Origin: Candidatus Methylomirabilota bacterium
GTDB taxonomy: Bacteria; Methylomirabilota; Methylomirabilia; Rokubacteriales; DASRDR01
NCBI GenBank assembly: GCA_036001225.1
Contig: DASYUM010000308.1
Coordinates: forward strand, 540 to 64,539
Reading direction: 5' to 3'
Length of the DNA: 64,000 nt
Shown here: piece by piece, positions 1-64,000 of the stretch
Layout of the letters: each line of letters begins with the position of its first letter
Position numbering within the stretch: the first letter of the stretch is position 1
Notes under the pieces: model-generated
Told to the model about the DNA's origin: nothing
The model's input: only the letters and a program-made list of their open reading frames with translations
Databases searched by the model: none
Position numbers and translations under genes: made by a program

Positions 1-561
1 CACTTCTCGGAGATCGCGGCCGGCGCCGACCTGCCGATCGTCGTCTTCGAGTACCCGCCGGCGTCGGGGATCGGCTACTCAGCCGAGACTCTGGCCCGGC
101 TGGCCGAGATCCCGCAGGTGGCGGCGGTCAAGGACTGGTCCAACGACATCGTCGCGTTCGAGCGCAACCTGCGCGCCCTCCGCGGCACCGGCCGACCGGT
201 GGCGATGCTGTCCTCGTTCACCATGTCCCTGATGGCGACGTTTCTCCTCGGCGCCGACGGGGCGATCTCCGGGATGGGCAGCGTCGTCGCCGACCTCCAG
301 GGGGAGCTGTTCGAGGCCTGTCAGAAAGGCGACCTCGACGGCGCCCGGCGCGTGAACGATCGGCTCGACCCGCTGGTGCGGGTCTTCTACGCGCCGCCGT
401 TCGTGGACATGCACAACCGGATGAAGGAAGCGCTGGTCCTCCTCGGGCGGATCCCGGCTGCCCACGTGCGTCCGCCGCTGACGCCGGTGCCGCCCGCCGA
501 GCGCGAGACGATTCGCCGCGCCCTGGCGGCCGCCGGGCTGGAGGGTCGCCGGGCCCGATAG
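1..561 (+). CDS. DapA/dihydrodipicolinate synthase-family lyase, 5' truncated by the window edge
   Basis: Frame 1 is open from base 1 to the TAG at 559-561. The translation shows DHDPS/NAL-family motifs (...VVFEYPP...AAVKDWSNDIV...GADGAISGMGS...). Confidence 0.7.
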   Translation, partial: HFSEIAAGADLPIVVFEYPPASGIGYSAETLARLAEIPQVAAVKDWSNDIVAFERNLRALRGTGRPVAMLSSFTMSLMATFLLGADGAISGMGSVVADLQGELFEACQKGDLDGARRVNDRLDPLVRVFYAPPFVDMHNRMKEALVLLGRIPAAHVRPPLTPVPPAERETIRRALAAAGLEGRRAR

Positions 562-670
562 CGGCGCGACGGACGCGGCCGGCGTCGTGCGCCAACTCCG
601 CGGATTTTCCGCGCAAATGACGGCACAATCCGCTTGACGCCGGCGGGGGCGGCGTCAGAAGATACGCCCG

Positions 671-1468
671 ATGACGAGCCGCCCGCCGCGCGTCGTCCAC
701 GGGCTGTTCCTGCTCCTCGTGGCGCTCCTGTTCCCCGGCTGCGCGGGTTGGCTGGCGCCCCCGCTCTCGGCCTGGTCGGCCGCGACCCCCCCGGGGGCGT
801 TCGAGGTCGGCCGCGACACGTTCGCGTTCCCCAACCAGATCCGGGCCGAACATCCGGAGCGCGCCGTCGACTTCGGCAACTACTGCATCATCATGGCGCG
901 GGCGGCCAGCCAGTTCTTCCGCTTCGCGCGCTTCGCCCCCGACGCGCCGCCGGTCTCGGACGCCGAGTACACGCGCCTGGCCCGGACGGTGATGAGCATC
1001 GGCGCCTGGGCGGGACCTCGGCCGCCCGAGCGACGGGTGGTAATTCCCGGCTACGCCGACCTCCACGCCCTCTCGCAGGCGCGGGAGTCGGCCGTCAAGG
1101 CGGCGTTCGACTCGAATACGCTCAGCATGTTCCACTGGCGAACGTGGCGGATCGTCCTGCCGCTGCTCCCCGGCCACCAGCGCCGGCTGGCCCGCGAGCT
1201 GGTCGAGGAATTGGCCGGCGGCCGGCCGGTGCCGCTGATGATCACCAACTTCCCCGACCCCGACCTCCTCAATCACGCCGTGCTGGTCTACGACTCCCGG
1301 CCGGGCGCGCGAGCGGTGGAGTTCTTCGCCTACGACCCGAACGATCCGACGACCCCGCTCGGCTTGCACTTCGACCCCGTCACGGGCAGCTTCTGGGTCG
1401 AGCCGCTGCCCTACAGCCCGCCGGGACGCATCCGTGCGTTCCGGCTCTACACCTCGCCCCTCCTCTAG
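671..1468 (+). CDS. Hypothetical lipoprotein (signal peptide + lipobox LFPGC), function unknown
   Basis: 265-aa ORF. The N-terminal hydrophobic stretch ends in L-F-P-G-C-A-G (lipobox-like). No domain recognised by eye. Confidence 0.45.
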   Translation: MTSRPPRVVHGLFLLLVALLFPGCAGWLAPPLSAWSAATPPGAFEVGRDTFAFPNQIRAEHPERAVDFGNYCIIMARAASQFFRFARFAPDAPPVSDAEYTRLARTVMSIGAWAGPRPPERRVVIPGYADLHALSQARESAVKAAFDSNTLSMFHWRTWRIVLPLLPGHQRRLARELVEELAGGRPVPLMITNFPDPDLLNHAVLVYDSRPGARAVEFFAYDPNDPTTPLGLHFDPVTGSFWVEPLPYSPPGRIRAFRLYTSPLL

Positions 1469-1640
1469 TGCGTACGCCGCCTACCGACGGGGCGAGGCCG
1501 GCCGCCCCGCCCCCCGGCCTCGTCGCGCCGGCCGTCGCTCCGCCCCGCACCTCGGGGGTAGTCGGCCGGCCGGCTCCTCGGCACCTTCGGTCCTCGGGTC
1601 CACGTCGTGATATCGCCCGACGTCTGGGAGGACGAGGGCG

Positions 1641-2846
1641 GTGAGCCCGCGCGCGGCTGAGCCGGTGGCGGTGACCGGTGCCGGCGTGGTCAGCCCGATC
1701 GGGCAGGACCTCGACGCGTTCTGGGCGGGCCTGGTCACTGGCGTGTCCGGGATCGCGGAGATCGAGCGCTTCCCGGTGGCCGACCTCCGGGTGACCCGAG
1801 GCGGCGAGGTGAAGAAGCTCCACCGCGTCGCCGAACTCACGCACGATGCGCGCCTGCCGGCCTGCCGGGCCTCGCGCTTCCTGATCCACGCCACCCGGGA
1901 GGCTCTCGCCCACGCCGGGCTGGCCGCCGATCCGCCCGAGCCGGCGCGGTTGGCGGTGGTGATCGGGACGGCGCTCGGCGGCATCGACGACGCCGCCCGC
2001 GCCCTGCGGGGTGACGGCGGGGTGCGGGCGCTGTGCGGCTCGCTCTACGATGGCCCCACCTGGAACCTCGCCCGCTGGCTCGACACCGAAGGGCCGGTGC
2101 TCACGGTGTCCACGGCGTGCGCCTCGGGGGCGACCAGCCTCGGCGTGGCGGCGGAGCTCATCCGGGCGGGGCGGGCCGACGTGGCGGTCGCCGGTGGCGT
2201 CGATGTCCTCTGCCGCTTCGTCCAGCGCGGCTTCAACGTGCTTCGCTCGCTCACCCGGGACCAGGTCCGTCCCTTCGACCGTCGGCGGAGCGGCATCCTC
2301 CTCGGCGAAGGCGCCGGCATCGTGGTGCTGGAACGCGCCGCCTGTGCCGCCGCCCGTGGTCGGGCGCCGCTCGGCTGGCTCCTCGGGCACGCCAGCACGG
2401 CCGACGGCGCCCACATCACGGCCCCCGACCCCGAGGGCCGGGGCCTCGCCCTCGCGATCCGGCAGGCGCTGGGCGAAGCCGGCCTCGGTCCGGACAGCGT
2501 GGAGTTCGTGAGCGCCCACGGGACCGGGACGCCCGCCAACGACCGGGTCGAGACCGACGTCCTCAAGCGGGTCCTCGGCCCGCGTGCCTACGCCGTCCCC
2601 GTCAACTCGATCAAGGCCCACCTGGGTCACACGATGGGAGCGGCGGCGACGCTGGAGGCGATCATGTGTCTGCTGGCCGGCCGCCACGGTCAGCTCCCGC
2701 CCACTCTCAACTACGGCGAGTCGGATCCCCACTGCGACCTCGACTGGGTCCCCAACGAAGCGCGGCGCCACCGGCCGCGGGTGAGCCTGTCCACCTCGCT
2801 CGGCTTCGGGGGCTGCAATGCGGCCCTCGTGCTGGCTGCCGCATGA
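1641..2846 (+). CDS. Beta-ketoacyl-ACP synthase (FabF/KAS II-like, type II FAS/PKS KS), active
   Basis: 401 aa. Active-site Cys in VSTACASG, the two catalytic His in SAHGTGT and IKAHLGHTMGAA, and C-terminal SLGFGGCNAALVL. GTG start with GGAGGA 10 nt upstream. Confidence 0.85.
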   Translation: MSPRAAEPVAVTGAGVVSPIGQDLDAFWAGLVTGVSGIAEIERFPVADLRVTRGGEVKKLHRVAELTHDARLPACRASRFLIHATREALAHAGLAADPPEPARLAVVIGTALGGIDDAARALRGDGGVRALCGSLYDGPTWNLARWLDTEGPVLTVSTACASGATSLGVAAELIRAGRADVAVAGGVDVLCRFVQRGFNVLRSLTRDQVRPFDRRRSGILLGEGAGIVVLERAACAAARGRAPLGWLLGHASTADGAHITAPDPEGRGLALAIRQALGEAGLGPDSVEFVSAHGTGTPANDRVETDVLKRVLGPRAYAVPVNSIKAHLGHTMGAAATLEAIMCLLAGRHGQLPPTLNYGESDPHCDLDWVPNEARRHRPRVSLSTSLGFGGCNAALVLAAA

Positions 2847-3823
2847 ACAGGGTGGCCTCGTCTGCCATCGCCGGCGTCCGGGCCGCCCACGCCCCGGCGC
2901 CGCGGATCGCGGGCGTCGGCCTCCTGACCGGCTGGGGCGAAGGCCCCGCGGCGCTCGCCCGGGCCCGAGGGAACACCCCGGCGTCGTTGCTGGCGGTGCC
3001 GACGCCGGCGCTCGGGGGGGAGCGGTTCCGCCGCGCCACCCGCGAGTGCCTGCTGGCGGCGGCCGCCGTGCGGGCGGCGACGGCCGAGGCGGGCCTCGAC
3101 GAGACGGCGCTGGCCGGTGAGCGGACGGGGATGCTCTACGCCAGCGCGACCGCCTATGCGGCGGCCAACCGCGCCTTCCTCGAGGACGAGGCGTCCACCA
3201 CGCTCCACTTTCCGTACACCGCGCCCAGCGCGGTGCCCGGCGAGGTGACCATCGCCTTCGGCATCCGGGGCCCCTACCTCAACCTGATGGGTGGCGGCCC
3301 GGCGGCGCTCCAGGCCCTCTGGTACGCCGCGCGGTGGCTGGCGGCCGGCCAGGTCGATCGGGTCCTCGTCCTCGCAGTCGAGACCGTGCACGAGGTCTGG
3401 GACCTCTTCGGCCGCGCGCGGCGGCTCTATCGCCGGCCGCTGGTCGAGGGGGCCGCCTGCCTCCTCCTCGAGCCGGGCGATGGGGCGTCGCTGGCCTGGG
3501 CGTCGGCGACGGCGCCCAGGACGGCGCGCCCCCACGCCGATCGTGTCGTGGGCGCAGTCCTCGACGCCGTCCTCGGGGACGGCACGCCGGCGACGGTGGC
3601 CCGGTGTTCGGGGACCCACGGGTTCGGGCGGGCCGAGGCGGCGGCGCTCGCCGGACGGCGGAGGTCGCCGGCCGTGGTGAGCGGGCCGGGCGAGGCGATG
3701 GCGTGCGGGCCACTCTTGGAACTCGCCGAGGCGCGGTCGCGCCGGGCGCCGGGACCCTGGCTGCTCACCGCTGCCTGGCGTAACGATTACAGCGCCCTGT
3801 GCTGGCCCACTCCGATGGCGTGA
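2843..3823 (+). CDS. KS-like protein lacking the catalytic Cys/His (chain-length-factor-like partner of the preceding KS)
   Basis: ATG at 2843 overlaps the upstream TGA (ATGA). 326 aa with a thiolase-fold-like N-terminus but no TACSSG, HGTGT or GH motifs. Confidence 0.6.
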   Translation: MNRVASSAIAGVRAAHAPAPRIAGVGLLTGWGEGPAALARARGNTPASLLAVPTPALGGERFRRATRECLLAAAAVRAATAEAGLDETALAGERTGMLYASATAYAAANRAFLEDEASTTLHFPYTAPSAVPGEVTIAFGIRGPYLNLMGGGPAALQALWYAARWLAAGQVDRVLVLAVETVHEVWDLFGRARRLYRRPLVEGAACLLLEPGDGASLAWASATAPRTARPHADRVVGAVLDAVLGDGTPATVARCSGTHGFGRAEAAALAGRRRSPAVVSGPGEAMACGPLLELAEARSRRAPGPWLLTAAWRNDYSALCWPTPMA

Positions 3824-3837
3824 AGCCGGGAGAGCCG

Positions 3838-4116
3838 ATGGACGAGCGCGCGATCCTCGACGAGTTGCGGGACATCATCGTCAAGCGGCTCAAGTTCGAT
3901 CCCAAGGTGGTCGCGGGCGTGACGTCCGAGACCCCGCTGCCGAAAGGGATCGAGAACTCCCTCGGCCTCGACTCCCTCGACTTCATCGAGCTGTCGATCG
4001 CCCTCGAGGAGCGCTTCGGGGTGGTCGTCCAGGAAGGCGAGCCGGTCGAGGCGCACTTCGCGACGCTGGGCTCGCTGGCGCGCTTCGTGCGCCTGTCCCA
4101 GGGCGGGCCTGCGTGA
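3838..4116 (+). CDS. Acyl carrier protein (discrete ACP)
   Basis: 92 aa with the phosphopantetheine-attachment motif LGLDSLDFIEL. GGGAGA RBS 6 nt upstream of the ATG. Confidence 0.8.
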   Translation: MDERAILDELRDIIVKRLKFDPKVVAGVTSETPLPKGIENSLGLDSLDFIELSIALEERFGVVVQEGEPVEAHFATLGSLARFVRLSQGGPA

Positions 4117-5327
4117 ACGACGTCGTCGTCACCGGCATCGGCGCGGTCAGCCCCTACGGGCTGGGCCGGGCGGCCTTCTGGGCCGGCCTGGCCGCCGGTC
4201 GCTGTACCCTCGCACCCCTGACCCTGTTCCCGACCGACGGCTTCCGCTGCCGAATCGCCGCCGAGGTCCCCCCGACGGTGACCTTGCGCGCCTCCGGGCG
4301 CCGGACGCGCGCCGACCGGCTGGCGATCGCCGCCGCCGACGAAGCCGTCGCCGACGCCGGGCTCCACCGGGCCGATCTCCGGCCGGCGGCGGTGGTGGTC
4401 GGCGGGATCGGTGGCGGCATGCTCGAGGCGGAGGCCTGGTACTGGCGCCTGCAGCGGGAAGGCGTGGACGACCCGCGGCTCCGCGGCGCGCTCCGCAGTG
4501 TCCTGCCATCGGCTCACGCCGAGATGCTGGCCCGTCGCTACGGCACCACCGGCCCCAAGGAAACCGTGGTGCTCGCCTGCAGCTCCGGCGGCGCCGCTCT
4601 CGGGATCGCGGCGGATCTGGTGCGGGCGGGGGAGACGCCGCTCGCCCTCGCCGGGGGTGTGGACGCCCTGACCCGGATCTGCTTCATGGGGTTCAACGCC
4701 CTGAAGCTCCTCGACCTCGAACCCTGTCGCCCCTTCGCCCGCGACCGCCGGGGCATGTCGCTCGGCGAGGGCGCCGGCTTCGTCGTCCTCGAAGAGGCCG
4801 CCCACGCGGCCGCCCGCGGGGCGCGCGCCTACTCGGCGCTGGCCGGCTTCGGGCTCACGACCGACGCCTACCACATGACGGCGCCCCACCCCGACGCCGA
4901 GGGAAGCGTCCGGGCCATGGTCGAGGCGCTGGAACACGCCCGGCTCCCCGCCGGGGCGGTCGGCTACGTCAACGCCCACGGCACCGGCACCGTGCAGAAT
5001 GACCGGGCGGAGGCGCTCGCGATCCGCAAGGTCTTCGGCGCCGAGGCCGTGCTCGTGAGCGCCAACAAGTCGTTGATCGGACACACCATGGCGGCGGCCG
5101 GCGCCCTGGAGGCGATCGCGACCGTTCTCACGCTCGTCCACGACCTGGTGCCCCCGACCGCCAACCTCGCCGAGCCGGATCCCGACATCCCCTTCGACTG
5201 CGTGCCGCTCACCGCGCGGCGGGCCCGGGTGGAGTGCGCCATGTCGAACTCCTTCGGCTTCGGCGGCCAGAACGTGAGCCTGGTGTTCCGGCGGGTGGCC
5301 GATCCTCGGCCGGCTGATGGCGGCTGA
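4113..5327 (+). CDS. Beta-ketoacyl-ACP synthase (second active KS)
   Basis: GTG start overlaps the ACP stop (GTGA). Active-site Cys in VLACSSGG, both His in NAHGTGT and NKSLIGHTMAAAG, and the MSNSFGFGGQNVSLVF C-terminus. Confidence 0.85.
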   Translation: MNDVVVTGIGAVSPYGLGRAAFWAGLAAGRCTLAPLTLFPTDGFRCRIAAEVPPTVTLRASGRRTRADRLAIAAADEAVADAGLHRADLRPAAVVVGGIGGGMLEAEAWYWRLQREGVDDPRLRGALRSVLPSAHAEMLARRYGTTGPKETVVLACSSGGAALGIAADLVRAGETPLALAGGVDALTRICFMGFNALKLLDLEPCRPFARDRRGMSLGEGAGFVVLEEAAHAAARGARAYSALAGFGLTTDAYHMTAPHPDAEGSVRAMVEALEHARLPAGAVGYVNAHGTGTVQNDRAEALAIRKVFGAEAVLVSANKSLIGHTMAAAGALEAIATVLTLVHDLVPPTANLAEPDPDIPFDCVPLTARRARVECAMSNSFGFGGQNVSLVFRRVADPRPADGG

Positions 5328-6552
5328 GGGGCCGCTCCGCGTCCTCATCACGGGCATTGGCAGCGTCAGCGCGCTCGGCGTCGGCGGCGCCGCCACGCTG
5401 ACCGCCGCCCTGGCTCGAGGAGCCTCCGGAATCCGGGCCGTCCGCGGCTTCGATACCGACGGGGCCGGTAGCCACCTGGGCGCGGAGGTCGAGGACCTCA
5501 GCCCGCACCTCGGCCCGGAGGAGGTCCGGCGGCTGGCCCGCGCCAGCCAGCTTGCTGTCATCGCCTGCCGGCTGGCCGTCGCCGACGCCGGTGTCGAGCC
5601 GCGGGGGCTGCCCGGGTTGGGCCTGGTGCTGGGCTCGGCGTACGGCGACTTCCGGTCGTCCGAGGCGTTCGCGCGCGGCTATCTCGGCCGGGGGCCGCTC
5701 GGGCTCTCGCCCGTCCTCTTCCCCAACACCGTGATGAACGCGATGGCGGCCCAGGCCGCGATCGCGGTCGGCGCCCAGGGGCCGATGCTGACGCTGAACC
5801 AGGACGCCATCGCCGGCGAGCTCGCGGTGGCCCGGGCCGCCCAGCTGATCGCGACCGGCCGCGCGCCGGCAGCGCTGGCCGGGGGGGTGGACGAGCTGTG
5901 CCCCGTTCTCTACCACGAGCTGGCTCGCCTCGGGACCAGCTCGCCGCGCGGGCACGGAGCCGAGGGGTGCTGGCCCTTCGATCGCCGCGCCAACGGGACG
6001 GTCCTGGGCGAGGGCGCGACGATCGTGGTCCTGGAGGCGGCCTCCAGCGCCCTGGCGCGCGGGGCCCGCGTCTATGCCGAGTTGGCCGGGGTCGCCACCG
6101 GGAACCTGCCCGCGGCCCCCCACGGCTTCCCGGCCCGCCGCCGCCGCGATCCGGTGGTGATCCGGCGCGCGTTGGCCCGGGCCCGGCTCGCCGCCGCCGA
6201 CGTGGACGCCGTCTACTGCACGGGGACCGGCGATCCCGCCGGAGACCGGTGCGAGCTGGACCTGATGGGCGCGGTATTCGAGGGGGCGCCCCGGGCGCGG
6301 CCGCTGCTGAGTGCCCTGACCCCGCTTGCCGGCGAACACGGCGGGCTGGGCGCGCTTCGCGTCGCCGCCGCCGCGACCGCGGTGGCCGGGGGCCCGCTGC
6401 CCGGCCTGCCGGACCTGGAGAGACCGGTGCGGCCGGACTGGGCCTTCGCGACCGGCGCGCCCCGCTCGTTGCCCGGCGCGGGGGCGATCATGGTCCACGG
6501 GCTGGCGCGAGGCGGTGGCCACGCCGCGCTCGTCTTGACGCGAGCCGCCTGA
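5317..6552 (+). CDS. KS-like/CLF-like protein with Gln in place of the active-site Cys (LNQDAIAG); catalytic His residues absent
   Basis: 411 aa. Its start overlaps the KS stop. It has thiolase-fold similarity, but Cys is replaced (NQD), HGTGT is replaced by YCTGTGD, and there is no GH motif. This is the KSbeta/CLF signature. Confidence 0.65.
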   Translation: MAAEGPLRVLITGIGSVSALGVGGAATLTAALARGASGIRAVRGFDTDGAGSHLGAEVEDLSPHLGPEEVRRLARASQLAVIACRLAVADAGVEPRGLPGLGLVLGSAYGDFRSSEAFARGYLGRGPLGLSPVLFPNTVMNAMAAQAAIAVGAQGPMLTLNQDAIAGELAVARAAQLIATGRAPAALAGGVDELCPVLYHELARLGTSSPRGHGAEGCWPFDRRANGTVLGEGATIVVLEAASSALARGARVYAELAGVATGNLPAAPHGFPARRRRDPVVIRRALARARLAAADVDAVYCTGTGDPAGDRCELDLMGAVFEGAPRARPLLSALTPLAGEHGGLGALRVAAAATAVAGGPLPGLPDLERPVRPDWAFATGAPRSLPGAGAIMVHGLARGGGHAALVLTRAA

Positions 6553-7307
6553 TGCCGCGCCTCGTCGCCGTCGTGCCGGTGTTCAACGAGGCGGCCACCG
6601 TCCCCGGCGTCGTGCGGCGGCTGGGCAAGCTCTGTCCGGTGATCGTGGTGGACGACGCGTCGACCGACGGCAGCGGCGCCGGCGCGGCCGCCGCGGGCGC
6701 CCGCGTCGTCCGCCTGCCGGCCCGCGGCGGCAAGGGGGCCGCCCTCCGGCTGGGCTTCGCGGAGGCGCTTCGGGCCGGTGCCGACGGGGTGGCGACCCTC
6801 GACGGCGACGGCCAGCACGACCCGGCCGAATTGCCACGCCTGATCGCCGCCGGCCGGCGCGTCCCCGAGGCGCTCGTCGTCGGCGACCGGCTCGGCGGAC
6901 TCGGCGACCGCATCCCGCGTGCGCGCCTCGCCGCCATCCGGATCGCCGACCGTTGGCTCGGCTGGCTCACGGGGATGCCGCTGCGCGACACCCAGTGCGG
7001 CTTTCGGCTCTACCCGGCAGTCTTTCTGCGGGCGGCTCGCCTGCGCGAAGAAGGCTTCGTGCTCGAGAGCGAAGCCCTCGTCGAAGCCGCCCGCCGCGGC
7101 TTCCCGCTGGTGTCGGTGCCGCTGCGGGCGATCTATCCGCCGGGGCGGGCCAGCCGCTTCCGCGGGCTCGCCGACGGCCTGCGGATCGGCCGCTATCTCG
7201 CCCGCGAGGTCGTGCGGGAGGCGGCGCGGCGGATCGCCGTCGAGCCGCGCGGCCGCCGCGTCCGGGTGGCCTGGCCACTGCCCGATGCCAGAGGCGGCGG
7301 TGGCTGA
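6552..7307 (+). CDS. Family 2 glycosyltransferase (DPM1/polyprenol-phosphate sugar transferase-like)
   Basis: ATG at 6552 overlaps the upstream TGA by 1 nt. Motifs VVPVFNEA...VVDDASTDGS...DGDGQHDP (DxD) are typical of GT2_2 / Dpm1-like enzymes. Confidence 0.75.
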   Translation: MPRLVAVVPVFNEAATVPGVVRRLGKLCPVIVVDDASTDGSGAGAAAAGARVVRLPARGGKGAALRLGFAEALRAGADGVATLDGDGQHDPAELPRLIAAGRRVPEALVVGDRLGGLGDRIPRARLAAIRIADRWLGWLTGMPLRDTQCGFRLYPAVFLRAARLREEGFVLESEALVEAARRGFPLVSVPLRAIYPPGRASRFRGLADGLRIGRYLAREVVREAARRIAVEPRGRRVRVAWPLPDARGGGG

Positions 7308-8583
7308 TCGCATCCGCGCCCGTTACGACGTCGCCATCGTCGGGGGCGGCCCCGCCGGCTCCACCGCGGCGACCTTGCTGGCCCGCGCCGGTCTCGACGT
7401 CGCCTGCTTCGAGCGGGAGCGCTTCCCCCGCTTCCACATCGGCGAGTCGCTCCTCCCGGCCTCCGTCCCGCTCTTCGACCGGCTGGGGCTGACGTCGCGG
7501 CTGGAGGGGGCCGGGTTTCTCCGGAAGTACGGCGCCGCCTTCATCGACGAGGCGGACGGCCGGCAGGTCTTCTTCAATTTCCGGCGAGGCCCGCACTGGG
7601 CCGACCACGCCTACAACGTCCCCCGGGCCGATTTCGACCGCCTGCTCCTCGATCATGCCGCCAAGGAAGGGGCGGCCGTCGTCGAGGGCGCCGAGGTCCA
7701 GTCGCTGGCGATCGAGCGCGACCGCGTGCGGCTGGAAGTGGCGACCGACGACGGCGGGCGTTATCCGGTAGAGGCGGCGTTCCTGGTGGATGCCAGCGGT
7801 CGCGACGCGGTGCTCGCCTCGCGGCTTGGCCGTCGGGAGCCCATGCCCAGTCTGGGCAAGGTCGCGCTCTTCGCCCATTACCGGGGCGCGGAGCGCTGGC
7901 TCGAGCGCCGGGAGGGCTACATCCGGATCTACCTCTTCGACCACGGCTGGTTCTGGTGGATCCCCTTCGCCGGCGACCTCACCAGCGTCGGCTGTGTCCT
8001 CCACCAGCGCGTGGTCAAGGCGCGCCAGGTCCGCCTGGAGCAGCTCTTCGAGGAGATGGTGGCCGCCTGCCCGAGCGTGGCCGCCGGTCTGGACGGTGCC
8101 ACCCGGACCACCGAGGTCTTGAGCGCGGCCAATTTCTCCTACCGGGGGACGCCGGCGGTCGGCGACCGCTTCGTCGCCCTCGGGGACGCGGTCACGTTCG
8201 TGGACCCCATCTTCTCGACCGGCGTCTACATCGCCATGCAATCGGCCGAGCTGGCCTGCCCGGCCATCGTGACCGGGTTCCGGCAGGGAGCGTTCCGCGC
8301 CTCGGCCTTCGACGGATATCGGCGCCGCATCGAGCGTGGCACCGGGCTCTTGTTCCGCTTCATCGACCAGTACTATGACCCTGCGTTCCTGGACGTCTTT
8401 CTCTCTCCGAGCCCACCGCAGATGTTGCGCGACGCCGTGGTGACGGTCCTGGTCGGGGGCGCCTTCCTCCACTATCCGCTCTGGCTGCGGGCCCGTCTGG
8501 CGGCGGTCTTCCTCGGGGCCGCCCTCCGGCGGCGGTCGCGCGCGCGGCAGGGATTGGCGGTCGAGTCGCGCCTGACGTGGTGA
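7285..8583 (+). CDS. FAD-dependent halogenase (tryptophan-halogenase family / geranylgeranyl-reductase fold)
   Basis: N-terminal Rossmann motif VAIVGGGPAGS. The flavin-halogenase signature WxWxIP is present as GWFWWIPF. The length (about 430 aa) fits. It overlaps the GT gene by 23 nt. Confidence 0.7.
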   Translation: MPEAAVADRIRARYDVAIVGGGPAGSTAATLLARAGLDVACFERERFPRFHIGESLLPASVPLFDRLGLTSRLEGAGFLRKYGAAFIDEADGRQVFFNFRRGPHWADHAYNVPRADFDRLLLDHAAKEGAAVVEGAEVQSLAIERDRVRLEVATDDGGRYPVEAAFLVDASGRDAVLASRLGRREPMPSLGKVALFAHYRGAERWLERREGYIRIYLFDHGWFWWIPFAGDLTSVGCVLHQRVVKARQVRLEQLFEEMVAACPSVAAGLDGATRTTEVLSAANFSYRGTPAVGDRFVALGDAVTFVDPIFSTGVYIAMQSAELACPAIVTGFRQGAFRASAFDGYRRRIERGTGLLFRFIDQYYDPAFLDVFLSPSPPQMLRDAVVTVLVGGAFLHYPLWLRARLAAVFLGAALRRRSRARQGLAVESRLTW

Positions 8584-9770
8584 GCGACCTGCGCCGGCTC
8601 TGGCCTCGCGGCTACGGCTTCGCCATCGCCGGCATCGCGGTGGGGATCGCCGGACTGGTCGCCCTCGGCGCTCTCGCCGAGCGGATCAGCCGCTTCATCG
8701 AGGGTGGCCATCGCTTCGTCCTCGGACAGATCTCGGTGGCCGGCGCCGGCATCGGCAGCGGCGCCGGCTTCACGGCCGGCGGCCTCCTCCCGCGTCGCAC
8801 GGTCGAGGCGATCGCCCGCGTGCCGGGCGTGCAGGTCGTCCAGCCCCAGGTCATGGTCCCGGTGGACCCGCGCAGCTCTCAGCTCTTCACGGTGAACCAG
8901 GAGCTGATCCTCGGCCTCGACCTGTCGGTCCCCATCCCCAACCGCAACTACCCCACGCTGCCCGTCGCCCGCGGGCGCTTCCTCGGCGCCGGCGATCGCG
9001 GCCGGGCGGTGGTCGGCGCCGACTTCGCCGCGGCGCGGGGATTGCGGATCGGGGACCGGGTCCGCCTCGGAGCCCGCGAGTTCGAGGTCGTCGGGATCCT
9101 CGAGCGCCTCCTCACCGCGCCCGATCGCTTCGCCTTCGTCCCGCTGGAGGACGCGCGCGACCTCTGGCTGGCCCTCGACCCTACCCTCCGGGTGCTGTTC
9201 GCGCCCGGCGGGCCGGTGGCGCGCGACGACCTCAACACCGGCGCCGCGGTGGGCTGGGCGCCCGGCGTGGATCCCGACGCGCTGGCCGCGCGGATCGCGC
9301 GCGAGGTGCCGGGGGTGAACGTGGTGCCTCCCGGCGAGGTGGCCCGCCAGCTCGCGTCCTCCACGACCTTCTTCACCTGGCTCATGGCCGGCGTGGGCGG
9401 GATCGGGCTCCTGATCGGCGGCCTCTCGCTCTCCAACACGGTCGCCGCCTCGACCTTCGAGCGGATTCGGGACTTCGGCATCAAGCAGGCTCTGGGCGCG
9501 ACCGATGTCCAGCTCTTCGGCGAGGTGCTCCGGGAGAGCCTGGTCGTGAGCCTCGCCGGCGGCGTGGTGGGGGCGCTCCTCGCTCTCGCCGCCGGGAGTG
9601 CGGTGGACGCCCGGGCCGCCCACGCCGGCCAGCAGCTCTTCTTCTTCTCCGGCCGCCTCTTCGGCTTCACGTTCGCGTTGGCTGCCGCCCTCGGCGCCAT
9701 CGCCGGCGCCTACGCCACCGCGCGCATCCTGCGGGTGCCGCCGGCGGAGGCCATCCGCCGGGGAGCTTAG
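8577..9770 (+). CDS. ABC transporter permease, FtsX/MacB/LolCE family
   Basis: 397 aa. One N-terminal TM helix, a large periplasmic domain, then 3 C-terminal TM helices (FtsX-like). GTG start overlaps the halogenase stop. Confidence 0.75.
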   Translation: MVSDLRRLWPRGYGFAIAGIAVGIAGLVALGALAERISRFIEGGHRFVLGQISVAGAGIGSGAGFTAGGLLPRRTVEAIARVPGVQVVQPQVMVPVDPRSSQLFTVNQELILGLDLSVPIPNRNYPTLPVARGRFLGAGDRGRAVVGADFAAARGLRIGDRVRLGAREFEVVGILERLLTAPDRFAFVPLEDARDLWLALDPTLRVLFAPGGPVARDDLNTGAAVGWAPGVDPDALAARIAREVPGVNVVPPGEVARQLASSTTFFTWLMAGVGGIGLLIGGLSLSNTVAASTFERIRDFGIKQALGATDVQLFGEVLRESLVVSLAGGVVGALLALAAGSAVDARAAHAGQQLFFFSGRLFGFTFALAAALGAIAGAYATARILRVPPAEAIRRGA

Positions 9771-9773
9771 ATC

Positions 9774-11270
9774 ATGGCGATGGACCACGACGTCCTGGTC
9801 GTCGGCGGAGGGAACGCCGCGCTCTGCGCCGCCCTGGCCGCCCGCGAGCGGGGGGCGCGCGTGCTCGTCCTGGAAAAGGCGCCCGAGGCCGAGCGGGGCG
9901 GGAACTCGCTCTTCACGGCCGGGGGCTTTCGCTTTCCCCACCGCGGCCTCGAGGATTTGCGGCGCGACGTGCTGGTCGATCTGACCCCGGCCGAGGCGGA
10001 CGCCGTCGAGGTGCCACCCTACCCGGAGGAGACGTTCTACGACGACCTCCTGCGGCTCACCGAGCACTGCGCGAATCCGGACCTGACCGATCTGTTGGTG
10101 CGGCGGGCCCGGCCGACCGTGGTGTGGATGCGCGGCCAGGGCGTGCGCTGGATTCTGATGCTCAACCGCCAGTCCTTCAAGGTGGGCGACCGCCACCACT
10201 TCTGGGGCGGCCTCCACGTCGAGGCGGTCGGCGGCGGCCAGGGCCTCGTCCAGTCGCTGTACGACCGGGCGGAGCGGCTCGGCGTGGCGGTGCTGTATGG
10301 CGTCGGGGCCCGGCGCCTTCTCCAGGACCGGCGGGGCGCCGTCACCGGCGTCGTCACCCGCGGGCCGGAGGGCTTCGAGGAGATCGCGGCCGGCGCGGTG
10401 GTCCTCGGCTGCGGGGGATTCGAGGCCAACCCCGAGTGGCGAGTCCGCTACCTCGGCCCCGACTGGGAGCTGGCGCGCGTGCGGGGAACGCGGCACAACA
10501 CCGGCGACGGGATCCGCATGGCGCTCGAGATCGGCGCCCAGCCCTACGGCCACTGGTCCTCCTGCCACGCCGTCCAGTGGGACGTCAACGCCCCCGAGTT
10601 CGGCGACCGCAAGGTCCTCGACCTCTTCCAGAAGCATTCCTACCCGCTGGGTCTCATCGTCAATGTCCGCGGCGAGCGGTTCGTGGACGAGGGCGCCGAC
10701 CTCCGAAACTACACCTACGCCAAGTACGGCCGCGAGATCCTGAAGCAACCGCTTCGCACCGCCTGGCAGCTCTTCGATCAGAAGGTCGTCCCCCTCCTCC
10801 GCGAGGAGTATCGGATTCGCGAAGTGACCAAGGTCGAGGCCGACACGCTGGAGGAGTTGGCGCGGAAGTGCGAGATCGACGCGGCCGGGCTCGGGCGGAC
10901 GGTTCACGCCTTCAACGCCGCCGTCCAGGACACGCCCGCCTTCAACCCGGCCGTCCTCGATGGCAAAGGCACCCGCGGGATCACGCCGCCCAAGTCCAAC
11001 TGGGCCCAGCGGCTCGACCGGCCGCCCTTCGTCGCCTTCGGCGTGACGTGCGGCATCACCTTCACCTTCGGCGGGCTCCGGGTCAACGGCGAGGCCGCCG
11101 TGCTCGACACCGAGGATCGCCCGATTCCCGGCCTCTACGCCGCCGGCGAGCTGGTGGGCGGGCTCTTCTACCACAACTACCCCGGCGGGGCGGGACTCAT
11201 GGCGGGGGCGACGTTCGGGAAGCTCGCCGGGGAGCAGGCGGCGGCATTCGTGGCGACCGCCAGTCGCTGA
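9774..11270 (+). CDS. FAD-binding flavoprotein of the TcuA / fumarate-reductase-flavoprotein-like family (putative C=C reductase or desaturase)
   Basis: VLVVGGGNAALCAAL dinucleotide motif. It has TcuA-like length and conserved blocks (GGFEANPEW, C-terminal GLYAAGE). Confidence 0.75.
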   Translation: MAMDHDVLVVGGGNAALCAALAARERGARVLVLEKAPEAERGGNSLFTAGGFRFPHRGLEDLRRDVLVDLTPAEADAVEVPPYPEETFYDDLLRLTEHCANPDLTDLLVRRARPTVVWMRGQGVRWILMLNRQSFKVGDRHHFWGGLHVEAVGGGQGLVQSLYDRAERLGVAVLYGVGARRLLQDRRGAVTGVVTRGPEGFEEIAAGAVVLGCGGFEANPEWRVRYLGPDWELARVRGTRHNTGDGIRMALEIGAQPYGHWSSCHAVQWDVNAPEFGDRKVLDLFQKHSYPLGLIVNVRGERFVDEGADLRNYTYAKYGREILKQPLRTAWQLFDQKVVPLLREEYRIREVTKVEADTLEELARKCEIDAAGLGRTVHAFNAAVQDTPAFNPAVLDGKGTRGITPPKSNWAQRLDRPPFVAFGVTCGITFTFGGLRVNGEAAVLDTEDRPIPGLYAAGELVGGLFYHNYPGGAGLMAGATFGKLAGEQAAAFVATASR

Positions 11271-11369
11271 GAGCCCGTGAAGGAATCGCCCCTTCCGTGT
11301 GAGCCGCGAGATACCCGGAGGGGGGGTCCGGGGGAGGAGCGCGCCGCTCCCCCCCGGCCCGACTGAGCG

Positions 11370-12041
11370 GTGCTGCGCGCCGTCGGGCTCCGCAAGACGT
11401 TTCGGGGTCCCGACGGCCGCGTCATCGAGGTGCTGCGGGGCTGCGACCTCACCCTGGCGCCCGGCGAGCACGTCGCGGTCGTCGGGCGCTCCGGCTCCGG
11501 CAAGTCCACGCTGCTCAATCTGCTCGGCTGTCTGGACCGCGCCGACGGCGGCGAGCTGTGGTTTGGCGACGCCGCCCTCACCGGCGCGGGCCGGCGAGCG
11601 CTGGCCCACTTCCGCGGCCATCAGCTCGGCTTCGTCTTCCAGGCCTTCAACCTGATCCCGTCGCTCACGGCCTGGGAGAACGTGCTCCTCGCCGCCCGCT
11701 ACGTCGGCCGGGACCGGACCCCGGCGACGCGGGCGGCGACCGCGCTCTTCGAGCGGCTGGGGATCGCCGAGCGCAAGGGCCACTACCCGCCGGCGCTCTC
11801 TGGCGGCGAGCAGCAGCGCGTGGCCTTTTGCCGGGCGGTGCTGAACGATCCCGCGGTGCTCCTCGCCGACGAGCCGACCGGCAACCTCGATGACGACAAC
11901 GCCCGCGTGATCCTGGACGAGCTGCGGTCGCGCGCGCGGACGGGTCGGGCGGCGGTCCTGCTGGTGACCCACAACGCCGACCTTGCCCGCGCCGCCGACC
12001 GGGTGCTCTACCTGGAGGACGGCCGGCTCGTCGCCGCCTGA
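11370..12041 (+). CDS. ABC transporter ATP-binding protein (LolD/MacB-type)
   Basis: Walker A GRSGSGKST, signature LSGGEQQRVA, Walker B LLADEPTGNLD, and an H-loop. Confidence 0.85.
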   Translation: MLRAVGLRKTFRGPDGRVIEVLRGCDLTLAPGEHVAVVGRSGSGKSTLLNLLGCLDRADGGELWFGDAALTGAGRRALAHFRGHQLGFVFQAFNLIPSLTAWENVLLAARYVGRDRTPATRAATALFERLGIAERKGHYPPALSGGEQQRVAFCRAVLNDPAVLLADEPTGNLDDDNARVILDELRSRARTGRAAVLLVTHNADLARAADRVLYLEDGRLVAA

Positions 12042-12061
12042 ACCGGCGCCGGACCGTCGGT

Positions 12062-12089
12062 CAGGAACTCGCCACCCGGCCGGTTCCTG
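12062..12089 (+). terminator. Stem-loop (caggaac-N14-gttcctg) just after the ABC ATPase stop; putative intrinsic terminator without U-tract
   Basis: A perfect 7-bp inverted repeat seen in the sequence. Confidence 0.3.
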
Positions 12090-12144
12090 GCCAGCGCGAC
12101 GGCCCGCCGCGTCGGTAAACCCTTGTCAGTTGCATGCTCCTGTT

Positions 12145-12160
12145 CTGGCATGCTGCGTGC
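12145..12160 (+). promoter_or_regulatory. Possible sigma54 (-24/-12) promoter upstream of the hybrid kinase gene
   Basis: CTGGCATGCTGCGTGCT has GG and GC elements at the canonical spacing (consensus YTGGCACGrNNNTTGCW). Confidence 0.25.
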
Positions 12161-12213
12161 TCTTTTCCCCGCCGTGCTCCAGACCCTGGACTCTGTTCGA
12201 CCGGCAGGATGTC

Positions 12214-14322
12214 ATGCGAAACCTTAAGGGGGCGCGCATCCTCGTCGTCGATGACGCCGACCGAGTGCGCGTGGTCATGGCGGAGATGCTCAGGGTCGCC
12301 GGGGCCGACGTGGCGGAGGCGGTCAGCGGCGAGGAGGCGCTCGGGCTGGCCGCCGGCTGGCGCCCCGACCTGGTCGTGCTCGATCTCGACTTGCCGGACC
12401 TGGACGGAGTCGAGGTCTGCCGCCGAATCAAGTCCGACCCCGCGACCGGGTCGACCCTCGTCCTCCTCCTCTCCGGCGTGTTTCTGGACGTGGCGGACCG
12501 GGTCCGGGGGCTCGAGGGCGGGGCCGACGGCTTTCTGACGAAGCCGGTCGAGCGGATGGAGCTGATGGCCACCGCCGCCGCCTTGCTCCGCTTGCACGAC
12601 AGCGAGCGCCGCCGGCGGGCGGCCGAGACCGTGGCCCGGGTGGCCCAGGCACTGACCGAGACCCTCGACGTGTCGGCGGTCGCCAACCGGATCGTGGAGA
12701 GCCTCCCGGCCCTGTTCGACCTCCGAACGGCAACCGTTCGCCTCTTGCAGCCGGACGGCTCGCTCCTCACCGTCGCGTCGGGCGGGCCGGCCTGCGAGCA
12801 TTACGAGGTCGGCCACGTCTGCCCGCCCGGAACCGGCGCCGCCGGCTGGGCGATCGCCGAGGGCGGGGCGGTCTGGGCCGCTGACCTGCTCGCCGAGCCT
12901 CGCATCCGGCTCACCGACGAGCAGCGGCAGCGGGCGGTGGCCTCGGCCAGCCGGGCCATCGTCGCGGTCCCCCTGCGGGTCAAGGGGCAGCTGCTCGGCG
13001 CCATCAGTCTGGCCGAAGAAACGAGCCGCACCTTCTCGGACGCCGATGTCGCGCTCCTGCAGACGTTTGCCGATCAGGCGGCGCTGGCGATCGAGAACGC
13101 GCGGCTCTACGAGGACGCCCGCCGAGCCTACCGGGAGCTGTCCGAGGCCCAACACCAGCTCCGGCAGTCGCAGAAGATGGAGGCGATCGGCCGGCTGGCC
13201 AGCGGGGTGGCGCACGACTTCAACAACCTGCTGACCGTCATCCGGGGCCGGAGCGAGCTCCTGCGGGCGCGGCTCGCCGCCGACGATCCCCTCTATCGCC
13301 ATGCCAGGCTGATCGAGACGACCGCCGAGCGGGCGGGGGCGCTCACCCACCAGCTGCTCGCCTTCAGCCGGAAACAGGTGCTCCAACCGAAGGTCCTCGA
13401 CCTCAACCAGGTTCTGGGCGGTATGGAGAAGATGCTGCGCCGGCTCATCGGCGAGGACATCGACCTGATCTTCGCGATGGATCCGGCCCTCGACCGGGTT
13501 CGGGCCGACCCCGCCCAGCTCGAGCAGGTGATCCTGAACCTGGTGGTGAACGCGCGGGACGCCATGCCCCACGGCGGCCGACTGGTCGTCGAGACGTCGA
13601 ACCTCCGGGTGGACGGTGAACCCGGCGGCGAGGCGCCGGGGTTGCAACCCGGCACCCACGTCATGCTGGCCGTCGGCGACAGTGGCGTCGGGATGGACGA
13701 GGAGACCCAGTCCCACGTGTTCGAGCCGTTCTTCACCACCAAGGAGCCGGGGACGGGGACCGGGCTCGGGCTCGCGACCGTCTACGGCATCGTGAAGCAG
13801 AGCGGGGGCGAGGTCGCCTTCGAAAGCGAGGTCGATCGGGGCACCACGTTCCGGATCTACCTGCCGGGGGTACAGGAACCGGCCGAGAGCGTCGCCGCCA
13901 GCCTGCCGCAGGTGAGCGCGCCGCGCGGCATCGAGACCATCCTCCTGGTGGAAGACGACGATGCGCTACGCGAGATGACCCGCGAGATGCTCGCCCTGTA
14001 CGGCTACCGCGTCATCGACGCGCGGCACCCCGGCGAAGCCTTGCTCGTCGCCGAGCGCCGCCCGGACCGGATCGACCTGCTGGTCACCGACATCGTCATG
14101 CCCCAGATGAACGGCTGTGAGCTGGCCGAGCGGCTCGTCGAGCTGCGCCCGAACCTGAGAGTCCTCTACATGTCCGGCTACGCCGACGAGACGGTCATCC
14201 GTCGGGCGGGCGTCAACGGGGCGCTCACCCTCCTCCAGAAGCCCTTCGCCGCCGGGACGCTGGCCCACAAGGTCCGCGAAGCCCTCGACGCCGCCCCCCG
14301 GCTGACCGGGGCGCGCCGCTAG
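12214..14322 (+). CDS. Hybrid sensor histidine kinase/response regulator (REC-GAF-HisKA-HATPase_c-REC)
   Basis: The N-terminal receiver has ILVVDD...[12 protein letters not shown]. It has a GAF-like middle, the H-box [10 protein letters not shown] boxes and a C-terminal receiver [11 protein letters not shown]...DIVMP. Confidence 0.8.
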
Positions 14323-14329
14323 GTCCTCC

Positions 14330-14365
14330 GGAGGGGGTCTCGACGGCCCCCTCAAAGCGGAACAC
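14330..14365 (+). terminator. GC-rich hairpin GGAGGGGGTC-TCGAC-GGCCCCCTC followed by a GCGGAACAC motif; putative terminator of the kinase gene (repeat family member)
   Basis: Seen directly in the sequence, 8 nt after the TAG. The same element recurs at 20850, 48525 and 56463. Confidence 0.45.
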
Positions 14366-14569
14366 CAGACGCGCGGCGTGTGGCTTCACCGTGCGCGCGG
14401 TTAGTCCGACCAGAACGCTAGGAGCGCCCCCAGCGAACGGACCGGCGCCGTCCTGAAAATCTCGGCCCGGCCGCGTGTCGGGAAGTGGACGGGCGGCCGT
14501 TTCGGCTGGTCTTCCCGCAGCTCTCTCTGGTACCCTGCCAGGGTCTGTCCGGAGGGAGACGCAAGAGGG

Positions 14570-15823
14570 ATGGGCGGAGTCCAGGGGACGCTGGTGGTCG
14601 CCAACATGCCGGGCGCGCTGACCGTGGTGGCGGGTCTCCCGCTGGTCGCGCGCGCGGTGCTCGAGCTGCGCGCGGCGGGCTACGCCGCGGTCACCGTCTT
14701 CGCCGGTCCCCAGGCCCGGCGGGTGGCGGCGCTGCTCGAGCCACGCTGCCCGGACGTGGCCGGCCTCGGCTCGCCGGACGAGGCGGCCGCCCTCGGCTGG
14801 CCGGAGCTCGTCCTCGTGGTGGCGGGCGACGTCCTCTTCGACCCCGCCGCGCTGGCGCCGCTCCTCGCCGCCGCCACGCCGGGCGGGGTCCACTTCGGGC
14901 AGGTGCCCGGAGCGCCGGGACCCGAGGTGCCGGCCGCGGTGTGCCCGGGGTCGGCCATCCCGCGCCTGCTGGCCGAGGCGAGCCGTGGTGGCGGGCTTCG
15001 CGTCGAGGGCCTTCGCCGCGTCGGCGGCGCGGCCGCGGGCGGGGTCCCGCTCACCGACGGCCTCCTCGTGCCCGCCGACCGGGCCCCGGCGCGGCGCGTC
15101 CTCGAGACGGCGCTTCTCGATCATCTGGCCCGGCGGACCAGCGCCAAGGACAGCTTCCTCGCCGCGCTCGTCGACCGCCGCCTGTCCCGGCCGCTGACGC
15201 GTCTCCTCCTCGGCTCGCCGGTGACGCCGTCTCAGATCACGGTGGTCAGTATCGCGCTCGGGCTCGCCGGGGCGGTGGGCCTGGCGACCATCTCCTACGC
15301 GGGCCGCCTCGCCGGCGTCGGCGCGTTGATCGCGTCGATCGTCCTCGACTGCGTGGACGGCGAGCTGGCGCGGGCCCGCTTCCAGCAGAGTGCGGCCGGC
15401 GCCCGGCTCGACGTGCTCGGCGATTACGTGGTCCACCTCGCGGCGTTCCTCGGTCTCGCCATCGGCCTCGCCCGGCAGGGGCTGCCGCCGGGAGGCGTCT
15501 GGGCCGCGGCCGGCCTCGTCGCCGGCGTCGGGGCCGCCATGGCCACGATGCACGCGATCTTCGTCCGGCCGGCGCTCCGCGGGGGGGGCGACCTCCACTG
15601 GAGCGGCGAGCCAGCCGGGTTGCCCGACACGCCCCTGACCGCGATCGTCGAGAAGCTCGCCAGCCGCGACTACACGTATCTACTCCTCGTCCTGGCCCTG
15701 CTCGGACACCTCGAGTGGTTCCTCTACGCGGCGGCGGTCGGCTCGTGGGTCTTCGTCGCCGGCGTGCTGGGCTATCGAGGCTATCAGCGGCTGGCCCTGC
15801 GCCGACCGGTGGTCTCGCAGTGA
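14570..15823 (+). CDS. Bifunctional-type protein: N-terminal MobA-like nucleotidyltransferase-like domain fused to a CDP-alcohol phosphatidyltransferase (IPCT/DIPPS-like architecture)
   Basis: The C-terminal half carries the CDP-OH_P_transf motif D-C-V-D-G-E-L-A-R...G-A-R-L-D-V-L-G-D plus multiple TM helices. The N-terminal 180 aa resemble a degenerate NTP-transferase fold. Confidence 0.6.
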   Translation: MGGVQGTLVVANMPGALTVVAGLPLVARAVLELRAAGYAAVTVFAGPQARRVAALLEPRCPDVAGLGSPDEAAALGWPELVLVVAGDVLFDPAALAPLLAAATPGGVHFGQVPGAPGPEVPAAVCPGSAIPRLLAEASRGGGLRVEGLRRVGGAAAGGVPLTDGLLVPADRAPARRVLETALLDHLARRTSAKDSFLAALVDRRLSRPLTRLLLGSPVTPSQITVVSIALGLAGAVGLATISYAGRLAGVGALIASIVLDCVDGELARARFQQSAAGARLDVLGDYVVHLAAFLGLAIGLARQGLPPGGVWAAAGLVAGVGAAMATMHAIFVRPALRGGGDLHWSGEPAGLPDTPLTAIVEKLASRDYTYLLLVLALLGHLEWFLYAAAVGSWVFVAGVLGYRGYQRLALRRPVVSQ

Positions 15824-16833
15824 AGCGACTCCGCCGGCGCGCGGTGGAGCTGGGCTGCCTCGGCCTCGGGCTCGGGCTGCTGCTCGCGACCGTGTGGCAG
15901 ATCGGGCTGGCCGGCCTGGCCCGCGACCTCCGCCTCATCGGCTGGGGCCTGGCCGTGATCCTGCTCGTGGAGAGCCTCAACGTCCTGTTCAACACCTGGG
16001 GCTGGGGCCTGGCCTTCCCGGCCGGCGAGCGCACGGTCAGCTCGCGACGGCTCCTGGCCGCCCGCCTGGCCGGCGACGGCGTGAACTACCTGACGCCCTC
16101 GGCGACGGTCGGGGGCGAGCTGCTCCGCGTCCGGCTGCTGGGCGGCGCGGTGCCACTCGGACTCCGCTGGGCCTCGGTGAGCGTGGCCAAGCTGGGGCAG
16201 ACCGTCGCCCAGGCGCTCTTCATCCTGCTCGGGCTGGCGATCGTGCTGCCGCACCTGACCGACGTGACCCCGTGGGTGGCCTGGCTCGGCGGGGGCAGCG
16301 CAGCGCTGCTGGTCGCGCTCGGCTTCGCGCGGCTGCTGGAGCGCGGTGTGTGGGCGACGGCCGAGGCCGGCGCCCGGCGGCTCGGCCTCGCGGCGCGAAT
16401 GCCGGTCCGGTGGGCCGCGCCCGGCCGCGATCTCGACGCCGCGCTCGGCCGACTCGGCAACCCGCGGCTCTTCGGCTCGCTCGCCTGCTTCGTCGCCGGC
16501 TGGGCGGTGGGTGCGGCGGAGATCTACCTGATCCTGGCCTGGCTGGGGACGCCGGTGGCGTGGCAGACGGCGCTCGCGCTGGAGACCGGGTCGGTGCTCA
16601 TTGATGGTATCCTCTTCTTCGTGCCCGGGAAGATCGGCACCCAGGAGGGCGGGAAGGTCATGCTGTTCATCGCCTTCGGGTTGAATCCGGCGCGCGGTCT
16701 CACCGTCGGCGTCGTGCGGCGGATCCGCGAGCTGACCTACGCCGGGCTCGGCCTGGCCGCGCTCGGCGCGCTGGCCCTGCGCCCCGTGGCCTCGGTGGCG
16801 TCCCCCCTCGTCCCTCAATCGGAGTCTTCATGA
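15820..16833 (+). CDS. Integral membrane protein with a lysylphosphatidylglycerol-synthase-TM / flippase-like (UPF0104) domain
   Basis: GTG overlaps the upstream TGA (GTGA). About 8 TM helices. The pattern resembles LPG_synthase_TM (Arg/Gly-rich loops, FFVPGKIGTQEG). Confidence 0.5.
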   Translation: MKRLRRRAVELGCLGLGLGLLLATVWQIGLAGLARDLRLIGWGLAVILLVESLNVLFNTWGWGLAFPAGERTVSSRRLLAARLAGDGVNYLTPSATVGGELLRVRLLGGAVPLGLRWASVSVAKLGQTVAQALFILLGLAIVLPHLTDVTPWVAWLGGGSAALLVALGFARLLERGVWATAEAGARRLGLAARMPVRWAAPGRDLDAALGRLGNPRLFGSLACFVAGWAVGAAEIYLILAWLGTPVAWQTALALETGSVLIDGILFFVPGKIGTQEGGKVMLFIAFGLNPARGLTVGVVRRIRELTYAGLGLAALGALALRPVASVASPLVPQSESS

Positions 16834-18314
16834 CCCACGCCGCCGACCCGGCCCTGCGCACGCTGTTCCTCCATCCGCCCTCGTTCGAGGGGTTCGACGG
16901 CGGGGCTGGCGCCCGTTACCAGGCGCGCCGCGAGATCCGCTCCTTCTGGTACCCGACGTGGCTCGCGCAGCCGGCCGCGCTGGTGCCCGGCAGCCGGCTG
17001 GTGGACGCGCCGCCCGACGGGCTGACCCTGGATCAGGTCGCCCCGTTGGCCAAGGAGTACGACCTCGCCGTCCTCCACACGAGCACGCCCTCGTTCGGGA
17101 ACGACGCCCGGGTCGCCGAGCGGCTCAAGGCCGAGAATCCGCGCCTGGTCGTCGGCATGGTCGGCGCCCACGTGGGTGTCCTCCCCCAGCAATCGCTCAA
17201 GGCAGCGCCCGCGGTGGACTGGGTGAGCGTCGGCGAGTTCGACTACGCGTGCACCGAGGTCGCGGCCGGCCGCCCGCTCAAGGACGTCTGCGGGATCGCC
17301 TACCGGGACGGGGAGCGGATCCGGTTCACCCCGCCGCGGCCGCAGGTCGAGGACATGGACGCGCTGCCGTTCGTGGTGGACGTCTACCAGCGCGACCTCA
17401 CCATCGAGAACTACTTCATCGGCTACCTCCTCCACCCCTACGTTTCGCTCTACACCGGCCGGGGCTGCCGCTCGAAGTGCACCTTCTGCCTGTGGCCTCA
17501 GACCCTCGGCGGTCACCGCTATCGGGTCCGCAGTCCGGAGAGCGTCGAGGCCGAGATGGCGCGGGCCAAGGCCCACTTCCCGCAGGTGAAGGAGTTCTTC
17601 TTCGACGACGACACGTTTACCGACGACCTGCCTCGGGCGGAAGAGATCGCCCGCCGCCTGGGCCGGCTCGGACTGACCTGGTCGTGCAACGCCAAGGCCA
17701 ACGTGCCGCGCAAGACGCTGGAGGTCCTTCGCGACAACGGCCTCCGGCTCCTCCTGGTGGGCTACGAGTCGGGCAACCAGCAGATCCTGAACAACATCAA
17801 GAAGGGCATCCGGCTCGACATCGCCCGCCGCTTCACGCGAGACGCCAAGGAGTTGGGGATCACCATCCACGGCACGTTCATCCTCGGCCTCCCCGGTGAG
17901 ACGTCGGAGACCATCCGGGAGACGGTCCGCTATGCGTGCGAGATCGAGCCGGATACGATCCAGGTCTCGCTGGCGGCGCCGTATCCGGGGACCGAGCTGT
18001 ACCGTCAGGCCCAGGAGCAGGGGTGGCTGGCCATCCAGTCGGGTGAACTGGTGGACACCCACGGCGTGCAGGTCGCCGCCCTCAACTATCCCGGCCTCTC
18101 CCAGACCGAGATCTTTCACTCGGTCGAGGAGTTCTATCGCCGCTTCTACTTCCGCCCGCGGAAAATCGTCGCCATGGTCGGTGGCATGCTGCGCGATCCG
18201 GCCGTCATGCGCCGGCGACTGCGGGAAGGCGTCGAGTTCTTCCGCTTCATGCGCGAGCGCAAGAAGCCGACGGCGAAGGTCGAGCCGGCCGCCGGCGTCA
18301 GCACGCCGGCCTGA
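16830..18314 (+). CDS. B12-binding-domain radical SAM protein, HpnJ-like
   Basis: ATGA overlap with the upstream gene. N-terminal LFLHPPSFEGFDGGAGARYQARREIRSFWYPTWLAQPAAL is characteristic of HpnJ-family enzymes. The rSAM cluster is CRSKCTFC (CxxxCxxC). Length is 494 aa. Confidence 0.75.
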   Translation: MTHAADPALRTLFLHPPSFEGFDGGAGARYQARREIRSFWYPTWLAQPAALVPGSRLVDAPPDGLTLDQVAPLAKEYDLAVLHTSTPSFGNDARVAERLKAENPRLVVGMVGAHVGVLPQQSLKAAPAVDWVSVGEFDYACTEVAAGRPLKDVCGIAYRDGERIRFTPPRPQVEDMDALPFVVDVYQRDLTIENYFIGYLLHPYVSLYTGRGCRSKCTFCLWPQTLGGHRYRVRSPESVEAEMARAKAHFPQVKEFFFDDDTFTDDLPRAEEIARRLGRLGLTWSCNAKANVPRKTLEVLRDNGLRLLLVGYESGNQQILNNIKKGIRLDIARRFTRDAKELGITIHGTFILGLPGETSETIRETVRYACEIEPDTIQVSLAAPYPGTELYRQAQEQGWLAIQSGELVDTHGVQVAALNYPGLSQTEIFHSVEEFYRRFYFRPRKIVAMVGGMLRDPAVMRRRLREGVEFFRFMRERKKPTAKVEPAAGVSTPA

Positions 18315-18361
18315 CACCGGCCGCGCCACCCCGCCGGGCGGCTGGTCGAAAACGCGCCACC

Positions 18362-18376
18362 TGGCCAGCAACTTGC
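18362..18376 (+). promoter_or_regulatory. Candidate sigma54 promoter TGGCCA-N5-TTGC
   Basis: CTGGCCAGCAACTTGCG matches the -24 GG / -12 GC elements with correct spacing and an intact TTGC. It lies about 130 nt upstream of small ORF 18507 and about 420 nt upstream of the HAD gene. Confidence 0.4.
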
Positions 18377-18506
18377 GTCCCAGCCGGGACGACCACGCCC
18401 GCGCCTTCCGCGAAATCGCCGACCCGACGGGCGTTTGCGCCGGAACCTCAGAGCGGCCGCCGCCGTGGCACACCGCGTGCTTTACCACCTCGTCGGGAGG
18501 GCACCG

Positions 18507-18731
18507 ATGAAACTGGTGGTGAGCCAAGACGGGACGGTCGAGCGGGGGGGCAGCCGTGTCGTTCTCCGGCTCATCCAGGGCGGCGCCGCAGACCAGGCCC
18601 AGCGCCGGCTGCTGGCGCCGCCGACTTCAGCCCGATCCCAGACCCCGCCGGCCGCCGCTCCGGCCGTCGACGTCGAGGACATTCCGCTCTACCTCCGTCC
18701 GATCCCGGCCCGCCTGCCCCGCCTCTGGTAA
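18507..18731 (+). CDS. Small hypothetical protein (74 aa), Pro/Ala/Arg-rich C-terminus
   Basis: ATG preceded by GGGAGGG 6 nt upstream. No similarity recognised. It sits between the rSAM and HAD genes. Confidence 0.3.
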   Translation: MKLVVSQDGTVERGGSRVVLRLIQGGAADQAQRRLLAPPTSARSQTPPAAAPAVDVEDIPLYLRPIPARLPRLW

Positions 18732-18799
18732 CGCCGTCCGCTGAGCGCCCGCCGCTACCTTGACGCGCGCCAGGGCGCGCCGCTACGCTCGGCCGATCG

Positions 18800-19609
18800 A
18801 TGAGCTACCGCCTCGTGGTCGCCGACCTGGACGGCACCGTCCGCTCCCGCGCGCTCGGGATCACTCCCGGTGTGCAGGCGGCGGTGTCGGCGGCCCAGGC
18901 CCGCGGCGTCCGGGTCTGCGTCGCCACCGGACGGATGTGGCCCTCGGCGGCACCGTGGGTCAAGGCGCTCGGTGCCGACCCGCCGGTCATCCTCTACAAC
19001 GGAGGCCGGCTGTTCGACTTCGCGCGGGAACGTATCCTCTTCGACCGCCGCCTCGATCGGATGGTCGCCCGGGAGGTGCTCGCCCTCTTCCGGCGCGAGC
19101 CGGAAGCCCGCATTCACCTCTATGTGAACGACCGCGTCTACGTCGAGCGACCCGATCCGCTCACCGAAGCCTACGCGGCCGACGACGGTATCAGCTACGA
19201 GATCGTGCCCGCCTTCGAGGGCCTCCTCGCCGACGATCCGCACAAGATGCTGGTGATCGGTCCCCCCGCCCGGATGGAAGGGCTGGGGGACGCGGTGCGG
19301 GCGGCGGGCCTGGCTGTGCACGCCGTGCAGTCGGAGCCGCAATACCTGGAAATCCTCCCGCCCGGCATCTCCAAGGGCACGGCGCTGCGGGCCATGCTGG
19401 CCGCCCTCGACATTCCCGTCGAGGCGGTCATCGCGGTGGGCGACAACTGGAACGACCTCGAGATGATCGAAGCGGCGGGCCTCGGGGTGGCGATGGGCCA
19501 CGCCCCGGCCGGCGTCCGGGCCCGGGCCGACCACGTCTGTGGGACGAGCGAGGAGGAAGGGTTCCGCGACGTCATCGAGCGATTTGTCCTCGGGCGCCGG
19601 CCGTCTTGA
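18800..19609 (+). CDS. Cof-type HAD-IIB phosphatase
   Basis: Motif I VADLDGT, motif IV GDNWNDLEM, and a Cof-like cap region. Confidence 0.8.
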   Translation: MSYRLVVADLDGTVRSRALGITPGVQAAVSAAQARGVRVCVATGRMWPSAAPWVKALGADPPVILYNGGRLFDFARERILFDRRLDRMVAREVLALFRREPEARIHLYVNDRVYVERPDPLTEAYAADDGISYEIVPAFEGLLADDPHKMLVIGPPARMEGLGDAVRAAGLAVHAVQSEPQYLEILPPGISKGTALRAMLAALDIPVEAVIAVGDNWNDLEMIEAAGLGVAMGHAPAGVRARADHVCGTSEEEGFRDVIERFVLGRRPS

Positions 19610-19635
19610 TTCGCGCCCGCGCGCTGACATACAGT
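19606..19635 (+). promoter_or_regulatory. Putative sigma70-type promoter TTGATT-18-TACAGT
   Basis: The hexamers resemble the trp leader promoter at 63288-63317 (TTGACA-18-TACTGT). Position fits the SBP gene starting at 19702. Confidence 0.3.
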
Positions 19636-19701
19636 GGGGGGCAGCTTCGAACCGGATCCGACATCCTTCGCCAGGTTCCCCAGGCTCAAGGAGGTTCCTC
19701 G

Positions 19702-20841
19702 ATGAGGTCAACTGTCGCGCTGGTCATGGTGGTCGGGATCGCGCTCCTGCTCGGCGCGGGGGCGGGGCCGGCGGCGGCCCAGGTCACCCTCAACGTGGTG
19801 ACCGCCGGCGACACCAACATGCACGATCTCCAGCGTAACGTCTTCGGCCCGGAGTTCGAGAAACGGAATCCGGGCGTGAAGATCAACGCGGTCGGCAGCG
19901 GTCCCGGCGAGGCCGGCAGCCGAGTGATCGTGAACAAGATCAAGAGCCAGAAGGACGCCGGGGTCGGGAAGTGGGACGTGGACGTGGCGGTCGTCCACCA
20001 GATCGTGATGCCCGAGCTGATCCAGCAGGAACTGGTCGCCCGCTACGCTCCCGAGATCGCCACCTACAAGCTCATGACCGCCTCCGACGGCCGGAACGCG
20101 CTCGGGTTCAACGTCGAGGGCTACGTGATGCCGATGTTCCACAGCCAGGTGGTCCTGGCCTACAACCCGGAGATGGTGAAGACCCCGCCGTCGAGCTTCG
20201 AGGAGCTGGTGGCCTGGATCAAGGCCAACCCCAAGAAGTTCGGCTACAACGGCGTCAAGGGTGGGATGAGCGGGGTGGCCTTCACCACCGCTTGGGTGTA
20301 CTGGAAGACGGGCCAGTACGACCGGTACGCCAAGGGGCCCTACGACAAGAACGCCCAGACGGCCTGGCCCCAGGCCATCAAGGAGCTGAAGGGCCTGCCG
20401 GTCACGCTGACCACCGGCAACAACGACACCCTCGACCGGTTGAACCGCGGCGAGATCGCCATGGGGCCGGTGTGGGTGGACATGCTGATCAACCTGAAGA
20501 ACGAAGGCCGCATGGACCCCAAGATCCGGATGAAGCTCATCGCGCCGGGCTTCCCGGGCCAGCCGATGTACCTGGTGGTGCCCAAGCAGGCCGCCAACTA
20601 CGAGGTGGCCAAGAAGTACGTCGAGTTCATCACCTCGCCCGAGATGCAGGCCAAGGTGATCGTGGAGCGGAACGGCTGGTACCCGGGAATCGATGGCCAG
20701 CACGTCCTACCCCACGTGTCGGACAAGGCCCGCGCCCTCCTGTTCCAGGACGTGCCGCCCGACACGCTCAACAAGAACGGGCTGTCGTTCCCGCTCAACC
20801 CCTATTTCAAGGACTTGATGACGACCTACGAGGAGAACTGA
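19702..20841 (+). CDS. ABC transporter periplasmic substrate-binding protein (solute-binding family 1, PotD/ThiB/iron-like)
   Basis: AAGGAGG RBS. A signal peptide, then a 380-aa SBP. It is followed by two permeases and an ATPase. Confidence 0.75.
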   Translation: MRSTVALVMVVGIALLLGAGAGPAAAQVTLNVVTAGDTNMHDLQRNVFGPEFEKRNPGVKINAVGSGPGEAGSRVIVNKIKSQKDAGVGKWDVDVAVVHQIVMPELIQQELVARYAPEIATYKLMTASDGRNALGFNVEGYVMPMFHSQVVLAYNPEMVKTPPSSFEELVAWIKANPKKFGYNGVKGGMSGVAFTTAWVYWKTGQYDRYAKGPYDKNAQTAWPQAIKELKGLPVTLTTGNNDTLDRLNRGEIAMGPVWVDMLINLKNEGRMDPKIRMKLIAPGFPGQPMYLVVPKQAANYEVAKKYVEFITSPEMQAKVIVERNGWYPGIDGQHVLPHVSDKARALLFQDVPPDTLNKNGLSFPLNPYFKDLMTTYEEN

Positions 20842-20849
20842 TCCAAACC

Positions 20850-20874
20850 GGAGGGGGCCTCGACGGCCCCCTCC
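20850..20874 (+). terminator. GC-rich hairpin GGAGGGGGCC-TCGAC-GGCCCCCTCC (10-bp perfect stem) 9 nt after the SBP stop; GCTCGGAGCGGAACA motif at 20915-20929
   Basis: Seen in the sequence. Member of the repeated hairpin family. It probably attenuates read-through into the permease genes. Confidence 0.45.
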
Positions 20875-21000
20875 GGAACCTCCCCCAGGAAAGGATTGCG
20901 GCGGCCAAGCCGCCGCTCGGAGCGGAACATGCGGCGGTGGACGGCCGTGTGTGAGCGCGAGGGCCGTCCTCCCGCGGACTTCTGTCCTTCGGGCGGCTAG

Positions 21001-21819
21001 ATGCGGCGTTCCGCCCGCCTCGCCAGCCTCGCCATCGCCGCGCCGCCCCTGGCCATCGTCGTCTGGCTCTTCTTCCTCCCCTTCCTCTCTTCCGCTCACC
21101 TGTCGTTCCAGCGCGAGGGCGAGTGGTCGCTGCGCAACTACTACCTGGTCTGGCGCCTCTACAAGCTCGACGTGCTCTATACCCTCGGCATCTCGCTGGT
21201 GAGCCTGATGCTGGTCGTCGGCATCGCGATCCTGCTCTGCGGCTACCTGCGGATCGTCGGCTACCGGCCGGTCGAGTTCCTCTTCAAGATTCCCCTCTTC
21301 GTGCCCTTCGTGGTCGTCGGCCACGGGATGCGGGTGCTGCTGGCCCCCCGGGGCACGCTGAACTCGGCCCTGGCCCAGGCCGGGCTGATCGACCTCAACG
21401 ACCCCCCCTCGATCGCCTTCACCTGGGCGGGAATCGTGGTCTCGCTGGTCTGGAAGAACCTCGCCCTGGCCGTCCTGCTGGTTCTGGGCGCGTACCGGGC
21501 CGTGGACGAGACCTATCTCGAGGCGGCGCGGAACGTGGGGGCCTCTGCCTTCCGCCAGATCCGGGACATCCTGCTCCCGATGGCGGCCCCGTCCCTGGTC
21601 GTCGCCTCGGCCTTCATGTTCACGTCGATGCTCGCCTCGTTCTCCATCCCACTCATGATCGGCTCCGGCGAGGCGCCGCAGATGCTCATGGTCGACGTCT
21701 TCTACCGGATCAACTACCAGAACGACCTGGGCACGGCCAACGCGCTGGGCATCGTGTCCTACCTGCTGGCGATGGGCGTCGCCGGCTACTACCTGCGGAC
21801 GATCACGGTGAAGTCGTGA
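21001..21819 (+). CDS. ABC transporter permease (PotB/CysT-like inner membrane component)
   Basis: 6 TM helices. EAA-like loop ...NVGASAFRQIRDILLP... Confidence 0.8.
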   Translation: MRRSARLASLAIAAPPLAIVVWLFFLPFLSSAHLSFQREGEWSLRNYYLVWRLYKLDVLYTLGISLVSLMLVVGIAILLCGYLRIVGYRPVEFLFKIPLFVPFVVVGHGMRVLLAPRGTLNSALAQAGLIDLNDPPSIAFTWAGIVVSLVWKNLALAVLLVLGAYRAVDETYLEAARNVGASAFRQIRDILLPMAAPSLVVASAFMFTSMLASFSIPLMIGSGEAPQMLMVDVFYRINYQNDLGTANALGIVSYLLAMGVAGYYLRTITVKS

Positions 21820-22622
21820 GCCGCGGCGTCGCGCGCCGGAGCCTGCGAGCGGCGCTCGCGGTGGTGGCGTTCCTCTTCATCTTCGCTCCCGTCTCGAGCC
21901 TGGTGATCTGGTCGTTCACCCGGAGGTGGTTCTGGCCCCATCCGTTCCCCCAGGAGTGGGGCCTCTTCTACTGGAAGCAGGTCCTCCAGGGGGACCTCTT
22001 CCGGGCGCTCCACTCGGGGTTCCTGATCGCGGTGGTGGTCACGGTGCTGACCCTGGTCCTCACCGTGCCGCTCGCGTACCTGCTGGCGCGCTACCCGATC
22101 CCGGCGAAGCCGCTCATCCTGATGGTCTTTCTCCTTCCCCACGCGTTCCCCCAGCTCCCGGTGTTCGTCAACTCGACCACGCTGCTCTACCGGGTGAACC
22201 TCGGCGGCAAGTTCTGGGGCGTGGTGCTGATCCACATGGTGGGAGCGCTGGTCTACGCGGTGTGGACGATGACGGCGGTCTTCAAGTCCATCCCCGAGAG
22301 CCTGGAGGAGGCGGCCTGGAACCTCGGGGCCTCGCACCTGAAGAGCTTCTTCTCGGTGGCGCTGCCCCTGGCCACGCCCGGGCTCATCGCCAGCACGCTG
22401 CTGGTCTTCCTCTACTCCCTCGACGAGTTCACGGGGACGTTGCTGGTGGGGAGTCCCTTCGTCCTCACCCTGCCGGTCTACATGTACCGGACCTCGGTCG
22501 GGTACGAGCTGCAGGTGGCCTCCATCGCGGCGCTCATCCTCATGCTGCCGGGGATCCTTTTGCTCGTCCTGCTGGAGCGCTTCCTGAAGGCGGAGTACCT
22601 CTCCATGTTCGGGCGCCTATGA
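21816..22622 (+). CDS. ABC transporter permease (PotC/CysW-like)
   Basis: GTGA overlap with the upstream permease. EAA motif EEAAWNLGASHLKSFFSVALPLA. Confidence 0.8.
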   Translation: MSRGVARRSLRAALAVVAFLFIFAPVSSLVIWSFTRRWFWPHPFPQEWGLFYWKQVLQGDLFRALHSGFLIAVVVTVLTLVLTVPLAYLLARYPIPAKPLILMVFLLPHAFPQLPVFVNSTTLLYRVNLGGKFWGVVLIHMVGALVYAVWTMTAVFKSIPESLEEAAWNLGASHLKSFFSVALPLATPGLIASTLLVFLYSLDEFTGTLLVGSPFVLTLPVYMYRTSVGYELQVASIAALILMLPGILLLVLLERFLKAEYLSMFGRL

Positions 22623-22677
22623 GGCCGGGTGGGTGGCGCGGCGAACGGGTGCCCCACCCGGCCGCGAGGCCTGGCTG

Positions 22678-23730
22678 ATGGAAGTGCGAGTCGAGGGGCT
22701 GACCAAGCGCTACGGGCGGGTGAGCGCCCTCGACGCCGTCGGCATCACGTTCCCGAGCGGCGCCCTGACCGCCATTCTGGGGCCCAGCGGGTGCGGGAAG
22801 ACGACGCTGCTCCGCAGCGTGGCCGGGTTCGTCCCGGTGGATGCCGGGCGCATCCTCTTCGGCAAGGACGACGTGACCCAGCTGACCCCCCAGGCCCGAG
22901 GCACGGCCATGGTCTTCCAGAACTATGCCCTGTGGCCGCACATGACCGTCTTCGACAACGTGGCCTACGGGCTGCGGCTGCGCCGGGTGCCCGAGCGCGA
23001 CATCCGAGCCCGCGTCGAGAAGGTGCTCGACCTGGTGGAGATCGGCCAACTCGAGGGCGTCCTGGGCCGGAAGCCGGCGGCGCTGTCGGGCGGCCAGCAG
23101 CAGCGGGTCGCGGTGGCCCGGGCGCTGGTCGTGGAGCCGCGCGTTCTGCTCATGGACGAGCCGCTCTCCAACCTCGACGCCAAGGTCCGCCAGCGCCTGC
23201 GGGTGGAGGTCCGGCGGCTCCAGAAGGCGGTGGGGATCACCGCCATCTACGTCACCCACGATCAGGAGGAGGCCCTGGCCATCGCCGACACCGTCGTCCT
23301 CATGAACGCGGGCCGGGTTGTGCAGGTCGGCGCGCCGCCCGAGATCTACTTCCGGCCCGCCAGTGCCTTCGCCGCCGAGTTCCTCGGGGTCTCCAACCAG
23401 CTCCGGGGGACGGCCGACCCCGGCGCGCTGGCGATCGGGGGCCAGCGGCTGCCCTACGCCGGCCCCGTTCGGGGCCCGGCCATCGTGGTCTTCAAGGCGT
23501 CCGACGCGACGCTCGGACCGACGGGTCCGCCGGCAGCCGCCCCCGAGGGCGGCGCGGTCCTGCGCGGCACGCTGGAGGAGCGGCTGTTCCTCGGCGCCGT
23601 GTACCGCCACTACGTCCGGATCGAGGGCGAGACGGTGATGGTGGACGCGCCAGAGCCGGCCGAGCCGGGCCCGGTCGCGGTCCGCGTCCCGCCGGCGAAG
23701 CTGCAGGTGTACGCGGCACCAGCAGGATGA
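22678..23730 (+). CDS. ABC transporter ATP-binding protein (PotA/MalK-like with C-terminal TOBE domain)
   Basis: Walker A GPSGCGKTT, LSGGQQQRVA, LLMDEPLSNLD, and a C-terminal regulatory beta-domain. Confidence 0.85.
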   Translation: MEVRVEGLTKRYGRVSALDAVGITFPSGALTAILGPSGCGKTTLLRSVAGFVPVDAGRILFGKDDVTQLTPQARGTAMVFQNYALWPHMTVFDNVAYGLRLRRVPERDIRARVEKVLDLVEIGQLEGVLGRKPAALSGGQQQRVAVARALVVEPRVLLMDEPLSNLDAKVRQRLRVEVRRLQKAVGITAIYVTHDQEEALAIADTVVLMNAGRVVQVGAPPEIYFRPASAFAAEFLGVSNQLRGTADPGALAIGGQRLPYAGPVRGPAIVVFKASDATLGPTGPPAAAPEGGAVLRGTLEERLFLGAVYRHYVRIEGETVMVDAPEPAEPGPVAVRVPPAKLQVYAAPAG

Positions 23731-23809
23731 GCTATAGTTCCCCCGGCATTCGGGTTCCGCCTGCCGCGGCGCGGGACTCGGCCGGACCTGTCGAACAACG
23801 GAGGCGACC

Positions 23810-24844
23810 ATGCGCGTGGCGACGACGACCACAGTTCTCGCGATCGGGCTCCTGGCGACGGTGCTCGGGTCAGGGCCGGCTGCCGCCCAGGGCCAGCTCA
23901 CGCTCTACTGCACGCCCCAGGAGGAGTGGTGCCGGGCGATGGTCACCGCGTTCGAGAAGGCGACCGGCATCAAGGTCAACATGACCCGCAAGAGCTCGGG
24001 CGAGATCTACGCCCAGGTGAAGGCGGAGGCCGCCAACCCGAAGGGCGACATCTGGTGGGGCGGGACCGGAGACCCGCACCTGCAGGCGGCCGAGGAGGGG
24101 CTCACCCTCGAGTACAAGTCGCCCAAGCTCGGCGAGCTCCACGACTGGGCGGGCCGCCAGGCCGAGCAATCGAAATACCGGACGGTCGGCGTCTACGCCG
24201 GCGCCCTCGGGTTCGGCTACAACACGCAGCTCCTGGCCAAGAAGGGGCTGCCCGAGCCGAAGTGCTGGAAGGACCTCCTCGACCCGCGCTTCAAGGACGA
24301 GGTCCAGGTCGCCGACCCGAACTCCTCGGGCACGGCCTACACCATGCTCGCCACGATCCTCCAGATCATGGGCGAGGCCGCCGGATGGGACTACTTGAAG
24401 AAGCTCCACAAGAACGTCAACCAGTACACGAAGTCGGGCGCGGCGCCGGCCAAGGCGACGGCGCTCGGTGAGACCCTGATCGGCATCACCTTCATGCACG
24501 ACCTGGTCACGATGGTCGTCGAGGGGAATCCCGTCAAGGTGGTCGCGCCCTGCGAGGGCACCGGCTACGAGATCGGCTCGATGAGCCTCATCAAAGGCGC
24601 TCGCAACCTCGACAACGCCAAGAAGTGGTACGACTGGGCGCTGACCCCCGAGGCCCAGACGCTGGGCGCGCAGGCCAAGGCCTACCAGGTGCCGTCCAAC
24701 AAGAAGGCGGTGGCCCCGCCCCAGGCGCCGAAGTTCTCCGAGATCAAGCTTATCAAGTACGACTTCGCGAAGTACGGTTCCTCGGCCGAGCGGAAGCGGC
24801 TCCTCCAGAAGTGGGACCAGGAGGTCAAGGCCCTTCCGAAGTGA
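23810..24844 (+). CDS. Fe(3+)/sugar-phosphate-type ABC substrate-binding protein (AfuA/FbpA-like), paralog 1
   Basis: Signal peptide. Conserved blocks IWWGGTGDPH, NSSGTAYT, KSGAAPA. It has two paralogs, at 27039 and 34231. Confidence 0.75.
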   Translation: MRVATTTTVLAIGLLATVLGSGPAAAQGQLTLYCTPQEEWCRAMVTAFEKATGIKVNMTRKSSGEIYAQVKAEAANPKGDIWWGGTGDPHLQAAEEGLTLEYKSPKLGELHDWAGRQAEQSKYRTVGVYAGALGFGYNTQLLAKKGLPEPKCWKDLLDPRFKDEVQVADPNSSGTAYTMLATILQIMGEAAGWDYLKKLHKNVNQYTKSGAAPAKATALGETLIGITFMHDLVTMVVEGNPVKVVAPCEGTGYEIGSMSLIKGARNLDNAKKWYDWALTPEAQTLGAQAKAYQVPSNKKAVAPPQAPKFSEIKLIKYDFAKYGSSAERKRLLQKWDQEVKALPK

Positions 24845-24888
24845 GGACCCACACTCTCCCCGGGGGAACGGAGCCGGCTGAGCCGCGC

Positions 24889-27039
24889 ATGACGCGGACC
24901 GCCGCCGGCTGGCTCGCTCTCGGCTGGCTCGGCTTCGCCGCGCTGCCGTGGTATGGGCTCCCGAGCGGCCCTGCCCTCTGGGAGGCGCTCGCGCACGGCC
25001 GCCCCTGGCTCCTGCCGATCGCGCTGCCGCTGGCCCTGCCGCTCGTCGTGTGGCGGCGGCCCCGCGAGGATCCCCGGGTCGCGTCGGCCCTCGTGGCGGC
25101 CGGCGCCCTCGGCCTGGGCTGGGTCGCCGCGCAGGGATTCGCCATCGGCCTCCGCGGCTGGGCGACGCCGTGGCTGGCCGCCCTCTTCGGGGGCGAAGGC
25201 CCCCGGCAGGAGGCCATGGGCTGGGGCGCGGGCGCCGTCGCCCTCGCCTTCCTCATGCTCCTGTGCCACGGCCTGGCGGCCCGCGGCTACTTCCGGGGCG
25301 ACGCCTTCCTGACCGGCGCCGTCGGGCTCGTGGTCGCGCTGGTCGGTCTCTTCGTGTTCTTCCCGATCACGACCGTGCTGCTGAGCGCCGTCCGCGACGA
25401 CGCGGGCGCCCTCGCCCCCCGCCTGTTCGCGGAGAAGTTCTTCGATCGCGCCGTCTGGGGACTGGACTGTCTGACCGGCCCCCTGCGCTGCGGCGTCGCG
25501 TGGAACACGCTCTTCCTGGCCGTGCTCGTCGGGGCCGCCTCGACGCTTCTTGGGCTCGCCTTCGCCCTGGTGGCGACTCGCACCGCGTTCCCGCTGAAGG
25601 GGCTGTTCCGCGCCCTCACCGTGCTGCCGATCATCACGCCACCCTTCGTCATCGGGCTCGCCCTGATCCTGCTCTTCGGCCGCTCGGGGGCGGTGACGAG
25701 CGTCCTCGCCGACGTCTTCGGCGTGCCCCGCACGCGCTGGCTCTACGGCCTGCCCGGCGTGTTCCTGGCCCAGGCCCTGGCGTTCACGCCCATCGCGTTC
25801 CTGGTGCTGATCGGCGTGGTCCAGGGCATCAGCCCCTCCCTCGAGGAGGCGGCCCAGACGCTCCGGGCCCGCCGCTGGACGACCTTCCGCACGGTCTCCT
25901 GGCCGCTCATGCGCCCGGGGATTGCCAACGCCTTCCTGCTCGGCTTCGTCGAGAGCATGGCCGACTTCGGGAACCCGCTCGTCCTCGCCGGCAACTACGA
26001 GGTCCTCTCGATCAAGGTCTTCTTCGCCGTGGTGGGGGCCGCCCACGACCAGGGCCGCGCGGCGGTCCTGGCCCTGATCCTCCTGGGATTCACGCTGGCC
26101 GCCTTCTACGCCCAGCAGCGCTGGCTCGGCCGGCGCGCCTACACCACCGTGACCGGCAAGGGCGACGCCGGGCTCCCGGCCCCGCTGCCCGGCTGGCTGG
26201 CGTGGCTCTGTTACGCGGTCACCCTCCCCTGGACGGCGTTCACGCTCGCGATCTACGCCGTGATCGTGGCCGGCGGTTTCGTCCGCGCGATGGGGCGCGA
26301 CTACACGCCGACCCTCCAGCACTACGTGACCGGCTTCTCGGTCGAGGCCACCGAGCGCGGGCTCCACTTCACGGGCGCGGCCTGGGACTCCTTCTGGACG
26401 ACGCTCCAGATCTCGGCCATCTCGGCGCCCCTGACGGCGCTGGTCGGGCTGCTGACCGCGTACATCCTGGCCCGCCAGTCGTTCGCCGGCAAGCGCGCCT
26501 TCGAGTTCGGCACCCTGCTCAGCTTCGCCATCCCCGGCACCGTCATCGGAGTGAGTTACATCCTCGCCTTCAACGTGCCGCCGGTCGAGCTGACCGGAAC
26601 GGGGATCATCCTCGTCATCTGCTTCGTGTTCCGGAACATGCCGGTGGGGGTGCGCTCCGGTATCGCGACCCTCAGCCAGATCGACCGGAGCCTCGACGAG
26701 GCCTCGCTCACGCTGGGCGCCCGCTCCTTCACCACCGTGCGCCGGGTGGTGCTCCCGCTCTTGCGTCCGGCGATCGTCGCCGCCCTCGTCTACAGCTTCG
26801 TCCGCGCGATGACCGCCGTGAGCGCAGTGATCTTCCTGGTGAGCGCGCGGTACAACCTGGCCACCGCCTACATCGTCGGGCGCGTGGAGGCCGGGGAGTT
26901 CGGCCTCGCCATCGCCTACTCGTCGGTCCTGATCGTCGTCATGCTGGTGGCCATCCTCCTGATCCAGGTGCTCGTGGGCGAGCGCCGGCTCGGGCGCCGC
27001 GCCGCCGGCGAGCTGTCCCTCCAGCCGGGAGGCGGCTGA
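24889..27039 (+). CDS. Fused two-domain ABC permease (FbpB/AfuB/ThiP-like, 12 TM)
   Basis: 716 aa with two tandem permease domains, each carrying an EAA loop (LEEAAQTLRA..., LDEASLTLGA...). Confidence 0.8.
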   Translation: MTRTAAGWLALGWLGFAALPWYGLPSGPALWEALAHGRPWLLPIALPLALPLVVWRRPREDPRVASALVAAGALGLGWVAAQGFAIGLRGWATPWLAALFGGEGPRQEAMGWGAGAVALAFLMLLCHGLAARGYFRGDAFLTGAVGLVVALVGLFVFFPITTVLLSAVRDDAGALAPRLFAEKFFDRAVWGLDCLTGPLRCGVAWNTLFLAVLVGAASTLLGLAFALVATRTAFPLKGLFRALTVLPIITPPFVIGLALILLFGRSGAVTSVLADVFGVPRTRWLYGLPGVFLAQALAFTPIAFLVLIGVVQGISPSLEEAAQTLRARRWTTFRTVSWPLMRPGIANAFLLGFVESMADFGNPLVLAGNYEVLSIKVFFAVVGAAHDQGRAAVLALILLGFTLAAFYAQQRWLGRRAYTTVTGKGDAGLPAPLPGWLAWLCYAVTLPWTAFTLAIYAVIVAGGFVRAMGRDYTPTLQHYVTGFSVEATERGLHFTGAAWDSFWTTLQISAISAPLTALVGLLTAYILARQSFAGKRAFEFGTLLSFAIPGTVIGVSYILAFNVPPVELTGTGIILVICFVFRNMPVGVRSGIATLSQIDRSLDEASLTLGARSFTTVRRVVLPLLRPAIVAALVYSFVRAMTAVSAVIFLVSARYNLATAYIVGRVEAGEFGLAIAYSSVLIVVMLVAILLIQVLVGERRLGRRAAGELSLQPGGG

Positions 27040-28064
27040 TGCGACACGCCGTGCTGGTCGTCGTCGTGCTGATCGCGGTGGCCGGGCCCGCCGGCCCCGC
27101 GGCTGCGCAGGGCGGCCTGGTCGTCTACTGCAGCGTGCTGGTCGACTGGTGCCAGCTCGCCGCCACCGAGTTCGAGCGGGCCACCGGCGTCAAGGTCACG
27201 CTCTCGGCCAAGGGCTCCGGGGAGACGTTCGCCCAGATCCGGGCGGAGGCGGCCAATCCGCGAGGCGACCTCTGGTGGGGCGGCACCGGCGACCCGCACC
27301 TGCAGGCCGCCGAGCAAGGGCTGACCGAGGTCTATCGCTCCCCGCGCCTCCCCGAGCTCCACCCCTGGGCCCGGCGGCAGGCCGAGCAATCCGGCTTTCG
27401 GACGGTCGGGATCTACGCGGGAGCGCTCGGCTTCGCGGTCAACACCGAGGTGCGGGCCCGGAAGAGCCTCCCCGAGCCCCGCTGCTGGAAGGATCTGATC
27501 GACTCGCGCTACAAGGACGAGGTCCAGATCTCCAACCCCGCCTCCTCCGGCACCGCCTACACGGTGGTGGCCACGCTGGTGCAGCTCTTCGGGGAGGACG
27601 GCGCGTTCGGCTACCTCAAACAGCTCCACAAGAACGTCAACCAATATACCCGCTCGGGTCCGGCGCCGGCCCGCAATACCGCTCGCGGCGAGACCGGCGT
27701 CGGGATCATGTTCCTGCACGACGCGGTGGCCGAGGCGGTGGAGGGCTTCCCGGTGAAGACGGTGGCGCCGTGCGAGGGCACCGGCTACGAGATCAGCTCG
27801 ATGAGCCTCATCAAGGGCGGCCGCAACCCGGAGAACGCCCGGCGGTGGTACGACTGGGCCCTCACGCCCGAGGCCCAGAACCTCGCCGCCCGCGCCAAGT
27901 CCTACCAGGTGCCCTCCCACCCGAACGCGACCGTGCCGGCCCGGGCCCCCCGGCTGTCGGAGATCAAGCTGATCGACTACGACTTCGCCAGGTACGGCCA
28001 GTCGGCCGAGCGGAAGCGCCTCATCGAGCGCTGGGAGCGGGAAGTCGGCTCCCAGCCGAAGTGA
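27039..28064 (+). CDS. AfuA/FbpA-like substrate-binding protein, paralog 2
   Basis: ATG overlaps the permease TGA. Same conserved blocks as paralog 1 (about 60% identical by eye). Confidence 0.75.
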   Translation: MRHAVLVVVVLIAVAGPAGPAAAQGGLVVYCSVLVDWCQLAATEFERATGVKVTLSAKGSGETFAQIRAEAANPRGDLWWGGTGDPHLQAAEQGLTEVYRSPRLPELHPWARRQAEQSGFRTVGIYAGALGFAVNTEVRARKSLPEPRCWKDLIDSRYKDEVQISNPASSGTAYTVVATLVQLFGEDGAFGYLKQLHKNVNQYTRSGPAPARNTARGETGVGIMFLHDAVAEAVEGFPVKTVAPCEGTGYEISSMSLIKGGRNPENARRWYDWALTPEAQNLAARAKSYQVPSHPNATVPARAPRLSEIKLIDYDFARYGQSAERKRLIERWEREVGSQPK

Positions 28065-28071
28065 GGCCCCG

Positions 28072-29148
28072 GTGAGCCGGCCTCCCGACCGCGCCGTCGC
28101 CTCGGTCGAGTTCCGCCGCGTCAGCAAGCGCTACGGCGCCGTCGTCGCCGTCGACGCCGTCTCCTTCATCATCGAGCCGGGGACGCTGGTGACCCTGCTG
28201 GGGCCGTCGGGCTGCGGCAAGACGACGACCCTCCGCCTCATCGCCGGCCTCGAGATCGCCAGCGAGGGCCAGATCCTGATCGGGGGCCGGGACGTCACGC
28301 GCCTGTCGGCCGCCGACCGGAACGTCAGCATGGTGTTCCAGTCCTACGCGCTCTTCCCGCACATGACCGTCCTGGAGAACGTCGCCTACGGCCCGCGCGT
28401 CTCCGGGATGCCGAAGGGCCAGGCCTACGCGCTGGCCCGGGGAAAGCTCGCCGTGGTCGGGCTCCAGGGCCTGGATGCCCGCCTGCCCTCCGAGCTGTCA
28501 GGCGGCCAGCAGCAGCGGGTGGCGGTGGCCCGGGCGCTCGTCCTGGAGCCGCTGGTGCTGCTCTTCGACGAGCCGCTGTCGAACCTGGACGCCAAGCTCC
28601 GCCGTCGCGTGCGCGACGACATCCGCGAGCTGCAGCAGAAGCTCGATCTCACCGTGGCCTACGTGACCCACGACCAGGAAGAGGCGCTGGCGGTCTCCGA
28701 CCGGATCATCGTCATGGCGAACGCGACGATTGCCCAGTCCGGCACGCCTCGCGAGCTGTACGAGGCGCCCGCCGACCTGTTCGTCGCCGACTTCGTCGGC
28801 GATTCCAACATCGTCGCGGCCGAGCTGGGGCCGCGGGACGGCGAGCGGGCGGCGGTCCGCATCGGCGACCTCGAGACGCGCCTCCCGCACCGCGGCGCGG
28901 CGCCGGGGCCGATCAAGGTCGCCATCCGGCCGGAGTCGCTCCTGCTGGCGACGGAACCGCCCGGCCGCCCGGCGATCAAGGGATCGGTCGCCAAGGCGGC
29001 CTACCTCGGCACCCACATGGAGTACACGGTGACCAGCGCGCTCGGCGCCCTCTTCGTCGTGGACCGCGCGGTGACGCGGCCGATTCCCGTCGGCAGCCCG
29101 GTCTGGATGGAGCTGGCCGACCATGGTGTTACGCTGATCCCGGCGTGA
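28072..29148 (+). CDS. ABC transporter ATP-binding protein (FbpC/AfuC-like)
   Basis: Walker A, signature, Walker B and a TOBE-like C-terminus. Confidence 0.85.
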   Translation: MSRPPDRAVASVEFRRVSKRYGAVVAVDAVSFIIEPGTLVTLLGPSGCGKTTTLRLIAGLEIASEGQILIGGRDVTRLSAADRNVSMVFQSYALFPHMTVLENVAYGPRVSGMPKGQAYALARGKLAVVGLQGLDARLPSELSGGQQQRVAVARALVLEPLVLLFDEPLSNLDAKLRRRVRDDIRELQQKLDLTVAYVTHDQEEALAVSDRIIVMANATIAQSGTPRELYEAPADLFVADFVGDSNIVAAELGPRDGERAAVRIGDLETRLPHRGAAPGPIKVAIRPESLLLATEPPGRPAIKGSVAKAAYLGTHMEYTVTSALGALFVVDRAVTRPIPVGSPVWMELADHGVTLIPA

Positions 29149-29211
29149 GCGGGGAGTGCCGTGGCCGATACCCGTCGCATCCCGTCGTCCTCGGTCGTCG
29201 GCGGGCCTCAA

Positions 29212-29226
29212 CGTATGCGGCATACG
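29212..29226. promoter_or_regulatory. Perfect 15-bp palindrome CGTATGC-G-GCATACG upstream of the SDR gene (candidate operator)
   Basis: Seen in the sequence. Its AT-richer composition is unusual for this genome. Confidence 0.25.
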
Positions 29227-29291
29227 CCTCGGCCCGCCTCCTCCCTGCGTCCTAGGGCTGCTCGGTTCTCGGCCACGGCTAGGGCAATGCC

Positions 29292-30047
29292 GTGCGGCTG
29301 AAGGACCGGGTCGCCATCGTGACCGGCGCCGCCAGCGGTCTCGGCCGGGCGATCGCGCAGGCCCTCGCGCGGGAGGGCGCGCGGGTGGCGATCCTCGACC
29401 TGAACGAGGCCGGCGCCGGCGAGACGGCCGAGACGATCCGAACGGCGGGCGGGGAGGCGCTCGCCCTCCGGGTCGACGTGACCGCGCGGCGGGAGATCGA
29501 AGCCGCGGTGGCCGAGGTCGTCGGCCGCTGGTCCACCGTCCACGTCCTGGTGAACAACGCCGGCTGGGACCGCCCCCTGCCGTTCCTCGAGACCGACGAG
29601 GCGTTCTGGGACCGAATCCTCGCGCTGAACCTGAAGGCCCACTTCCACATGGCCCAGGTGGTGCTGCCGCACATGATCCGCCAGGGGTCGGGCAAGGTCG
29701 TGGCGATCGCCTCCGATGCGGGACGAGTCGGCTCGACCGGCGAGGCGGTCTACTCGGCGGCCAAGGGTGGCGTGATCGCGTTCACCAAGACCCTCGCCCG
29801 CGAGATGGCGCGGCACCGGATCAACGTCAACTGCGTCTGCCCGGGCCCGTCGGAGACGCCGCTCTTCCAGAGCGAATTCACCGCCGGCCGCCCGGGGCTG
29901 GCCGACGCACTGAGGAAGGCGATCCCGTGGGGGCGTCTGGGGACGCCCGACGACGTGGCCGGGGCCGTCGTGTTCCTCGCCTCCGACGAGGCCGAGTTCA
30001 TCACCGGGCAGACGCTGTCGGTGTCGGGCGGCCTCACCATGGTCTGA
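29292..30047 (+). CDS. Short-chain dehydrogenase/reductase (FabG-like 3-oxoacyl reductase family)
   Basis: TGAASGLG cofactor motif, NNAG, and catalytic S...YSAAK. Confidence 0.8.
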   Translation: MRLKDRVAIVTGAASGLGRAIAQALAREGARVAILDLNEAGAGETAETIRTAGGEALALRVDVTARREIEAAVAEVVGRWSTVHVLVNNAGWDRPLPFLETDEAFWDRILALNLKAHFHMAQVVLPHMIRQGSGKVVAIASDAGRVGSTGEAVYSAAKGGVIAFTKTLAREMARHRINVNCVCPGPSETPLFQSEFTAGRPGLADALRKAIPWGRLGTPDDVAGAVVFLASDEAEFITGQTLSVSGGLTMV

Positions 30048-30062
30048 GCCTCGCGGACATCC

Positions 30063-31157
30063 GTGCGCATCAATCGATGGCTCGCCGTCCTCCTCATCGC
30101 GGCGAGCCTGGCCCTCCTCGTCCCCCTCGGCCTCTACCTCGGGCAGGACGTTCGGATCCGGCTGCACACGCTCGTCACCCTGGATCCGCCGCCGGCGCCC
30201 ACGGTCGTCCGCCACGGCAGCCACGCCCTCTCGGTGACCGGAGCGCTGGTGCGGGAGCGTGACGCCGGGCGGCTCGTCCTCCGGGCGTGGGCGCCGACGC
30301 CCACGCTCGAGGTGATCGAAGGCGGCCCCGGCCCGCTGACGGTCGTGGTCGAGAACCTCCCGCAGCGGGTGCGCCTCGAGGCCACTGGCCCGGTCGAGGA
30401 GGCGCGAAGCGGCACGACGCGCACGCTCACCTTCACGCCCGGGGCGACGCGGCGGCTCGGGTTCGTGGACCGCAGGCGGGAGGTAACCTTCGTGGCGCTC
30501 GGCGACACCGGCGACGACCCGACGTGGACCGAGGCGCTGCAGCTGGCGGCTCGCATGGGCGCCGACTTCTTCCTCCACCTGGGCGACCTGATCTACGAGG
30601 ACCAGCAGATGCCGGGCATCGCCCGGATCCTGGCCGCCGCGCCGGTGCCGGTCTACATGGTCCGCGGCAACCACGACTACCGGAATCAGGCGCGGATCGA
30701 CTTCATGCGCGCGCTGGGTCCGCCCTACTACCTGTTCCGGATGGGCGGCGCCACGTTCATCGTCCTGGACGACGCCGGTAACTACCTGCCGACGTTCTGG
30801 CGACGGAGCACGCAGTACCGCTGGTTCACCGGCGCCCTCGGCCTGCCGCGGGAGGGGCCGCTCTTCGTGGTGGCCCACAAGCCGCCGTTCGACCGGCGCC
30901 CCGACCACCGCGCCTACCTCGACGACGAGCCGTTCGCCCGCCAGCTCATGCAGGACTTCGCCCGGGCCGGCGTGGCGGCCGTGCTCACCGGCCACGTCCA
31001 CGCGACCCACTACTGGGTCCAGGACGGCATCCCCTACGTGGTGAGCGGGGAGGGCATGGATTCGCCCACCGGGCCGCGGCGCCACCGGCTGGCCTGGGTC
31101 CAGGTGCGGGGGCTCCAGGTGTCGATCGAGCAGATCCCGATCTGGGCCGCCCGCTGA
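30063..31157 (+). CDS. Calcineurin-like metallophosphoesterase with N-terminal signal/anchor
   Basis: GDTGDD, GDLIYED and GNHDY motifs. Confidence 0.7.
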   Translation: MRINRWLAVLLIAASLALLVPLGLYLGQDVRIRLHTLVTLDPPPAPTVVRHGSHALSVTGALVRERDAGRLVLRAWAPTPTLEVIEGGPGPLTVVVENLPQRVRLEATGPVEEARSGTTRTLTFTPGATRRLGFVDRRREVTFVALGDTGDDPTWTEALQLAARMGADFFLHLGDLIYEDQQMPGIARILAAAPVPVYMVRGNHDYRNQARIDFMRALGPPYYLFRMGGATFIVLDDAGNYLPTFWRRSTQYRWFTGALGLPREGPLFVVAHKPPFDRRPDHRAYLDDEPFARQLMQDFARAGVAAVLTGHVHATHYWVQDGIPYVVSGEGMDSPTGPRRHRLAWVQVRGLQVSIEQIPIWAAR

Positions 31158-31287
31158 CCGCGCGATCTCCACGTTCTTCCTCGCGCTGGCGGCGCCCGGC
31201 GCGCTGGACGACGGCCGCCTCGATCCCGGCGACGTCCAAGCGCTGGCGACCGCGCGCGTGACCTTCAGCCCGTAGACGGCGCGGCGG

Positions 31288-32178
31288 CTATAGGCCCGCG
31301 CTCGTGACAGCGCGGCGAAGGTTGGTGGCGCCGAGCTTCGCGTAGGTCAGCGGGTGGGCGACGGCCGGGTCCTGCTCGGCCTCGACGACCAGCCAGCCCG
31401 CGTAGCCGGCGGCCTCGAGCGCGGCGAGCAGGGCGCCGTAGTCCACGCAGCCGTCGCCGGGGACGGTGAAGACCCCGGCGACCACGGCGTCGAGGAAGCT
31501 CTGATCCCGCCGGCGCGCGTCGGCCAGCACCGCCAAGCGCACGTCCTTGCAGTGGACGTGGATGATCCGCCGCCCGTGGCGCCGGGCCACGCCCGCCACG
31601 TCGCCGCCGGCGTAGGTCAGGTGGCCGGTGTCGAGCAGGAGCCCCACCGCCTCGCCGGTCACGGCCATGAGCCGGTCGATCTCGGCCTCGGTCTCCACCA
31701 CGGTGCCCATGTGGTGGTGGTAGGCCAGGCGGACCCCGCGGCCGCGCAGGTGCTCGGCGACCTCGGTCAGCGCCTCGCCGAATCGACGCCACGCCTCGTT
31801 GCCCGGGAGGCGCGGCCGTTGTGAGAGCGGGACGTCTCGCCGGGCCTGGACGCTCCCGGCCTCTTCGGCGAAGACCATGACCTGGCAGCCCATCTCGGCG
31901 AGCAGCGTGAGGTGCTCCTCGACCGCGGCGATCTCTTCCTTCACCGAGCGGACGAGGAGCTGGGCCCCGTACCAGCCGGAGACGAGGGCGAGGCCATGGC
32001 GCGCGAGGATCGGGCGCAACTCGGCCGCCCGGCGGGGGAACTTGCGCCCCAGCTCGATCCCCTCGTAGCCGGCTTCGCGCGCCTCCCGGAGGCACACCTC
32101 GAGCGGCGTGTCGCCGCCGAGCTCCTCGAGGTCGTCGTTGGTCCAGCCGATCGGGTTGACGCCGAGGCGCACCGCCAC
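31288..32178 (-). CDS. iolE: Myo-inosose-2 dehydratase
   Basis: Strong match to the IolE blocks NPIGWTNDD, HHHMGT, GVFTVPGDGCVDY and GWLVVEAEQDPAVAHPLTYA. Confidence 0.85.
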   Translation of the reverse strand: MAVRLGVNPIGWTNDDLEELGGDTPLEVCLREAREAGYEGIELGRKFPRRAAELRPILARHGLALVSGWYGAQLLVRSVKEEIAAVEEHLTLLAEMGCQVMVFAEEAGSVQARRDVPLSQRPRLPGNEAWRRFGEALTEVAEHLRGRGVRLAYHHHMGTVVETEAEIDRLMAVTGEAVGLLLDTGHLTYAGGDVAGVARRHGRRIIHVHCKDVRLAVLADARRRDQSFLDAVVAGVFTVPGDGCVDYGALLAALEAAGYAGWLVVEAEQDPAVAHPLTYAKLGATNLRRAVTSAGL

Positions 32179-32279
32179 CGCGGTCAGTCGGGCCGGGGGG
32201 GAGCTGCGCGCTCCTCCCCCGGACCCCCCCTCCGGGTCTGTCGTTGCCTACCCATCGTGGCCGCGTCTCGCACTGCGTT

Positions 32280-34121
<1,842 letters not shown>

Positions 34122-34230
34122 GGGAATCCTCCGCTCCTCGAGGTGTGCGCGGCCGACGATTTCGGATACTATAGTGCGTCGTTCGGCGAACCTCAACCTC
34201 CGGCCGCCAGTCGTCCAACGGGAGGCAGCG

Positions 34231-35256
34231 ATGGTGACGAGACTCGGCGCGAGTGCGCTCCTGATCGTCGGGCTGTGGGCAGGGTGGCCGACGTCGCCGG
34301 CCGCGGCCCAGGGCCGGGTAAACCTGCTCTGCAGCCCCGACCCCGCCTGGTGCGAGGCGGTGAAGCGCGACTTCAACAAGGCCACCGGCATCCAGACCGA
34401 GTTCGTCCGGCTCAGCTCGGGCGCGGCCCTCGCCCGCATCCGGGCCGAGAAGGCCAATCCGACCTTCGACGTCTGGTTCGGCGGGAGCGGGGACTCCCAC
34501 TGGGTCGCCCAGGCGGAAGGCCTGCTCGAGTTCCTCCGCCCCAAGGCGTGGGGCGAGCTGCGCCCGAATCTCACCCGGGCCGTGGACGGTCACTACATCC
34601 CGCTCTACACGGGACTCCACGGCTTCGGCGTCAACGACAAGCTCCTCCAGGAGAAGCAGCTGCCGGTCCCGGCGACCTGGAAGGAGCTGGGTGACCCGAA
34701 GTACAAGGGCCTGATCGCCATGCCGAACCCGAACACGTCGGGCACCGGTTACGTGATGATGACGACGATCGTCCAGATTTACGGGGAGGAGCCGGGGTTC
34801 GAGCTGCTCAAGGCGATCCACAAGAACGTCGCCCAGTACACGCGGAGCGGCGGCGACCCGAGCCTGCTGGCCGGCCGGGGCGAGGTCGCGGTCGGCGTCT
34901 CCTTCGCCAACGACGTCGTGGAGCGGGCGCGCAAGGCCTTTCCCATCCGCTTCGTGGCGCCCAAGGATGGGACCGGCTACGAGATCGGCGCGCTCAGTCT
35001 CGTGAAGGGCGCGCCCAACCGCGCGAACGCGCTCCGCCTCATCGACTGGGCGCTCGAGCCCGAGAGCCAGAAGCTCGGCCCCCAGAACGGCGAGGTCAGC
35101 GTGCAATCGAACGCCCGGACCCCCGTCGCCCCGGACGTCCCGCGCTTCGAGGACGCCAAGCTCGTCGACTACGACTTCGGCAAGTACGGGACGCCGGCTG
35201 TCCGCGACGCGCTGATCAAGCGCTGGACGGAGCAGATCTTCCCGATCCCGCGCTGA
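34231..35256 (+). CDS. AfuA/FbpA-like substrate-binding protein, paralog 3
   Basis: GGAGG RBS. Same architecture as 23810 and 27039. It is divergently transcribed from iolD. Confidence 0.75.
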   Translation: MVTRLGASALLIVGLWAGWPTSPAAAQGRVNLLCSPDPAWCEAVKRDFNKATGIQTEFVRLSSGAALARIRAEKANPTFDVWFGGSGDSHWVAQAEGLLEFLRPKAWGELRPNLTRAVDGHYIPLYTGLHGFGVNDKLLQEKQLPVPATWKELGDPKYKGLIAMPNPNTSGTGYVMMTTIVQIYGEEPGFELLKAIHKNVAQYTRSGGDPSLLAGRGEVAVGVSFANDVVERARKAFPIRFVAPKDGTGYEIGALSLVKGAPNRANALRLIDWALEPESQKLGPQNGEVSVQSNARTPVAPDVPRFEDAKLVDYDFGKYGTPAVRDALIKRWTEQIFPIPR

Positions 35257-35269
35257 CACCCGTCGGCGC

Positions 35270-37444
35270 ATGAGGCACGCGGCGCCGGCCTGGTGGGCCG
35301 GGCTCGGCCTGGCCGCTTTCGCGCTCGCGCCGTGGGCTCGCGGCGTGAGCGGCTGGCCGGGGTCGACGGGCCTCGCGCTCGCCGGCCGGACGTGGGCGGC
35401 GGTCGGCATCGGCCTGGCGTTGCTAGCGGGTCTGGGGCTGGGCCTCGGGCCATGGGGCCGGGTGCAGGCCGGCCGCATCCTGGTCGCGGCCGGGGGCGTC
35501 GGCTCCGCGCTCGCGCTCGGCCTCGTCTTCGCGCGTGGCGAGCCGTTCGGTGCTGGCGCGCTCCTGAGCACGCTGAGCCTCCTCACTCTGGCCGGCCTCG
35601 GGCTGGGCCAGGCGGGGCTCGTGCGCGGAGGCGGGTTCGTCGGCGCCGCGATCCTGGGAGCGAGCCTGCTCGTCGGGCTGTTCGTCGTCTACCCGCTGGC
35701 CGCCGTGCTGCACGCGAGCGTCGCCGTCGGAGGCCGGCTCACGACCGGCCCGCTGGTCAAGACCGTCACCTCGCCGGTCTTCCTCCTGCTCGCCCACGAG
35801 GCCCTGCCGGTCGCGCCGGGCGTGGTGGCGCTGGCGGGGGCTGTGCTCGGTCTGGCGCTCGGGAGCGCGCCGGTCCTGGCCGGCCGCCGGCCGACCGGGG
35901 CCGCGATCCGGCGACTCGTCCTCCTCGTCGGGGGCGGCGCGCTGGTCGGGCTTCTGCTCGGCGCGCGCGGGGCGCTTCGCAACAGCCTGCTCCTGGCCGG
36001 CGCCGTCGGGGTCGCCAGCACCGCCCTCGGCCTCGCGTTCGCCCTGCTCGACGCCCGTAGCCGGCTGCCGACCCGCCGCTGGCTCGCGCCGCTCTCGGCG
36101 CTGCCGATCATCACGCCCGCCTTCGTCCTGGGACTCGCCTTCATCTACCTGTTCGGCCGGCGCGGGTCCGTCACCCACGGGCTCCTGGGCCTCGACACCG
36201 GCGCCTTCTTCGGGCCGCTCGGCGTCGCCGTGGCCCAGGTCATGGCCTTCACCCCGATCGCGTTCCTCGTGCTGGCGGGCGTCGTGCGCTCCCTGGACGC
36301 CGCGCTCGAGGAGGCCGCCCAGACCTTGCGCGCCACGCCGGGAGCGCTGCTGCGGACGGTGACGTGGCCGCTGCTCCGCCCAGGCCTCGCCAACGCCCTC
36401 CTGCTCGTCATGATCGAGAGCCTGGCCGACTTCGGGAACCCACTCTTGCTCGGCGGGGGGGTGCCGTTCCTCTCGACCGAGGTCTTCCTGGCCATCGAGG
36501 GTCGCTTCGATCCCCACGAGGCGGCTGTCTACGGCCTGGTGCTCCTCACGCTGGTGCTCGCGCTCTTTCTCCTCCAGCGGCGCTGGCTCGGCGACGTCTC
36601 CTTCGTCACCATTACCGGGCGGCCGAGCGGAGGCCGGCCGGTTCCGCTGCCCCGCGCGCTCGACGCCGGGCTCACCGGCCTCTTCGTCGTCTATGCCGCG
36701 CTGGCTATGCTCCTCTACGGCTCGCTCTTCCTCGGCGGCTTCGTGCGCGTCTGGGGGATCGACCACCGCTTCACGCTCGACCATTACCGCGGGCTGGCGA
36801 CGGCGGGGCTCCCGGTGCTCCTGGAGACCGCGCGGCTCGCGGCCGTGGCCGCCATCCCGGCGGCGCTCCTCGGCTTCCTCATCGCCTACCTGACGACGCG
36901 CCATCGGTTCGCCGGCCGCACGGCGCTCGAGTTCTCCGCGTTGCTCTCGTACGCGGCGCCCGGCACCGTGATGGGGATCGGCTACATCCTGGCCTTCAAC
37001 CAGGGCGGCCTTCGACTGACCGGGACGGCGGCCATCCTGGTGCTGGCGTTCATGTTCCGGGGGATGCCGGTCGGCATCCGGAGCGGCATGGCGGCCCTGG
37101 CCCAGATCGATCGCACGCTGGAAGAGGCCTCGTCGCTGCTCCGGGCGGATGTGCCGGCGACCCTCCGTCGCGTGCTGGTGCCCCTGGTATTGCCGGCGCT
37201 GGTGACCGGTCTCCTCTACTGCTTCATCCGGGCCATGACCGGGGTGAGCCAGGTCATCTTCCTCGTCTCCCCGGGCCACGACCTGGCCACCGTGCTCATC
37301 CTCTCGTGGGCCGAGTACGGTCACCTCGGCCGCGGCGCGGCGCTGGCCTCGCTGCTCGTACTCTTCCTGGCCGCGGTCCTCCTCCCGGCGGAGCGGCTCG
37401 GCCGGCGCCGGCGGCTTCCGTCGGTGGCTGCCGGGGGCGGCTAG
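35270..37444 (+). CDS. Fused two-domain ABC permease (FbpB-like), paralog of 24889-27039
   Basis: 724 aa with two EAA loops (LEEAAQTLRA, LEEASSLLRA). Confidence 0.8.
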   Translation: MRHAAPAWWAGLGLAAFALAPWARGVSGWPGSTGLALAGRTWAAVGIGLALLAGLGLGLGPWGRVQAGRILVAAGGVGSALALGLVFARGEPFGAGALLSTLSLLTLAGLGLGQAGLVRGGGFVGAAILGASLLVGLFVVYPLAAVLHASVAVGGRLTTGPLVKTVTSPVFLLLAHEALPVAPGVVALAGAVLGLALGSAPVLAGRRPTGAAIRRLVLLVGGGALVGLLLGARGALRNSLLLAGAVGVASTALGLAFALLDARSRLPTRRWLAPLSALPIITPAFVLGLAFIYLFGRRGSVTHGLLGLDTGAFFGPLGVAVAQVMAFTPIAFLVLAGVVRSLDAALEEAAQTLRATPGALLRTVTWPLLRPGLANALLLVMIESLADFGNPLLLGGGVPFLSTEVFLAIEGRFDPHEAAVYGLVLLTLVLALFLLQRRWLGDVSFVTITGRPSGGRPVPLPRALDAGLTGLFVVYAALAMLLYGSLFLGGFVRVWGIDHRFTLDHYRGLATAGLPVLLETARLAAVAAIPAALLGFLIAYLTTRHRFAGRTALEFSALLSYAAPGTVMGIGYILAFNQGGLRLTGTAAILVLAFMFRGMPVGIRSGMAALAQIDRTLEEASSLLRADVPATLRRVLVPLVLPALVTGLLYCFIRAMTGVSQVIFLVSPGHDLATVLILSWAEYGHLGRGAALASLLVLFLAAVLLPAERLGRRRRLPSVAAGGG

Positions 37445-37448
37445 CCCG

Positions 37449-38540
37449 ATGGCGGACGAGGCGGTCCGCGTCGTCCTGGAGGGCATCGCCAAGCGTTTCG
37501 GCGCGACCATCGCCGCCGACGACATCAGCCTCGCCGTCGAGCCGGGCGAGCTGCTCACCCTGCTCGGGCCCTCGGGCTGCGGGAAGACGACCACGCTGCG
37601 GATCGTGGCCGGCCTCGAGGTGCCGTCGGCGGGCCGGGTGTGGATCGGCGGGGCCGATGTGACCGACCTGCCGCCGCACGCGCGCGACGTCAGCATGGTC
37701 TTCCAGAGCTACGCGCTGTTCCCGCACCTGACGGTGTTCGAGAACGTGGCCTATGGGCCCCGCATCCTGCGGCGGCCGGCGGCCGAGATCCGGCGCGCGG
37801 TGGCGGAGGCGCTCGCGCTGACCGGGCTCGAGGGGCTGGAGGACCGCGCCCCCGCCGCCCTCTCGGGCGGGCAGCAGCAGCGGGTGGCCCTGGCCCGGGC
37901 GCTGGCCCTCCGTCCCAAGGTGCTGCTGTTCGACGAGCCGCTCTCCAACCTGGACGCGAAGCTGCGCAAGCGCATGCGGGGGGACATCCGGCTCCTCCAG
38001 CAGCGGCTCGGGATCACCGCCCTCTACGTCACCCACGATCAGGCCGAGGCCCTCGCGATCTCCGACCGCATCGCGGTGATGGACCGCGGCCGCATCCATC
38101 AGCTGGGGACCGCCACCGACGTCTACACGCGGCCGGCCACCCGGTTCGTCGCCGACTTCATCGGGGAGGCGAGCTTCCTCCCCGCTCGCGTCGTCGCGCG
38201 CGACGGCACTGCAGCGCGCGTGGCGGTTGGCCCGATCACGCTCAGCCTCGGCGATCCGGCCGCCCCGGGACCGGTGACGCTCGTCGTGCGACCCGAGGCG
38301 GTCGCGATCCAGCCCGCGCGTCCCGGTCCGCCGCCGGCGGCCGGCCTGCCCGGCCGCATCGAGCGCGCGGCCTACCTCGGCGGGGCCGGGGAGTACCTGG
38401 TGGCGACGGACGTGGGGCCGGTGGCGGTCAGCGATGCCCTGATGGCCGACGGACTGCTCGCGGCGGGGACCGCCGTCTGGCTGACGTTCTCGCCCCGCGG
38501 CCTGGCCCTCCTCCGCGAGGGCGGCAGTGAGGGCGCGTGA
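37449..38540 (+). CDS. ABC transporter ATP-binding protein (FbpC-like)
   Basis: Walker A GPSGCGKTT and the other canonical motifs. Confidence 0.85.
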   Translation: MADEAVRVVLEGIAKRFGATIAADDISLAVEPGELLTLLGPSGCGKTTTLRIVAGLEVPSAGRVWIGGADVTDLPPHARDVSMVFQSYALFPHLTVFENVAYGPRILRRPAAEIRRAVAEALALTGLEGLEDRAPAALSGGQQQRVALARALALRPKVLLFDEPLSNLDAKLRKRMRGDIRLLQQRLGITALYVTHDQAEALAISDRIAVMDRGRIHQLGTATDVYTRPATRFVADFIGEASFLPARVVARDGTAARVAVGPITLSLGDPAAPGPVTLVVRPEAVAIQPARPGPPPAAGLPGRIERAAYLGGAGEYLVATDVGPVAVSDALMADGLLAAGTAVWLTFSPRGLALLREGGSEGA

Positions 38541-38563
38541 AGGGCTGGGCACGTGCGAGGATC

Positions 38564-38612
38564 GGTCCCCCCTCCCCCCGGTGGGTGGGGAGGGGTCGGG
38601 GGTGGGGGTGGT
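38564..38612 (+). other. C-rich/G-rich hairpin followed by a run of G-tracts (GGGTGGGGAGGGGTCGGGGGTGGGGGTGG) with G-quadruplex potential, in the 5' UTR of the TIM-barrel gene
   Basis: Seen directly. There are five G3-5 tracts separated by 1-2 nt. Confidence 0.4.
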
Positions 38613-38622
38613 TTCGGTTGAT

Positions 38623-39497
38623 ATGATGGCCGCCGTGCCGACCCTCGGCGTCAGCACGTGGATCTACGGCGACGCGCCGCTCGACGAGACCTGGGCCGCA
38701 TCGCGGCCGCCGGCTACGACGGCGTCGAGCTGCTCGGCGAGCCAGAGCGGTGGGAGGCACCGGAGGTTCGCCGCCTGCTCGCCCGGCACCGGCTGGCGCC
38801 CCTCGCCCTCACCGCCTCGTGCCCGGTGCCGGCGACCCGCCGGGACCTGGCGCACCCCGATCCGGCCGTCCGGGAAGAGGCGGTCGTTTACCTGGCGCGG
38901 TGTCTTTCGTTCGCGGCAGCCATCGGCGCCCCGCTGGCCCAGATGCTGCCGTCGGGTGAGACACGCCTGGCCCCGCTGGTCAGCCAGGAAGCGGAGTGGG
39001 CGTGGTCGGTCGAAGCGATGCGCGCCGCCGCGCGGGTGGCCGAGCGGCTCCGGGTGCGCATCGCGATCGAGCCTCTGAACCGCTACGAGGCGTACCTCGT
39101 GACGAGCGTCGCCGAGGCGCTGGCTTACGTCGAGGCGGTGGGCTCGCCGGCCCTCGGCCTCACCCTCGACCTCTTCCACGCGAACTTCGAGGAGCCCGAC
39201 ATCCCGGCCGCCATCCGGGCGGCCGCCGACCGGCTCTGGCATGTCCAGGTCGCCGACTCGAACCGCCAGGGACTCGGGCGCGGGCACCTGGACCTGTCGG
39301 TCTGCCTGGCGGCGCTGCGCGAGATCGGCTACGCCGGCGCCCTCGTGCTGGAGGTGCTGCCGCCCGGGCCCGACCCGTTCCGGCCGATCAAGGACGCGCG
39401 GTCGGCCGGGATCCTCGACGGGTACCTCCGCGAATCGCGACGGCACCTGCAGGCGCACGGGATGGGGGTCCGGCCGGCGCCGTCGACGGCCTCATGA
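38623..39497 (+). pseudogene. Xylose-isomerase-like TIM-barrel sugar-phosphate isomerase/epimerase, with an apparent 1-nt frameshift near 38690
   Basis: The N-terminus MMAAVPTLGVSTWIYGDAPLDE is in frame with the ATG at 38623. The remainder (GRIAAAGYDGVELL...) is in the adjacent frame. The shift sits at the homopolymer gag-acc(c)-tgg. Confidence 0.5.
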
Positions 39498-40282
39498 GGC
39501 GCCTGCGCCCGGAGACGGTCCTGGCCGTGCGGGCCGCCCGCGCCGCGGGACGGATCCTGCTGGCCGAGTTCGGGCACGTCCGGCGCGTCTGGCAGAAGGG
39601 CCCGCGCGATCTGGTGACCTCGGCCGACGTCGCCGCCGAGCGCTGCATCAGCCGGATGCTGGCCGCGGGCGGCTCCACCATCGGGTTCCTCGGCGAGGAA
39701 GGCGGCTGGCGTGGCTCGGCGGCGGGGGACTACTGGATCGTGGATCCGCTGGACGGGACCACGAGCTTCGTCCAGGGGCTGCCGACCTTCGCCGTCTGCG
39801 TCGCGCTTCGACGTCAGGGGCAGGTCGAGACGGGCGTCATCCTGCTTCCGCGCCTCGGCGAGCTGTTCGTGGCCGAGCGGGGCCGGGGAGCCTTTCTCAA
39901 CGGGCGGCGCATTCACGTCTCGCGCACGGCTCGACTGCGCGAAGCGGTCCTGATCCTCTGGCACGACCGTTCCGTCTGGCGCGACCGAGGGCTACGCGAG
40001 CGGCTGGCCAGGCTGGCCGCGGCGGCCCGCGGGGTCCGGAGCGAGGGCGCCGGGTTCAGCCTCGCCTATGTCGCCGCCGGCCGCATCGATGCCTACTGGG
40101 AGCAGAGCGCGGCGCCCTGGGACATGGCGGCCGGCGCGCTGCTGGTGGCCGAGGCCGGTGGTCGGGTCACCGACGGCGGCGGCCAGCCGCTCCGTCTCAC
40201 GCAGAAGACCATCGTGGCCAGCAACGGCCGGCTCCACCGAAGGGTGCTAGGCTATCTCCGTCCCCCGGGGGGTGACCGCTAG
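39494..40282 (+). CDS. Inositol monophosphatase family protein (SuhB/IMPase-like)
   Basis: ATGA overlap with the upstream gene. Motifs WIVDPLDGTTSF, FLGEEGG, WDMAAGALLV. Confidence 0.8.
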   Translation: MRRLRPETVLAVRAARAAGRILLAEFGHVRRVWQKGPRDLVTSADVAAERCISRMLAAGGSTIGFLGEEGGWRGSAAGDYWIVDPLDGTTSFVQGLPTFAVCVALRRQGQVETGVILLPRLGELFVAERGRGAFLNGRRIHVSRTARLREAVLILWHDRSVWRDRGLRERLARLAAAARGVRSEGAGFSLAYVAAGRIDAYWEQSAAPWDMAAGALLVAEAGGRVTDGGGQPLRLTQKTIVASNGRLHRRVLGYLRPPGGDR

Positions 40283-40345
40283 GTCGCCCCCGCGTCACCG
40301 ACCGATTCGATGGGCAACGTGTCTCGCGAAGGAGGGAGGCCGACC

Positions 40346-41479
40346 ATGAGGAGCCGCATTCCGCTCATCGCGCTCTGCCTCGTCGCCGCCGTGGTCGCGG
40401 TCGGCGGGCCGGCGCCGGCGCCAGCGGCCGAGCCGACGGAGCTGGTCCTGGCCGACAGCCAGTCGGGCGCCAACTTCCAGGCCTACTGGCAGAAATATGT
40501 CATCCCGGCGGTCAAGCAGACCCTCGGCATCAACCTGAAGTACCTGGTCAGCAGCGACGCCGAGCAGGTCCAGAAGGCCAAGGCCTGGCGGCCCGGTCAG
40601 GGCGACGTCCACATCCTGTTCCCCAAGTCCATCGCCACCTGGGTCACTTCCGGCGTCCCGCTCGAGACGCTGACCACGGCCAACGTGCCGAACCTGGCCC
40701 ACATCGACCCCAAGTTCCTGAAGTCGGACGAGGGGGTCGATCTCCAGGGCAAAGGGGCGCTCTACTGGCGGACGTCGTACGCGCTCATCTACAATGCGCA
40801 GTTCGTCAAGGCCCCGCCCAAGTCGTGGAAGGAGTTCTACGATCGGCGGGCCGAGTTCAAAGGGCACATCGGGATGGTCCGCCCCGACGCCAAGTCCAGC
40901 TCGGCCTGGCGCCAGCGCTACGTGTTCCTCCACGCGTTCCTCAAGGACAAGATGACCCGGCCGATGGCCGAGCTGGAGAAGGACCCGGCCTGGATCGACG
41001 CCTGGAACAAGCTGAAGGACTTCACGCGCTACGCCAAGCTCCCGCTCCCGGCCGAGCCGCCCAACCTCTTCGAGGACTTCAACGCCGGCGAGACCTGGAT
41101 CGCGCTCTACGCCCAGGACTACTCGCTGTGGTCGGCGCGGCAGGGGACGATGCCCCCCACCGTCAAGGCGGTATATCCGGAGGAAGGCGCCGACGAGATC
41201 GGGACGGCCTACCTGGCGGTCCCGGCCAACATCCCGCCCGAGCACAAGGCGGCGGCCTTCCGGGTCGTCAACTACCTCCTGTCCGACGACCAGCAGATCC
41301 GCCTGCTGACCACGATGTGGCAATACCCCGGCACCGAGATCACCGACCAGGCCCCGCCCATCGTGTGGGAGATCGTGCCCAAGCTGGACGTGCTGACCAA
41401 GACCGCGATCCCGCGGGAGCGGATCCGGAAGGACATCATCGACTACATCAAGAACCACGCGAAGGAGCTGATCCCGTAG
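40346..41479 (+). CDS. ABC transporter substrate-binding protein (PotD/PotF-like)
   Basis: GGAGGG RBS. Signal peptide. 377 aa. Confidence 0.75.
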
Positions 41480-41504
41480 GGCCGCCGCGGGTCCTGTCGC
41501 CGGC

Positions 41505-41578
41505 TTGCCCCGCGCCCCGGGCTCCGTCACCCTTATCGAGGGTCCCACTTCGCCCGGGGCGCGGGGCGGCGCTCGGCG
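41505..41578 (+). other. Structured intergenic element: perfect 16-nt inverted repeat (GCCCCGCGCCCCGGGC...GCCCGGGGCGCGGGGC) enclosing a smaller palindrome
   Basis: Seen in the sequence between the SBP and permease genes. It is a likely mRNA-stabilising or attenuating stem-loop. Confidence 0.4.
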
Positions 41579-41629
41579 CCACCCGCGGCGGGCCTCTGCT
41601 GGATTTGGCGAGATAGAGCTGCCTGCTCC

Positions 41630-42457
41630 ATGACGACGTTTCTGCTCTTGCTTCCCGCGCTGGTCGGCTTCTTCGGCCTCTTCTTCTACCCCGCGCTGCT
41701 CACCGTGATCCTCAGCTTCCGCCCCGAGGGCCTCGAGAGCGGCTGGACTCTCGACAACTACGCCGCGTTCCTCGGCGACACCGCCGGCCAGGCGACGATG
41801 CTCCTGACCTTCGGCCTCGCCATCGGCGCCACCGTGGCCTCGGTGGGCCTCACCGTCCCCCTCGCCCTCGTCCTCCGGGCCAAGCTCCGCGGCCATCGGT
41901 TCTTCCGGCTGATCATGCTGGTGCCCCTGGTCGTGCCGGGACTCATCGGCGCCCTCGGGCTGCTCATCTTCTGGGGGCCGCGGGGCTGGTTCAACCTCTT
42001 CCTGACCCAGTTCGTGCCGGGCGTCGAGCGCCCGCTCGGGGTGAATTACACGATCCAGGGGCTCATCCTCTTCTACGTGTGGCTCTACTTCCCGTACACG
42101 GGCGTCACCACGCTGGCCGCGCTGGAGTCGCTCGATCGCGGCATCGAGGAGGCCGGCGAGGTGGTCGGCGCCACCCGCTGGCAGGTCCTCCGGCACATCG
42201 TCCTGCCGCTGATCAAGCCGGGGATCCTGGCCGGCTCGGTCCTGACGTTCATGGCCGCCTTCGGGGCCTTCAGCGTCCCGCTCATCGCCGGCGGCAACTA
42301 CCGGCCGCTGGCGGTCGAGATCTACAAGCAGATCTCGGTCCCCATTCCCGCCCGGTGGTCGGCGGCCAGCGCCATCGCGGTCGTCATGGGGACGATGCAG
42401 GTAGCCGCCCTCGTCCTCTACATGCGACTCGCGCGGCGGATCGGAGGCCCGCGGTGA
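41630..42457 (+). CDS. ABC transporter permease
   Basis: 6 TM helices. EAA-like loop GIEEAGEVVGATRWQVLRHIVLPL. Confidence 0.8.
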   Translation: MTTFLLLLPALVGFFGLFFYPALLTVILSFRPEGLESGWTLDNYAAFLGDTAGQATMLLTFGLAIGATVASVGLTVPLALVLRAKLRGHRFFRLIMLVPLVVPGLIGALGLLIFWGPRGWFNLFLTQFVPGVERPLGVNYTIQGLILFYVWLYFPYTGVTTLAALESLDRGIEEAGEVVGATRWQVLRHIVLPLIKPGILAGSVLTFMAAFGAFSVPLIAGGNYRPLAVEIYKQISVPIPARWSAASAIAVVMGTMQVAALVLYMRLARRIGGPR

Positions 42458-43290
42458 CGCTGGCCCGCGCGTACAGGCGCGGCCTCTGGGAGGAGCGCCA
42501 CCTCCTCGCCTACACGCTCCTGGTGAGCCTGGCCGTGTTCATCGTGGCCCCGTTCCTCATGATCGCCCTCCGTTCGGTGGGCAAGGGCTGGTTCGGCAAG
42601 CTCTGGCTGCCGCCCCAGCTCACCCTCGAGTGGTACCGGTGGGCGATCGAGGTCGGCAACATCCCCGAGGTCATGAAGAACACGCTGATCATCGGCGTCA
42701 TCGCAGTCGCCCTCAGCACGACGATCGGGGTGTTCGCCGGCTGGGCCTTCGGGCGCCGCCGGATCCCGGGCCGCGAGCTGTGGCTGGCCGTCCTCCTGCT
42801 GCCCCAGATGATCCCGTCGATCACCTACGCCCTGGGGGTGGCCCAGACGTTCTACGCGCTCCGGCTGGTGGACACGCATCTCGGAGTGGGCCTCGCCCAC
42901 GTCGCGGTCTGCGCGCCCTACGCGATCATGGTGCTGTCGGCCACCTTCGAGCGGCTCGACGAGCGGGTGCTGGAGGCGGCCAGCGTCTGCGGCGCCAGCC
43001 CCCTCCGGAGCTTCGTCCACGTCGTCCTGCCCCTCATCATGCCCGGCATCCTAGCCTCGATGATCTTCACCTTCACCCACTCCTACAACGAGTTCACGCT
43101 CACGCTGCTGACCTACGGGCCCCACACGGTGACCCTGCCGATCCGGACCTACCTGGCGGTGGGCGACGGCTACTGGGAGATCACCAGCGCCATGGCGGTG
43201 CTGATGGTCATCCCGTCGCTCACCATCCTCGCGGTGATCCAGCGCCGAGCCCAGCCCGAGCGACTGGTCGGCGGCTTCAAGGGCGTGTGA
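42454..43290 (+). CDS. ABC transporter permease
   Basis: GTGA overlap with the upstream permease. EAA loop LEAASVCGASPLRSFVHVVLPL. Confidence 0.8.
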   Translation: MTLARAYRRGLWEERHLLAYTLLVSLAVFIVAPFLMIALRSVGKGWFGKLWLPPQLTLEWYRWAIEVGNIPEVMKNTLIIGVIAVALSTTIGVFAGWAFGRRRIPGRELWLAVLLLPQMIPSITYALGVAQTFYALRLVDTHLGVGLAHVAVCAPYAIMVLSATFERLDERVLEAASVCGASPLRSFVHVVLPLIMPGILASMIFTFTHSYNEFTLTLLTYGPHTVTLPIRTYLAVGDGYWEITSAMAVLMVIPSLTILAVIQRRAQPERLVGGFKGV

Positions 43291-43299
43291 TGAGACATA

Positions 43300-43480
43300 T
43301 CTCGGTCTGTGTAGAAGTGCCGACGAAGTTCCTCTTCGCTGACGAAACGCGCCGCCTGGCGAAGAATTGCACGGCAGGTGCCGGTATCCAGTTCCGGATG
43401 ATCCGGAATGGTGAGGCTCTGGGCGGTGCCGCTCGGTAGCAGCCGACGAAGTTTCACGTGGCTGCCGCGCTGCGAGTGGA
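43300..43480 (-). pseudogene. Decayed hicA-like toxin remnant (no in-frame start or stop)
   Basis: A minus-strand frame encodes ...AFKVHSQRGSHVKLRRLLPSGTAQSLTIPDHPELDTGTCRAILRQAARFVSEEELRRH, which matches the HicA (YcfA) core. No ATG/GTG/TTG precedes it. The frame reads through antisense into the permease gene. Confidence 0.3.
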
Positions 43481-43540
43481 CCTTAAAGGCCGAGGCGGCC
43501 GAGGATTCGGATGACCTCCGCGCCTGAGAGGCGGCGGAGC

Positions 43541-43771
43541 CTAGGCACGCGCCGGGATCAACTCCAGCGTGACCAGGATAGTCGGGTCGGGGGCGAGTCC
43601 CAACGTGGCGAGATCCTCGTCGCTGAGATACAACTCCACTGCTTCGCGCAAGTTGCTGGTGACTTCGTCGAGGGTGGTCCCTTGCGTGACGACTGGAATT
43701 TCCAGACACTCGGCCACGTAGCCCGACTGGTCGCCCTGCCTGATTACCGCCTTGATCGTCCGCTGGAGCAT
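43541..43771 (-). CDS. hicB: HicB-like antitoxin (UPF0150 family)
   Basis: 76 aa. ...YVAECLEIPVVTQGTTLDEVTSNLREAVELYL... is typical of HicB-like small antitoxins. Confidence 0.55.
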   Translation of the reverse strand: MLQRTIKAVIRQGDQSGYVAECLEIPVVTQGTTLDEVTSNLREAVELYLSDEDLATLGLAPDPTILVTLELIPARA

Positions 43772-43863
43772 CGCCTGTCCATTCTAGCCCGACGGGTCCA
43801 GCCCGAGAAGCTGGTTTGCCGGCTTCGATGGGTGCTCCGCCGCGCCGACGAGGTGATCCAGTA

Positions 43864-44934
43864 GTGGCCGACGCGATGATCGAGCTCCAGGAGGTGACCA
43901 AGCACTACGGGAGCCTGGTCGCCAACGACCGACTCAACCTCACCGTCGTCCGCGGCGAGCTGATGACGCTCCTCGGCCCCTCGGGCTGCGGCAAGACGAC
44001 CGCCCTCCGCACGCTGACCGGCCACGTCCGCCCCGATGCCGGGCGGGTCCTCATCGACGGCCGGGACGTGACCGGCGTGCCGACGCACCAGCGCGAGCTG
44101 GGCATGGTCTTCCAGAACTTCGCGCTCTTCCCGCACATGACCGTCCACGACAACGTGGGCTTCCCGCTGATGATCCGGAACCTCGGGAAGGCCGAGCGCG
44201 GCGAGCGGATCGGCCAGGCCCTCAAGCTCGTGCGGCTGGAGGGATACGAAGCCCACTTCCCGCGCCAGCTCTCGGGCGGGCAGCAGCAGCGGGTCGGGCT
44301 GGCCCGGGCTCTGGTCTATCGGCCGAAGGTGCTCCTCCTCGACGAGCCGCTCTCGAACCTGGACGCCAAGCTGCGGGAGGAGATGCGGTTCGAGATCAAG
44401 GACGTGGTGACGCGGCTCGGCATCACCGCCGTCTACGTGACCCACGACCAGGAGGAGGCCCTCGCGCTCTCCGATCGGGTGGCCATCATGAGCCGCGGCC
44501 GGATCGAGCAGGTCGGGACCCCGGAGGAGATCTACGCCGATCCGCGCTCCCGGTTCGTGGCCGAGTTCGTGGGCCTCTCGAACTTCCTGGAGGGTCGGAT
44601 CGAGGCCGTGGACGCGGCCTCGATGGTGGTGAACCTCGGCCGCCTGGCGCTCACGGTGCCGGTCACGCCCGGCGCCCGGCCCGGCCAGGGCGCCGTCGTC
44701 TTCGTCCGGCCGAACGAGGTCGAGCTGCTCGGGCCCGGCGAGGCGGGCGGGCCCGACGTCGTGGCCGCCCGGGTGGACAAGGCGACCTACCTGGGCGAGA
44801 AGATGGACTACCGGCTGGCGCTGGCCGACGGGCTCACGCTCCGCGTCCAGAGCGATGCCCACCAGCGCTTCGGCCCGGGGGCGGCGGTGCGGGTTCGCCT
44901 CTCCCGCGCGCGGTGCTGGCTCAGCCCCGAGTGA
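43864..44934 (+). CDS. ABC transporter ATP-binding protein (PotA-like with TOBE)
   Basis: MIELQEVTKHYG..., GPSGCGKTT, LSGGQQQRVGLARAL. An alternative ATG start exists at 43876. Confidence 0.85.
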   Translation: MADAMIELQEVTKHYGSLVANDRLNLTVVRGELMTLLGPSGCGKTTALRTLTGHVRPDAGRVLIDGRDVTGVPTHQRELGMVFQNFALFPHMTVHDNVGFPLMIRNLGKAERGERIGQALKLVRLEGYEAHFPRQLSGGQQQRVGLARALVYRPKVLLLDEPLSNLDAKLREEMRFEIKDVVTRLGITAVYVTHDQEEALALSDRVAIMSRGRIEQVGTPEEIYADPRSRFVAEFVGLSNFLEGRIEAVDAASMVVNLGRLALTVPVTPGARPGQGAVVFVRPNEVELLGPGEAGGPDVVAARVDKATYLGEKMDYRLALADGLTLRVQSDAHQRFGPGAAVRVRLSRARCWLSPE

Positions 44935-44944
44935 GGCACGTGAC

Positions 44945-45694
44945 ATGACAGGAGCGGATGGGGTTCGGGTGGCGCACCTGACCAAGGACGACTTCGCGGC
45001 CGCGCTGGCGCGCGGACGGTGGCTGCTCTTGCCGTTCGGCGCGATCGAGCAGCACGGGCCCCATCTGCCGCTGGCCACCGACCTGATCGAAGCCGAGCAC
45101 GTCTGCGCGGCGGTCGCCCAGCGGGTGGAGGGGCTGGTCGCGCCGGGGGTGCCCTACGGCATCTGCCGGACGATGCGGAACTTCCCCGGCACGGTGTCGC
45201 TGAGCACGCCGACCTTCCAGGCCCTGGTCCGCGAGATCGTCGCCGAGTACGTGCGGCACGGCGCCCGCAAGCTGCTGCTCTACTCCGGGCACGCCGAGCC
45301 GGCTCAGCTGGAGGCGCTCCGCGAGGCGGTGGTGCCGCTGGTGGACGCCGACCCGGCGCTGGTCGCGCTGGTGGTCGGCCCCTACGCCTTTCTGGAGCCC
45401 ATCCGCCGCGAGTTCGGCCTCACCGGCCGCGACGGCCACGCCGGCTCCATCGAGACCTCGACCATGCTGGCGGTGGCCGAGTCCACCGTCCGTCTCGACC
45501 GCCTGCCTCCGGTGGCCGACCGGCCTCGGCTCTCCGAGTTCCGGGTTCTGGCCCATCCGGAGGGCGAGTTCCCGACCGGCGTCCGCGGGGACACCTCCAA
45601 GGTCTCGCGGGCGCTGGGCGAGCGCGCGATCGAGCACGTGGTCACCGAGCTCGTGCGGCTCCTCGAGCGGGTCGAGCGCGGAGAATCCGTATGA
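44945..45694 (+). CDS. Creatininase-family amidohydrolase
   Basis: Creatinine-amidohydrolase fold blocks LLLPFGAIEQHGPHLPLATD, SGHAEP, GHAGSIETS. Confidence 0.75.
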   Translation: MTGADGVRVAHLTKDDFAAALARGRWLLLPFGAIEQHGPHLPLATDLIEAEHVCAAVAQRVEGLVAPGVPYGICRTMRNFPGTVSLSTPTFQALVREIVAEYVRHGARKLLLYSGHAEPAQLEALREAVVPLVDADPALVALVVGPYAFLEPIRREFGLTGRDGHAGSIETSTMLAVAESTVRLDRLPPVADRPRLSEFRVLAHPEGEFPTGVRGDTSKVSRALGERAIEHVVTELVRLLERVERGESV

Positions 45695-46551
45695 GGCGCT
45701 GGCGGGGGATCGTGCTGGCCGCCCTGGCCGCGGCCCATGCGGTCGTGCGCCGGCTGGCTCCCCGCGCCGGCCAGCGGGTGGTCGCCGGCCGACCCGCGGG
45801 CTACCGGTCGTTCGACCCCGAGGTCATCGGCGTGGACACCGCGGCCGAGCGGGCGGTGATCGCGGCCCTTCGCCGGCGCGGCGTCCGGGGCACGCTCCTC
45901 TCGGAAGAGGCCGGCCAGCGGCGGCTGGGGCCGATCGACGGGCGGGGCGAGGCGGTCTACGCGATCCTCGACCCGTTCGATGGCAGCATGATGTACCGGC
46001 GCGGAATCCGGGCCCACTGGTTCACCGCGCTCGGGATCTACGGCGCCGATCGGACGGCGCGAGCGGCGGGCGTCATCGACCACATCACCGGCGAGGTGAT
46101 CGTGGCCGACCCGGCGGGAGTGGTGCGCCTCCGGGGCCGGGGCGGCCGGGGCACGCCCCTCCGCCCCGCGCGGACGGCGAGCGTGGACGGGGCGTTCCTC
46201 GAGGCCTATCTGATGAAGCCCGCGTTTCTCTACCCGACGGCGACCGCGCTGCGCCCGCTCTTCGAGCGCGCCCGATTCATCTTTGCCAATGGCGGGCCGG
46301 GCGGCTTCGCCGACGTCGCCGCCGGGCGGATCGACGTGTACTTCGCCTGGCGGGAAGCCCTGACCGAGGTCTTCTCGGCTGCCTACATCGCCGAGCGCGC
46401 CGGCTGCGTGGTCAGCCAGTGGGACGGCGCCCCGGTGACCTTCGAGCCCGACCTGCACGCACTGCACAGCCTGGTCTGCAGCGCCAACCGGCGCCTGCAC
46501 GGCGAGGTGCTCCGCACGCTCCGGGGCATCACGCCGCCGAAAGGACCCTGA
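45691..46551 (+). CDS. IMPase/FBPase-family phosphatase (inositol monophosphatase-like)
   Basis: ATGA overlap with the upstream gene. Motifs SEEAG, ILDPFDGS, and a C-terminal WDGAP. Confidence 0.7.
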   Translation: MRRWRGIVLAALAAAHAVVRRLAPRAGQRVVAGRPAGYRSFDPEVIGVDTAAERAVIAALRRRGVRGTLLSEEAGQRRLGPIDGRGEAVYAILDPFDGSMMYRRGIRAHWFTALGIYGADRTARAAGVIDHITGEVIVADPAGVVRLRGRGGRGTPLRPARTASVDGAFLEAYLMKPAFLYPTATALRPLFERARFIFANGGPGGFADVAAGRIDVYFAWREALTEVFSAAYIAERAGCVVSQWDGAPVTFEPDLHALHSLVCSANRRLHGEVLRTLRGITPPKGP

Positions 46552-46553
46552 CC

Positions 46554-47324
46554 ATGAAGCTCGGCTGTATCTGCGGCTGCTTCAACCGCGCCTTCGACGC
46601 CGGCAGCATGGACCAGCTCCGCTTCCTCGACCACTGCGCCCGGGACCTCAGGGTGGCGGGGGCGGAGCTCCAGGACATCCACTTCCCGGAGACGCGACCG
46701 CCCTACCGCCAGCGACTCCGCCGGGCGGCCGGCGACCTCGGGCTGGCCCTGATCGGGATCGGCGTCCACAACGACTTCGGCCGGGCCGACACGACCTGGC
46801 GGCAGAGCGAGATCGTGAAGGTCAAGCAGTGGGTCGAGGTGGCGACCGACATCGGCGCCCCCCAGGTCCGCGTCTTCGCGGGTCATCCGGAGGGCACAGT
46901 CACCGAGCGCTGGCCGGCCATGATCGCCGCCCTCCGCGAGGCGGCCACCTTCGCCGCCGCGGCCGGCGTCCGGCTGGTGCTGGAGAACGAGGCCGGCTTC
47001 ACCCGCAACGCCAAGGAGCATCTCCGCATCGTCGAGGAGGTCGGGCACCCCGCGCTGCGGCCGCTCCTGGACACCGGCAACTACCCCGACGGCTGGCGCT
47101 CGGTGGAAGAGGCGGCCCCCCACGCCGTCCACGTCCACGCCAAGTTCTGGCAGGTCGATCCCAGCGGGGCCGAGCCGACCATGAACTATCCTGCGCTTCT
47201 GGCGGCGTTGCGCGGCCGCCGCTACGACGGCTGGATCACCTTCGAATACGAAGCGGCCGAGGACGAGTCGACCGGGATCCCGCGGGCCCTCGGCTACTTG
47301 CGCCCGCTCGTCACCACCGGCTGA
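46554..47324 (+). CDS. Xylose-isomerase-like TIM-barrel protein (sugar-phosphate isomerase/epimerase, IolI/IolH-like)
   Basis: AP-endonuclease-2/TIM-barrel blocks RLVLENE, LDTGNY, GWITFEYE. Confidence 0.75.
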   Translation: MKLGCICGCFNRAFDAGSMDQLRFLDHCARDLRVAGAELQDIHFPETRPPYRQRLRRAAGDLGLALIGIGVHNDFGRADTTWRQSEIVKVKQWVEVATDIGAPQVRVFAGHPEGTVTERWPAMIAALREAATFAAAAGVRLVLENEAGFTRNAKEHLRIVEEVGHPALRPLLDTGNYPDGWRSVEEAAPHAVHVHAKFWQVDPSGAEPTMNYPALLAALRGRRYDGWITFEYEAAEDESTGIPRALGYLRPLVTTG

Positions 47325-47334
47325 GGACCGCGGC

Positions 47335-48435
47335 ATGGCGCGGATCCGGATCGGCGTCGTCGGCTGCGGGCTGATCGCCCAGATGATGCACCTGCCGCAT
47401 CTCCAGGAGCTGGACGACCTGTACGAGCTGGTGGCCGTCTGCGACGTCTCACCGGCGGCGGTGGCGTTCGTCGGTGACCGGTACGGGGTCAGCCGGCGCC
47501 ACGCCGACTGGCGGGACCTGCTCGAGGAGCCGCTGGATGCGGTGCTGATCGCGACCGCCGGCTCCCATGCCCCCATCGCGCTGGCCGCCCTGCGGGCCGG
47601 CAAACACGTCCTCACCGAAAAGCCGATGTGCTACACCCTGCGCGAGGCCGACCAGCTCGTGGAGGTGGTGGGGCGGAGCGGGCTGACCTTCATGGTGGCC
47701 TACATGAAGCGCTACGATCCCGGCTACCGCTACGCGCAGGCCGCGCTGCCGGCGCTGCTCGACACGTTGCGCTACGTCCAGGTGACGGTCTTCCACCCCT
47801 CCGAGCGCGCGCAGATCGCCCACCACGACATCCGGCGCTTCCGCGACGTCCCCGCCGACGTCCTGAGCCGCCTCCGCACGGAGGAGGACGCCCTCGTCCG
47901 GGAGGCGATCGGCGAGTACACGCCCCGGGAGCGGACGGCGTTCGCCGAAGCCCTGCTCTCGACCCTGGTCCACGACGTCAACGCCGTGCGCGGCCTCGTC
48001 GGCGATCCGGCCGAGGTGGTGACGACCGAGTTCTGGGCGGACGCCGAGTCCCTGGTGACGCTGCTGCGGTATGGCCAGGGCTTCCGAGTGCTGCTGACCC
48101 TGCAATACCTATGGGACCTCGCGGACTACCGGGAGGAGATCGCCCTCTACGCGCCCGGCGCTCGCCTCCGCTTCTGCTTCCCCTCGCCGTTCTTCCGGAA
48201 CGAGCCGACGCCGGTCGTGGTCTCCGGCATGGAGGGGGACGCGGCCTGGGAGAAGCGCGTGGTCGCCTCCCACCGCGAGGCCTTCAAGGAGGAGCTGCGC
48301 CACTTCGCCGAGTGCGTCCAGGCGGGTCGCCGGCCGATCACCTCGGTCGAGGACGGCCGGGCCGACATCCTCTGGCTTCACCGGATCTGGGCGGCGCGGA
48401 CCGAGGCCGCGCGCTCGGAGCTGGCTCGTGGTTGA
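47335..48435 (+). CDS. Gfo/Idh/MocA-family NAD(P)-dependent oxidoreductase (inositol 2-dehydrogenase-like)
   Basis: N-terminal Rossmann motif IRIGVVGCGLIA and the EKP motif. Confidence 0.8.
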   Translation: MARIRIGVVGCGLIAQMMHLPHLQELDDLYELVAVCDVSPAAVAFVGDRYGVSRRHADWRDLLEEPLDAVLIATAGSHAPIALAALRAGKHVLTEKPMCYTLREADQLVEVVGRSGLTFMVAYMKRYDPGYRYAQAALPALLDTLRYVQVTVFHPSERAQIAHHDIRRFRDVPADVLSRLRTEEDALVREAIGEYTPRERTAFAEALLSTLVHDVNAVRGLVGDPAEVVTTEFWADAESLVTLLRYGQGFRVLLTLQYLWDLADYREEIALYAPGARLRFCFPSPFFRNEPTPVVVSGMEGDAAWEKRVVASHREAFKEELRHFAECVQAGRRPITSVEDGRADILWLHRIWAARTEAARSELARG

Positions 48436-48524
48436 ACCGACACGGCGCCTGAGCTTGTCCGCGCGGGTAGGGCCGAAGCGCTTCGAGCGCGGGCTGTGCC
48501 CGCGCAATCCCCGGGGGAGGAATC

Positions 48525-48547
48525 GGAGGGGGGCGCAGCCCCCCTCC
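48525..48547 (+). terminator. GC-rich hairpin GGAGGGGGG-CGCAG-CCCCCCTCC (repeat-family member) in a REP-like intergenic element
   Basis: Seen in the sequence. A second hairpin (GCGCGGG-CTGTG-CCCGCGC) lies upstream at 48488-48507. Confidence 0.4.
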
Positions 48548-48633
48548 GAAACGTCTGGCTTCACCGGATCTGGGCGGCCCGCACCGACGCCGCCCGCCGC
48601 GAGTCGGGCGGGCGTGTTGACACGCGGTGAGGC

Positions 48634-49509
48634 GTGCCCGAGAGTGGACGCGTGCCTGCGCGGGGGTCGGGGGAGCCGCCGGACTTCGTCGCCGTCGGCC
48701 ATGTCACCGTAGACGAGCTCCCGGCCGGGCTCCGCCCGGGCGGCTCCGTGCTCTACGCCGGACTGCTCGCCCATCACCTGGGCCTCCGAGTCGCCCTGGT
48801 GACGAGCTACGGGCCGGACTTCCCGCTCGACGTGCTGCCGCCCGAGATCGAGGTGGTGGTGGTACCGGCCCCGGCCACCACGCGCTTCGCGCTCGACTAC
48901 GGGCCGGCCGGCCGGACCCTCACGTTACGGGCGCGGGCAACCGCGCTGGCGCCGCACCACCTGCCGCCGCACCTGGCGGAGGCCGGGCTCGCCTATCTGG
49001 CGCCGGTCGCTGACGAGGTCGCTCCCGAGTTCGCGGCGGCGTTCCCGAACGCCGCCGTCGGCGTGGGAGCCCAGGGCTGGTGCCGGCGTTGGGACCGGGA
49101 CGGGCGCGTCAGCATGCGGCCGTGGCCCGACCCGCGGCCCGTCCTCGCCCGGGCCCAGGCGCTTTTCCTGTCGAGCGACGATGTGGCCGGCTGGGAGCCG
49201 CAGGCGTTCGAGCTGTACCAACACGTCCCGCTCGGCGCCCTGACCCTCGCGGCCCGCGGCGCCATCCTCTTCGTGAACGGAGAGCGGCACCCGGTGGCGC
49301 CGGCACCGGCCACCGAGGTCGAGCCGACGGGCGCCGGCGACGTCTTTGCGGCCGCGTTCCTGATCCGCTACAACGCGGGCGGGGACCCCTACGAGGCGGC
49401 GTCCTTCGCCGCGGTGGCGGGTGCGCTCACCGTGGAGGCGGAAGGAATCCGCGGGGTCCCCGCGCGCGCTGCGCTCGAAAGCCGCTGGCGCGCGTTCCAG
49501 CTGCGCTGA
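48634..49509 (+). CDS. PfkB-family carbohydrate kinase
   Basis: C-terminal ATP-binding motif PTGAGDVFAAAFL. An alternative GTG start exists at 48652. Confidence 0.75.
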   Translation: MPESGRVPARGSGEPPDFVAVGHVTVDELPAGLRPGGSVLYAGLLAHHLGLRVALVTSYGPDFPLDVLPPEIEVVVVPAPATTRFALDYGPAGRTLTLRARATALAPHHLPPHLAEAGLAYLAPVADEVAPEFAAAFPNAAVGVGAQGWCRRWDRDGRVSMRPWPDPRPVLARAQALFLSSDDVAGWEPQAFELYQHVPLGALTLAARGAILFVNGERHPVAPAPATEVEPTGAGDVFAAAFLIRYNAGGDPYEAASFAAVAGALTVEAEGIRGVPARAALESRWRAFQLR

Positions 49510-49519
49510 GCCCGTCGGT

Positions 49520-49600
49520 TTAGTGGAAGACGCCCAGTAGCCAGAGGATGATGATCACGCTGAGCGGGACCCCGAGCAGCCAGAGCAGAAGCGGCACCAT
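49520..49600 (-). CDS. 26-aa hydrophobic single-TM peptide (MVPLLLWLLGVPLSVIIILWLLGVFH)
   Basis: ATG with a strong AAAGGAG RBS 7 nt upstream and a TAA stop. The peptide is entirely hydrophobic. Confidence 0.35.
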   Translation of the reverse strand: MVPLLLWLLGVPLSVIIILWLLGVFH

Positions 49601-49706
49601 TGTCGTTCTCCTTTAGCCATCAGCCCCGCCGACCGCGACGGAGCGGAAACTGCTTCAGGAGGATAGCAATGCGGATGCCGGGCTCGGCGCCCACACCTCC
49701 AGCGGG

Positions 49707-49973
49707 TTACTGAAGTATGCCGGCACGCCTCGGGTGAGCGACGCGCTCTGGATCGAAGCCGGGGGGCGAAGCCCCCCGCTGAGGATCTAGCGCCGCGGTC
49801 CTGATTCCGCCCACCTGCCGCCGCCAGCGCCATTCGTTGAGGAGCTGGCCATAACGGTGCTGCCCGTAGAGCCAGACGCCGCTCGCGCACGCCAGGACGA
49901 TACCGATGAGCAGGCCGAGGAGGACCTGGCGAGTGAGAGCGAGCCGACGCTTGCCGTCGAGGATGCCGAGCAC
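49707..49973 (-). CDS. Hypothetical small membrane protein (88 aa)
   Basis: GTG start with GGGAGGG upstream. One TM helix. It contains a 7-bp GC hairpin (49760-49784) near its 3' end. The call is weak. Confidence 0.25.
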   Translation of the reverse strand: MLGILDGKRRLALTRQVLLGLLIGIVLACASGVWLYGQHRYGQLLNEWRWRRQVGGIRTAALDPQRGASPPGFDPERVAHPRRAGILQ

Positions 49974-50108
49974 GTTGTCCCTCCCTGAAATGGGGCGCGA
50001 TCACCCGCGGGCCGGTGGCGGCTGGCGGCCGCGCCGCGCGGGCCGAGCGAGTATGGCGGCCGGCGGCCGCGGCTGCCATCGGGTGTTTCCCCTAGGCGAG
50101 CGCGGATC

Positions 50109-50756
50109 TCAAGGGCGCTGGAGCCGGCGCTCGGCGCGCTCGGCGAGCAGCGAGAGGGGGAAGCAGAGCGCGAAGTAGAGGGCGGCCGCCGTGAGGTACA
50201 GCTCGAAGGGGTGCAGTGTCCGCTCGATGGATTCTTGGGCGGCGCGGGTCAGTTCGAAGACGCCGATGATGGCGGCCAGGGACGTGTCCTTGACCAGGAT
50301 GGTGCAGAGACCGACGAACGGCGGCAGCATGCGCCGAAGCGCCTGGGGCAGGATCACGAAGCGCAACGCCTGCACGGTGGTCAGCCCCGTCGAGCGAGCG
50401 GCCTCGGTCTGGCCACGGGGGATCGACTGCACGGCGCCCCGCACGACCTCGGACGTGTTCGCCGTCATCCACAGGCTGAGCGCGAGGACGGCGGCTGGCC
50501 AGGTCGGGATGCGGAGGCCGACCGCCGGCAGGCCGAAGAAGATGAAGAAGAGGAGGAGCAGGAGGGGGGTGGCCCGGACGACCTCCACGATCGCAGTGAC
50601 CGCCGCCCGGGCCGGCGCCGAGGGCACGAAGCGGAGGAGTCCCACCAGCAGGCCGGCCACGGTGCCGAGGAGGATGACGCCGCCAGCGAGGGCGGCGGTC
50701 GAGACGGTGCCCCGGAGCAGATAGGCCAGGTTCTCCTGGACGACCGCGAGGCTCAT
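50109..50756 (-). CDS. Amino-acid ABC transporter permease (His/Glu/Gln/Arg/opine family)
   Basis: EAA-like TEAARSTGLTTVQALRFVILPQA. Confidence 0.8.
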   Translation of the reverse strand: MSLAVVQENLAYLLRGTVSTAALAGGVILLGTVAGLLVGLLRFVPSAPARAAVTAIVEVVRATPLLLLLFFIFFGLPAVGLRIPTWPAAVLALSLWMTANTSEVVRGAVQSIPRGQTEAARSTGLTTVQALRFVILPQALRRMLPPFVGLCTILVKDTSLAAIIGVFELTRAAQESIERTLHPFELYLTAAALYFALCFPLSLLAERAERRLQRP

Positions 50757-50781
50757 GCTCTCGGGCCGATGCGCGAGCGGG

Positions 50782-51441
50782 TCACGTGGCGACCCGCAGT
50801 CGGCGCTCGGCCAGCGCGAGCCCGCGGCTGAGCCCCAGGACGAGCAGGACGTAGAGGAGGGCGGTCGCCCCGTAGATCTCGAACGAGCGAAAGTTGTTGA
50901 ACGAGATGTCGTTGGCCACGAACATCAGCTCCACCATACCGATCGTCGAGACCAGCGCGGAGTTCTTCACCAGCGAGATCAGGTTGTTGCCGAGGGCGGG
51001 CAGGCAGATCCGGACCGCCTGGGGGACGACGACGTAGCGGGCCGTCTGGAGCGGCGAGAGCCCCGTCGAGCGGGCCGCCTCGTGCTGGCCCCGGGGCACT
51101 GCCTCCAGGCCGGCCCGGAAGATCTCGGCGTTGTAGGCGGCGGCGTAGAGCGTCAGCGCCGAGAGCCCGGACAGGAAGGGCGACAGGCGGAGCCCGACCT
51201 GGGGGAGGCCGAAGTAGACGATGAAGATCTGGATGAGGAGCGGCGTGTTGCGGAAGACCTCGATGTAGGCGCGGACCACCCCTCGCCCGAGCCGGCCCCC
51301 GGCCTGGGAGAGCAGGGCCACCAGCAATCCCAGGCCGATGGCCAGCAGCATTGCGGTGGATGAGATGAGGACCGTGAGGCCGGCGCCCTCCAGGAGATAG
51401 GGGAAGCCGCGCCAGACGGCGCCGGGATCGAAGGCGTACAC
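50782..51441 (-). CDS. Amino-acid ABC transporter permease
   Basis: EAA-like HEAARSTGLSPLQTARYVVVPQA. Confidence 0.8.
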   Translation of the reverse strand: MYAFDPGAVWRGFPYLLEGAGLTVLISSTAMLLAIGLGLLVALLSQAGGRLGRGVVRAYIEVFRNTPLLIQIFIVYFGLPQVGLRLSPFLSGLSALTLYAAAYNAEIFRAGLEAVPRGQHEAARSTGLSPLQTARYVVVPQAVRICLPALGNNLISLVKNSALVSTIGMVELMFVANDISFNNFRSFEIYGATALLYVLLVLGLSRGLALAERRLRVAT

Positions 51442-51456
51442 GCGCCGCCCGGCGGC

Positions 51457-52251
51457 TCAGGACGCGAGCCGGGCCCGGGCGTCGCGCAGCATCTCGATGA
51501 GGACGGCGCGGGCGTCGGCGGGCGTCGCCACCTCGCGCGGGAAAGCCAGCCGCCGGCTGGAGACGCGGTCCCCGCGCGTGATCCGCAGCTTAAAGCCGAG
51601 ACGATCCACCGAGACCATCGCCGCCGCGTCGGCCTCCACCCCGGCCAGGGCACGGGCGAAGGTGACGAGGGCATCGGCGTGGTCCCGGTTCATGTGGTCC
51701 ACGATCCCGGCCGCCGCGTCGGCCAGGGGGTCGGGACGGGCGGCGCCGTAGGTGTCGCCGGCCACCCAGTCCATCGCGGCAAAGCCGCCGACGAAGTAGA
51801 CGTCCTCGACCGTGAGCCGCCAGAAGGCGAAGTCCCCGAAGTCCACCCAGTAGCTCGCGGCCGGATGTCGGGCCAGATAGGTCGGCCGCGCCGCTGCGAC
51901 GTCGGCCGCGGCCAGCCGGGCGGCACGGCCCATCAGCGTGACTCGGCCCGCGGCCAGGGGGTCCCCACCCCAGCCGGGCTGGCTGACGAAGAGGCTGGCT
52001 CGGGGGTCGGCCTCGAGATTCTGGGTATGCATGGCGAGCGCGCTGATGAGGAAGAGCGGCTGGCCGGCTTCGTCGGGCGCGTACGGCATCAGCGAGCCGA
52101 AGGGGTGGCCGGGATGCTTGCGCGAGAGCGTGGCCAGCGTCCCGATCCGCCCGAGATAGCCGAGCGTGCGGGCCCGCTCGGCGTAGCTCGGCTCGGGAAC
52201 CGGCGCCGGCTCCGGCTCGCCCTCGGAGGCGGGCACCGCGTGGCTGGTCAC
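51457..52251 (-). CDS. Pyridoxamine-5'-phosphate-oxidase-like / HugZ-like protein with DUF2470-type C-terminus
   Basis: GTG start chosen downstream of the trpS stop. PNPOx-fold blocks ATLATLSRK...GHPFGSLMPYA..., and a C-terminal DUF2470-like region. The start is uncertain. Confidence 0.5.
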   Translation of the reverse strand: MTSHAVPASEGEPEPAPVPEPSYAERARTLGYLGRIGTLATLSRKHPGHPFGSLMPYAPDEAGQPLFLISALAMHTQNLEADPRASLFVSQPGWGGDPLAAGRVTLMGRAARLAAADVAAARPTYLARHPAASYWVDFGDFAFWRLTVEDVYFVGGFAAMDWVAGDTYGAARPDPLADAAAGIVDHMNRDHADALVTFARALAGVEADAAAMVSVDRLGFKLRITRGDRVSSRRLAFPREVATPADARAVLIEMLRDARARLAS

Positions 52252-52306
52252 GAGTCTACCCTCGGCAACATCGCTCCCGTGGACCGACCGATGGAACCGG
52301 GCCGAC

Positions 52307-53296
52307 TCACGGCAGTCGGGGGGCGACGAAGCCCATGCGCTCGTACATCTGGCCGAGGGTCGGGGCGGAGGCGGCCCGGGCTCGCTCGGCGCCCCGGGCC
52401 AGCAGTCGCCCCAGCTCTTCAGGGTCCGCCCGGAGCGCCTCGTAGCGCTTGCGGATCGGTTCGAAGAGGGCGATGACCGCCTCCCCGACGTCATCCTTGA
52501 ACCGCCCGTAGCCCTGCCCGGCGTAGCGGGCCTCGATGGCCGGCGGCGGCTCACCGGTGGCGACCGACAGGATCTCGATCAGGTTGCTGATGCCGGGCTT
52601 GTCGGCTGCCCGGCGCACCTCGCGGCCGGAGTCGGTCACTGCGCTCTTGAACTTGGCGCGGATCACCTCGGGCGGATCGAGGACGTGGACCGTCCCCTGC
52701 GGCGTGCCGCCGGTGGTGGACATCTTCCGAGTCGGGTCCTGAAGGTCCATGATGCGCGCGCCGACCTCGGGGAAGATCCCCTCCGGGAGGACGAATGTCT
52801 CGCCGAAGCGGGCGTTGAACCGGGCGGCGATGTCGCGGGCCAGCTCGAGGTGCTGGCGCTGGTCGTCGCCGATCGGCACCCGGTCGGTTCGGTAGAGGAG
52901 GATGTCAGCCGCCATCAGGACGGGGTAGGTGAAGAGGTCGGCCGACACGAATTCCTGGCGTTCCGACTTGTCCTTGAACTGGGTCATCCGGCGCAGCTCG
53001 CCGACGCTGGTCACCGCGCCCAGGAGCCAGGCCGCTTCTGGATGGGCGGTGACGTGGCTCTGGACGAAGACCGTCGAGCGCTCGGGATCCATCCCGGTCG
53101 CGAAGAGCATCGCCGCCAGGTCGAGGGTGCGCATCCTGAGGTCTTCGGGCTCGTACGGGACGGTGATCGAGTGGAGGTCGACGATGCAGAGAAACGTCTC
53201 CCCCTGGCTCTGGAGGGCGGCGTACTGGCGGAAGCCGCCCGAGTAGTTGCCGAGGTGCTTGGCCCCGGTCGGCTGGATGCCCGAGAAGATCCGCAC
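52307..53296 (-). CDS. trpS: Tryptophan--tRNA ligase
   Basis: Class I motifs: IFSGIQPTGAKHLGNY (HIGH-like) and KMSTTGG (KMSKS). GTG start assumed. Confidence 0.85.
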   Translation of the reverse strand: MRIFSGIQPTGAKHLGNYSGGFRQYAALQSQGETFLCIVDLHSITVPYEPEDLRMRTLDLAAMLFATGMDPERSTVFVQSHVTAHPEAAWLLGAVTSVGELRRMTQFKDKSERQEFVSADLFTYPVLMAADILLYRTDRVPIGDDQRQHLELARDIAARFNARFGETFVLPEGIFPEVGARIMDLQDPTRKMSTTGGTPQGTVHVLDPPEVIRAKFKSAVTDSGREVRRAADKPGISNLIEILSVATGEPPPAIEARYAGQGYGRFKDDVGEAVIALFEPIRKRYEALRADPEELGRLLARGAERARAASAPTLGQMYERMGFVAPRLP

Positions 53297-53521
53297 GCCC
53301 GAGATTGTACCCTCCAGCCGCCGTGGACGCACCGTCGCCGTGACCGGTTTCCTGACAGCCCCGCCGATTCGCCCCGGCGTCCAACCCCGCGTTTTTACGT
53401 GTGGCACGTGCTTTGTATCAGAATCGATCAGCCGCAGGCCTACCCGGTCGCCTCTCCAGGCCTGCCTCGGCGCGGACCAGCCGCGGAGAGGCGAGAGAGC
53501 CTGCTGCGAGGAGGTCACAGG

Positions 53522-54190
53522 ATGAGAAGCATAGCCCTCAGCGTCGCCGTTCTCGTCCCGCTGGTGTTCGGCGGGAATGCCGCCCTGGCGGCCGGCCAGA
53601 AAAAGGCGGTCAGCGAGCACCCCGCGCCGTTCCGGCAAGTGGAAGACATGGACAAGCTCCGGGATTGGCGGGGCAGCAAGCTGATCGGAAGCCACGTGAA
53701 GGACAAGGCCGGTCGGGACATCGGCAAGATCGAGGATCTGCTCGTCGAGCGCGATGGCCGCATCACCCACGCCGTGCTCTCGTTCGGCGGGCTGCTCGGC
53801 GTCGGCGATCGCCTCTACGTGGTGCCCTGGTCGACCATGCGAGTCGAGCGCACCGATAAAGACAACGTGACGGTGATGCTGGACAACGTCAAGAAGGAGG
53901 ACCTGGAAAAGGCGCCTCGCTACACCGAGAAGGGACCTCGCTACGGCGAGGAACCGGCCGCGCGTCCTCGCGAGGCCCGGATGGACGGCATGATCACCGC
54001 CGAGGTGAAGACCAAGCTGGCTCGTGAGAAGCTCGGCACGCTGACCAAGGTGGACGTGGACACCAAGGAAGGCGTGGTGTACCTCACGGGCACCGTGGAC
54101 AGCGAGTCGATGAAGGCGCGCGCCAGCGCGTTGGCGCGTCAGGTCAAGGGTGTCCGCGACGTGAAGAACGACCTGCGGGTGAGCGGCTAG
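53522..54190 (+). CDS. Secreted PRC-barrel + BON domain protein
   Basis: GAGGAGG RBS. Signal peptide. PRC-barrel block (LIGSHVKDKAGRDIGKIEDLLVERDGRITHAVLSFGG) and BON block (VYLTGTVDSESMKARASALARQVKGVRDVKNDLRV). Confidence 0.6.
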   Translation: MRSIALSVAVLVPLVFGGNAALAAGQKKAVSEHPAPFRQVEDMDKLRDWRGSKLIGSHVKDKAGRDIGKIEDLLVERDGRITHAVLSFGGLLGVGDRLYVVPWSTMRVERTDKDNVTVMLDNVKKEDLEKAPRYTEKGPRYGEEPAARPREARMDGMITAEVKTKLAREKLGTLTKVDVDTKEGVVYLTGTVDSESMKARASALARQVKGVRDVKNDLRVSG

Positions 54191-54222
54191 CGGACGACGT
54201 CCGCTTCCCCTACCGCGGGGAT

Positions 54223-54277
54223 GGCAGGCGGATCGGGCGAGCGGGCGACTCCCGTGCCCGGTCCGCCTGCCTTTTTC
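54223..54277 (+). terminator. Rho-independent terminator: 10-bp stem GGCAGGCGGA...TCCGCCTGCC followed by TTTTT
   Basis: Seen in the sequence. It sits between convergent genes. Confidence 0.55.
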
Positions 54278-54287
54278 GGCGGACGAT

Positions 54288-55091
54288 TCACGGCTTGACG
54301 AGGTTCGCTTCGACTTCGCCGAAGTACTTCTTCCAGAGCCGGTCGTAGGTGCCGTCGGCCCGCATCTTCTGGAGCTGGCCGTTCACCCAGTTGATGAACT
54401 CGCTGTCGCCCTTCCGGACCGCGATCCCGTAGGGACGGGGAATGAAGGGCTTCCCGACCACCTTCAGGTCCTGATTCTCCCTCTCCTTGACGAGCGAGAG
54501 CAGCAGCACGTCGTCGTGGACGTAGGCCTCGGCCCGGCCCCCCTTCACGGCCAGGAGGGCCTCCGAGACCTTGCCGAACTTCACCCGGTTGGCCTGGGGC
54601 GCGAGCTGGGCCACGTCCTGGTCCTGGATCGCGCCTTGGATCACCGCCACCGTTTTGCCGTTGAGGTCCTTCACGTCCTGGATGGGGCTGGCCTTGGGGA
54701 CGAGGACGAGCGAGCCGGAGAGGAAATAGGGGTCGGAGAACTCGACAACCTGCCGCCGCTCGTCGGTGATGGTCACGGTCGCGATGATGATGTCGATCTT
54801 CCCGCTCTGGAGGAAGGGGATGCGGTTGCCGGAGGTGACCGCCACGAACTCCACCTTCCCGGGGTCGCCGAACAGGGCCTGGGCGAAGAGGTGCCCCAGT
54901 TCGACGTCGAAGCCGAGATTCTTGCCCTGGGCGTCCACGTAGCCGAAGGGCGGGAAATCGGTCTTGACGCCCGCCACCAGCTTGCCGCGCTTCTTGACGT
55001 CGTCGAGGGTGCCGGCGGCTGCGCCGGCGACCAGCCCGAGGGCGACGCCGCAGAGGGTGAGCCAGGCGGAGAGGACCATCCATCGCCGCAT
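54288..55091 (-). CDS. Amino-acid ABC transporter substrate-binding protein
   Basis: AGGAGG RBS. Signal peptide. Family-3 SBP blocks. Confidence 0.8.
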   Translation of the reverse strand: MRRWMVLSAWLTLCGVALGLVAGAAAGTLDDVKKRGKLVAGVKTDFPPFGYVDAQGKNLGFDVELGHLFAQALFGDPGKVEFVAVTSGNRIPFLQSGKIDIIIATVTITDERRQVVEFSDPYFLSGSLVLVPKASPIQDVKDLNGKTVAVIQGAIQDQDVAQLAPQANRVKFGKVSEALLAVKGGRAEAYVHDDVLLLSLVKERENQDLKVVGKPFIPRPYGIAVRKGDSEFINWVNGQLQKMRADGTYDRLWKKYFGEVEANLVKP

Positions 55092-55101
55092 ACCGGACCT
55101 C

Positions 55102-55272
55102 CTATCGGGGGTGAGGCCGCCGGACGGGGACTTGAACGCCGTTCCGGACGACGCCGATCGGGACCAGCCGCCGGCTGGCGGTGACCTTCTCGCCGGCGGC
55201 ATCCTCCAGCTCGAAGTGCCCGTCGGCGAGCTGGAGCAGGGTGACATCCGCCTTTGCGCCCGGCTTGAGCAT
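55102..55272 (-). CDS. Small hypothetical protein (56 aa) translationally coupled to the upstream LLM gene
   Basis: ATG overlaps the LLM TGA (TGATG). Confidence 0.3.
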   Translation of the reverse strand: MLKPGAKADVTLLQLADGHFELEDAAGEKVTASRRLVPIGVVRNGVQVPVRRPHPR

Positions 55273-56414
55273 CAGCGCCGCACGAAGTGCGGCATGACGT
55301 CGCGGGCAAACCACCGCAGCTGCTCCATGAACTCGGCCGGCGGCACCCCCTCCGGCCAGTGGAGCATGAGCTGCTCGAGCCCGGGGTACTTCGCTTCGTA
55401 CTCGCGGATCAGCCCGATGCAGTCGGCGGGCGAGCCGACCATCCAGGCCTTCTGCTCGACCCCCTCCTGAATCGTCGGGACTCGGGCCGGGGCGCCGGGG
55501 GTGCCCCACGGCCGCCCCTCGGGGTCGGCGTAGCGGACGAAACCGAAGGGCGCGAACCACTTGTAGCGCTCGTCGTGGGCGGCTTCCACCTCCCGGATCG
55601 CGTCCTCCCGCGTCCGGGCCATGTAGAAGCCGAGGCCGAGACACAGATCCTGGCCCAGCTCGAGCCGGTCGCCGTGGCGGGCCCGGGCGTCCCGGTAGGC
55701 ACGGAAGACCTGGTCGGTGACCCGCTCGCCGTTGAGCGTCACCATGCCCTTGATCCGGTGGCGGGCCATGAACTCGATCGACTTGCCGCTGGCGATCGGC
55801 TGCCAGATCTCGACCGGCCGGTGGACCGGGCGGGGGACGAGCGTCACCTCGGTCAGCTCGTAGCCGCGGTACTTGACCCCCGGGGGCACCGTGTAGTGCT
55901 TGCCCCGATGGCTGAAGGCTTCCTCGTTCCAGGCCTTCAGCATCAGCTCGAACTGCTCCTCGAACAGCTCCATGTTCGCGGCCTGGTCGAGGACGGGCGC
56001 GCCGAACGACTCGACCTCACGCGAGTGATAGCCGCGCCCGATGCCCATGATCACCCGGCCATCGGTGAGGATGTCGGCCACCGCGTAGTCCTCGGCCAGC
56101 CGGATCGGGTGCCACATCGGGAGGACGTTGAACGCGCAGCCGAACCGGAGCCGTCGCGTCACCGCCGCCAGGTAGGTCCCGAGCAGGATCAGGTTGGGGA
56201 GGACCTCGTAGCCCTCGCGCTGGAAGTGGTGCTCGGCCGTCCACAGGCAGTAGTAGCCGAGGTCGTCCATGAGCCGGGCGACCTCGACCGCGGTGCGGTG
56301 GCCCTCGACCAGCCGCTCGTTCGAGTATCGCCGGGCGTCGGCGGGCGTCCCGTGCTTGCCGATCTTCTCCAGCTCGATCTGGCCGACGTAGAGGGCCGAG
56401 AACTGGTGGATCAT
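55272..56414 (-). CDS. LLM-class (luciferase-like) flavin-dependent oxidoreductase
   Basis: 380 aa with the bacterial-luciferase-fold pattern. Confidence 0.8.
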   Translation of the reverse strand: MIHQFSALYVGQIELEKIGKHGTPADARRYSNERLVEGHRTAVEVARLMDDLGYYCLWTAEHHFQREGYEVLPNLILLGTYLAAVTRRLRFGCAFNVLPMWHPIRLAEDYAVADILTDGRVIMGIGRGYHSREVESFGAPVLDQAANMELFEEQFELMLKAWNEEAFSHRGKHYTVPPGVKYRGYELTEVTLVPRPVHRPVEIWQPIASGKSIEFMARHRIKGMVTLNGERVTDQVFRAYRDARARHGDRLELGQDLCLGLGFYMARTREDAIREVEAAHDERYKWFAPFGFVRYADPEGRPWGTPGAPARVPTIQEGVEQKAWMVGSPADCIGLIREYEAKYPGLEQLMLHWPEGVPPAEFMEQLRWFARDVMPHFVRR

Positions 56415-56462
56415 GGGCCGATTCTAGCAGGAGTTGACCGGTCCCGGCGCGGGGCCTAGTCG

Positions 56463-56492
56463 CTCGGAGGGGTGTCGGAACACCCCTCCGAG
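56463..56492 (+). other. Perfect 12-bp-stem hairpin CTCGGAGGGGTG-TCGGAA-CACCCCTCCGAG; a degenerate copy GCTCGGAGCGGAACAC at 56538-56553
   Basis: Seen in the sequence, in the divergent intergenic region. Member of the repeat family. Confidence 0.4.
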
Positions 56493-56610
56493 GCCTACCC
56501 TTTAGGGTTGGGTGGGTGGGCGCGTGGCAAAGCCCGCGCTCGGAGCGGAACACCTGGCCGTCGGCGTACTGCAGACGGTCGGCGCCCGATCTTTCTGCTA
56601 GGGTCGAGGC

Positions 56611-57519
56611 ATGGCCACCGCGGACGAGCTGGCCGCGCGATTCGGCATTCCCGACGTCATCCGGTTCGAGGCGGTGGCCGGTGGCCTGGTCCGTGCGGTC
56701 GTCACGACGCCGGTGGCCGAGGCCCACGTCTACGACCAGGGCGCCCACCTGGCTCACTACCAGTCCGCCGGCGCGGCGCCGCTCCTGTTCCTGAGCGCCC
56801 GCAGCCGCTTCACGCCGGGCCAGCCGATCCGCGGCGGCGTCCCGCTGGTCTTTCCGTGGTTCGCCGCCCGCGCCGGGGATCGGACCGCTCCCACCCACGG
56901 CTTCGCCCGGTCCCGCGAATGGCGGCTGGAGGCGGCCGAGCGCCGCGGCGACAGCGGGGTCACGCTGGCCCTCCGGCTCGAGCCTGACCCGGAGACGCGG
57001 CGGCTCTGGCCCCACGACTTCGTCCTCCGCTACCGGGTCGGGCTCGGGACCGCGCTCGAGCTGGCCCTCGAGGTCACGAATCCGACCGACGTGGCCCTCA
57101 CCTTCGAGGCGGCCTTCCACACCTACCTGGCGGTGAGCGATGTGCGGCAGGTCGCCGTGCACGGCCTCGAAGGCGCGAGCTATCTCGACAAGACCGACGC
57201 GATGCGGCGCCAGACGCAGGGGCCGGAGCCGATCCGTTTCACGGAAGAGACCGACCGCGTGTACCTCCACACGGCAGCGACCTGCCGGGTGGACGACCCC
57301 GGGGCCGGCCGGCGGCTCGTGGTCGAGAAGGCGGGGTCGGCCACCACGGTCGTGTGGAATCCCTGGGACGCCAGGGCGCGGGCGCTCGCGGACCTCGGGG
57401 ACGACGAATGGCCGCGGATGCTCTGCATCGAGACGGCCAATGCCGCTGCCGACGCCGTCACCCTCGCCCCGGGCGCGCGCCACACGATGCGGGCGCGGGT
57501 CCGCGCCGGGCCGATCTGA
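56611..57519 (+). CDS. Aldose-1-epimerase-family protein (D-hexose-6-phosphate mutarotase-like)
   Basis: YeaD-like blocks GGVPLVFPWF and CIETAN. Confidence 0.7.
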   Translation: MATADELAARFGIPDVIRFEAVAGGLVRAVVTTPVAEAHVYDQGAHLAHYQSAGAAPLLFLSARSRFTPGQPIRGGVPLVFPWFAARAGDRTAPTHGFARSREWRLEAAERRGDSGVTLALRLEPDPETRRLWPHDFVLRYRVGLGTALELALEVTNPTDVALTFEAAFHTYLAVSDVRQVAVHGLEGASYLDKTDAMRRQTQGPEPIRFTEETDRVYLHTAATCRVDDPGAGRRLVVEKAGSATTVVWNPWDARARALADLGDDEWPRMLCIETANAAADAVTLAPGARHTMRARVRAGPI

Positions 57520-57520
57520 G

Positions 57521-58318
57521 CTAGCGGAGGCTTGCCACGAGCTCGAGCGCCGGCGACTCCGCGGCTTCGCCGAACCAGCGGAGCCGGTCGCGCAGGGCGA
57601 CGACGTTTCCGATCACCGCCACCACGGGGGGCTCTAGGCCGGCCGCCTGGGCTCGACTCACGATGTCGGCGAGGACGCCCGTCACCGTCGCCTGGGCCGC
57701 GGTGGTGCCCCAGCGGATCAGCGCCACCGGCGTGTCAGGGGCACGCCCGTGGGCGAGCAGCGCGGTGACGATGTCGGGCAGGGTGCGCACGCCCATGAGG
57801 ATGACCAGCGTGTCGACGCCGGTCGCCAGCGGTCCCCACTCGATCGCCGAGACGTCCTTGCCCGCGTCCTCGTGACCGGTGACCACGGCAAAGGAGGAAG
57901 ACAGCCCCCGGTGCGTGAGGGGGATTCCAGCGTACGCGGGGACGGCCACGGCCGAGCTGACGCCGGGGATCACCTCGAACGGAACGCCGGCCGTGGCCAG
58001 CGCCTCGGCCTCCTCACCGCCGCGGCCGAAGACGAAGGGGTCGCCGCCCTTGAGCCGCACCACCCGCCGGCCCTGGCGGGCGTGCGCGATCAGCAGGGCG
58101 TTGATCTCGGCCTGGGGCGGGCCATGGTGACCCGGGCGCTTCCCCACGGCGATCCGGCGCGCGCTCGGGGGCGCCTCGGCCAGGAGCTCGGGGTTGACGA
58201 GGCGGTCGTAGACGACGACCTCGGCCCGCCGAAGCAGCGCGAGGCCGCGCACGGTGAGCAGCCCCGGGTCTCCGGGACCGGCCCCGACCAGGTAGACCGC
58301 CCCCGCCGCCGGGCTCAC
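57521..58318 (-). CDS. cobA: Uroporphyrinogen-III C-methyltransferase (SUMT)
   Basis: [33 protein letters not shown], and GVSSAVA. GTG start overlaps the upstream stop (GTGA). Confidence 0.8.
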
Positions 58319-58959
58319 GTCGCGGGGGCTCCCGCACCCCACTCCCCCCACGCCGTCATCCGGCTCGGCGCCGTCGGTCGCGGTGCCTCGGCGCCCAGCC
58401 GGCGAAGCTCCGCCCCGAGGGCGGCCTGCCAGGCGGCGGGGCTCGCGGCCTGTCCGCGCGCCCGCAGCTCCCGCCGGACATCCGCCGCGACGTCCGTCAG
58501 TGCCGCGTAGTCGGCGGTGAAGTAGGCTTCGAGCTCTTCCCGGATGGCGCGCGAGAGCGCGGGGCTGGCCCCGCCGGTGGCGACCGCGATTTGCAGTTCG
58601 CCGCGCCGGAGCACCGAGGGCAGGATGAAGTCGCAGTGGGCCGGGTCGTCGGCGGCGTTGACCCAGACCCCGGCCGCGGCTCCGTCCTGGGCGACGGCCG
58701 CGTTCACGGCCGCCTCGTCGGTCGCGACGAAGGCGAGCCGGTAGCCCGTCAGGTCCCCGGACCGGTAGGCACGCCCGAGGTGACGGATCCGGCCTTCCCG
58801 AGCCCGCGCGTCGAGTCCGGGGTTCAGCGTCGGGCTCACGACCGTGACGGCGGCGCCGGTCGCCAGCAGCCCCTCCACCTTCCGCTCGGCCACCGGTCCA
58901 CCGCCGACCACGAGGCACGGCTGGCCATCGAGCGCGAGGAAGATCGGGTAGTACGCCAT
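58315..58959 (-). CDS. Precorrin-2 dehydrogenase / sirohydrochlorin ferrochelatase (SirC/Met8-like)
   Basis: NAD-binding block LVVGGGPVAERK and siroheme-synthase N-domain blocks. Confidence 0.7.
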   Translation of the reverse strand: MAYYPIFLALDGQPCLVVGGGPVAERKVEGLLATGAAVTVVSPTLNPGLDARAREGRIRHLGRAYRSGDLTGYRLAFVATDEAAVNAAVAQDGAAAGVWVNAADDPAHCDFILPSVLRRGELQIAVATGGASPALSRAIREELEAYFTADYAALTDVAADVRRELRARGQAASPAAWQAALGAELRRLGAEAPRPTAPSRMTAWGEWGAGAPAT

Positions 58960-58961
58960 CG

Positions 58962-60656
58962 TCAGCCCTCCACGCCGTGCGGCGGCCGGCCCGGCGAGGC
59001 GTCGCGGGCTACGGCCGCGACCTCGGCTCCCGCCAGCCACCCGCGCAGCTCGTCGTCGGTGTGCCGGGCGGCGAATTGGCGGAAGTTTTCCCCGTCGCGC
59101 CGCACGGCCAGGTAGCCGCGCAGCAGCCGTTCGACCGCCCCCGGCACGTCGCTGGCGGCGACCCGATAGCCGATCGGGCGCGCGGTGGCCTGGTGCCGGC
59201 CGACCGCGCCCCCGATGCAGAAGTAGTACGCGTCCACCAGGCGCCCGTCGACTTTCAGCTTCTTTCCCTCGATCCCGATGTCGGCGATCCAGTGCTGCCC
59301 GCAGCTGTTCGGGCATCCCGTGACGTGGATCTTCAGGTGCTGCCCGAAGCCGGGCAGCCGGCCTTCGAGCTCCTCCACGAGCCGGCGGGCGAAGCCCTTG
59401 GTTTCGGTCAGGGCCAACTTGCAGAATTCCGTTCCGGTGCAGGCGATGGTTCCGCGCCAGAACGACGAGGCCTCGAGAGGAAGGCCGGCCGCCGCGGCCT
59501 CCCGGGCTAGCGTGTCGACGCGCCCACGGGCCACGTTGGGGATCAGGAGGTTCTGCATGTTCGTCGTCCGCAGCTCGCCCGTTCCGTAGGCCTCGGCGAG
59601 GGTGGCGGCGGCCCGCATCGCGGCCGGCGTGAGCCGCCCCCGGAGCACCGCGAGCCCCGCGTAGCAGTAGCCGGCCTGCTTCTGCCGGTGGATGCCGACG
59701 TGATCCCGGTAGACGTCGTCGGGAGGGTCCTCGGGGACCGCTCGGTCGAGCCGGAAGCCGACCCGGCGCTCCAGCTCGGCCTGGAAGCGCTCCACCGTCC
59801 AGCCGTGGGTCAGGAAGAGGAACTTCAGGCGCGCCTTCTCGCGGTTCTGCCGCAGCAGGTCGCTGTCACGGAAGATCTCCGAGATGCCCCGGACGACCGG
59901 CAGCACCTGGTTCCATCGGACGAAGGCGTCGAGGCGTCGGGCGAGGTGCGGGTCGGTCGAGAGCCCGCCCCCCACCCGGACGGAGAAGCCGACCTCCCCG
60001 GTCTCGGGGTGGGGGAGGGCGGTCACGCCGACGTCGTTGATCTCGGGGTAGGTGCACCAGACCCGGCAGCCGGTGATGGAGATCTTGTACTTCCGGGGGA
60101 GGTTGTAGAAATCGGGGTTGCCGTTGAGCATGCGGGTCGCGGTGTGCACGAGCGGGGAGGCATCCGCGATCTCGTCGGCGTCCACCCCGGCCAGCGGGCA
60201 GCCGGTGATGTTGCGAGTGTCGTCGCCACACGCCCCCATGGTGGTGAGTCCGACCCGCCCCAGGTGCCGGAAGATCTCCGGCACGTCCTCGATCGGGACC
60301 CAGTGGAGCTGGATATTCTGGCGCACGGTGAGGTCGGCGATCCCGCGGGCGTGACGCTCGGCAAGGTCGGCGAGGGTGCGGAGCTGATGAGCCAGGAGGA
60401 ATCCGTTGGGGATCCGGATGCGGATCATGAAGTAGGGGACGGCCCGGCCTTCACCGCCCACCCCGCCGACGGCCCCCTGACCGTCGCCCTGCGAGTAGAT
60501 CCCCCACCAGCGGAAGTACGTGCTCCACTCCGGCGGGATCGCGTCGTAGCCGTCGCGGGCGAAGCGCAGGATCTCCGCCTCGGCCTCCCACGGATTCAGC
60601 TCGCGCTTGAGCCGCTCGACCCGCTGGGCCTTCGTCTCCTTCGGCTGCCCGGTCAT
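58962..60656 (-). CDS. Ferredoxin-dependent sulfite/nitrite reductase hemoprotein (NirA/Sir family)
   Basis: Two NIR_SIR ferredoxin-like halves. Siroheme/4Fe-4S Cys cluster motifs TGCPNSCGQ and CTGTEFC. Confidence 0.85.
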   Translation of the reverse strand: MTGQPKETKAQRVERLKRELNPWEAEAEILRFARDGYDAIPPEWSTYFRWWGIYSQGDGQGAVGGVGGEGRAVPYFMIRIRIPNGFLLAHQLRTLADLAERHARGIADLTVRQNIQLHWVPIEDVPEIFRHLGRVGLTTMGACGDDTRNITGCPLAGVDADEIADASPLVHTATRMLNGNPDFYNLPRKYKISITGCRVWCTYPEINDVGVTALPHPETGEVGFSVRVGGGLSTDPHLARRLDAFVRWNQVLPVVRGISEIFRDSDLLRQNREKARLKFLFLTHGWTVERFQAELERRVGFRLDRAVPEDPPDDVYRDHVGIHRQKQAGYCYAGLAVLRGRLTPAAMRAAATLAEAYGTGELRTTNMQNLLIPNVARGRVDTLAREAAAAGLPLEASSFWRGTIACTGTEFCKLALTETKGFARRLVEELEGRLPGFGQHLKIHVTGCPNSCGQHWIADIGIEGKKLKVDGRLVDAYYFCIGGAVGRHQATARPIGYRVAASDVPGAVERLLRGYLAVRRDGENFRQFAARHTDDELRGWLAGAEVAAVARDASPGRPPHGVEG

Positions 60657-60679
60657 CCCGCTCCTCCTCGAACATCAAA

Positions 60680-60717
60680 AGCCGAGCGGCGGGCTCCTCG
60701 GCCCGCATCGCTCGGCT
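60680..60717 (-). terminator. Intrinsic terminator: 9-bp stem AGCCGAGCG...CGCTCGGCT followed on the minus strand by TTTTGATGTT
   Basis: Seen in the sequence, between the zinc-ribbon gene and the sulfite reductase gene. Confidence 0.5.
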
Positions 60718-60760
60718 TTCTGTCTTGCTGACGTCTGCCTTGGCGCGCGCGGTTCCGTTC

Positions 60761-60970
60761 TCAGGCCGTGTACCGGAGTGGCACCTCCACCCACGCTTTG
60801 CAGCGCGGACACTTGGCGGTGGCGTGGCCGGTGCGGCTCACGCGCAGGATGGCGTTCCGCACCACGACCCCCTCGTCGTCGGCGACCACGATCTTCGTCC
60901 GGCAGACGGGGCAGCGCCGGAGCGCGGCGGGAGTCCCGTCCTGGCCCTGGGCCGCGGGCTGGGGCGCCAT
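60761..60970 (-). CDS. Small zinc-ribbon protein (69 aa, CPVC...CPRC)
   Basis: Four Cys in two CxxC pairs. ATG with AAAGG upstream. Located downstream of trpG. Confidence 0.4.
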   Translation of the reverse strand: MAPQPAAQGQDGTPAALRRCPVCRTKIVVADDEGVVVRNAILRVSRTGHATAKCPRCKAWVEVPLRYTA

Positions 60971-61002
60971 GGCCCCGAACCTACCTTTGTCTATCGGGAT
61001 TG

Positions 61003-61579
<577 letters not shown>

Positions 61580-61599
<20 letters not shown>

Positions 61600-63070
61600 C
61601 GTGCCCTCCCGCCCGCTCGATCGCCTTGAGGACGCCCCGAGCCTTGGCCAGGCACTCCTGATGCTCCAGCGAAGGGACCGAGTCGTAGACGATTCCGGCG
61701 CCCGCCTGCACGTACGCGACGCCCCCCTGGACGAGGACGGTGCGGATGGTGATGCCGGTGTTCAGCGCGCCATCGAATCCGACGTAGCCCACGGCCCCGG
61801 CGTAGGGGCCCCGGGCCACCGGCTCGAGCTCGTCGATGATCTCCATGGCGCGCACCTTCGGCGCGCCGGACACGGTCCCGTGCGGGAACACGGCCTGCAG
61901 GACGTCCCAGGCCCCGCGCCCCGGCGCCAGGTCGCCTTCGACGTGGGAGACGAGGTGCATCACGTGCGAGTAGCGCTCGATCGCCATCAGCTCCGTCACC
62001 CGGACGCTTCCATAGCGCGCGACCCGCCCGATGTCGTTCCGCGTGAGATCGACGAGCATCACGTGCTCGGCGCGCTCCTTCGGATCGGCGAGGAGCGCGT
62101 CGGCCAGCGCCTGGTCCTCGGCGCCAGTGCGACCGCGGGGGCGGGTGCCGGCCAGCGGACGCATGTCCACCCGCCCCTCCTCCAGGCGGACCAGGCGCTC
62201 GGGCGAGGAGCCGACGAGCGTGCCCGCCCCCGTGTCCAGGAGGAACATGTAGGGAGACGGGTTCAGGACGCGCAGGGCGCGGTAGATGGCGAGCGGGTCC
62301 ATGCCGGGCACCGGCGTGGCGAAGCGCTGGGCGAGGATGACCTGGTAGATGTCGCCGGCCCGGATGTACTCCTGAGCCCGCTCGACGCCGGCGCAGTACG
62401 CCTCCGGCGTCACGTTCGACCGGGGCTCGACCGGCAGCGGGGGGGCGGCGGGCTGGAGTGGCCTCGGTCCCTCCAGGCGCGCGAGCAACGCCTCGATCCG
62501 CTCCCGCGCCCGCCGGTAGGCGGTCTCGGCGCCGTCGTCGAGGAAGGCGTTGGCGACCACCCGGAGCGTGTGGCGACGATGGTCGAAGACGACGACAGTG
62601 TCCACGAGCGCCAGCCGAAAGACCGGCATGCCGACGTCATCCGGCGGCCGGGCCGGGAGCCGTTCCCAGAGACGGACCGCGTCGTAGCCGAGGTAGCCGA
62701 GGAAGCCGCCGACGAACGGGGGGAGGTCGGGGCGAGTCTCGCCGCGGTAGCGGCCGATGTAATCGCGGACGACGGCGAGCGGCTCGCCCGGCTCGGTGAC
62801 CGTGCCCGACGGACCCGTGACCTGCACGCGCGCGCCGTCGCATTCGAGGACCAGCCGCGGGTCCCCGCCGAGAACGGAGAAGCGCGCCACCTGGGCGGAA
62901 CCCTCGACGCTCTCGAGGAGAAACCGCGAGGGGAGGCCCGCCAGCTTCATGTAGGCGGAAATCGGCGTCTCCAGGTCGGCCAGCAGCTCGCACGAGACGG
63001 GCACGACGTTGGCCGGCCCGCGATGACGCAGGAACTCGCTCGCGGTCGGCTCCAGCACGAGAGCGGGCAT
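61580..63070 (-). CDS. trpE: Anthranilate synthase component I
   Basis: TrpE blocks LLESVEG, the Trp-feedback region, and [20 protein letters not shown]. The ATG at 63068-63070 has an AGGAGG RBS. The upstream in-frame TTG at 63088 lies inside the attenuator U-tract. Confidence 0.9.
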
Positions 63071-63084
63071 GAGCCCCTCCTGTT

Positions 63085-63135
63085 CCAAAAACGAAAGAGC
63101 CGAGGTCGGCGGGACCGTCCCGCTCGCCTCGGCTC
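63085..63135 (-). terminator. trp attenuator terminator: imperfect 18-bp stem followed by UUUCGUUUUUGG, immediately 5' of the trpE RBS
   Basis: Seen in the sequence on the minus strand. Confidence 0.6.
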
Positions 63136-63161
63136 TCTGACTCTCGTCGGTTACGTCTGCG

Positions 63162-63278
63162 CTACGCGGGCCCGGTCCCCTCGCTCCAGTGGGCGCACCA
63201 CCAGCGCCACAGCCAGGCCTGCCGTGACCACAGGCGGGCCGGCTGTCTCAACTGCGCCTGCTCGGGAACCAGCACCAT
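63162..63278 (-). CDS. trpL: trp operon leader peptide (38 aa, 7 Trp codons: ...RLWSRQAWLWRWWCAHWSEG...)
   Basis: A small ORF between the promoter and the attenuator hairpin. Trp codons cluster at residues 17-31. The ATG lies at most a few nt from the predicted transcription start, so it is leaderless or nearly leaderless. Confidence 0.6.
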   Translation of the reverse strand: MVLVPEQAQLRQPARLWSRQAWLWRWWCAHWSEGTGPA

Positions 63279-63287
63279 GATGGCGGA

Positions 63288-63317
63288 ACAGTAGTCCGGG
63301 CGAGGGTGGCTTGTCAA
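63288..63317 (-). promoter_or_regulatory. Putative trp promoter, -35 TTGACA / 18-nt spacer / -10 TACTGT
   Basis: The hexamers are seen on the minus strand. The -35 overlaps the stop codon of the upstream aldehyde dehydrogenase gene. Confidence 0.45.
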
Positions 63318-64000
63318 GACAGGTCGACCCAGACGCTCTTGACTTCCGTGTACAGGTCCATGCCGGCCTGGCCCAGCTCCCGTCCGAACCCCGACTCCTT
63401 GAAGCCGCCGAAGGGGAGAGCGGCATCGTAGAGGTTGTAGGCGTTGACCCACACGGTGCCGGCCCGGATGGCCCGGGCGGCGCGCAGCGCCTTGCCCACG
63501 TCCCGGGTCCAGACGGCGGCGGCCAGCCCGTAGAAAGTATCGTTGCCATGGGCGATCCCCTCGTCCACGTCCTTGAACGGGATCACCGAGAGCACGGGCC
63601 CGAAGATCTCCTCGCGAGCGATCTTCATGGCGTTGGTCACGCCGGTGAAGATCGTGGGCTGGAGGAAGAAGCCCTTGCCGTTCCCGACGCTGGCCCGCTC
63701 CCCGCCGGCCACCACCCGCGCGCCCTCCTTGCGGCCGGCCTCGATGTAGCTCATGACCGTGTCGAGTTGCTGCCGGGAGACGACCGGGCCCATCCGGGTC
63801 GCCTTGTCGAGAGGATCGCCGACCTTCAGCCCCTTGACGCGCTCGGTGAGCTTGCCCACGAACTCGTCGTGGACGCGCTCCTCCAGGAGCAGGCGGGAGC
63901 CCGCCGCGCAGACCTCGCCCTTGTTGTAGAAGATCCCGGTCAGAGCGCCCCGCACCGCCGCTTCCAGATCGGCGTCGGCGAAGACGATGTTGGGCGACTT
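63314..64000 (-). CDS. Aldehyde dehydrogenase family protein, 5' part outside the window
   Basis: C-terminal ALDH blocks GEVCAAGSRLL (catalytic Cys), EEIFGPV, and GGFKESGFGRE. Confidence 0.8.
   Translation of the reverse strand, partial: KSPNIVFADADLEAAVRGALTGIFYNKGEVCAAGSRLLLEERVHDEFVGKLTERVKGLKVGDPLDKATRMGPVVSRQQLDTVMSYIEAGRKEGARVVAGGERASVGNGKGFFLQPTIFTGVTNAMKIAREEIFGPVLSVIPFKDVDEGIAHGNDTFYGLAAAVWTRDVGKALRAARAIRAGTVWVNAYNLYDAALPFGGFKESGFGRELGQAGMDLYTEVKSVWVDLS

Follow-up and report, generated by a model that had tools for sequence, protein, structure and literature searches.

Paired FabF-like ketosynthases and an aryl-polyene-type lipid-anchoring module in an uncharacterised operon of Methylomirabilota: a candidate route to an envelope glycolipid

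What is made by a compact operon that combines ketosynthase, carrier protein, glycosyltransferase, halogenase and exporter genes in an uncultivated soil phylum? The question is raised by a Methylomirabilota MAG, a 64,000-nucleotide stretch of which was analysed here (hereafter, the window). GC3 frame analysis and Pfam/NCBIfam searches delimited a gene unit at positions 671-12041, with all genes co-oriented on the + strand: a lipoprotein, two active ketosynthases (KSs) each followed by a dead partner, an acyl carrier protein (ACP), a GT2 glycosyltransferase, a halogenase, a permease, a flavoprotein and an ABC ATPase (Table 1). An earlier, sequence-only reading had described a dedicated type II FAS/PKS-like system, and Pfam/NCBIfam assignments together with active-site alignment bore this out, since the KS/dead-partner pairs, the system's own ACP, the GT2 and an envelope exporter were all found. 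The operon is genuine and uncharacterised, and has so far been seen only in the Methylomirabilota (Rokubacteria). Most likely, it places a special acyl chain, built on its own carrier protein and sometimes halogenated, on a sugar-lipid that is exported to the envelope. More specifically, we lean towards an operon confined to Methylomirabilota whose product is a specialised glycolipid of the envelope and which would join FabF-derived type II elongation to the lipid-anchoring module of aryl-polyene lipids.

Table 1. Features of the operon and its surroundings in the window
Feature	Position	Strand	Remarks
g1 lipoprotein (DUF8321/DUF8322), first gene of unit	671..1468	+	LFPGC lipobox
Acyltransferase relic (LpxL/PatA-family, ApeJ C-domain-like)	1565..1620	+	82% nt identity over 56 nt
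KS1, active FabF-like ketosynthase	1641..2846	+	PF00109+PF02801
KSb1, short (326 aa) dead KS-like partner, CLF-like fold	2843..3823	+	only KS N-domain recognisable
Dedicated acyl carrier protein	3838..4116	+	PF00550, DSL serine
KS2, second active FabF-like ketosynthase	4113..5327	+	full catalytic set kept
KSb2, full-length dead KS-like partner	5317..6552	+	catalytic residues replaced
GT2 glycosyltransferase (g7; Dpm1/PpgS/AglJ-like)	6552..7307	+	PF00535
Flavin-dependent halogenase, carrier-protein-substrate type	7285..8583	+	PF04820 at 113 bits
MacB-type (type VII) ABC permease: FtsX with periplasmic MacB_PCD domain	8577..9770	+	PF12704+PF02687
Fumarate-reductase/KstD-type flavoprotein ("TcuA" by NCBIfam)	9774..11270	+	FAD_binding_2
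ABC ATPase partner of permease	11370..12041	+	PF00005
Recurrent downstream neighbours, membership not proven	14570..18314	+	NTP-transferase/CDP-alcohol phosphatidyltransferase fusion, HpnL-like membrane protein, HpnJ

The genes are tightly packed, as had been noted, although the overlaps (4, 4, 11, 1, 23 and 7 nt, with gaps of 14, 3 and 99 nt) do not fit the description of 1-4 nt at most junctions. The same order, lipoprotein-AT-KS-KSb-ACP-KS-KSb-GT2-(Hal)-FtsX-(TcuA)-ABC with optional genes in brackets, recurs in about 20 species-level Methylomirabilota genomes; it is kept in 19 GTDB species representatives, and a deep-branching Rokubacteria lineage also has it, there at 40-63% identity. Such repetition in related genomes places the cluster far beyond chance. 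The lipobox lipoprotein, correctly recognised earlier but placed outside the unit, is a conserved member, so the unit begins at 671. No characterised cluster of the same gene content was found, in keeping with the novelty first proposed. Downstream, and overlooked at first, lie recurrent hopanoid genes: HpnJ, a radical-SAM enzyme (TIGR03471, 778 bits; cut-off 578), and an HpnL-like membrane protein (145 on the HpnL model; cut-off 196). The downstream neighbours stand 0.1-2.5 kb from the ABC gene in loci L007, L009, L011, L013, L014, L017 and L020.

Both ketosynthases retain the residues aligned to C163/H303/K335/H340/F400 of E. coli FabF, and their Cys-His-His set marks them as active. KS2 is 44% identical to KS1. 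The best PDB match of KS1 is amxFabF2 of anammox bacteria (9s5h_B, 278 bits), while KS2 matches Thermus thermophilus FabF (299 bits) and amxFabF2 (280 bits) best. That the KS genes are housekeeping FabF/FabB duplicates of primary fatty-acid synthesis is nevertheless very improbable: their best sequence matches are indeed FabF enzymes, but they reach only 331 (KS1) and 352 bits (KS2), short of the 494 that the fabF equivalog model demands. Moreover, a dead partner lies beside each KS, FabD/G/Z/I/H are not nearby, the ACP is not AcpP-like, and the conserved operon partners are GT2, acyltransferase, halogenase and exporter.

The dead partners differ from each other in kind. KSb1, which overlaps KS1 by a 4-nt ATGA, lacks the His region when aligned to E. 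coli FabF and carries Gly at the Cys position (MGGGPAAL), where all orthologues have Gly or Ala. Its family is small, with 34 of 1.84 billion representatives matched at E<=1e-30. The best AF2 model of KSb1 reached only a moderate pLDDT of 73, the other four being poor; its top Foldseek matches were the CLFs AntE, Iga12 and act CLF. In KSb2, the five FabF positions are occupied by Ala, Thr, Thr, Glu and Arg, and its second-best PDB match is the anammox dead partner amxFabFmut (9s5h_C). The "CLF-type Gln-for-Cys" change once assigned to KSb2 was not upheld: the Cys position is Ala (D/A/G/T across orthologues), and the Gln sits two residues upstream, where orthologues have E, Q or A. Two pairs are evident at the gene level, each with a predicted active KS translationally coupled to a predicted inactive KS-like partner. 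By gene adjacency and analogy, KS1/KSb1 and KS2/KSb2 would form KS/CLF-like heterodimers, although the subunits may also combine otherwise; the anammox FabF/dead-FabF pair does form such a heterodimer, and a functional one (bioRxiv 10.64898/2026.05.19.726425). The PDB matches of KS1, KS2 and KSb2 include both chains of that pair near the top.

This kinship, together with a B12-radical SAM gene downstream, might lead antiSMASH-style rules to label the locus a ladderane-type (anammox Cluster I-like) lipid pathway. We regard such a pathway as exceedingly unlikely, given that the radical SAM enzyme belongs to the HpnJ equivalog (778 bits, versus 83 on the ladderane B12-rSAM model with its cut-off of 360), that amxFabZ and phytoene-desaturase homologues are absent, and that FabF of T. 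thermophilus is no poorer a match than amxFabF2.

The tailoring enzymes expected of a polyene pathway are missing from the locus. Pfam/NCBIfam searches detected no KR, DH, ER, TE or ligase gene in the cluster or nearby in the window, where the sole SDR lies at 29283-30047 amid ABC transporters. As the sequence-only reading had stated for this locus, KR, DH, TE and ligase genes are lacking, and the same holds for every one of the about 20 loci. The suggested polyene product is consequently unsupported, with KR/DH in 0 of about 20 loci and KSs nearer FabF (about 250-300 bits) than ApeO/R (about 150-170 bits; about 31-33% identity).

A link to aryl-polyene lipids is found instead in the anchoring genes. 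The ACP, whose serine motif GLDSLDFIE is kept in 22/22 loci, is closer to ApeE (30% identity, E 5e-13) and to the AmcB model than to AcpP. In E. coli ApeJ, a GT2 domain and an LpxL-like acyltransferase domain are joined in a single protein; the GT2 of the cluster is 33.6% identical to the N-terminal domain (residues 10-229), and a conserved LpxL/PatA-family acyltransferase of the relatives is 31.2% identical to the C-domain. Alignment thus matches the GT2 and, in relatives, the putative LpxL/PatA-type acyltransferase to the two domains of ApeJ, and with the ApeE-like ACP this suggests a lipid-anchoring module in common with aryl-polyene lipids, at only about 30-34% identity to ApeJ and ApeE. 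From published genetic and structural work, ApeJ has been proposed to attach GalNAc to a phosphatidyl lipid, which it would then acylate with the chain carried by ApeE (bioRxiv 10.1101/2020.12.19.423268). The GT2 resembles polyprenyl-phosphate glycosyltransferases just as closely, scoring about 75 bits on the PpgS and AglJ models of NCBIfam, so its acceptor could be a polyprenyl phosphate instead of a phospholipid.

The earlier view of aryl-polyene-like logic with a different composition accordingly held, the remainder of the ape gene set being absent. That the locus is simply an aryl-polyene, xanthomonadin or flexirubin cluster of canonical type with an unusual appearance, as its ApeJ-like domains, ApeE-like ACP and the pairing of a KS with a short dead partner might suggest, is already largely refuted and has very little probability left. 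Halogenases do occur in xanthomonadin and flexirubin loci, which counts in its favour. However, no homologue of ApeH (ligase), ApeI/P (DH), ApeQ (KR), ApeK (TE), ApeB (MT), ApeM (MMPL), ApeL/N or ApeD was found in about 20 loci, and no similarity between the KSb1 and ApeC sequences could be detected.

The operon might supply a very-long-chain or special fatty acid for lipid A or an LPS-like glycolipid, as rhizobial acpXL-fabZXL-fabF1XL-fabF2XL-lpxXL does; the KS pairs would then lengthen an acyl chain of housekeeping origin while it is bound to the special ACP, an LpxL-family enzyme would load lipid A, and a hopanoid link as in Bradyrhizobium HoLA is possible. We consider this doubtful. A special ACP, paired FabF paralogues, a PF03279 acyltransferase and reduction borrowed from FAS II are common to both (PMC5613085), KS1 and KS2 are FabF-like, and HpnJ and HpnL-like genes recur as neighbours. 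Yet the acyltransferase favours the PIM-acyltransferase model (91 bits) over LpxL models (56 bits or less) and aligns with the ApeJ C-domain, a FabZXL-type dehydratase is found in no locus, and nothing in the rhizobial system calls for the conserved GT2, the halogenase, the MacB pump or the papain-fold lipoprotein.

The window's own genome has deleted this core acyltransferase of the family, a loss overlooked by the first reading. In relatives, the gene normally sits between g1 and KS1, where the window retains a relic that corresponds to the middle of the L010 gene and encodes AGRLLGTFGPRVHVVISPD versus AGRLLGTFGRRVHVVMAPE. The loss is confirmed by an identical g1-172 nt-KS1 junction in three independent assemblies (L028, L029 and L030), and no second copy was found within the 64-kb window. 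Another locus, L016, lacks the GT2 and the lipoprotein as well as the acyltransferase; together, these cases indicate that the anchoring module is not indispensable. The window's locus could then be a decaying or rewired remnant in which lipid anchoring is disabled, leaving a free or ACP-bound acid with another fate, or pseudogenisation under way. The relic, its reproducible junction and the reduced L016 all fit such decay, but we judge it unlikely: the eleven remaining genes are intact, with catalytic residues kept and a strong coding GC3 signal, and a copy may lie elsewhere in the genome, since L004 shows that the gene can relocate, there inside the cluster.

The halogenase is genuine as judged from its motifs, which confirm the WxWxIP enzyme first described: GGGPAG, the catalytic Lys (RKYG), WFWWIP and GDAVTFVDPIFSTG are all present, and the Lys, WxWxIP, GES and second FAD motif are kept in 9/9 orthologues. 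Its best PDB matches are ChlB4, Mpy16, PltA, CmlS and CndH (213-182 bits), and these nearest solved relatives use carrier-protein-bound substrates. A flavin reductase is absent from the cluster. The TcuA-like flavoprotein exceeds the cut-off of NF006130 (590 versus 369 bits) but not of TIGR02485 (284 versus 373), and matches flavocytochrome c fumarate reductase, KstD and urocanate reductase in the PDB; it is a lineage-specific insertion between permease and ATPase. Both genes had been listed as part of the cluster. Their frequencies, 9/19 informative loci for the halogenase and 4/19 for the TcuA-like gene (the window, L004, L010 and L012 only), make them accessory rather than core.

The permease is kept in all loci. 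It gives only weak matches to ADOP, MacB and FtsX models and none to LolC/E, and the ATPase scores best on LolD, MacB, YbbA and DevA models, always below cut-off. With one permease and a LolD score of 194 against a cut-off of about 307-308, the proposed LolCDE-like exporter stands at the level of the MacB/FtsX superfamily only. The g1 lipoprotein has a papain-like fold with invariant Cys/His/Asp, and is predicted to be an exported papain-fold enzyme.

In the glycolipid pathway that we favour, one KS/CLF-like heterodimer may prime or extend short chains and the other extend to a set length, with the dedicated ACP as carrier for both; housekeeping FAS II would take care of malonyl loading and of whatever keto-reduction or dehydration takes place. 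In loci that have it, the halogenase would act on an electron-rich ACP-bound intermediate (β-keto/enol or aromatised), and the TcuA-like flavoprotein, as a lineage-specific tailoring enzyme, might reduce or introduce a C=C bond. The GT2 would build a glycosyl-(phospho)lipid acceptor, to whose sugar the acyltransferase would transfer the chain from the ACP, as proposed for ApeJ/ApeE. In the window's genome, another acyltransferase encoded elsewhere may off-load the chain, or the pathway may be truncated. Finally, the MacB-type pump, perhaps with the lipoprotein, would take over the lipid at the inner membrane and pass it on towards the outer one. The scheme lacks a flippase step, since MacB-type pumps are not known to move lipids from one side of the inner membrane to the other.

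Among known systems, the MacB/LolCDE/DevCA type VII transporters likewise pair an FtsX-type permease bearing MacB_PCD with a separate LolD/DevA-like ATPase; the rokubacterial pump differs in its single permease gene (not LolC plus LolE), the absence of a membrane-fusion protein (MacA/DevB) and scores below the cut-offs of specific models. The halogenase resembles the carrier-protein-dependent PltA, Mpy16, Bmp2, ChlB4, CndH and CmlS in length (about 430 aa), score (180-213 bits) and the motifs GxGxxG, catalytic Lys, WxWxIP and GDAxxFxDPxxSxG, but is found in a KS/ACP lipid cluster without a pyrrole- or tyrosine-forming NRPS partner. Compared by parts list, the rhizobial cluster has in common a special ACP, two FabF paralogues, a PF03279 acyltransferase, housekeeping reductases and an envelope lipid, linked to hopanoids in Bradyrhizobium; FabZXL is absent here, the acyltransferase is nearer PatA/ApeJ-C than LpxL, and the rhizobial cluster has no equivalent of the GT2, halogenase, ABC pump or lipoprotein.

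Anammox Cluster I likewise combines a FabF-derived active KS, an adjacent subunit without the Cys-His-His triad and a dedicated ACP, and its amxFabF2/amxFabFmut (PDB 9s5h) shows directly, by biochemistry, that KS/CLF-like heterodimers are not limited to classical PKSs (bioRxiv 10.64898/2026.05.19.726425). Identity is moderate, comparable to that with ordinary FabF. The rokubacterial cluster has two pairs, one with a much shortened partner, and lacks amxFabZ, phytoene-desaturase-like and ladderane-type B12-rSAM genes, whereas GT2, acyltransferase, exporter and halogenase are linked to it. Relative to the APEL clusters of E. coli CFT073 (apeA-R) and Xenorhabdus doucetiae, it has FabF-like rather than ApeO/R-like KSs, two KS/dead-partner pairs with one ACP, a MacB-type ABC pump in place of MMPL/LolA/DUF3261, a papain-fold lipoprotein and an optional halogenase, and is without the 4-HBA ligase, KR, DH, TE, methyltransferase and PlsC-type ApeD. 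Common to both are a type II system with a KS and short dead partner, an ApeE-type ACP, GT2 and LpxL-like acyltransferase domains (fused in ApeJ, separate in the rokubacterial family) and an envelope export module with a lipoprotein, and a cell-bound lipid is expected from both.

The G+C content of the window is ~73%, at which raw ORF lists are unreliable; genes were therefore called by third-position GC and start-codon inspection. Between positions 671 and 12041, eleven genes identified with Pfam and NCBIfam models lie co-oriented on the + strand (see the table below). Junctions within the cluster comprise overlaps of 4, 4, 11, 1, 23, and 7 nt and gaps of 14, 3, and 99 nt; a promoter and terminator scan was uninformative at 73% GC. 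On balance, we lean towards a reading in which the two ketosynthases and their dead partners would build an ACP-borne chain that is transferred to a glycosyl-lipid and moved or processed in the envelope.

Table. Genes of the cluster and of the hopanoid-type group near it, in window coordinates
Feature	Position	Strand	Description
g1	671-1468	+	Lipoprotein
KS1	1641-2846	+	Ketosynthase
KSb1	2843-3823	+	KS-like; N-domain alone recognisable
ACP	3838-4116	+	Acyl carrier protein; DSL serine present
KS2	4113-5327	+	Second ketosynthase
KSb2	5317-6552	+	Second KS-like protein
GT2	6552-7307	+	Dpm1/PpgS/AglJ-like glycosyltransferase
Hal	7285-8583	+	Trp_halogenase-family flavoprotein
FtsX	8577-9770	+	MacB_PCD+FtsX permease
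TcuA-like	9774-11270	+	FAD_binding_2 protein; passes NCBIfam 'TcuA' model NF006130
ABC	11370-12041	+	ABC ATPase
Nucleotidyltransferase/CDP-alcohol phosphatidyltransferase fusion, HpnL-like membrane protein, HpnJ equivalog	14570-18314		Downstream of the cluster

Methylomirabilota/Rokubacteria are abundant, uncultivated bacteria of soil and the subsurface, and their envelope chemistry is, to our knowledge, essentially unknown. A scan of one genome per GTDB species revealed 19 loci, of which all 16 with a taxon label belong to Rokubacteria/Methylomirabilota and the other three are labelled 'uncultured bacterium'. Using tblastn with the window proteins and genes called on long contigs, the conserved order was found to be lipoprotein-acyltransferase-KS1-KSb1-ACP-KS2-KSb2-GT2-(halogenase)-FtsX-(TcuA-like)-ABC, with the bracketed genes present in some loci. 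One distant member (L025/L026) has the entire cluster, including the halogenase, at 40-63% identity; as its GlmM shares 91% identity with a protein of 'Candidatus Rokubacteria', the cluster spans deep branches of the phylum. Such phylum-wide conservation makes a structural or protective envelope lipid a more likely product than a sporadic secondary metabolite. KSb1 is matched at 100% identity by an NCBI protein of a Methylomirabilota MAG and has >800 homologues, essentially all of which are metagenome proteins or derive from Rokubacteria/Methylomirabilota, and its family is small: an exhaustive profile search of 1.84 billion proteins returned 34 representatives at E<=1e-30, many of them fragments. 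Literature searches combining Methylomirabilota/Rokubacteria with aryl polyene, ladderane, or hopanoid found no published description of the cluster in the library searched, and neither did those on type II PKSs with a halogenase and glycolipid. A set that may represent a minimal relative of the system was observed on L027 (8728-11524), a contig of 52% G+C with Planctomycetota-like PSCyt/PSD1/DUF1501 neighbours, where the set consists of just a KS, a remote KSb1-like protein of 333 aa, and an ORF of 81 aa, with a GtrA-like gene and a reductase of the Old Yellow Enzyme type beside them.

Alignment of the four KS-like proteins to E. coli FabF bore out the sequence-only reading of two active ketosynthases, each beside a Cys-less homologue. 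KS1 and KS2 retain Cys163, His303, Lys335, His340, and Phe400, whereas in KSb2 these residues are replaced by Ala, Thr, Thr, Glu, and Arg, respectively, and in KSb1 Gly takes the place of the Cys and the His region is missing. Across orthologues, the Cys position is occupied by Gly or Ala in KSb1 and by D/A/G/T in KSb2. A CLF-type Gln-for-Cys change had been claimed for KSb2; this was a misreading, for the Cys position is Ala (NQD[A]IAG) and the Gln lies at -2, where orthologues carry E/Q/A. Indeed, the conserved Gln that replaces the active-site Cys for decarboxylative priming in CLFs is absent from KSb1 and KSb2, orthologues included.

KS1 and KS2 share 44% identity, match FabF enzymes at 250-300 bits, and match amxFabF2 of the anammox Cluster I heterodimer (PDB 9s5h) at 278-280 bits; KSb2 finds T. 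thermophilus FabF and amxFabFmut, the dead member of the anammox pair, as its top two PDB matches. That the pairs might be housekeeping FabF/FabB duplicates, a possibility raised with the initial claim, was rejected: the ketosynthases score 330.6 and 351.5 against the NCBIfam fabF equivalog TIGR03150, under its cut-off of 493.75, and fab operon context is absent, with no fabD/G/Z/I/H found within the 64-kb window. In the anammox system, amxFabF2 pairs with amxFabFmut to give a working KS/CLF-like heterodimer, able to decarboxylate malonyl-ACP (bioRxiv 10.64898/2026.05.19.726425), so that active/dead pairs derived from FabF have a direct precedent. The adjacency of the genes, the 4-nt and 11-nt overlaps (translational coupling), and the analogy to the amxFabF pair suggest that each ketosynthase would act with its dead partner and that the partners may control chain length. 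The AlphaFold model of KSb1 (pLDDT 73) finds the shortened chain-length factors AntE and Iga12 and the actinorhodin CLF as its nearest folds; single-sequence and profile searches of KSb1 against solved structures gave weak KS N-domain matches and no CLF or ApeC match. In the deep-branching lineage of L025 (13462-14565), the GT2 has 367 aa with a C-terminal extension and KSb2 just 336 aa, indicating that a short type is possible for both dead partners.

As initially noted, the locus contains no ketoreductase, dehydratase, thioesterase, or ligase gene, and an enoyl reductase is likewise absent. A search for KR and DH genes across the rest of the window returned a single, unrelated SDR (29283-30047), and neither was found in any related locus examined, leaving the proposed 'polyene' product unsupported. 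The window outside the cluster holds sugar-type ABC transporters, inositol-catabolism-like genes, and unrelated metabolism. The SDR lies in a long series of sugar-type ABC sets (19636-49509) comprising solute-binding proteins, TOBE-domain ATPases, and fused, unusually long permeases of about 730-740 aa, among which are IolD-like (TPP enzyme), IolE/IolI-like (xylose-isomerase barrel), and IolG-like (GFO_IDH_MocA) genes, PfkB genes, and one creatininase-family gene. Upstream of the cluster (1-561) is a dihydrodipicolinate-synthase-family gene; in the independent contig L030 (1133-2461), its 442-aa product carries an N-terminal B12-binding domain, an unusual fusion.

To place the cluster relative to aryl-polyene (APE) pathways, all of its proteins were compared by phmmer with 18 Ape proteins of E. 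coli CFT073. Matches were limited to ApeO/R, ApeE, and ApeJ, with nothing for ApeC, F, I, P, Q, M, H, K, B, D, L, or N in that set. APE membership was defined by a core of KS (ApeO, ApeR), CLF (ApeC), ACPs (ApeE, ApeF), DHs (ApeI, ApeP), KR (ApeQ), and the transporter ApeM; a canonical APE gene cluster was thus rejected, as all loci are KR/DH-less and the core Ape proteins other than ApeO/R and ApeE are unmatched. The ketosynthases reach at most 31-33% identity with ApeO/R, KSb1 has no sequence match to ApeC, and the ACP is nearest to ApeE (30% identity). The GT2 is 33.6% identical to residues 10-229 of ApeJ (558 aa), and the Rokubacteria acyltransferase, encoded between g1 and KS1 in related loci, is 31.2% identical to residues 362-549. 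As its N-terminal half matches the GT2 and its C-terminal half the acyltransferase, ApeJ corresponds to a fusion of both proteins, which shows at the family level that the ApeJ glycosyl/acyl-transfer anchoring module, its function here predicted, occurs as two separate genes.

The structure of the aryl-polyene lipid was determined by Grammbitter et al., who proposed from deletion mutants that ApeJ adds GalNAc to a phosphatidyl intermediate and next transfers the ApeE-bound chain to the sugar (bioRxiv 10.1101/2020.12.19.423268). For the GT2/acyltransferase/ACP trio, this proposal offers the firmest functional footing at present. Two other assignments were considered and rejected: an HpnI/HpnB role for the GT2 (HpnI was not matched, and HpnB reached only 22 bits) and a cispentacin AmcF/AmcB-like system (267 vs 325 and 42 vs 80, under the cut-offs, with an AmcH-type loader and other amc genes absent).

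The acyltransferase belongs to the PF03279 (LpxL/PatA) family and is present in every informative locus except the window and L016, a Rokubacteria genome. The 172-nt spacer between g1 and KS1 in the window contains a 56-nt relic (1565-1620) with 82% identity to a mid-gene segment of the acyltransferase gene of the close relative L010 and encodes AGRLLGTFGPRVHVVISPD, compared with AGRLLGTFGRRVHVVMAPE in L010; no second copy of the gene was found in the 64-kb window. The same deletion junction occurs in three independently assembled contigs from other samples (L028, L029, and L030), indicating that the population truly has the deletion, which is no artefact of assembly. This loss is compatible with a locus that is decaying or rewired in the window genome; every other gene is intact, and we consider this reading unlikely. 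In L004, another close relative, the acyltransferase has been relocated to directly 3' of the ACP (4768-7133), followed by ~1.5 kb with a 412-aa ORF (5606-6844) and then KS2. L016 (8700-15600) retains a reduced KS1-KSb1-ACP-KS2-KSb2-FtsX-ABC set without lipoprotein, acyltransferase, or GT2, and, to judge by where its ORFs lie and how other loci are arranged, genes for branched-chain amino-acid transporters seem to adjoin its KS1.

Downstream of the cluster, the product of the HpnJ gene, a hopanoid radical-SAM equivalog, scores 778 bits vs a cut-off of 578, and the trio of which it forms part, or a portion thereof, lies 0.1-2.5 kb 3' of the ABC gene in seven other loci (L007, L009, L011, L013, L014, L017, and L020). 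The annotated window genes include no shc, hpnH, hpnI, or hpnK. The recurrent adjacency to hopanoid side-chain genes is the basis for a reading of low probability, in which the HpnJ, HpnL, and CDP-alcohol-transferase neighbours suggest that the acceptor could be a hopanoid-sugar conjugate. Hopanoid neighbours would also fit a lipid A VLCFA-type system analogous to rhizobial AcpXL/LpxXL, with which the cluster has the logic of ACP, FabF paralogues, and PF03279 in common. Such a system is nevertheless unlikely, since it includes a FabZXL/FabZ-type gene that was found in no locus, leaves the GT2, halogenase, and pump unexplained, and is at odds with the acyltransferase model scores, which are best for a PIM-acyltransferase model (91 bits) and 56 bits or less for LpxL models. 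Between the ABC ATPase and the hpn-like trio, a hybrid histidine kinase (11983-14322; receiver-GAF-HisKA-HATPase-receiver) begins at a TTG start that overlaps the ABC gene by 59 nt, a position unique to the window among the loci.

The predicted flavin halogenase aligns with ChlB4, Mpy16, PltA, CmlS, and CndH (213-182 bits), whose substrates are carrier-protein-bound. It scores 113 bits against PF04820 (cut-off 21) and contains IVGGGPAGS, FLRKYG with the catalytic Lys, GWFWWIP, the HIGES Glu, and the second FAD motif GDAVTFVDPIFSTG, all kept in 9/9 orthologues; with both the RKYG Lys and the HIGES Glu present, the possibility of a generic FAD monooxygenase lacking these residues falls away. No flavin reductase gene was found in the cluster. 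The halogenase occurs in nine of the 19 informative loci and is probably ancestral, with loss in one subclade. The TcuA-like gene lies within the exporter operon in four loci only, namely the window and its three closest relatives. Its product scores 590 against NF006130 (cut-off 369) and 284 against TIGR02485 (cut-off 373), and neither TcuB nor TcuC was found among the annotated window genes. Its likeness to soluble fumarate reductases, 3-ketosteroid dehydrogenases, and urocanate reductase is consistent with a putative role in C=C reduction or desaturation beside a carbonyl.

The exporter, described in the sequence-only reading as LolCDE-like, retains from that description an FtsX permease and an ABC ATPase, but not a LolC/LolE pair: there is one permease gene, its product matches no LolC/E model, and the ATPase scores 194 against LolD TIGR02211 (cut-off 307.75). 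Permease and ATPase are instead MacB-type, with the LolD, MacB, and DevA models all under their cut-offs and no membrane-fusion protein in the cluster. The lipoprotein had no match in a local Pfam search; its labels, DUF8321/DUF8322, are precomputed annotations.

From the enzyme identities, active-site states, and conserved gene order, we infer a pathway in which housekeeping FabD would load the dedicated ACP and the two KS/dead-partner heterodimers would build a chain of defined length. Any reduction or dehydration might be supplied by FAS II, as happens in the VLCFA system of rhizobia (PMC5613085); otherwise, the chain would be partly unreduced. Where present, the halogenase may modify an ACP-bound beta-keto/enol or aromatised intermediate. 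The GT2 would make a glycosyl-lipid acceptor, and the acyltransferase would pass the chain from ACP to sugar, with transport or processing of the product in the envelope falling to the MacB-type pump and the lipoprotein. In the window organism, the transfer step would be missing or supplied from elsewhere in the genome.

A more specific version, to which we assign a low probability, is a new class of Rokubacteria outer-envelope lipid produced by two KS/CLF-like heterodimers, on-ACP halogenation, split ApeJ-type esterification, and MacB-type export with a papain-fold transacylase. Here, the FabF-derived chain would be non-reduced or partly reduced (beta-keto/enol or resorcinol/pyrone-like), the split ApeJ-type module would esterify it to the glycosyl-lipid, and the pump would export the product together with an extracytoplasmic papain-fold transacylase. 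Should the acceptor be a hopanoid-sugar, a halogenated acyl-bacteriohopanepolyol or an analogue of APEL would result, giving this soil phylum a candidate biomarker.

Owing to the accessory halogenase, the product could be sought in environmental lipidomes by mass spectrometry through a Cl/Br isotope pattern, the separate GT2 and acyltransferase genes offer a natural split-gene system for dissecting ApeJ, and the natural acyltransferase deletion is a ready-made comparison. Of further interest are the two FabF-derived KS/dead-partner pairs without reductive enzymes and the optional, proposed on-ACP halogenase in an uncultivated lineage.

Anammox ladderane Cluster I comprises amxACP, amxFabZ, amxFabF2/mut, a phytoene-desaturase homologue, and a ladderane-type B12 rSAM; our cluster shares only the KS pair, and the nearby rSAM is HpnJ (TIGR04072, 83 vs 360), so this candidate was rejected. 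Relative to ape, the ligase, two dehydratases, ketoreductase, thioesterase, methyltransferase, PlsC-type ApeD, MMPL, LolA-like, and DUF3261 functions are missing from all loci, in keeping with the initial description of APE-like logic with a differing composition, in which ApeJ/ApeE likeness stands against the missing ligase/KR/DH/TE set. As each part falls within a known family and the overall logic is APE-like, the cluster belongs to a known category and not a new one; that the ApeJ module can occur alongside KS/dead-partner pairs of FabF type and an exporter of MacB type widens the definition of APE-like lipid pathways.

Follow-up and report, generated by a model that had tools for sequence, protein, structure and literature searches.

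In an uncultivated soil bacterium (Rokubacteria, phylum Methylomirabilota), a lipid-building operon found lineage-wide encodes two active ketosynthases (KS1 and KS2), each followed directly by the gene of a catalytically dead KS homologue (KSb1 and KSb2), and each dead copy is most likely the non-catalytic partner of the KS that precedes it. The operon lies in a stretch of 64,000 nucleotides (the window). We consider it probable that its core is a type II FAS/PKS-like system in which the two KSs are each paired with the dead KS encoded next, which would shape the tunnel or the chain length. The KS/chain-length-factor (CLF) reading is supported, indirectly, by the data presented below, from which we infer the physical heterodimers, the assignment of each dead copy to its KS, the tunnel or chain-length role and the fate of the product. 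The genes of the operon are the following:

671..1468, forward strand: predicted lipoprotein of 265 aa (signal peptide and lipobox LFPGC in the sequence), which opens the conserved operon
1641..2846, forward strand: KS1, active FabF-type ketosynthase of 401 aa (PF00109 and PF02801)
2843..3823, forward strand: KSb1, compact catalytically dead KS-like protein of 326 aa (PF00109 only, E 3e-9)
3838..4116, forward strand: dedicated acyl carrier protein (ACP) of 92 aa with an LGLDSLD motif (PF00550)
4113..5327, forward strand: KS2, active FabF-type ketosynthase of 404 aa (PF00109 and PF02801)
5317..6552, forward strand: KSb2, full-length catalytically dead FabF-like protein of 411 aa (PF00109 and PF02801)
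6552..7307, forward strand: family-2 glycosyltransferase (GT2) of 251 aa, like polyprenyl-phosphate sugar synthases (PF00535)
7285..8583, forward strand: flavin-dependent halogenase-like enzyme of 432 aa (PF04820)
8577..9770, forward strand: MacB/FtsX-type ABC permease (PF12704 and PF02687; 50/50 loci)
9774..11270, forward strand: TcuA-like FAD flavoprotein (NCBIfam NF006130, 590 bits vs cutoff 369)
11370..12041, forward strand: ABC ATPase of the LolD/MacB/DevA type (PF00005), the final conserved gene of the operon

The gene order was kept in about 70 Rokubacteria/Methylomirabilota species genomes. Within it, the KS1-KSb1-ACP-KS2-KSb2 order was fixed in 60+ genomes and was retained in 62–65 of 63–65 related loci. 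The ACP, for which AmcB of the cispentacin system and PRK09184 were the nearest NCBIfam models, each with a score below cutoff, was found in 64/67 loci, GT2 in 56/58, the halogenase in 39/53 and the ABC ATPase in 48/49. The lipoprotein had no Pfam or NCBIfam match; its homologue, or a DUF8321/8322 protein in the same slot, occupied 56 of 61 related loci. The TcuA-like flavoprotein is a clade-specific insertion into the operon, present in 3/49 loci only.

Both active enzymes carry the expected motifs (TACASG, SAHGTGT and HLGHTMG in KS1; LACSSG, NAHGTGT and LIGHTMA in KS2), and alignment column counts showed the Cys-His-His triad to be invariant in 62/62 related loci for each of them. The best PDB match of KS1 was amxFabF2 (9S5H_B, 278 bits), which together with amxFabFmut forms the proven anammox heterodimer of the ladderane "Cluster I" (PDB 9S5H/9S5I; bioRxiv 10.64898/2026.05.19.726425). 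KS2 matched Thermus FabF best (299 bits), followed by amxFabF2 (279 bits). The chains of the 9S5H heterodimer were the best solved-structure match of KS1 and a near-best one of KS2 and KSb2.

An earlier sequence-only reading had placed two dead KS paralogs after active KSs, and its coordinates and motif strings proved correct; the alignments confirmed that the triad is missing from both, across 116 homologues of KSb1 and 113 of KSb2. KSb1, which had been described as a shortened protein of 326 aa lacking the triad entirely, has G151/G152 at the Cys position (Gly or Ala, never Cys, in the 116 homologues) and E284 at that of the second His (Glu in 115/116). Close to where the first His would be, the window copy does contain a His (H259, in "GTHGFG"), but only 13/116 homologues keep it. 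By Pfam, the N-terminal KS domain alone was detectable, while the AF2 model (pLDDT 85) represented a trimmed two-half KS fold with strands persisting up to residue 321. The top Foldseek matches of this model were the CLFs AntE (6SMO) and Iga12 (6KXD-F, chain B), with E 6e-15 to 2e-13 and TM about 0.7; the preference for CLFs over ordinary KSs was modest (E about 1e-14 vs about 1e-12, TM-scores equal). KSb1 did not match PF13723, and ApeC, the dead partner of the aryl polyene-type APE system, was absent from the profile matches (E <= 10) and from the Foldseek top 50.

In KSb2, the sequence "TLNQDAIAG" aligns to "T..TACATG". The claim that NQD stands in place of the Cys therefore holds at the level of the motif, but by residue the Cys equivalent is A164 (G50/D50/T9/A2/N2 in the family). 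Gln162 lies two residues upstream of the Cys position and varies among Q52/E51/D7, so the Gln-for-Cys hallmark of CLFs, which had been read into this motif, had to be dropped. T302 (T/S in the family) stands in for the first His and E340 (E62/D32) for the second, with an invariant H341 right after E340. The AF2 model (pLDDT 82.7) showed a complete FabF fold with TM 0.85–0.87 to FabFs. The family profile scored Thermus FabF at 217 bits, amxFabFmut at 199, act KS-alpha at 165 and act CLF at 133. KSb1 and KSb2 formed separate deep branches in an NJ tree built without CLF sequences, in which KSb2 was not a specific sister of amxFabFmut. The proposed kinship with CLFs is only partly retained: the model of KSb1 is nearest AntE and Iga12 and KSb2 resembles amxFabFmut, but neither groups with the actinorhodin-type CLF. 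Both dead proteins are of the KAS-II (FabF) type by Pfam and do not group with FabH or thiolases, since the KAS II families matched best and the ACP_syn_III and Thiolase_N matches were marginal, below the gathering score.

That both dead copies have lost these residues family-wide is a pattern far beyond chance. Missing residues, together with the shortening of KSb1 and the poor conservation of its C-terminal half (0.48–0.63), might also be expected of decaying duplicates, that is, functionless pseudogenes or annotation artefacts. However, the frames of the dead genes are intact with a GC3-type coding signal, the genes are present in 62–65 of 63–65 loci, and their predicted folds are confident. 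Conservation in the dead families equals that of the active KSs (mean top-residue frequency 0.72–0.75); their alignments (29 and 30 sequences, with identities as low as 52–58%) contain 61 and 73 invariant columns. Since KSb1 and KSb2 are conserved families in a fixed order, they are not decaying pseudogenes; this explanation has a negligible probability and is effectively refuted by the conservation data.

The assignment of the partners is suggested by features shared within the adjacent pairs. The helix-loop-helix region is 34–35 residues long in KS1 and KSb1 (in KS1 about 7 residues shorter than in FabF) and has the canonical 41 residues in KS2 and KSb2. Two single polypeptides, P0377 (796 aa) and P0385 (812 aa), each begin with an intact KS half and continue into a dead one, which matches the KSb1 profile with E about 3e-11 to 4e-11. 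A minimal triad of a KS, a short dead KS and an 81-aa protein stands alone on a Planctomycete-like contig. Pairings that do not follow the gene order would be a KS1:KS2 heterodimer, both dead copies serving one KS, or partnership with a housekeeping FabF. KS1 and KS2 are indeed mutual closest paralogues (42–45% identity), the operon has a single ACP, and in BLAST KSb2 was no closer to KS2 (62 bits) than to KS1 (89 bits). Nevertheless, the helix-loop-helix lengths divide by adjacent pair (shortened in KS1 and KSb1 alone, canonical in KS2 and KSb2 alone), and these data, along with the five-gene order fixed across genomes and the stand-alone triad, make such pairings very unlikely. A crude test of interface charge complementarity failed to recover the published asymmetry even with the amx control pair and so carries no weight either way.

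The dead KSs could also act alone, as homodimers or monomers, in acyl-ACP binding and gate-keeping, in malonyl-ACP decarboxylation, or in thioester-handling or cyclising chemistry via E284/E340 and His341. The near-invariant Glu at the second His position of KSb1, and the Glu/Asp found there in 94/113 KSb2 homologues with the invariant His341, could be the sign of a new catalytic centre. Cispentacin AmcF and AmcB, which belong to a KS/CLF-like system with non-canonical chemistry, are among the best NCBIfam neighbours of KS1 and the ACP, with scores below cutoff. Furthermore, the Scalindua amxFabFmut crystallises as a homodimer (bioRxiv 10.64898/2026.05.19.726425), so a dead KS need not be bound to a heterodimer. 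On the other hand, amxFabF2 and amxFabFmut are each inactive singly and active only together, loop lengths agree within the adjacent pairs, and fused KS-dead KS proteins exist. The conservation of KSb1 peaks not round a pocket but in an interface/tunnel segment, residues 101–150 (0.92–0.95, "LHFPYTxPSxVPGEVTI"), which aligns with the helix-loop-helix/tunnel region, where KS1 and KS2 are conserved least (0.47–0.67). We regard independent action of the dead copies as unlikely, and a partnership with the preceding KS as the better explanation of this pattern.

The junctions of the genes contribute less to this argument. The dead copies had been said to start within the stop codon of an active KS, implying stoichiometric co-translation of heterodimers. 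Both overlaps are real: the KSb1 ATG at 2843 overlaps the KS1 stop by 4 nt (ATGA), and the KSb2 ATG at 5317 precedes the KS2 stop TGA (5325–5327) with an 11-nt overlap; in most loci the reading frames touch or overlap, the −4 overlap of KS1/KSb1 being found in 54/71 and a KS2/KSb2 overlap in 36/45. However, ACP and KS2 overlap in GTGA, KSb2 and GT2 join in TGATG, and the GT2/halogenase and halogenase/permease genes overlap as well. Because start/stop overlaps occur at nearly every junction of the operon, they are not pair-specific and are weak evidence for pair-specific stoichiometric co-translation.

Among the known systems, the anammox pair offers an active FabF-type KS with a full-length FabF-fold partner lacking Cys-His-His, a dedicated ACP and no FabH, as in the Rokubacteria operon. 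amxFabFmut keeps the complete FabF fold, and its Phe135 and Val139 line the tunnel, where mutants shift chain-length preference (bioRxiv 10.64898/2026.05.19.726425). KSb2 is about 30% identical to amxFabFmut (148–199 bits) and shares with it Glu at the second His position and the tunnel motif F-P-N-T-V, in which only N varies (N31/S8/H5, 44 loci), the other four residues being invariant; F135 and V139 of KSb2 are invariant in its family. In contrast to the anammox cluster, each dead gene follows its KS gene instead of preceding it, the KS pairs number two and not one, Ala/Gly/Asp occupy the Cys position in place of Val/Thr, and amxFabZ, the phytoene-desaturase-like enzyme and the ladderane-type B12 radical SAM enzyme are absent from the operon. 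Iga12 (ishigamide, PDB 6KXD-F) and AntE (anthraquinone, PDB 6SMO/6SMP) resemble KSb1 in lacking the triad, in being encoded next to a KS and in their reduced size (about 350–370 aa vs 326 aa), but their identity to KSb1 is just 15–20%, they were undetected by sequence search, and their clusters encode a KR and a DH (Iga) or cyclases (Ant), none of which occurs in the Rokubacteria operon.

The APE system (ApeO:ApeC heterodimer and ApeR) likewise combines two condensing systems in a FAS-like cluster, one of them with a shortened dead partner. Its accessory set comprises the lipoprotein ApeA, the lysophospholipid/LpxL-type acyltransferase ApeD, the glycosyltransferase ApeJ and a dedicated outer-membrane export (PMC8253772; PMC8358021), and this logic of lipoprotein, acyltransferase, glycosyltransferase and exporter is common to the Rokubacteria operon. 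However, ApeC represents one thiolase half, whereas KSb1 retains a trimmed second half in its predicted model; the score of ApeO against KS1 is low (151 bits); ApeH (starter activation), ApeQ (KR), ApeI/P (DH) and ApeK (TE) are absent from the operon, and export is of the MacB ABC type rather than by RND and LolA/LolB-like proteins. The act KS-alpha/KS-beta pair (PDB 1TQY) shows the same succession of a KS gene and an overlapping gene for an inactive homologue, which in act forms the heterodimer tunnel. Unlike act, the Rokubacteria dead KSs lack Gln at the Cys position, KSb2 scores FabF above act CLF, and the operon is devoid of cyclases, aromatases and the C-9 ketoreductase. The rhizobial cluster for very-long-chain fatty acids, acpXL-fabZXL-fabF2XL-fabF1XL-lpxXL, likewise combines a dedicated ACP with two FabF paralogues and an acyltransferase of the LpxL family, which loads a special acyl chain onto a glycolipid of the envelope, but it includes its own FabZ and sometimes Adh/FabG, and KS1 and KS2 match NF005076 at 264–294 bits, far under the cutoff of 629.

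The surrounding genes suggest that the product is a lipid of the envelope and not a polyene. The best NCBIfam model of the halogenase was CmlS (222 bits, below cutoff); the protein has GxGxxG at residue 20 and WxWxIP (WFWWIP) at 222, and "GWFWWIP" does not vary across 42 loci. The closest models of GT2 were PpgS, AglJ and ArnC, and the ABC ATPase matched those of LolD and MacB, all below cutoff. An LpxL-like acyltransferase is often present in related operons but is absent in this window. The operon is syntenic with the adjoining hpnJ, whose product, a B12 radical SAM enzyme, scored 777 bits on the HpnJ model (cutoff 577.6) and just 83 bits on the ladderane-type model TIGR04072; in Bradyrhizobium the special acyl chain of the rhizobial cluster carries a hopanoid (PMC5613085). 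Neither the operon nor its conserved flanks contained a KR, DH or cyclase/aromatase, and the operon has no ER. It is the combination of the halogenase, GT2, the frequent LpxL-like acyltransferase, the lipoprotein, the MacB-type exporter and hpnJ, without these enzymes, that indicates an envelope lipid, and the polyene length control proposed earlier has no support, given the missing ketoreductase and dehydratase.

We propose that KS1 and KS2, as FabF-type condensing enzymes, would both use the one dedicated ACP, and each would pair with the non-catalytic homologue from the gene directly after it (KS1:KSb1 and KS2:KSb2). The dead subunit would take the place of the second protomer of the usual KS homodimer, its helix-loop-helix helping to form the acyl-binding tunnel of the active partner, and would thereby set the accepted chain lengths in the manner of chain-length factors; it may also be required for malonyl-ACP decarboxylation and priming, as in the anammox amxFabF-het. 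The acyl product, probably halogenated in most lineages, would then be transferred to a membrane anchor by the LpxL/PatA-like acyltransferase and GT2, and the MacB-type ABC transporter would export it together with the lipoprotein as accessory component. The dead-partner KS design is already known, and its setting here is an uncharacterised pathway, in which one pair with a compact partner and shortened loops and another with a full-length partner and canonical loops probably provide two chain-length or priming regimes.

The two ketosynthase pairs are encoded in a series of close-packed genes on the + strand, extending from 671 to 12041 of the window, the G+C content of which is 71–76%. NCBI protein entries named as Methylomirabilota (Rokubacteria) MAG proteins match its products with 100% identity. 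KS1 and KS2 are the active FabF-type ketosynthases, and each gene is directly followed by that of a dead KS homologue, KSb1 (326 aa) or KSb2 (411 aa).

Genes of the operon in the window (coordinates, strand, product)
671-1468, +, predicted lipoprotein
1641-2846, +, KS1
2843-3823, +, KSb1
3838-4116, +, ACP
4113-5327, +, KS2
5317-6552, +, KSb2
6552-7307, +, family-2 glycosyltransferase (GT2)
7285-8583, +, flavin-dependent halogenase-like enzyme
8577-9770, +, MacB/FtsX permease
9774-11270, +, TcuA-like flavoprotein
11370-12041, +, LolD/MacB-type ABC ATPase

The gene of the TcuA-like FAD flavoprotein (NF006130 at 590 bits against a cutoff of 369) is an insertion splitting the exporter permease and ATPase genes, and it was seen only in the window's own clade (3/49 loci). 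The GT2 gene is an addition to those named in the sequence-only reading.

Re-checking of the sequence confirmed the motif strings and coordinates given for the KS genes in the sequence-only reading. Besides the nucleophilic Cys and both His, KS1 and KS2 contain the Lys and the GFGG gate motif; Cys/His/His is invariant in 62/62 loci for each of them. KSb1 carries Gly/Ala at the Cys position and Glu at the second-His position. In its window copy, H259 of the 'GTHGFG' string could slide onto the first catalytic His in an alignment; since an equivalent His occurs in only 13 of the 116 homologues, the KSb1 family as a whole is devoid of the triad. For KSb2, three independent alignments (phmmer against Thermus FabF, MAFFT with KS1 and KS2, and the family profile against FabFs) agreed that the equivalent of the catalytic Cys is Ala164, the residue right after 'NQD', while the first His is replaced by Thr302 and the second by Glu340. 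The Gln-for-Cys exchange typical of chain-length factors (CLFs), which had been ascribed to this protein, is therefore not there: Gln162 lies two residues ahead of the Cys position (Gln in 52, Glu in 51 and Asp in 7 of the 113 homologues), and the Cys column itself holds Gly, Asp, Thr, Ala or Asn in the family. Glu, at times Asp, occupies the second-His position in four separate dead-KS families, namely KSb1 (E284), KSb2 (E340, followed by an invariant His341), the dead anammox partner amxFabFmut (PDB 9S5H chain C, 'TGEC') and a Planctomycete-like short KS (P0324, 'LGEA'), which could reflect convergence or a common functional need.

Scanning a single genome for each species turned up 71 related loci, almost all labelled Rokubacteria, Rokuibacteriota or Methylomirabilota, and their gene order is near-invariant: lipoprotein, LpxL/PatA-like acyltransferase (optional), KS1, KSb1, ACP, KS2, KSb2, GT2, halogenase (optional), FtsX permease and ABC ATPase. 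Counting only loci with enough flanking sequence, KS1 and KS2 were present in 65/65 loci each, KSb2 in 62/63, the ACP in 64/67, GT2 in 56/58, the permease in 50/50, the ABC ATPase in 48/49 and the halogenase in 39/53, so a quarter of the loci lack the halogenase gene. The gene of the LpxL/PatA-family acyltransferase separates the lipoprotein gene from KS1 in 40/64 loci (e.g., L001, a close locus, at 7852-8763); the window has the intergenic stretch 1469-1640 at its place, and in L002 the gene follows the ACP instead. Each dead protein heads a family whose metagenomic members number in the hundreds, and the mean top-residue frequency of the dead families (0.72–0.73) is close to that of the active KS1 and KS2 (0.74–0.75). 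KSb1 and KSb2 are thus real genes under selection; conservation and synteny ruled out that they are decaying pseudogenes. The KSb1 profile, searched against 1.84 billion representative proteins, gave only 35 matches at E ≤ 1e-30 and 155 at E ≤ 1e-10, hence KSb1 is a narrow, lineage-restricted family.

An origin of the dead copies from FabH or thiolases was excluded by the Pfam, NCBIfam and PDB matches, Pfam and NCBIfam placing both among the KAS-II (FabF)-type enzymes. The KSb2 model has a full-length FabF fold (pLDDT 82.7, TM 0.85–0.87 to many FabFs), and its low-confidence stretch coincides exactly with the helix-loop-helix segment, residues 112-137. The KSb2 family profile scored 217 bits against Thermus FabF, 202 against Synechocystis FabF, 199 and 192 against 9S5H chains C and B (the dead and the active member of the anammox pair, respectively), 165 against the actinorhodin (act) KS-alpha, 138 against Iga11 and 133 against the act CLF. 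In a tree built by neighbour joining only, whose PDB references were three FabFs, amxFabF2 and amxFabFmut, with the act CLF, Iga12, AntE and ApeC left outside, KS1 and KS2 were sister paralogues beside FabF and amxFabF2, and amxFabFmut, KSb2 and KSb1 stood on separate deep branches. The profile scores and the tree thus show the dead copies as degenerate relatives of FabF and not as part of the actinomycete CLF clade.

KSb1 is a very divergent KS homologue: its sequence is recognisably KS-like only over residues ~50-190, and its top PDB sequence match was the act KS-alpha (E 1.7e-4). In its AlphaFold2 model, which is confident (pLDDT 85, pTM 0.87), the N-terminal thiolase half is complete and the C-terminal half trimmed. 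The top Foldseek matches of this model were the compact CLFs AntE (6SMO/6SMP) and Iga12 (6KXD-F chain B) with E-values from 6e-15 to 2e-13, while ordinary KSs followed at ~1e-12 to 1e-11 with similar TM-scores (~0.7); the leaning of the predicted fold towards CLFs is consequently real but modest. An ApeC-type half-KS was rejected for KSb1, as PF13723 gave no match and ApeC was not among the profile matches at E ≤ 10 or the Foldseek top 50. For KSb1, the description that fits best is a compact partner of the Iga12/AntE-like type.

The closest characterised system is the amxFabF2/amxFabFmut heterodimer of Brocadia fulgida from a putative ladderane cluster (PDB 9S5H/9S5I; bioRxiv 10.64898/2026.05.19.726425). 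Neither protein is reported to be active by itself, but the co-expressed pair co-purifies and yields acetoacetyl-ACP by decarboxylation of malonyl-ACP; Phe135 and Val139 of amxFabFmut, located on the helix-loop-helix, form part of the tunnel lining and change the preferred chain length (bioRxiv 10.64898/2026.05.19.726425). amxFabF2 was the top solved-structure match of KS1. KSb2 contains the identical F-P-N-T-V motif, of which F, P, T and V are invariant in its family, and also has Glu at the second-His position in common with amxFabFmut, on account of which it is best described as an amxFabFmut-like partner.

The evidence on heterodimers and on their make-up is indirect. In KSb1, conservation peaks at residues 101-150 (0.92–0.95), including 'LHFPYTxPSxVPGEVTI', which align to the helix-loop-helix/tunnel region, the least conserved part of KS1 and KS2 (0.47–0.67). 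This region is shortened to 34–35 residues in KS1 and KSb1 and has the canonical 41 residues in KS2 and KSb2, as in FabFs and the anammox pair. Since the lengths match within each adjacent pair, they favour KS1:KSb1 and KS2:KSb2 pairing. Natural fusions also occur: in P0377 (796 aa) and P0385 (812 aa), the N-terminal half has Cys/His/His and is joined to a dead KS at the C-terminal side, the latter matching the KSb1 profile. On a Planctomycete-like contig, the genes of a KS, a short dead KS and an 81-aa protein form a minimal triad. A linear net-charge count, made for charge complementarity of the helix-loop-helix and helix 196-206 between partners, did not reproduce the published asymmetry even for the amxFabF2/amxFabFmut control.

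Start/stop overlaps, common in compact high-G+C operons generally, had been taken as a sign of stoichiometric co-translation of the partners. The KS1 stop and the KSb1 start at 2843 indeed share ATGA, and the KSb2 ATG at 5317 lies 11 nt upstream of the end of KS2; a 4-nt KS1/KSb1 overlap was available in 54/71 loci and KS2/KSb2 overlaps were found in 36/45. However, ACP/KS2 (48/64) and KSb2/GT2 (38/53) overlap likewise, and so do GT2/halogenase and halogenase/permease in the window, which makes overlap a property of the whole operon rather than the signature of a pair. That KSb1 and KSb2 act as non-catalytic KS partners in the manner of CLFs, the core of the sequence-only reading, stands as the best-supported explanation, shorn of the Gln hallmark, the overlaps as specific evidence and the suggested polyene length control. 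We consider it fairly probable that each forms a heterodimer with its adjacent KS.

Polyene length control lost its support because genes for a ketoreductase, dehydratase, enoyl reductase, thioesterase, cyclase or starter-activating ligase were not found in the operon or its conserved flanks; the first three were lacking in the window operon and in the flanks of the close locus L001 and the distant loci L021 and L049. The genes upstream of the operon are unrelated housekeeping genes in close as well as in distant loci, and an SDR at 29283-30047 lies 17 kb from the operon amid transport genes. Reduction would have to be borrowed from the housekeeping FAS II, or the beta-keto groups would stay in the product. 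The halogenase-like flavoenzyme contains both motifs of flavin-dependent halogenases, GxGxxG and WxWxIP (WFWWIP at residue 222; 'GWFWWIP' is invariant in 42 loci), and its nearest NCBIfam model is the chloramphenicol halogenase CmlS, below cutoff; a halogenated lipid product is possible. A Lys within 'LRKYGAAF' is likewise conserved in this enzyme.

The B12 radical SAM gene 4.5 kb downstream of the operon (16605-18314, +) raised the possibility of a ladderane-type cluster, which was discarded as its product is HpnJ by the NCBIfam cutoff (TIGR03471, 777 bits against 577.6). HpnJ is an enzyme of the hopanoid side chain (cyclitol ether). In at least 30 related Rokubacteria loci, HpnJ genes (67–86% identical; e.g., L041 18379-19809 and L068 17879-19318) lie 0.3–3 kb downstream of the operon's ABC ATPase gene, thus the KS operon is syntenic with a hopanoid gene. 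In the more distant Rokubacteria clade, an ArnT/PMT_2-type GT-C glycosyltransferase (~600 aa) lies between the two (L041 16591-18375, with a 3-nt gap to HpnJ; L049 18017-20185; L021 18465-20312). GT2 resembles polyprenyl-phosphate sugar synthases, and the GT-C together with this ArnC-like GT2 suggests that a sugar is transferred to a lipid by way of a polyprenyl-phosphate carrier. In the window, the place of the GT-C is taken by a hybrid histidine kinase and a CDP-alcohol phosphatidyltransferase. The latter, a 472-aa protein (14405-15823, +), has its phosphatidyltransferase domain confined to residues 274-387 and an N-terminal half of ~250 aa with no assigned domain, and in five related loci homologues (47–52% identity) come after the ABC ATPase. 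Because halogenase, GT2, acyltransferase, MacB/Lol-like exporter and lipoprotein, the first gene of the operon, occur together in synteny with HpnJ, we read the operon as a putative envelope-lipid pathway.

Its accessory set parallels those of the aryl-polyene clusters, with lipoprotein ApeA, acyltransferase ApeD, glycosyltransferase ApeJ and dedicated export (PMC8253772), and of the rhizobial acpXL-fabF2XL-fabF1XL-lpxXL cluster, which serves to place very-long-chain fatty acids on lipid A (PMC5613085). The literature search did not find a paper on the Rokubacteria KS operon; a general soil-BGC paper mentions ladderane-type calls and nothing specific to this operon. P0377 itself is encoded in an unrelated cluster (L073 1-15700, metagenome contig ERZ27241916 k141_440295) with a second KS, a PF13723 protein, four B12 radical SAM enzymes, a SPASM radical SAM enzyme, two methyltransferases, LolA, a GT2 and an amino-oxidase/phytoene-desaturase-like flavoprotein, a gene set reminiscent of proposed ladderane clusters.

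A wider reading, which we hold only tentatively and which is rather unlikely to be right in all its parts jointly, would place the KS/dead-KS pairs in a phylum-wide Rokubacteria envelope-lipid locus of 11–13 genes (lipoprotein, LpxL-like acyltransferase, two KS pairs, ACP, ArnC-like GT2, flavin-dependent halogenase, MacB-type exporter, ArnT-like GT-C and HpnJ). This locus would make a not-yet-known, possibly halogenated acyl or beta-ketoacyl chain without reductive enzymes of its own and join it to a glycolipid or hopanoid-linked outer-membrane anchor; the dead partners would be FabF-derived 'chain-length factors' of an origin independent from actinomycete CLFs, and the Glu replacing the second His, common with amxFabFmut, may act mechanistically, e.g., in decarboxylative priming.

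KS/CLF heterodimers were long taken as a hallmark of aromatic polyketide synthases, and fatty-acid-like systems with such heterodimers include aryl polyenes, ishigamide and the 2026 anammox FabF pair. The dead-partner design is accordingly not a new principle. New are the combination and the lineage, that is, two unlike kinds of dead partner around one ACP, with a halogenase and without reductive enzymes, conserved over an uncultivated phylum-level group and linked to hopanoid and envelope genes. The operon adds a lineage-wide case from an uncultivated soil phylum, in which two structurally different dead partners stand side by side with one ACP in common, accompanied by a halogenase and genes of envelope-lipid attachment and export, dedicated reductive enzymes being absent. 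The F-P-N-T-V motif of KSb2, 'LHFPYTxPSxVPGEVTI' of KSb1 and the conserved Glu offer testable features for length-setting by dead FabF copies, and the operon points to a not-yet-known membrane lipid of Rokubacteria.

Follow-up and report, generated by a model that had tools for sequence, protein, structure and literature searches.

A 64,000-nucleotide stretch of Candidatus Methylomirabilota DNA, referred to here as the window, carries a gene cluster of lipid or polyketide type in which an open reading frame resembling a flavin-dependent halogenase follows a GT2 gene. This arrangement raises the question of whether the frame encodes a genuine halogenase and, if so, which substrate the enzyme would modify. 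The reading that we favor, with a probability of roughly 0.65, is a two-component variant B halogenase of the PltA/Mpy16/ChlB4 type (7300–8583, 427 aa) that would act on the polyketide or acyl intermediate of its own operon.

Family membership was assessed with profile, sequence and fold comparisons. The Pfam model PF04820 (Trp_halogenase) matched with 113.4 bits against a gathering score of 21 (E = 1.6e-32), so the frame is more than a chance pair of motifs. In the Protein Data Bank (PDB), the best sequence matches were ChlB4, Mpy16, PltA, FasV, CmlS and CndH (8.5e-62 to 1.6e-52). The top 14 were all halogenases or one unannotated flavoprotein, and halogenases as a group ranged from 8.5e-62 to 1.5e-18; the first non-halogenase in the ranking was FixC at 9e-13, and geranylgeranyl-type reductases appeared at about 1e-6 (3oz2, 1e-6). 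The AlphaFold2 model of the protein (pLDDT 86.4, pTM 0.88) gave a corresponding picture. The 40 best Foldseek matches in the PDB were all halogenases or 3nix, with TM-scores up to 0.86; Mpy16, ChlB4 and PltA aligned at 0.83–0.84 along some 420 columns that take in the C-terminal helices, and the first monooxygenase or reductase followed at 7e-22. Grouping with geranylgeranyl reductases or UbiH-type hydroxylases, which the preliminary description had named as the outcome that would speak against a halogenase, did not occur: halogenases ranked first, and the models for geranylgeranyl reductase (TIGR02032, 127.6 versus a cutoff of 158.8) and UbiH-family hydroxylase (TIGR01988, 42 versus 224.65) both remained below their cutoffs. 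By every sequence and fold test, the product looks like a genuine flavin-dependent halogenase, its activity being predicted. It is an uncharacterized member of a well-known enzyme class and not a new kind of enzyme.

On the forward strand, the frame is open throughout 7285–8583, corresponding to 432 aa, and the GT2 frame ends with TGA at 7305–7307. The 23-nt overlap with GT2 reported earlier applies if translation begins at ATG 7285, whereas the better-supported GTG 7300 gives an overlap of 8 nt, GTGGCTGA. GTG 7300 is preferred because a GAGG sequence, read from the DNA, lies 5 nt upstream of it and none precedes ATG 7285, because the NCBI entry for the identical protein has 427 aa, and because orthologue N-termini read M-[AT]-D-R-I-R at this position. 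Translational coupling to GT2 is compatible with either start. Residue numbers such as K81, E54 and W222 follow the 432-aa numbering. The NCBI entry is labeled only "NAD(P)/FAD-dependent oxidoreductase".

Translation confirmed that the frame contains both the GGGPAG and the WxWxIP motif, as originally described. The two differ in diagnostic value. Across all six reading frames of the 64-kb window, GxGxxG has 269 matches and is not diagnostic for halogenases; W.W.IP occurs once in the same translation, at the halogenase site, and separates halogenases from flavin monooxygenases (PMC8407142). A further motif, Fx.Px.Sx.G, defined in the same source (PMC8407142), is found as FVDPIFSTG at residues 305–313. 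In an alignment of 25 orthologues (A1; 54–81% identity), GxGxxG, WxWxIP, K81, E54 and Fx.Px.Sx.G are invariant in 25/25, comprising G20, G22 and G25; W222, W224, I226 and P227; and G300, D301, F305, D307, P308, F310, S311 and G313. Comparison with the orthologue in L001, one of the related loci, gave a dN/dS of 0.28.

The catalytic lysine and glutamate, whose presence had been proposed as a check, are both found. K81 aligns without gaps to RadH K74, to position 91 of the CmlS chain and to the second K of PltA PKKFGAAW; CmlS position 91 is native K71 after a 20-residue tag offset. By the same offset, E54 corresponds to native CmlS E44. RadH K74 is essential (PMC10377541). Direct alignment to PrnA spans residues 15–73 only, and K81 can therefore be equated with PrnA/RebH K79 only indirectly, through the short halogenases.

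Table 1 Features of the halogenase gene and its operon in the window. A1, alignment of 25 orthologues; L001, a related locus.
Feature	Position	Strand	Remarks
DUF8321/DUF8322 lipoprotein, first gene of the conserved cluster	671..1468	+	65–68% identical to the L001 gene
19-aa remnant of a deleted LpxL-type (Lip_A_acyltrans) acyltransferase	1565..1621	+	tblastn with the L001 acyltransferase
KS1 ketosynthase, Cys-His-His triad intact	1641..2846	+	Pfam ketoacyl-synt, Ketoacyl-synt_C; STACASG, AHGTGT, LGHT
CLF1, chain-length-factor-like partner	2843..3823	+	Weak ketoacyl-synt match, 3e-9
ACP, LGLDSLD phosphopantetheine site	3838..4116	+	Pfam PP-binding
KS2 ketosynthase, Cys-His-His triad intact	4113..5327	+	Pfam domains; LACSSG, AHGTGT, IGHT
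CLF2, chain-length-factor-like partner	5317..6552	+	Pfam KS domains, lower scores
GT2, polyprenyl-phosphate sugar synthase type	6552..7307	+	Pfam Glycos_transf_2
Predicted flavin-dependent halogenase gene	7300..8583	+	427 aa from GTG 7300; alternative ATG 7285, 432 aa
GGGPAG, GxGxxG FAD-binding Rossmann motif	7342..7359	+	Residues 20–25; checked by translation
E54 in HIGES, equivalent of CmlS E44	7444..7446	+	Ungapped alignment to the CmlS chain; invariant in A1
K81 in LRKYGAAF, predicted catalytic lysine	7525..7527	+	Aligned to known halogenase lysines; invariant in A1
WFWWIP, WxWxIP motif	7948..7965	+	Residues 222–227
GDAVTFVDPIFSTG, second FAD motif (GD) followed by the Fx.Px.Sx.G tunnel motif (F305–G313)	8182..8223	+	Translation
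MacB_PCD/FtsX-type ABC permease	8577..9770	+	Pfam domains; 62–84% identical and syntenic in related loci
TcuA-like FAD flavoprotein	9774..11270	+	NCBIfam NF006130, 590 bits versus cutoff 369
LolD/DevA-like ABC ATPase	11370..12041	+	Pfam ABC_tran; syntenic in related loci

The operon runs in the order lipoprotein, KS-CLF, ACP, KS-CLF, GT2, halogenase, FtsX-type permease, flavoprotein and LolD-like ATPase (Table 1). From KS1 to the flavoprotein, successive genes are joined by start/stop overlaps or by gaps of at most 14 nt: the CLF1 ATG overlaps the KS1 stop as ATGA, and the GTG start of the permease overlaps the halogenase stop by 7 nt. Judged from this packing, the halogenase would be co-expressed with the cluster. 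Both CLF proteins depart from the ketosynthase active site, CLF1 having Gly at the Cys position and CLF2, by alignment, Ala in place of Cys and Thr in place of the first His. The lipoprotein has a lipobox with an invariant C24, further invariant residues at C72, H202 and D222, and only weak, papain-like matches in a fold search; its L001 counterpart carries PF26995 and PF26997. For the ATPase, the NCBIfam LolD model gave 194 bits and so did not reach its cutoff of 307.75; the DevA-family model matched at 6e-51.

The order lipoprotein–acyltransferase–KS-CLF–ACP–KS-CLF–GT2–halogenase–FtsX–ABC is kept wholly or partly in 15 Methylomirabilota-type loci. The lipid- or polyketide-type context suggested by the first reading of the sequence is thus borne out by the two KS-CLF pairs, the ACP with its DSL site, the GT2, the tight packing and the synteny in related genomes. 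The loci also vary. The TcuA-like flavoprotein occupies its position only at the present locus and in L001 in the synteny table, and a ketoreductase-like SDR lies upstream of the cluster in five loci but not at the present one, where the sole SDR in the window is 20 kb from the cluster. In the window, about 966 bp of L001 are reduced to 166 bp at the acyltransferase site, and a tblastn search with the L001 acyltransferase matched over its residues 151–169 only. Because this LpxL-type gene is deleted, the pathway may be incomplete in the present genome.

Among characterized enzymes, the closest likeness is to PltA, Mpy16 and ChlB4 (PDB 5dbj, 5buk and 7fco), the variant B halogenases of pyoluteorin, marinopyrrole and chlorothricin. 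Halogenases that act on carrier-protein-tethered substrates, which had been called rare in the preliminary description, constitute a well-known class under this name (PMC8407142). The present protein shows the traits of variant B: it has 427–432 aa and the short architecture that lacks the tryptophan-binding module, its best sequence and fold matches are these three enzymes, PrnA matches it over only the N-terminal 60 residues, and an ACP is encoded in the same operon and is syntenic in related loci. With PltA, Mpy16 and ChlB4 (about 430–450 aa), it shares 31–36% identity, the TM-scores given above, an ACP gene in the operon, and the GxGxxG, HxGES, WxWxIP and GDAxxFxDPxFSxG motifs together with the Lys of K-x-G-A-A. 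By analogy with them, its substrate may be tethered to the carrier protein. In contrast to these systems, the present operon lacks the proline-to-pyrrole or 6-methylsalicylate machinery and instead encodes KS-CLF pairs, a GT2 and an ABC exporter.

The halogenases of the related loci form one clade (100/100 bootstrap), separate from PltA, Mpy16 and ChlB4 and set off from all others by a score gap from 593 to 409 bits. Members have their own conserved C-terminal tail ending in ESRLxW (A1), and some are fused to GT2 (P0361, 780 aa, and P0090). In the phylogeny, which had been proposed as a check, the clade is distinct, but the deep branches are not resolved and do not establish which characterized subfamily is closest.

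An unlikely alternative is that the enzyme halogenates the ring of a canonical aryl polyene of the xanthomonadin, flexirubin or arcuflavin type, in which the hydroxyphenyl head of the ACP-bound chain would be chlorinated or brominated before the chain is joined to a lipid through an ester bond and sent to the outer membrane. The nearest homologues from cultured bacteria, in Azospirillum ramasamyi (39.9%) and Burkholderia SFA1 (37.7%), sit in aryl-polyene-type clusters and adjoin acyltransferase, ketoreductase, KS and CLF genes, with a GT2 also present in Azospirillum. Halogenases of such clusters, including ArcA in the Azoarcus cluster (PMC3949708) and A. ramasamyi plasmid protein WP_111069282, share 37–40% identity with the present one over about 91% of its length, and a KS-CLF, a dolichyl-phosphate-mannose-synthase-like GT2 and a halogenase occur together in xanthomonadin-type clusters (PMC3691225). 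In A. ramasamyi, the order is MipA, halogenase, acyltransferase, GT2, FabG, dehydratase, CLF, KS, methyltransferase, deacetylase, MMPL, LolA, ligase and ACP; acyltransferase, FabG-type reductase, KS and ACP genes are among the neighbors of the aryl-polyene-cluster halogenases, the GT2 and an annotated CLF being additional in Azospirillum. The present KS (37–45%) and GT2 (34%, 5e-18) are homologous to those of the Azospirillum cluster, and the shared KS-CLF and ACP components extend to Escherichia coli: the KS proteins are 31–38% identical to ApeO/ApeR (37–41% to the Azospirillum KS), the GT2 is 34% identical to the N-terminal, GT2 half of ApeJ (6e-30), and the ACP is 30% identical to ApeE (5e-11). 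The L001 acyltransferase, whose counterpart is the gene deleted in the window, matches the C-terminal half of ApeJ (27%, 6e-15), and L001 also carries a PaaK-like AMP-binding ligase gene two genes upstream of its cluster. In the literature searched, halogenases of aryl-polyene clusters are known by annotation and by brominated products, not by enzymology.

Gene content nevertheless argues against an aryl polyene. Dehydratase, thioesterase, methyltransferase, LolA, MMPL and aryl-acid ligase genes are missing from the present cluster. Homologues of ApeP, ApeI and the Azospirillum dehydratase are absent from the window and from 14 syntenic loci, thioesterase, LolA and MMPL homologues were likewise not found in the window cluster or the syntenic loci, and a search for ApeH found no homologue. 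LolA-like, MMPL and DUF3261 export homologues are replaced by the FtsX/MacB_PCD permease and the LolD-like ATPase. Aryl-starter genes (tyrosine ammonia-lyase, XanB2 chorismatase and aryl-acid:ACP ligase) were not seen in 671–12041, although the window is cut at its 5′ end and such a gene may lie upstream of position 1, and the PaaK-like ligase is found upstream of the cluster in L001 only. The present cluster has two KS-CLF pairs, compared with a KS-CLF plus a lone KS, and adds the DUF8321/8322 lipoprotein. The aryl-polyene halogenases fall into a different clade at 36–38% identity, with 100/100 bootstrap for each of the two clades. Somewhat less probable still is a genuine halogenase whose substrate is a free small molecule, for instance a phenol as in the case of RadH and PltM, and which owes its place in the operon to loose co-regulation only. 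RadH, a free-substrate phenol halogenase, matches well (1.5e-47; TM 0.81), a sister subfamily of about 40% identity is encoded by stand-alone genes whose neighbors are not conserved, and carrier-protein dependence is not readable from sequence. Against this stand the three best neighbors, ChlB4, Mpy16 and PltA, whose substrates are known or believed to be carrier-tethered (PMC8407142), the strict synteny with ACP, KS-CLF and GT2 in about 15 loci with overlapping genes, and the existence of GT2–halogenase fusions. We consider it very improbable that the halogenase fold serves another purpose here, namely a flavin monooxygenase or reductase working on a lipid, like the QhpG and LodB hydroxylases or geranylgeranyl reductases. 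The generic NCBI name would suit such an enzyme, as would the sub-threshold NCBIfam matches to QhpG (a strong 165 bits), geranylgeranyl reductase (128 bits) and LodB (118 bits). So would an operon in which Pfam annotation revealed no flavin reductase and in which tyrosine ammonia-lyase, chorismatase and a proline-oxidizing enzyme are lacking, leaving no obvious electron-rich aromatic or pyrrole source. However, all three models score below their curated cutoffs (240 for QhpG); WxWxIP, Lys, Glu and Fx.Px.Sx.G are invariant, although their relaxation would be expected had the function been lost; and every monooxygenase or reductase trails the halogenases, in sequence E-value by more than 30 orders of magnitude and in fold E-value by more than three.

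If the enzyme is a variant B halogenase serving its own operon, catalysis would be expected to follow the course known for the family. FADH2 supplied by a separate reductase would bind the GGGPAG Rossmann site and react with O2 to form a C4a-hydroperoxyflavin, which chloride or bromide would attack to give HOCl or HOBr. The WFWWIP strand would hold the organic substrate off the flavin, so that hydroxylation would be avoided, and the hypohalous acid would reach K81, which has E54 close by, through a tunnel whose lining is F305-x-D-P-x-F-S-x-G. There, K81 would transfer the halogen as an electrophile to an electron-rich substrate carbon. The genomic context suggests a polyketide or fatty-acyl chain built by the two KS-CLF pairs on the single ACP of the operon, which may be halogenated either while tethered to the ACP or after the adjacent GT2 has acted at the membrane. 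The FtsX/LolD-type ABC transporter may subsequently handle the product as an envelope glycolipid.

A precedent for such a substrate is provided by CmlS, a flavin halogenase whose substrate is an enolisable acyl group of beta-keto or malonyl type (PMC8407142). By analogy, CmlS-type chemistry could suit a KS-only operon. CmlS and CndH (PDB 3i3l and 3e1t), the short halogenases of chloramphenicol and chondrochloren biosynthesis, give fold E-values of about 1e-32 to 1e-34 with lower TM-scores (0.76–0.77), and CmlS is the best NCBIfam match (1.1e-65, profile positions 3–345). At 432 aa against a 570-position profile, the present protein has no counterpart of the C-terminal "winged helix" part of CmlS, which is some 200 residues long. 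The CmlS equivalog model NF033113 scored 222.3 bits against a cutoff of 900.

Considered together, the distinct clade, the GT2, the two KS-CLF pairs, the ACP, the papain-like lipoprotein and the LolCDE/DevCA-like exporter lead us to a tentative and rather speculative proposal, in which the operon makes undescribed halogenated polyketide glycolipids of the Methylomirabilota envelope. The halogen would be introduced at the membrane into a lipid-linked substrate that need not be aromatic; an enolisable beta-keto acyl chain, of the kind proposed for CmlS, is one example. If active, the enzyme would connect a halogenase from a soil phylum that is uncultured with a type II polyketide pathway of lipid type, from which halogenated products have not been described. 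The biocatalyst repertoire would then gain a new class of substrate and perhaps a GT2–halogenase pairing associated with the membrane, and chlorine or bromine isotope patterns in mass spectrometry would offer a handle on this conserved envelope-lipid operon.

The wider halogenase family is large and mostly uncharacterized, the profile retrieving 2,161 cluster representatives at E ≤ 1e-30. Among solved structures, the highest coverage belongs to 3nix, an unannotated "flavoprotein/dehydrogenase" of Cytophaga hutchinsonii from structural genomics, with a sequence E-value of 6.9e-43 over query residues 11–391, TM-scores of 0.85–0.86 on the query and 0.90–0.91 on the target, and 26–27% identity.

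The identification of this protein as a flavin-dependent halogenase was borne out by both sequence and fold. It scored 113 bits against the Pfam Trp_halogenase model (cutoff 21), and its best NCBIfam model was the chloramphenicol halogenase CmlS (1.1e-65), at 222 bits without reaching the equivalog cutoff of 900. Grouping with geranylgeranyl reductases or UbiH-type hydroxylases, which the preliminary description had named as an outcome that would speak against a halogenase, did not occur, both NCBIfam family models failing their cutoffs (127.6 versus 158.8 and 42 versus 224.65, respectively). Among all PDB sequences, the top matches were halogenases or the unannotated flavoprotein 3nix: ChlB4 (8.5e-62), Mpy16 (3e-61), PltA (5.7e-58), FasV (3e-56), CmlS (2.8e-53), CndH (1.6e-52), RadH (1.5e-47), Bmp2 (~1e-44) and 3nix (6.9e-43), followed by PltM and CtcP; FixC, the first non-halogenase in this ranking, appeared at 9e-13. 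An AlphaFold2 model computed with 25 orthologues as input (pLDDT 86.4, pTM 0.88) was compared with the PDB using Foldseek. Its 40 best matches were the same halogenases and 3nix, with Mpy16, ChlB4 and PltA at TM 0.83–0.84 across ~420 columns, and monooxygenases and a geranylgeranyl-type reductase began at E ~1e-21. The protein is uncharacterised and belongs to a very large and well-understood halogenase family, for which a family profile search returned 2,161 cluster representatives at E ≤ 1e-30.

Translation of positions 7285-8583 (+) yields 432 stop-free amino acids containing both of the motifs previously reported, GGGPAG at residues 20-25 and WFWWIP at residues 222-227 (numbered from ATG 7285). 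In the six-frame translation of the whole window, whose G+C content is 72%, the W.W.IP pattern occurs once, at the halogenase site; there are 269 occurrences of GxGxxG, which alone is uninformative. The start codon is more likely GTG 7300 than ATG 7285, as suggested by a GAGG located 5 nt 5' of GTG 7300 (none lies ahead of ATG 7285), the 427-aa NCBI call for a 100%-identical protein, and orthologue N-termini of the form M-[AT]-D-R-I-R that begin at the GTG 7300 position. The 23-nt overlap with the family-2 glycosyltransferase (GT2) gene, whose stop is the TGA at 7305-7307, accordingly holds for the reading frame as originally drawn and shrinks to 8 nt with the likelier start.

The catalytic lysine, the absence of which had been raised as a possible objection, is present. 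The PltA counterpart of K81 (LRKYGAAF) in the alignment is the second Lys of PKKFGAAW, and K81 also aligns without gaps to RadH position 74 and CmlS chain position 91. A 20-residue tag offset converts CmlS chain 91 to native K71 and likewise places E54 (HIGES) on E44; K71 and E44 of CmlS, together with K73 of PltA, are the native numbers in the structural papers. The tunnel motif is represented by FVDPIFSTG at residues 305-313 in the translation. Experimental work has established RadH K74 as essential (PMC10377541), and the tunnel motif has been defined as Fx.Px.Sx.G (PMC8407142). Across 25 orthologues of 54–81% identity, the invariant positions comprise G20/G22/G25, E54, K81, W222/W224/I226/P227 and G300-D301...F305-D307-P308-F310-S311-G313, as well as a Trp, specific to this family, in the C-terminal tail, which ends ESRLxW. 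Compared with its nearest orthologue, the gene has a dN/dS ratio of 0.28.

The halogenase is one gene in a tightly packed plus-strand operon, in which the junctions from the first ketosynthase (KS1) to the flavoprotein are 1-11 nt overlaps or gaps of at most 14 nt. The Cys-His-His triad is intact in KS1 and KS2, and the Cys is lost in their chain-length-factor-like (CLF) partners CLF1 and CLF2; the operon thus encodes two KS-CLF pairs. With an acyl carrier protein (ACP) and the GT2 in the same packed unit, the proposed lipid/polyketide-type setting stands, and family, residue, fold and operon evidence together support the overall interpretation. Scans for promoters and terminators gave nothing above shuffled expectation, and no flavin reductase was seen among the operon genes.

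Genes of the halogenase operon, with window positions
Feature	Position	Strand
DUF8321/8322 lipoprotein	671-1468	+
KS1	1641-2846	+
CLF1	2843-3823	+
ACP, DSL site	3838-4116	+
KS2	4113-5327	+
CLF2	5317-6552	+
GT2	6552-7307	+
Halogenase (GTG start)	7300-8583	+
MacB_PCD/FtsX permease	8577-9770	+
TcuA-like flavoprotein	9774-11270	+
LolD/DevA-like ATPase	11370-12041	+

The identical protein originates from a Methylomirabilota (Rokubacteria) metagenome-assembled genome, and the same gene order was found on two long contigs with orthologues of 76% and 56% identity. On both, as in most syntenic loci, the lipoprotein gene and KS1 are separated by an LpxL-type acyltransferase gene. In the window this gene is deleted, ~966 bp being reduced to 166 bp at 1482-1647, where a remnant of 19 aa (1565-1621) matches residues 151-169 of the acyltransferase in L001, the closest syntenic locus. 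The absence may be a genuine loss or an artefact of the assembly; because the gene is missing, the pathway in this genome may be incomplete.

Homologues were recovered at 80 loci from 185,579 species-representative genomes, all of them metagenome-assembled and none from isolates, and synteny was assessed by tblastn with every window protein. Wherever the halogenase was at least 50% identical (15 loci), the whole arrangement, or the part retained on short contigs, was kept. Twelve of these loci belong to Methylomirabilota/Rokubacteria or are unclassified, one was binned as Verrucomicrobiia, and two as Proteobacteria/Deltaproteobacteria. Homologues of ~40% identity from Verrucomicrobiota, Acidobacteriota, Polyangia and Betaproteobacteria lack the arrangement. 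The syntenic halogenases form one clade in a neighbour-joining tree (bootstrap 100/100), which resolved clades and not deep branches, the grouping of all non-PDB sequences together appearing in 2/100 replicates. The syntenic halogenases were likewise set off by a score gap (593 versus 409 bits for the next-ranked protein) when 1.84 billion cluster representatives were searched with the profile. P0361 (780 aa), the representative with the highest score, is a complete fusion of GT2 and halogenase, and P0090, P0093 and P0107 are further such fusions in the same clade; in P0458, which is more distantly related, the halogenase is fused to an ABC ATPase. Several Acidobacteriota loci encode a LolD-like ATPase on the opposite strand, immediately upstream of the halogenase homologue.

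Among cultured bacteria, tblastn of plasmids placed the nearest homologues on large plasmids of Azospirillum ramasamyi (39.9%) and Burkholderia sp. SFA1 (37.7%), within typical aryl-polyene/xanthomonadin-type clusters. Both clusters contain acyltransferase, FabG, KS, MMPL, LolA, AMP-ligase and ACP genes, and that of Azospirillum additionally a GT2, a dehydratase and an annotated CLF. In xanthomonadin-type clusters, a halogenase is known to adjoin a KS-CLF pair and a dolichyl-phosphate-mannose-synthase-like GT2 (PMC3691225), and a halogenase is annotated in the arcuflavin cluster of Azoarcus (PMC3949708). The window KS and GT2 match the Azospirillum proteins; the GT2 also shares 34% identity with the GT2 half of E. 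coli ApeJ, whose other half is matched by the L001 acyltransferase, and the window ACP matches ApeE. Neither in the window operon nor in the syntenic loci were homologues found of the dehydratase, the thioesterase, LolA, MMPL or the aryl-acid ligase, although a PaaK-like ligase lies upstream of the cluster in L001. The operon showed no enzyme for an aryl starter, and a ketoreductase-like SDR upstream of the cluster is restricted to five loci and absent here. This gene content is not that of a canonical aryl-polyene cluster.

The most likely activity of the enzyme is the standard two-component reaction of flavin halogenases. Externally supplied FADH2, O2 and halide would give hypohalous acid, which would pass through the tunnel to K81, with E54 nearby, for halogenation of an electron-rich carbon. 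From the operon context, the substrate is most likely an intermediate of the same operon, either ACP-bound or at the membrane together with the GT2, and the FtsX/LolD-type transporter would then export the product. PltA, Mpy16 and ChlB4 act or probably act on substrates attached to a carrier protein (PMC8407142). The analysis documents family membership, residues, fold, operon structure, synteny and fusions; activity, halide preference, ACP dependence and product are inferred. There are three candidates for the electron-rich carbon: it may lie in an aromatic ring to which an unreduced poly-beta-keto chain gives rise, in an enolisable beta-keto acyl group, as in the chemistry proposed for CmlS, or in a polyene formed through housekeeping reductase and dehydratase enzymes.

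Pigment clusters already provide examples of halogenases adjoining KS-CLF and GT2 genes; the discrete halogenase clade, the distinctive conserved operon in an uncultured phylum and the GT2 fusions are new. Literature searches found no papers that combine Rokubacteria with halogenase, flavin-dependent halogenase with arylpolyene, or PltA with K73, and nothing relevant on a Rokubacteria/Methylomirabilota aryl-polyene cluster.

In L002, L004, L005, L006 and L017 (~1000-3400 in each), the SDR gene immediately precedes the lipoprotein gene, the last four copies being ~70% identical to that of L002; this position lacks an SDR in L001 as well as in the window. In L002, the SDR and lipoprotein genes are called as a single ORF, and this fusion prompted consideration of the lipoprotein as the missing dehydratase. 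That reading was rejected on the basis of its lipoprotein signal (a lipobox with invariant C24), the invariant set C72, H202 and D222, and a predicted model with only weak papain-like fold matches, none with an E-value ≤1e-3. Only 344 homologues of this protein were found at E ≤ 1e-5.

The flavoprotein passes the TcuA (tricarballylate dehydrogenase) equivalog cutoff (590 versus 369 bits), and its position between the ABC permease and its ATPase is found only here and in L001. At 11983-14322, where L001 carries an unannotated 558-aa protein, the window encodes a hybrid histidine kinase whose domains are a receiver, GAF, HisKA, HATPase and a second receiver. Further 3', a lipid head-group gene run (14570-19609) encodes an NTP-transferase/CDP-alcohol phosphatidyltransferase, LPG_synthase_TM, an equivalog of the hopanoid-associated radical SAM protein HpnJ (778 versus 577.6 bits) and a Cof-type HAD phosphatase. 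Most syntenic loci carry an HpnJ-like gene (~71% identity) 4-6 kb downstream of the halogenase; no other hopanoid genes were seen in the scanned part of the window.

L015 carries a reduced cluster at 6321-12805 (one ACP, one KS-CLF pair, GT2 and halogenase), directly followed by a different B12-binding radical SAM gene. With the betaproteobacterial homologue at L041 (42% identical) as the query, only environmental proteins were returned, with gene contexts that were not conserved. The sister halogenase-like subfamily to which it belongs (L041, L085, L086 and proteins P0121-P0240) is 62–92% identical across phyla, with matches named Casimicrobiaceae (Betaproteobacteria) and Thermoanaerobaculia/Acidobacteriota and no conserved gene neighbourhood. 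Halogenase homologues also occur in 116 Ralstonia plasmid records; on Ralstonia wenshanensis plasmid p56D2 (L088), FabG2 and a 34%-identical homologue lie at 13249-15218, inside a flagellar gene region.
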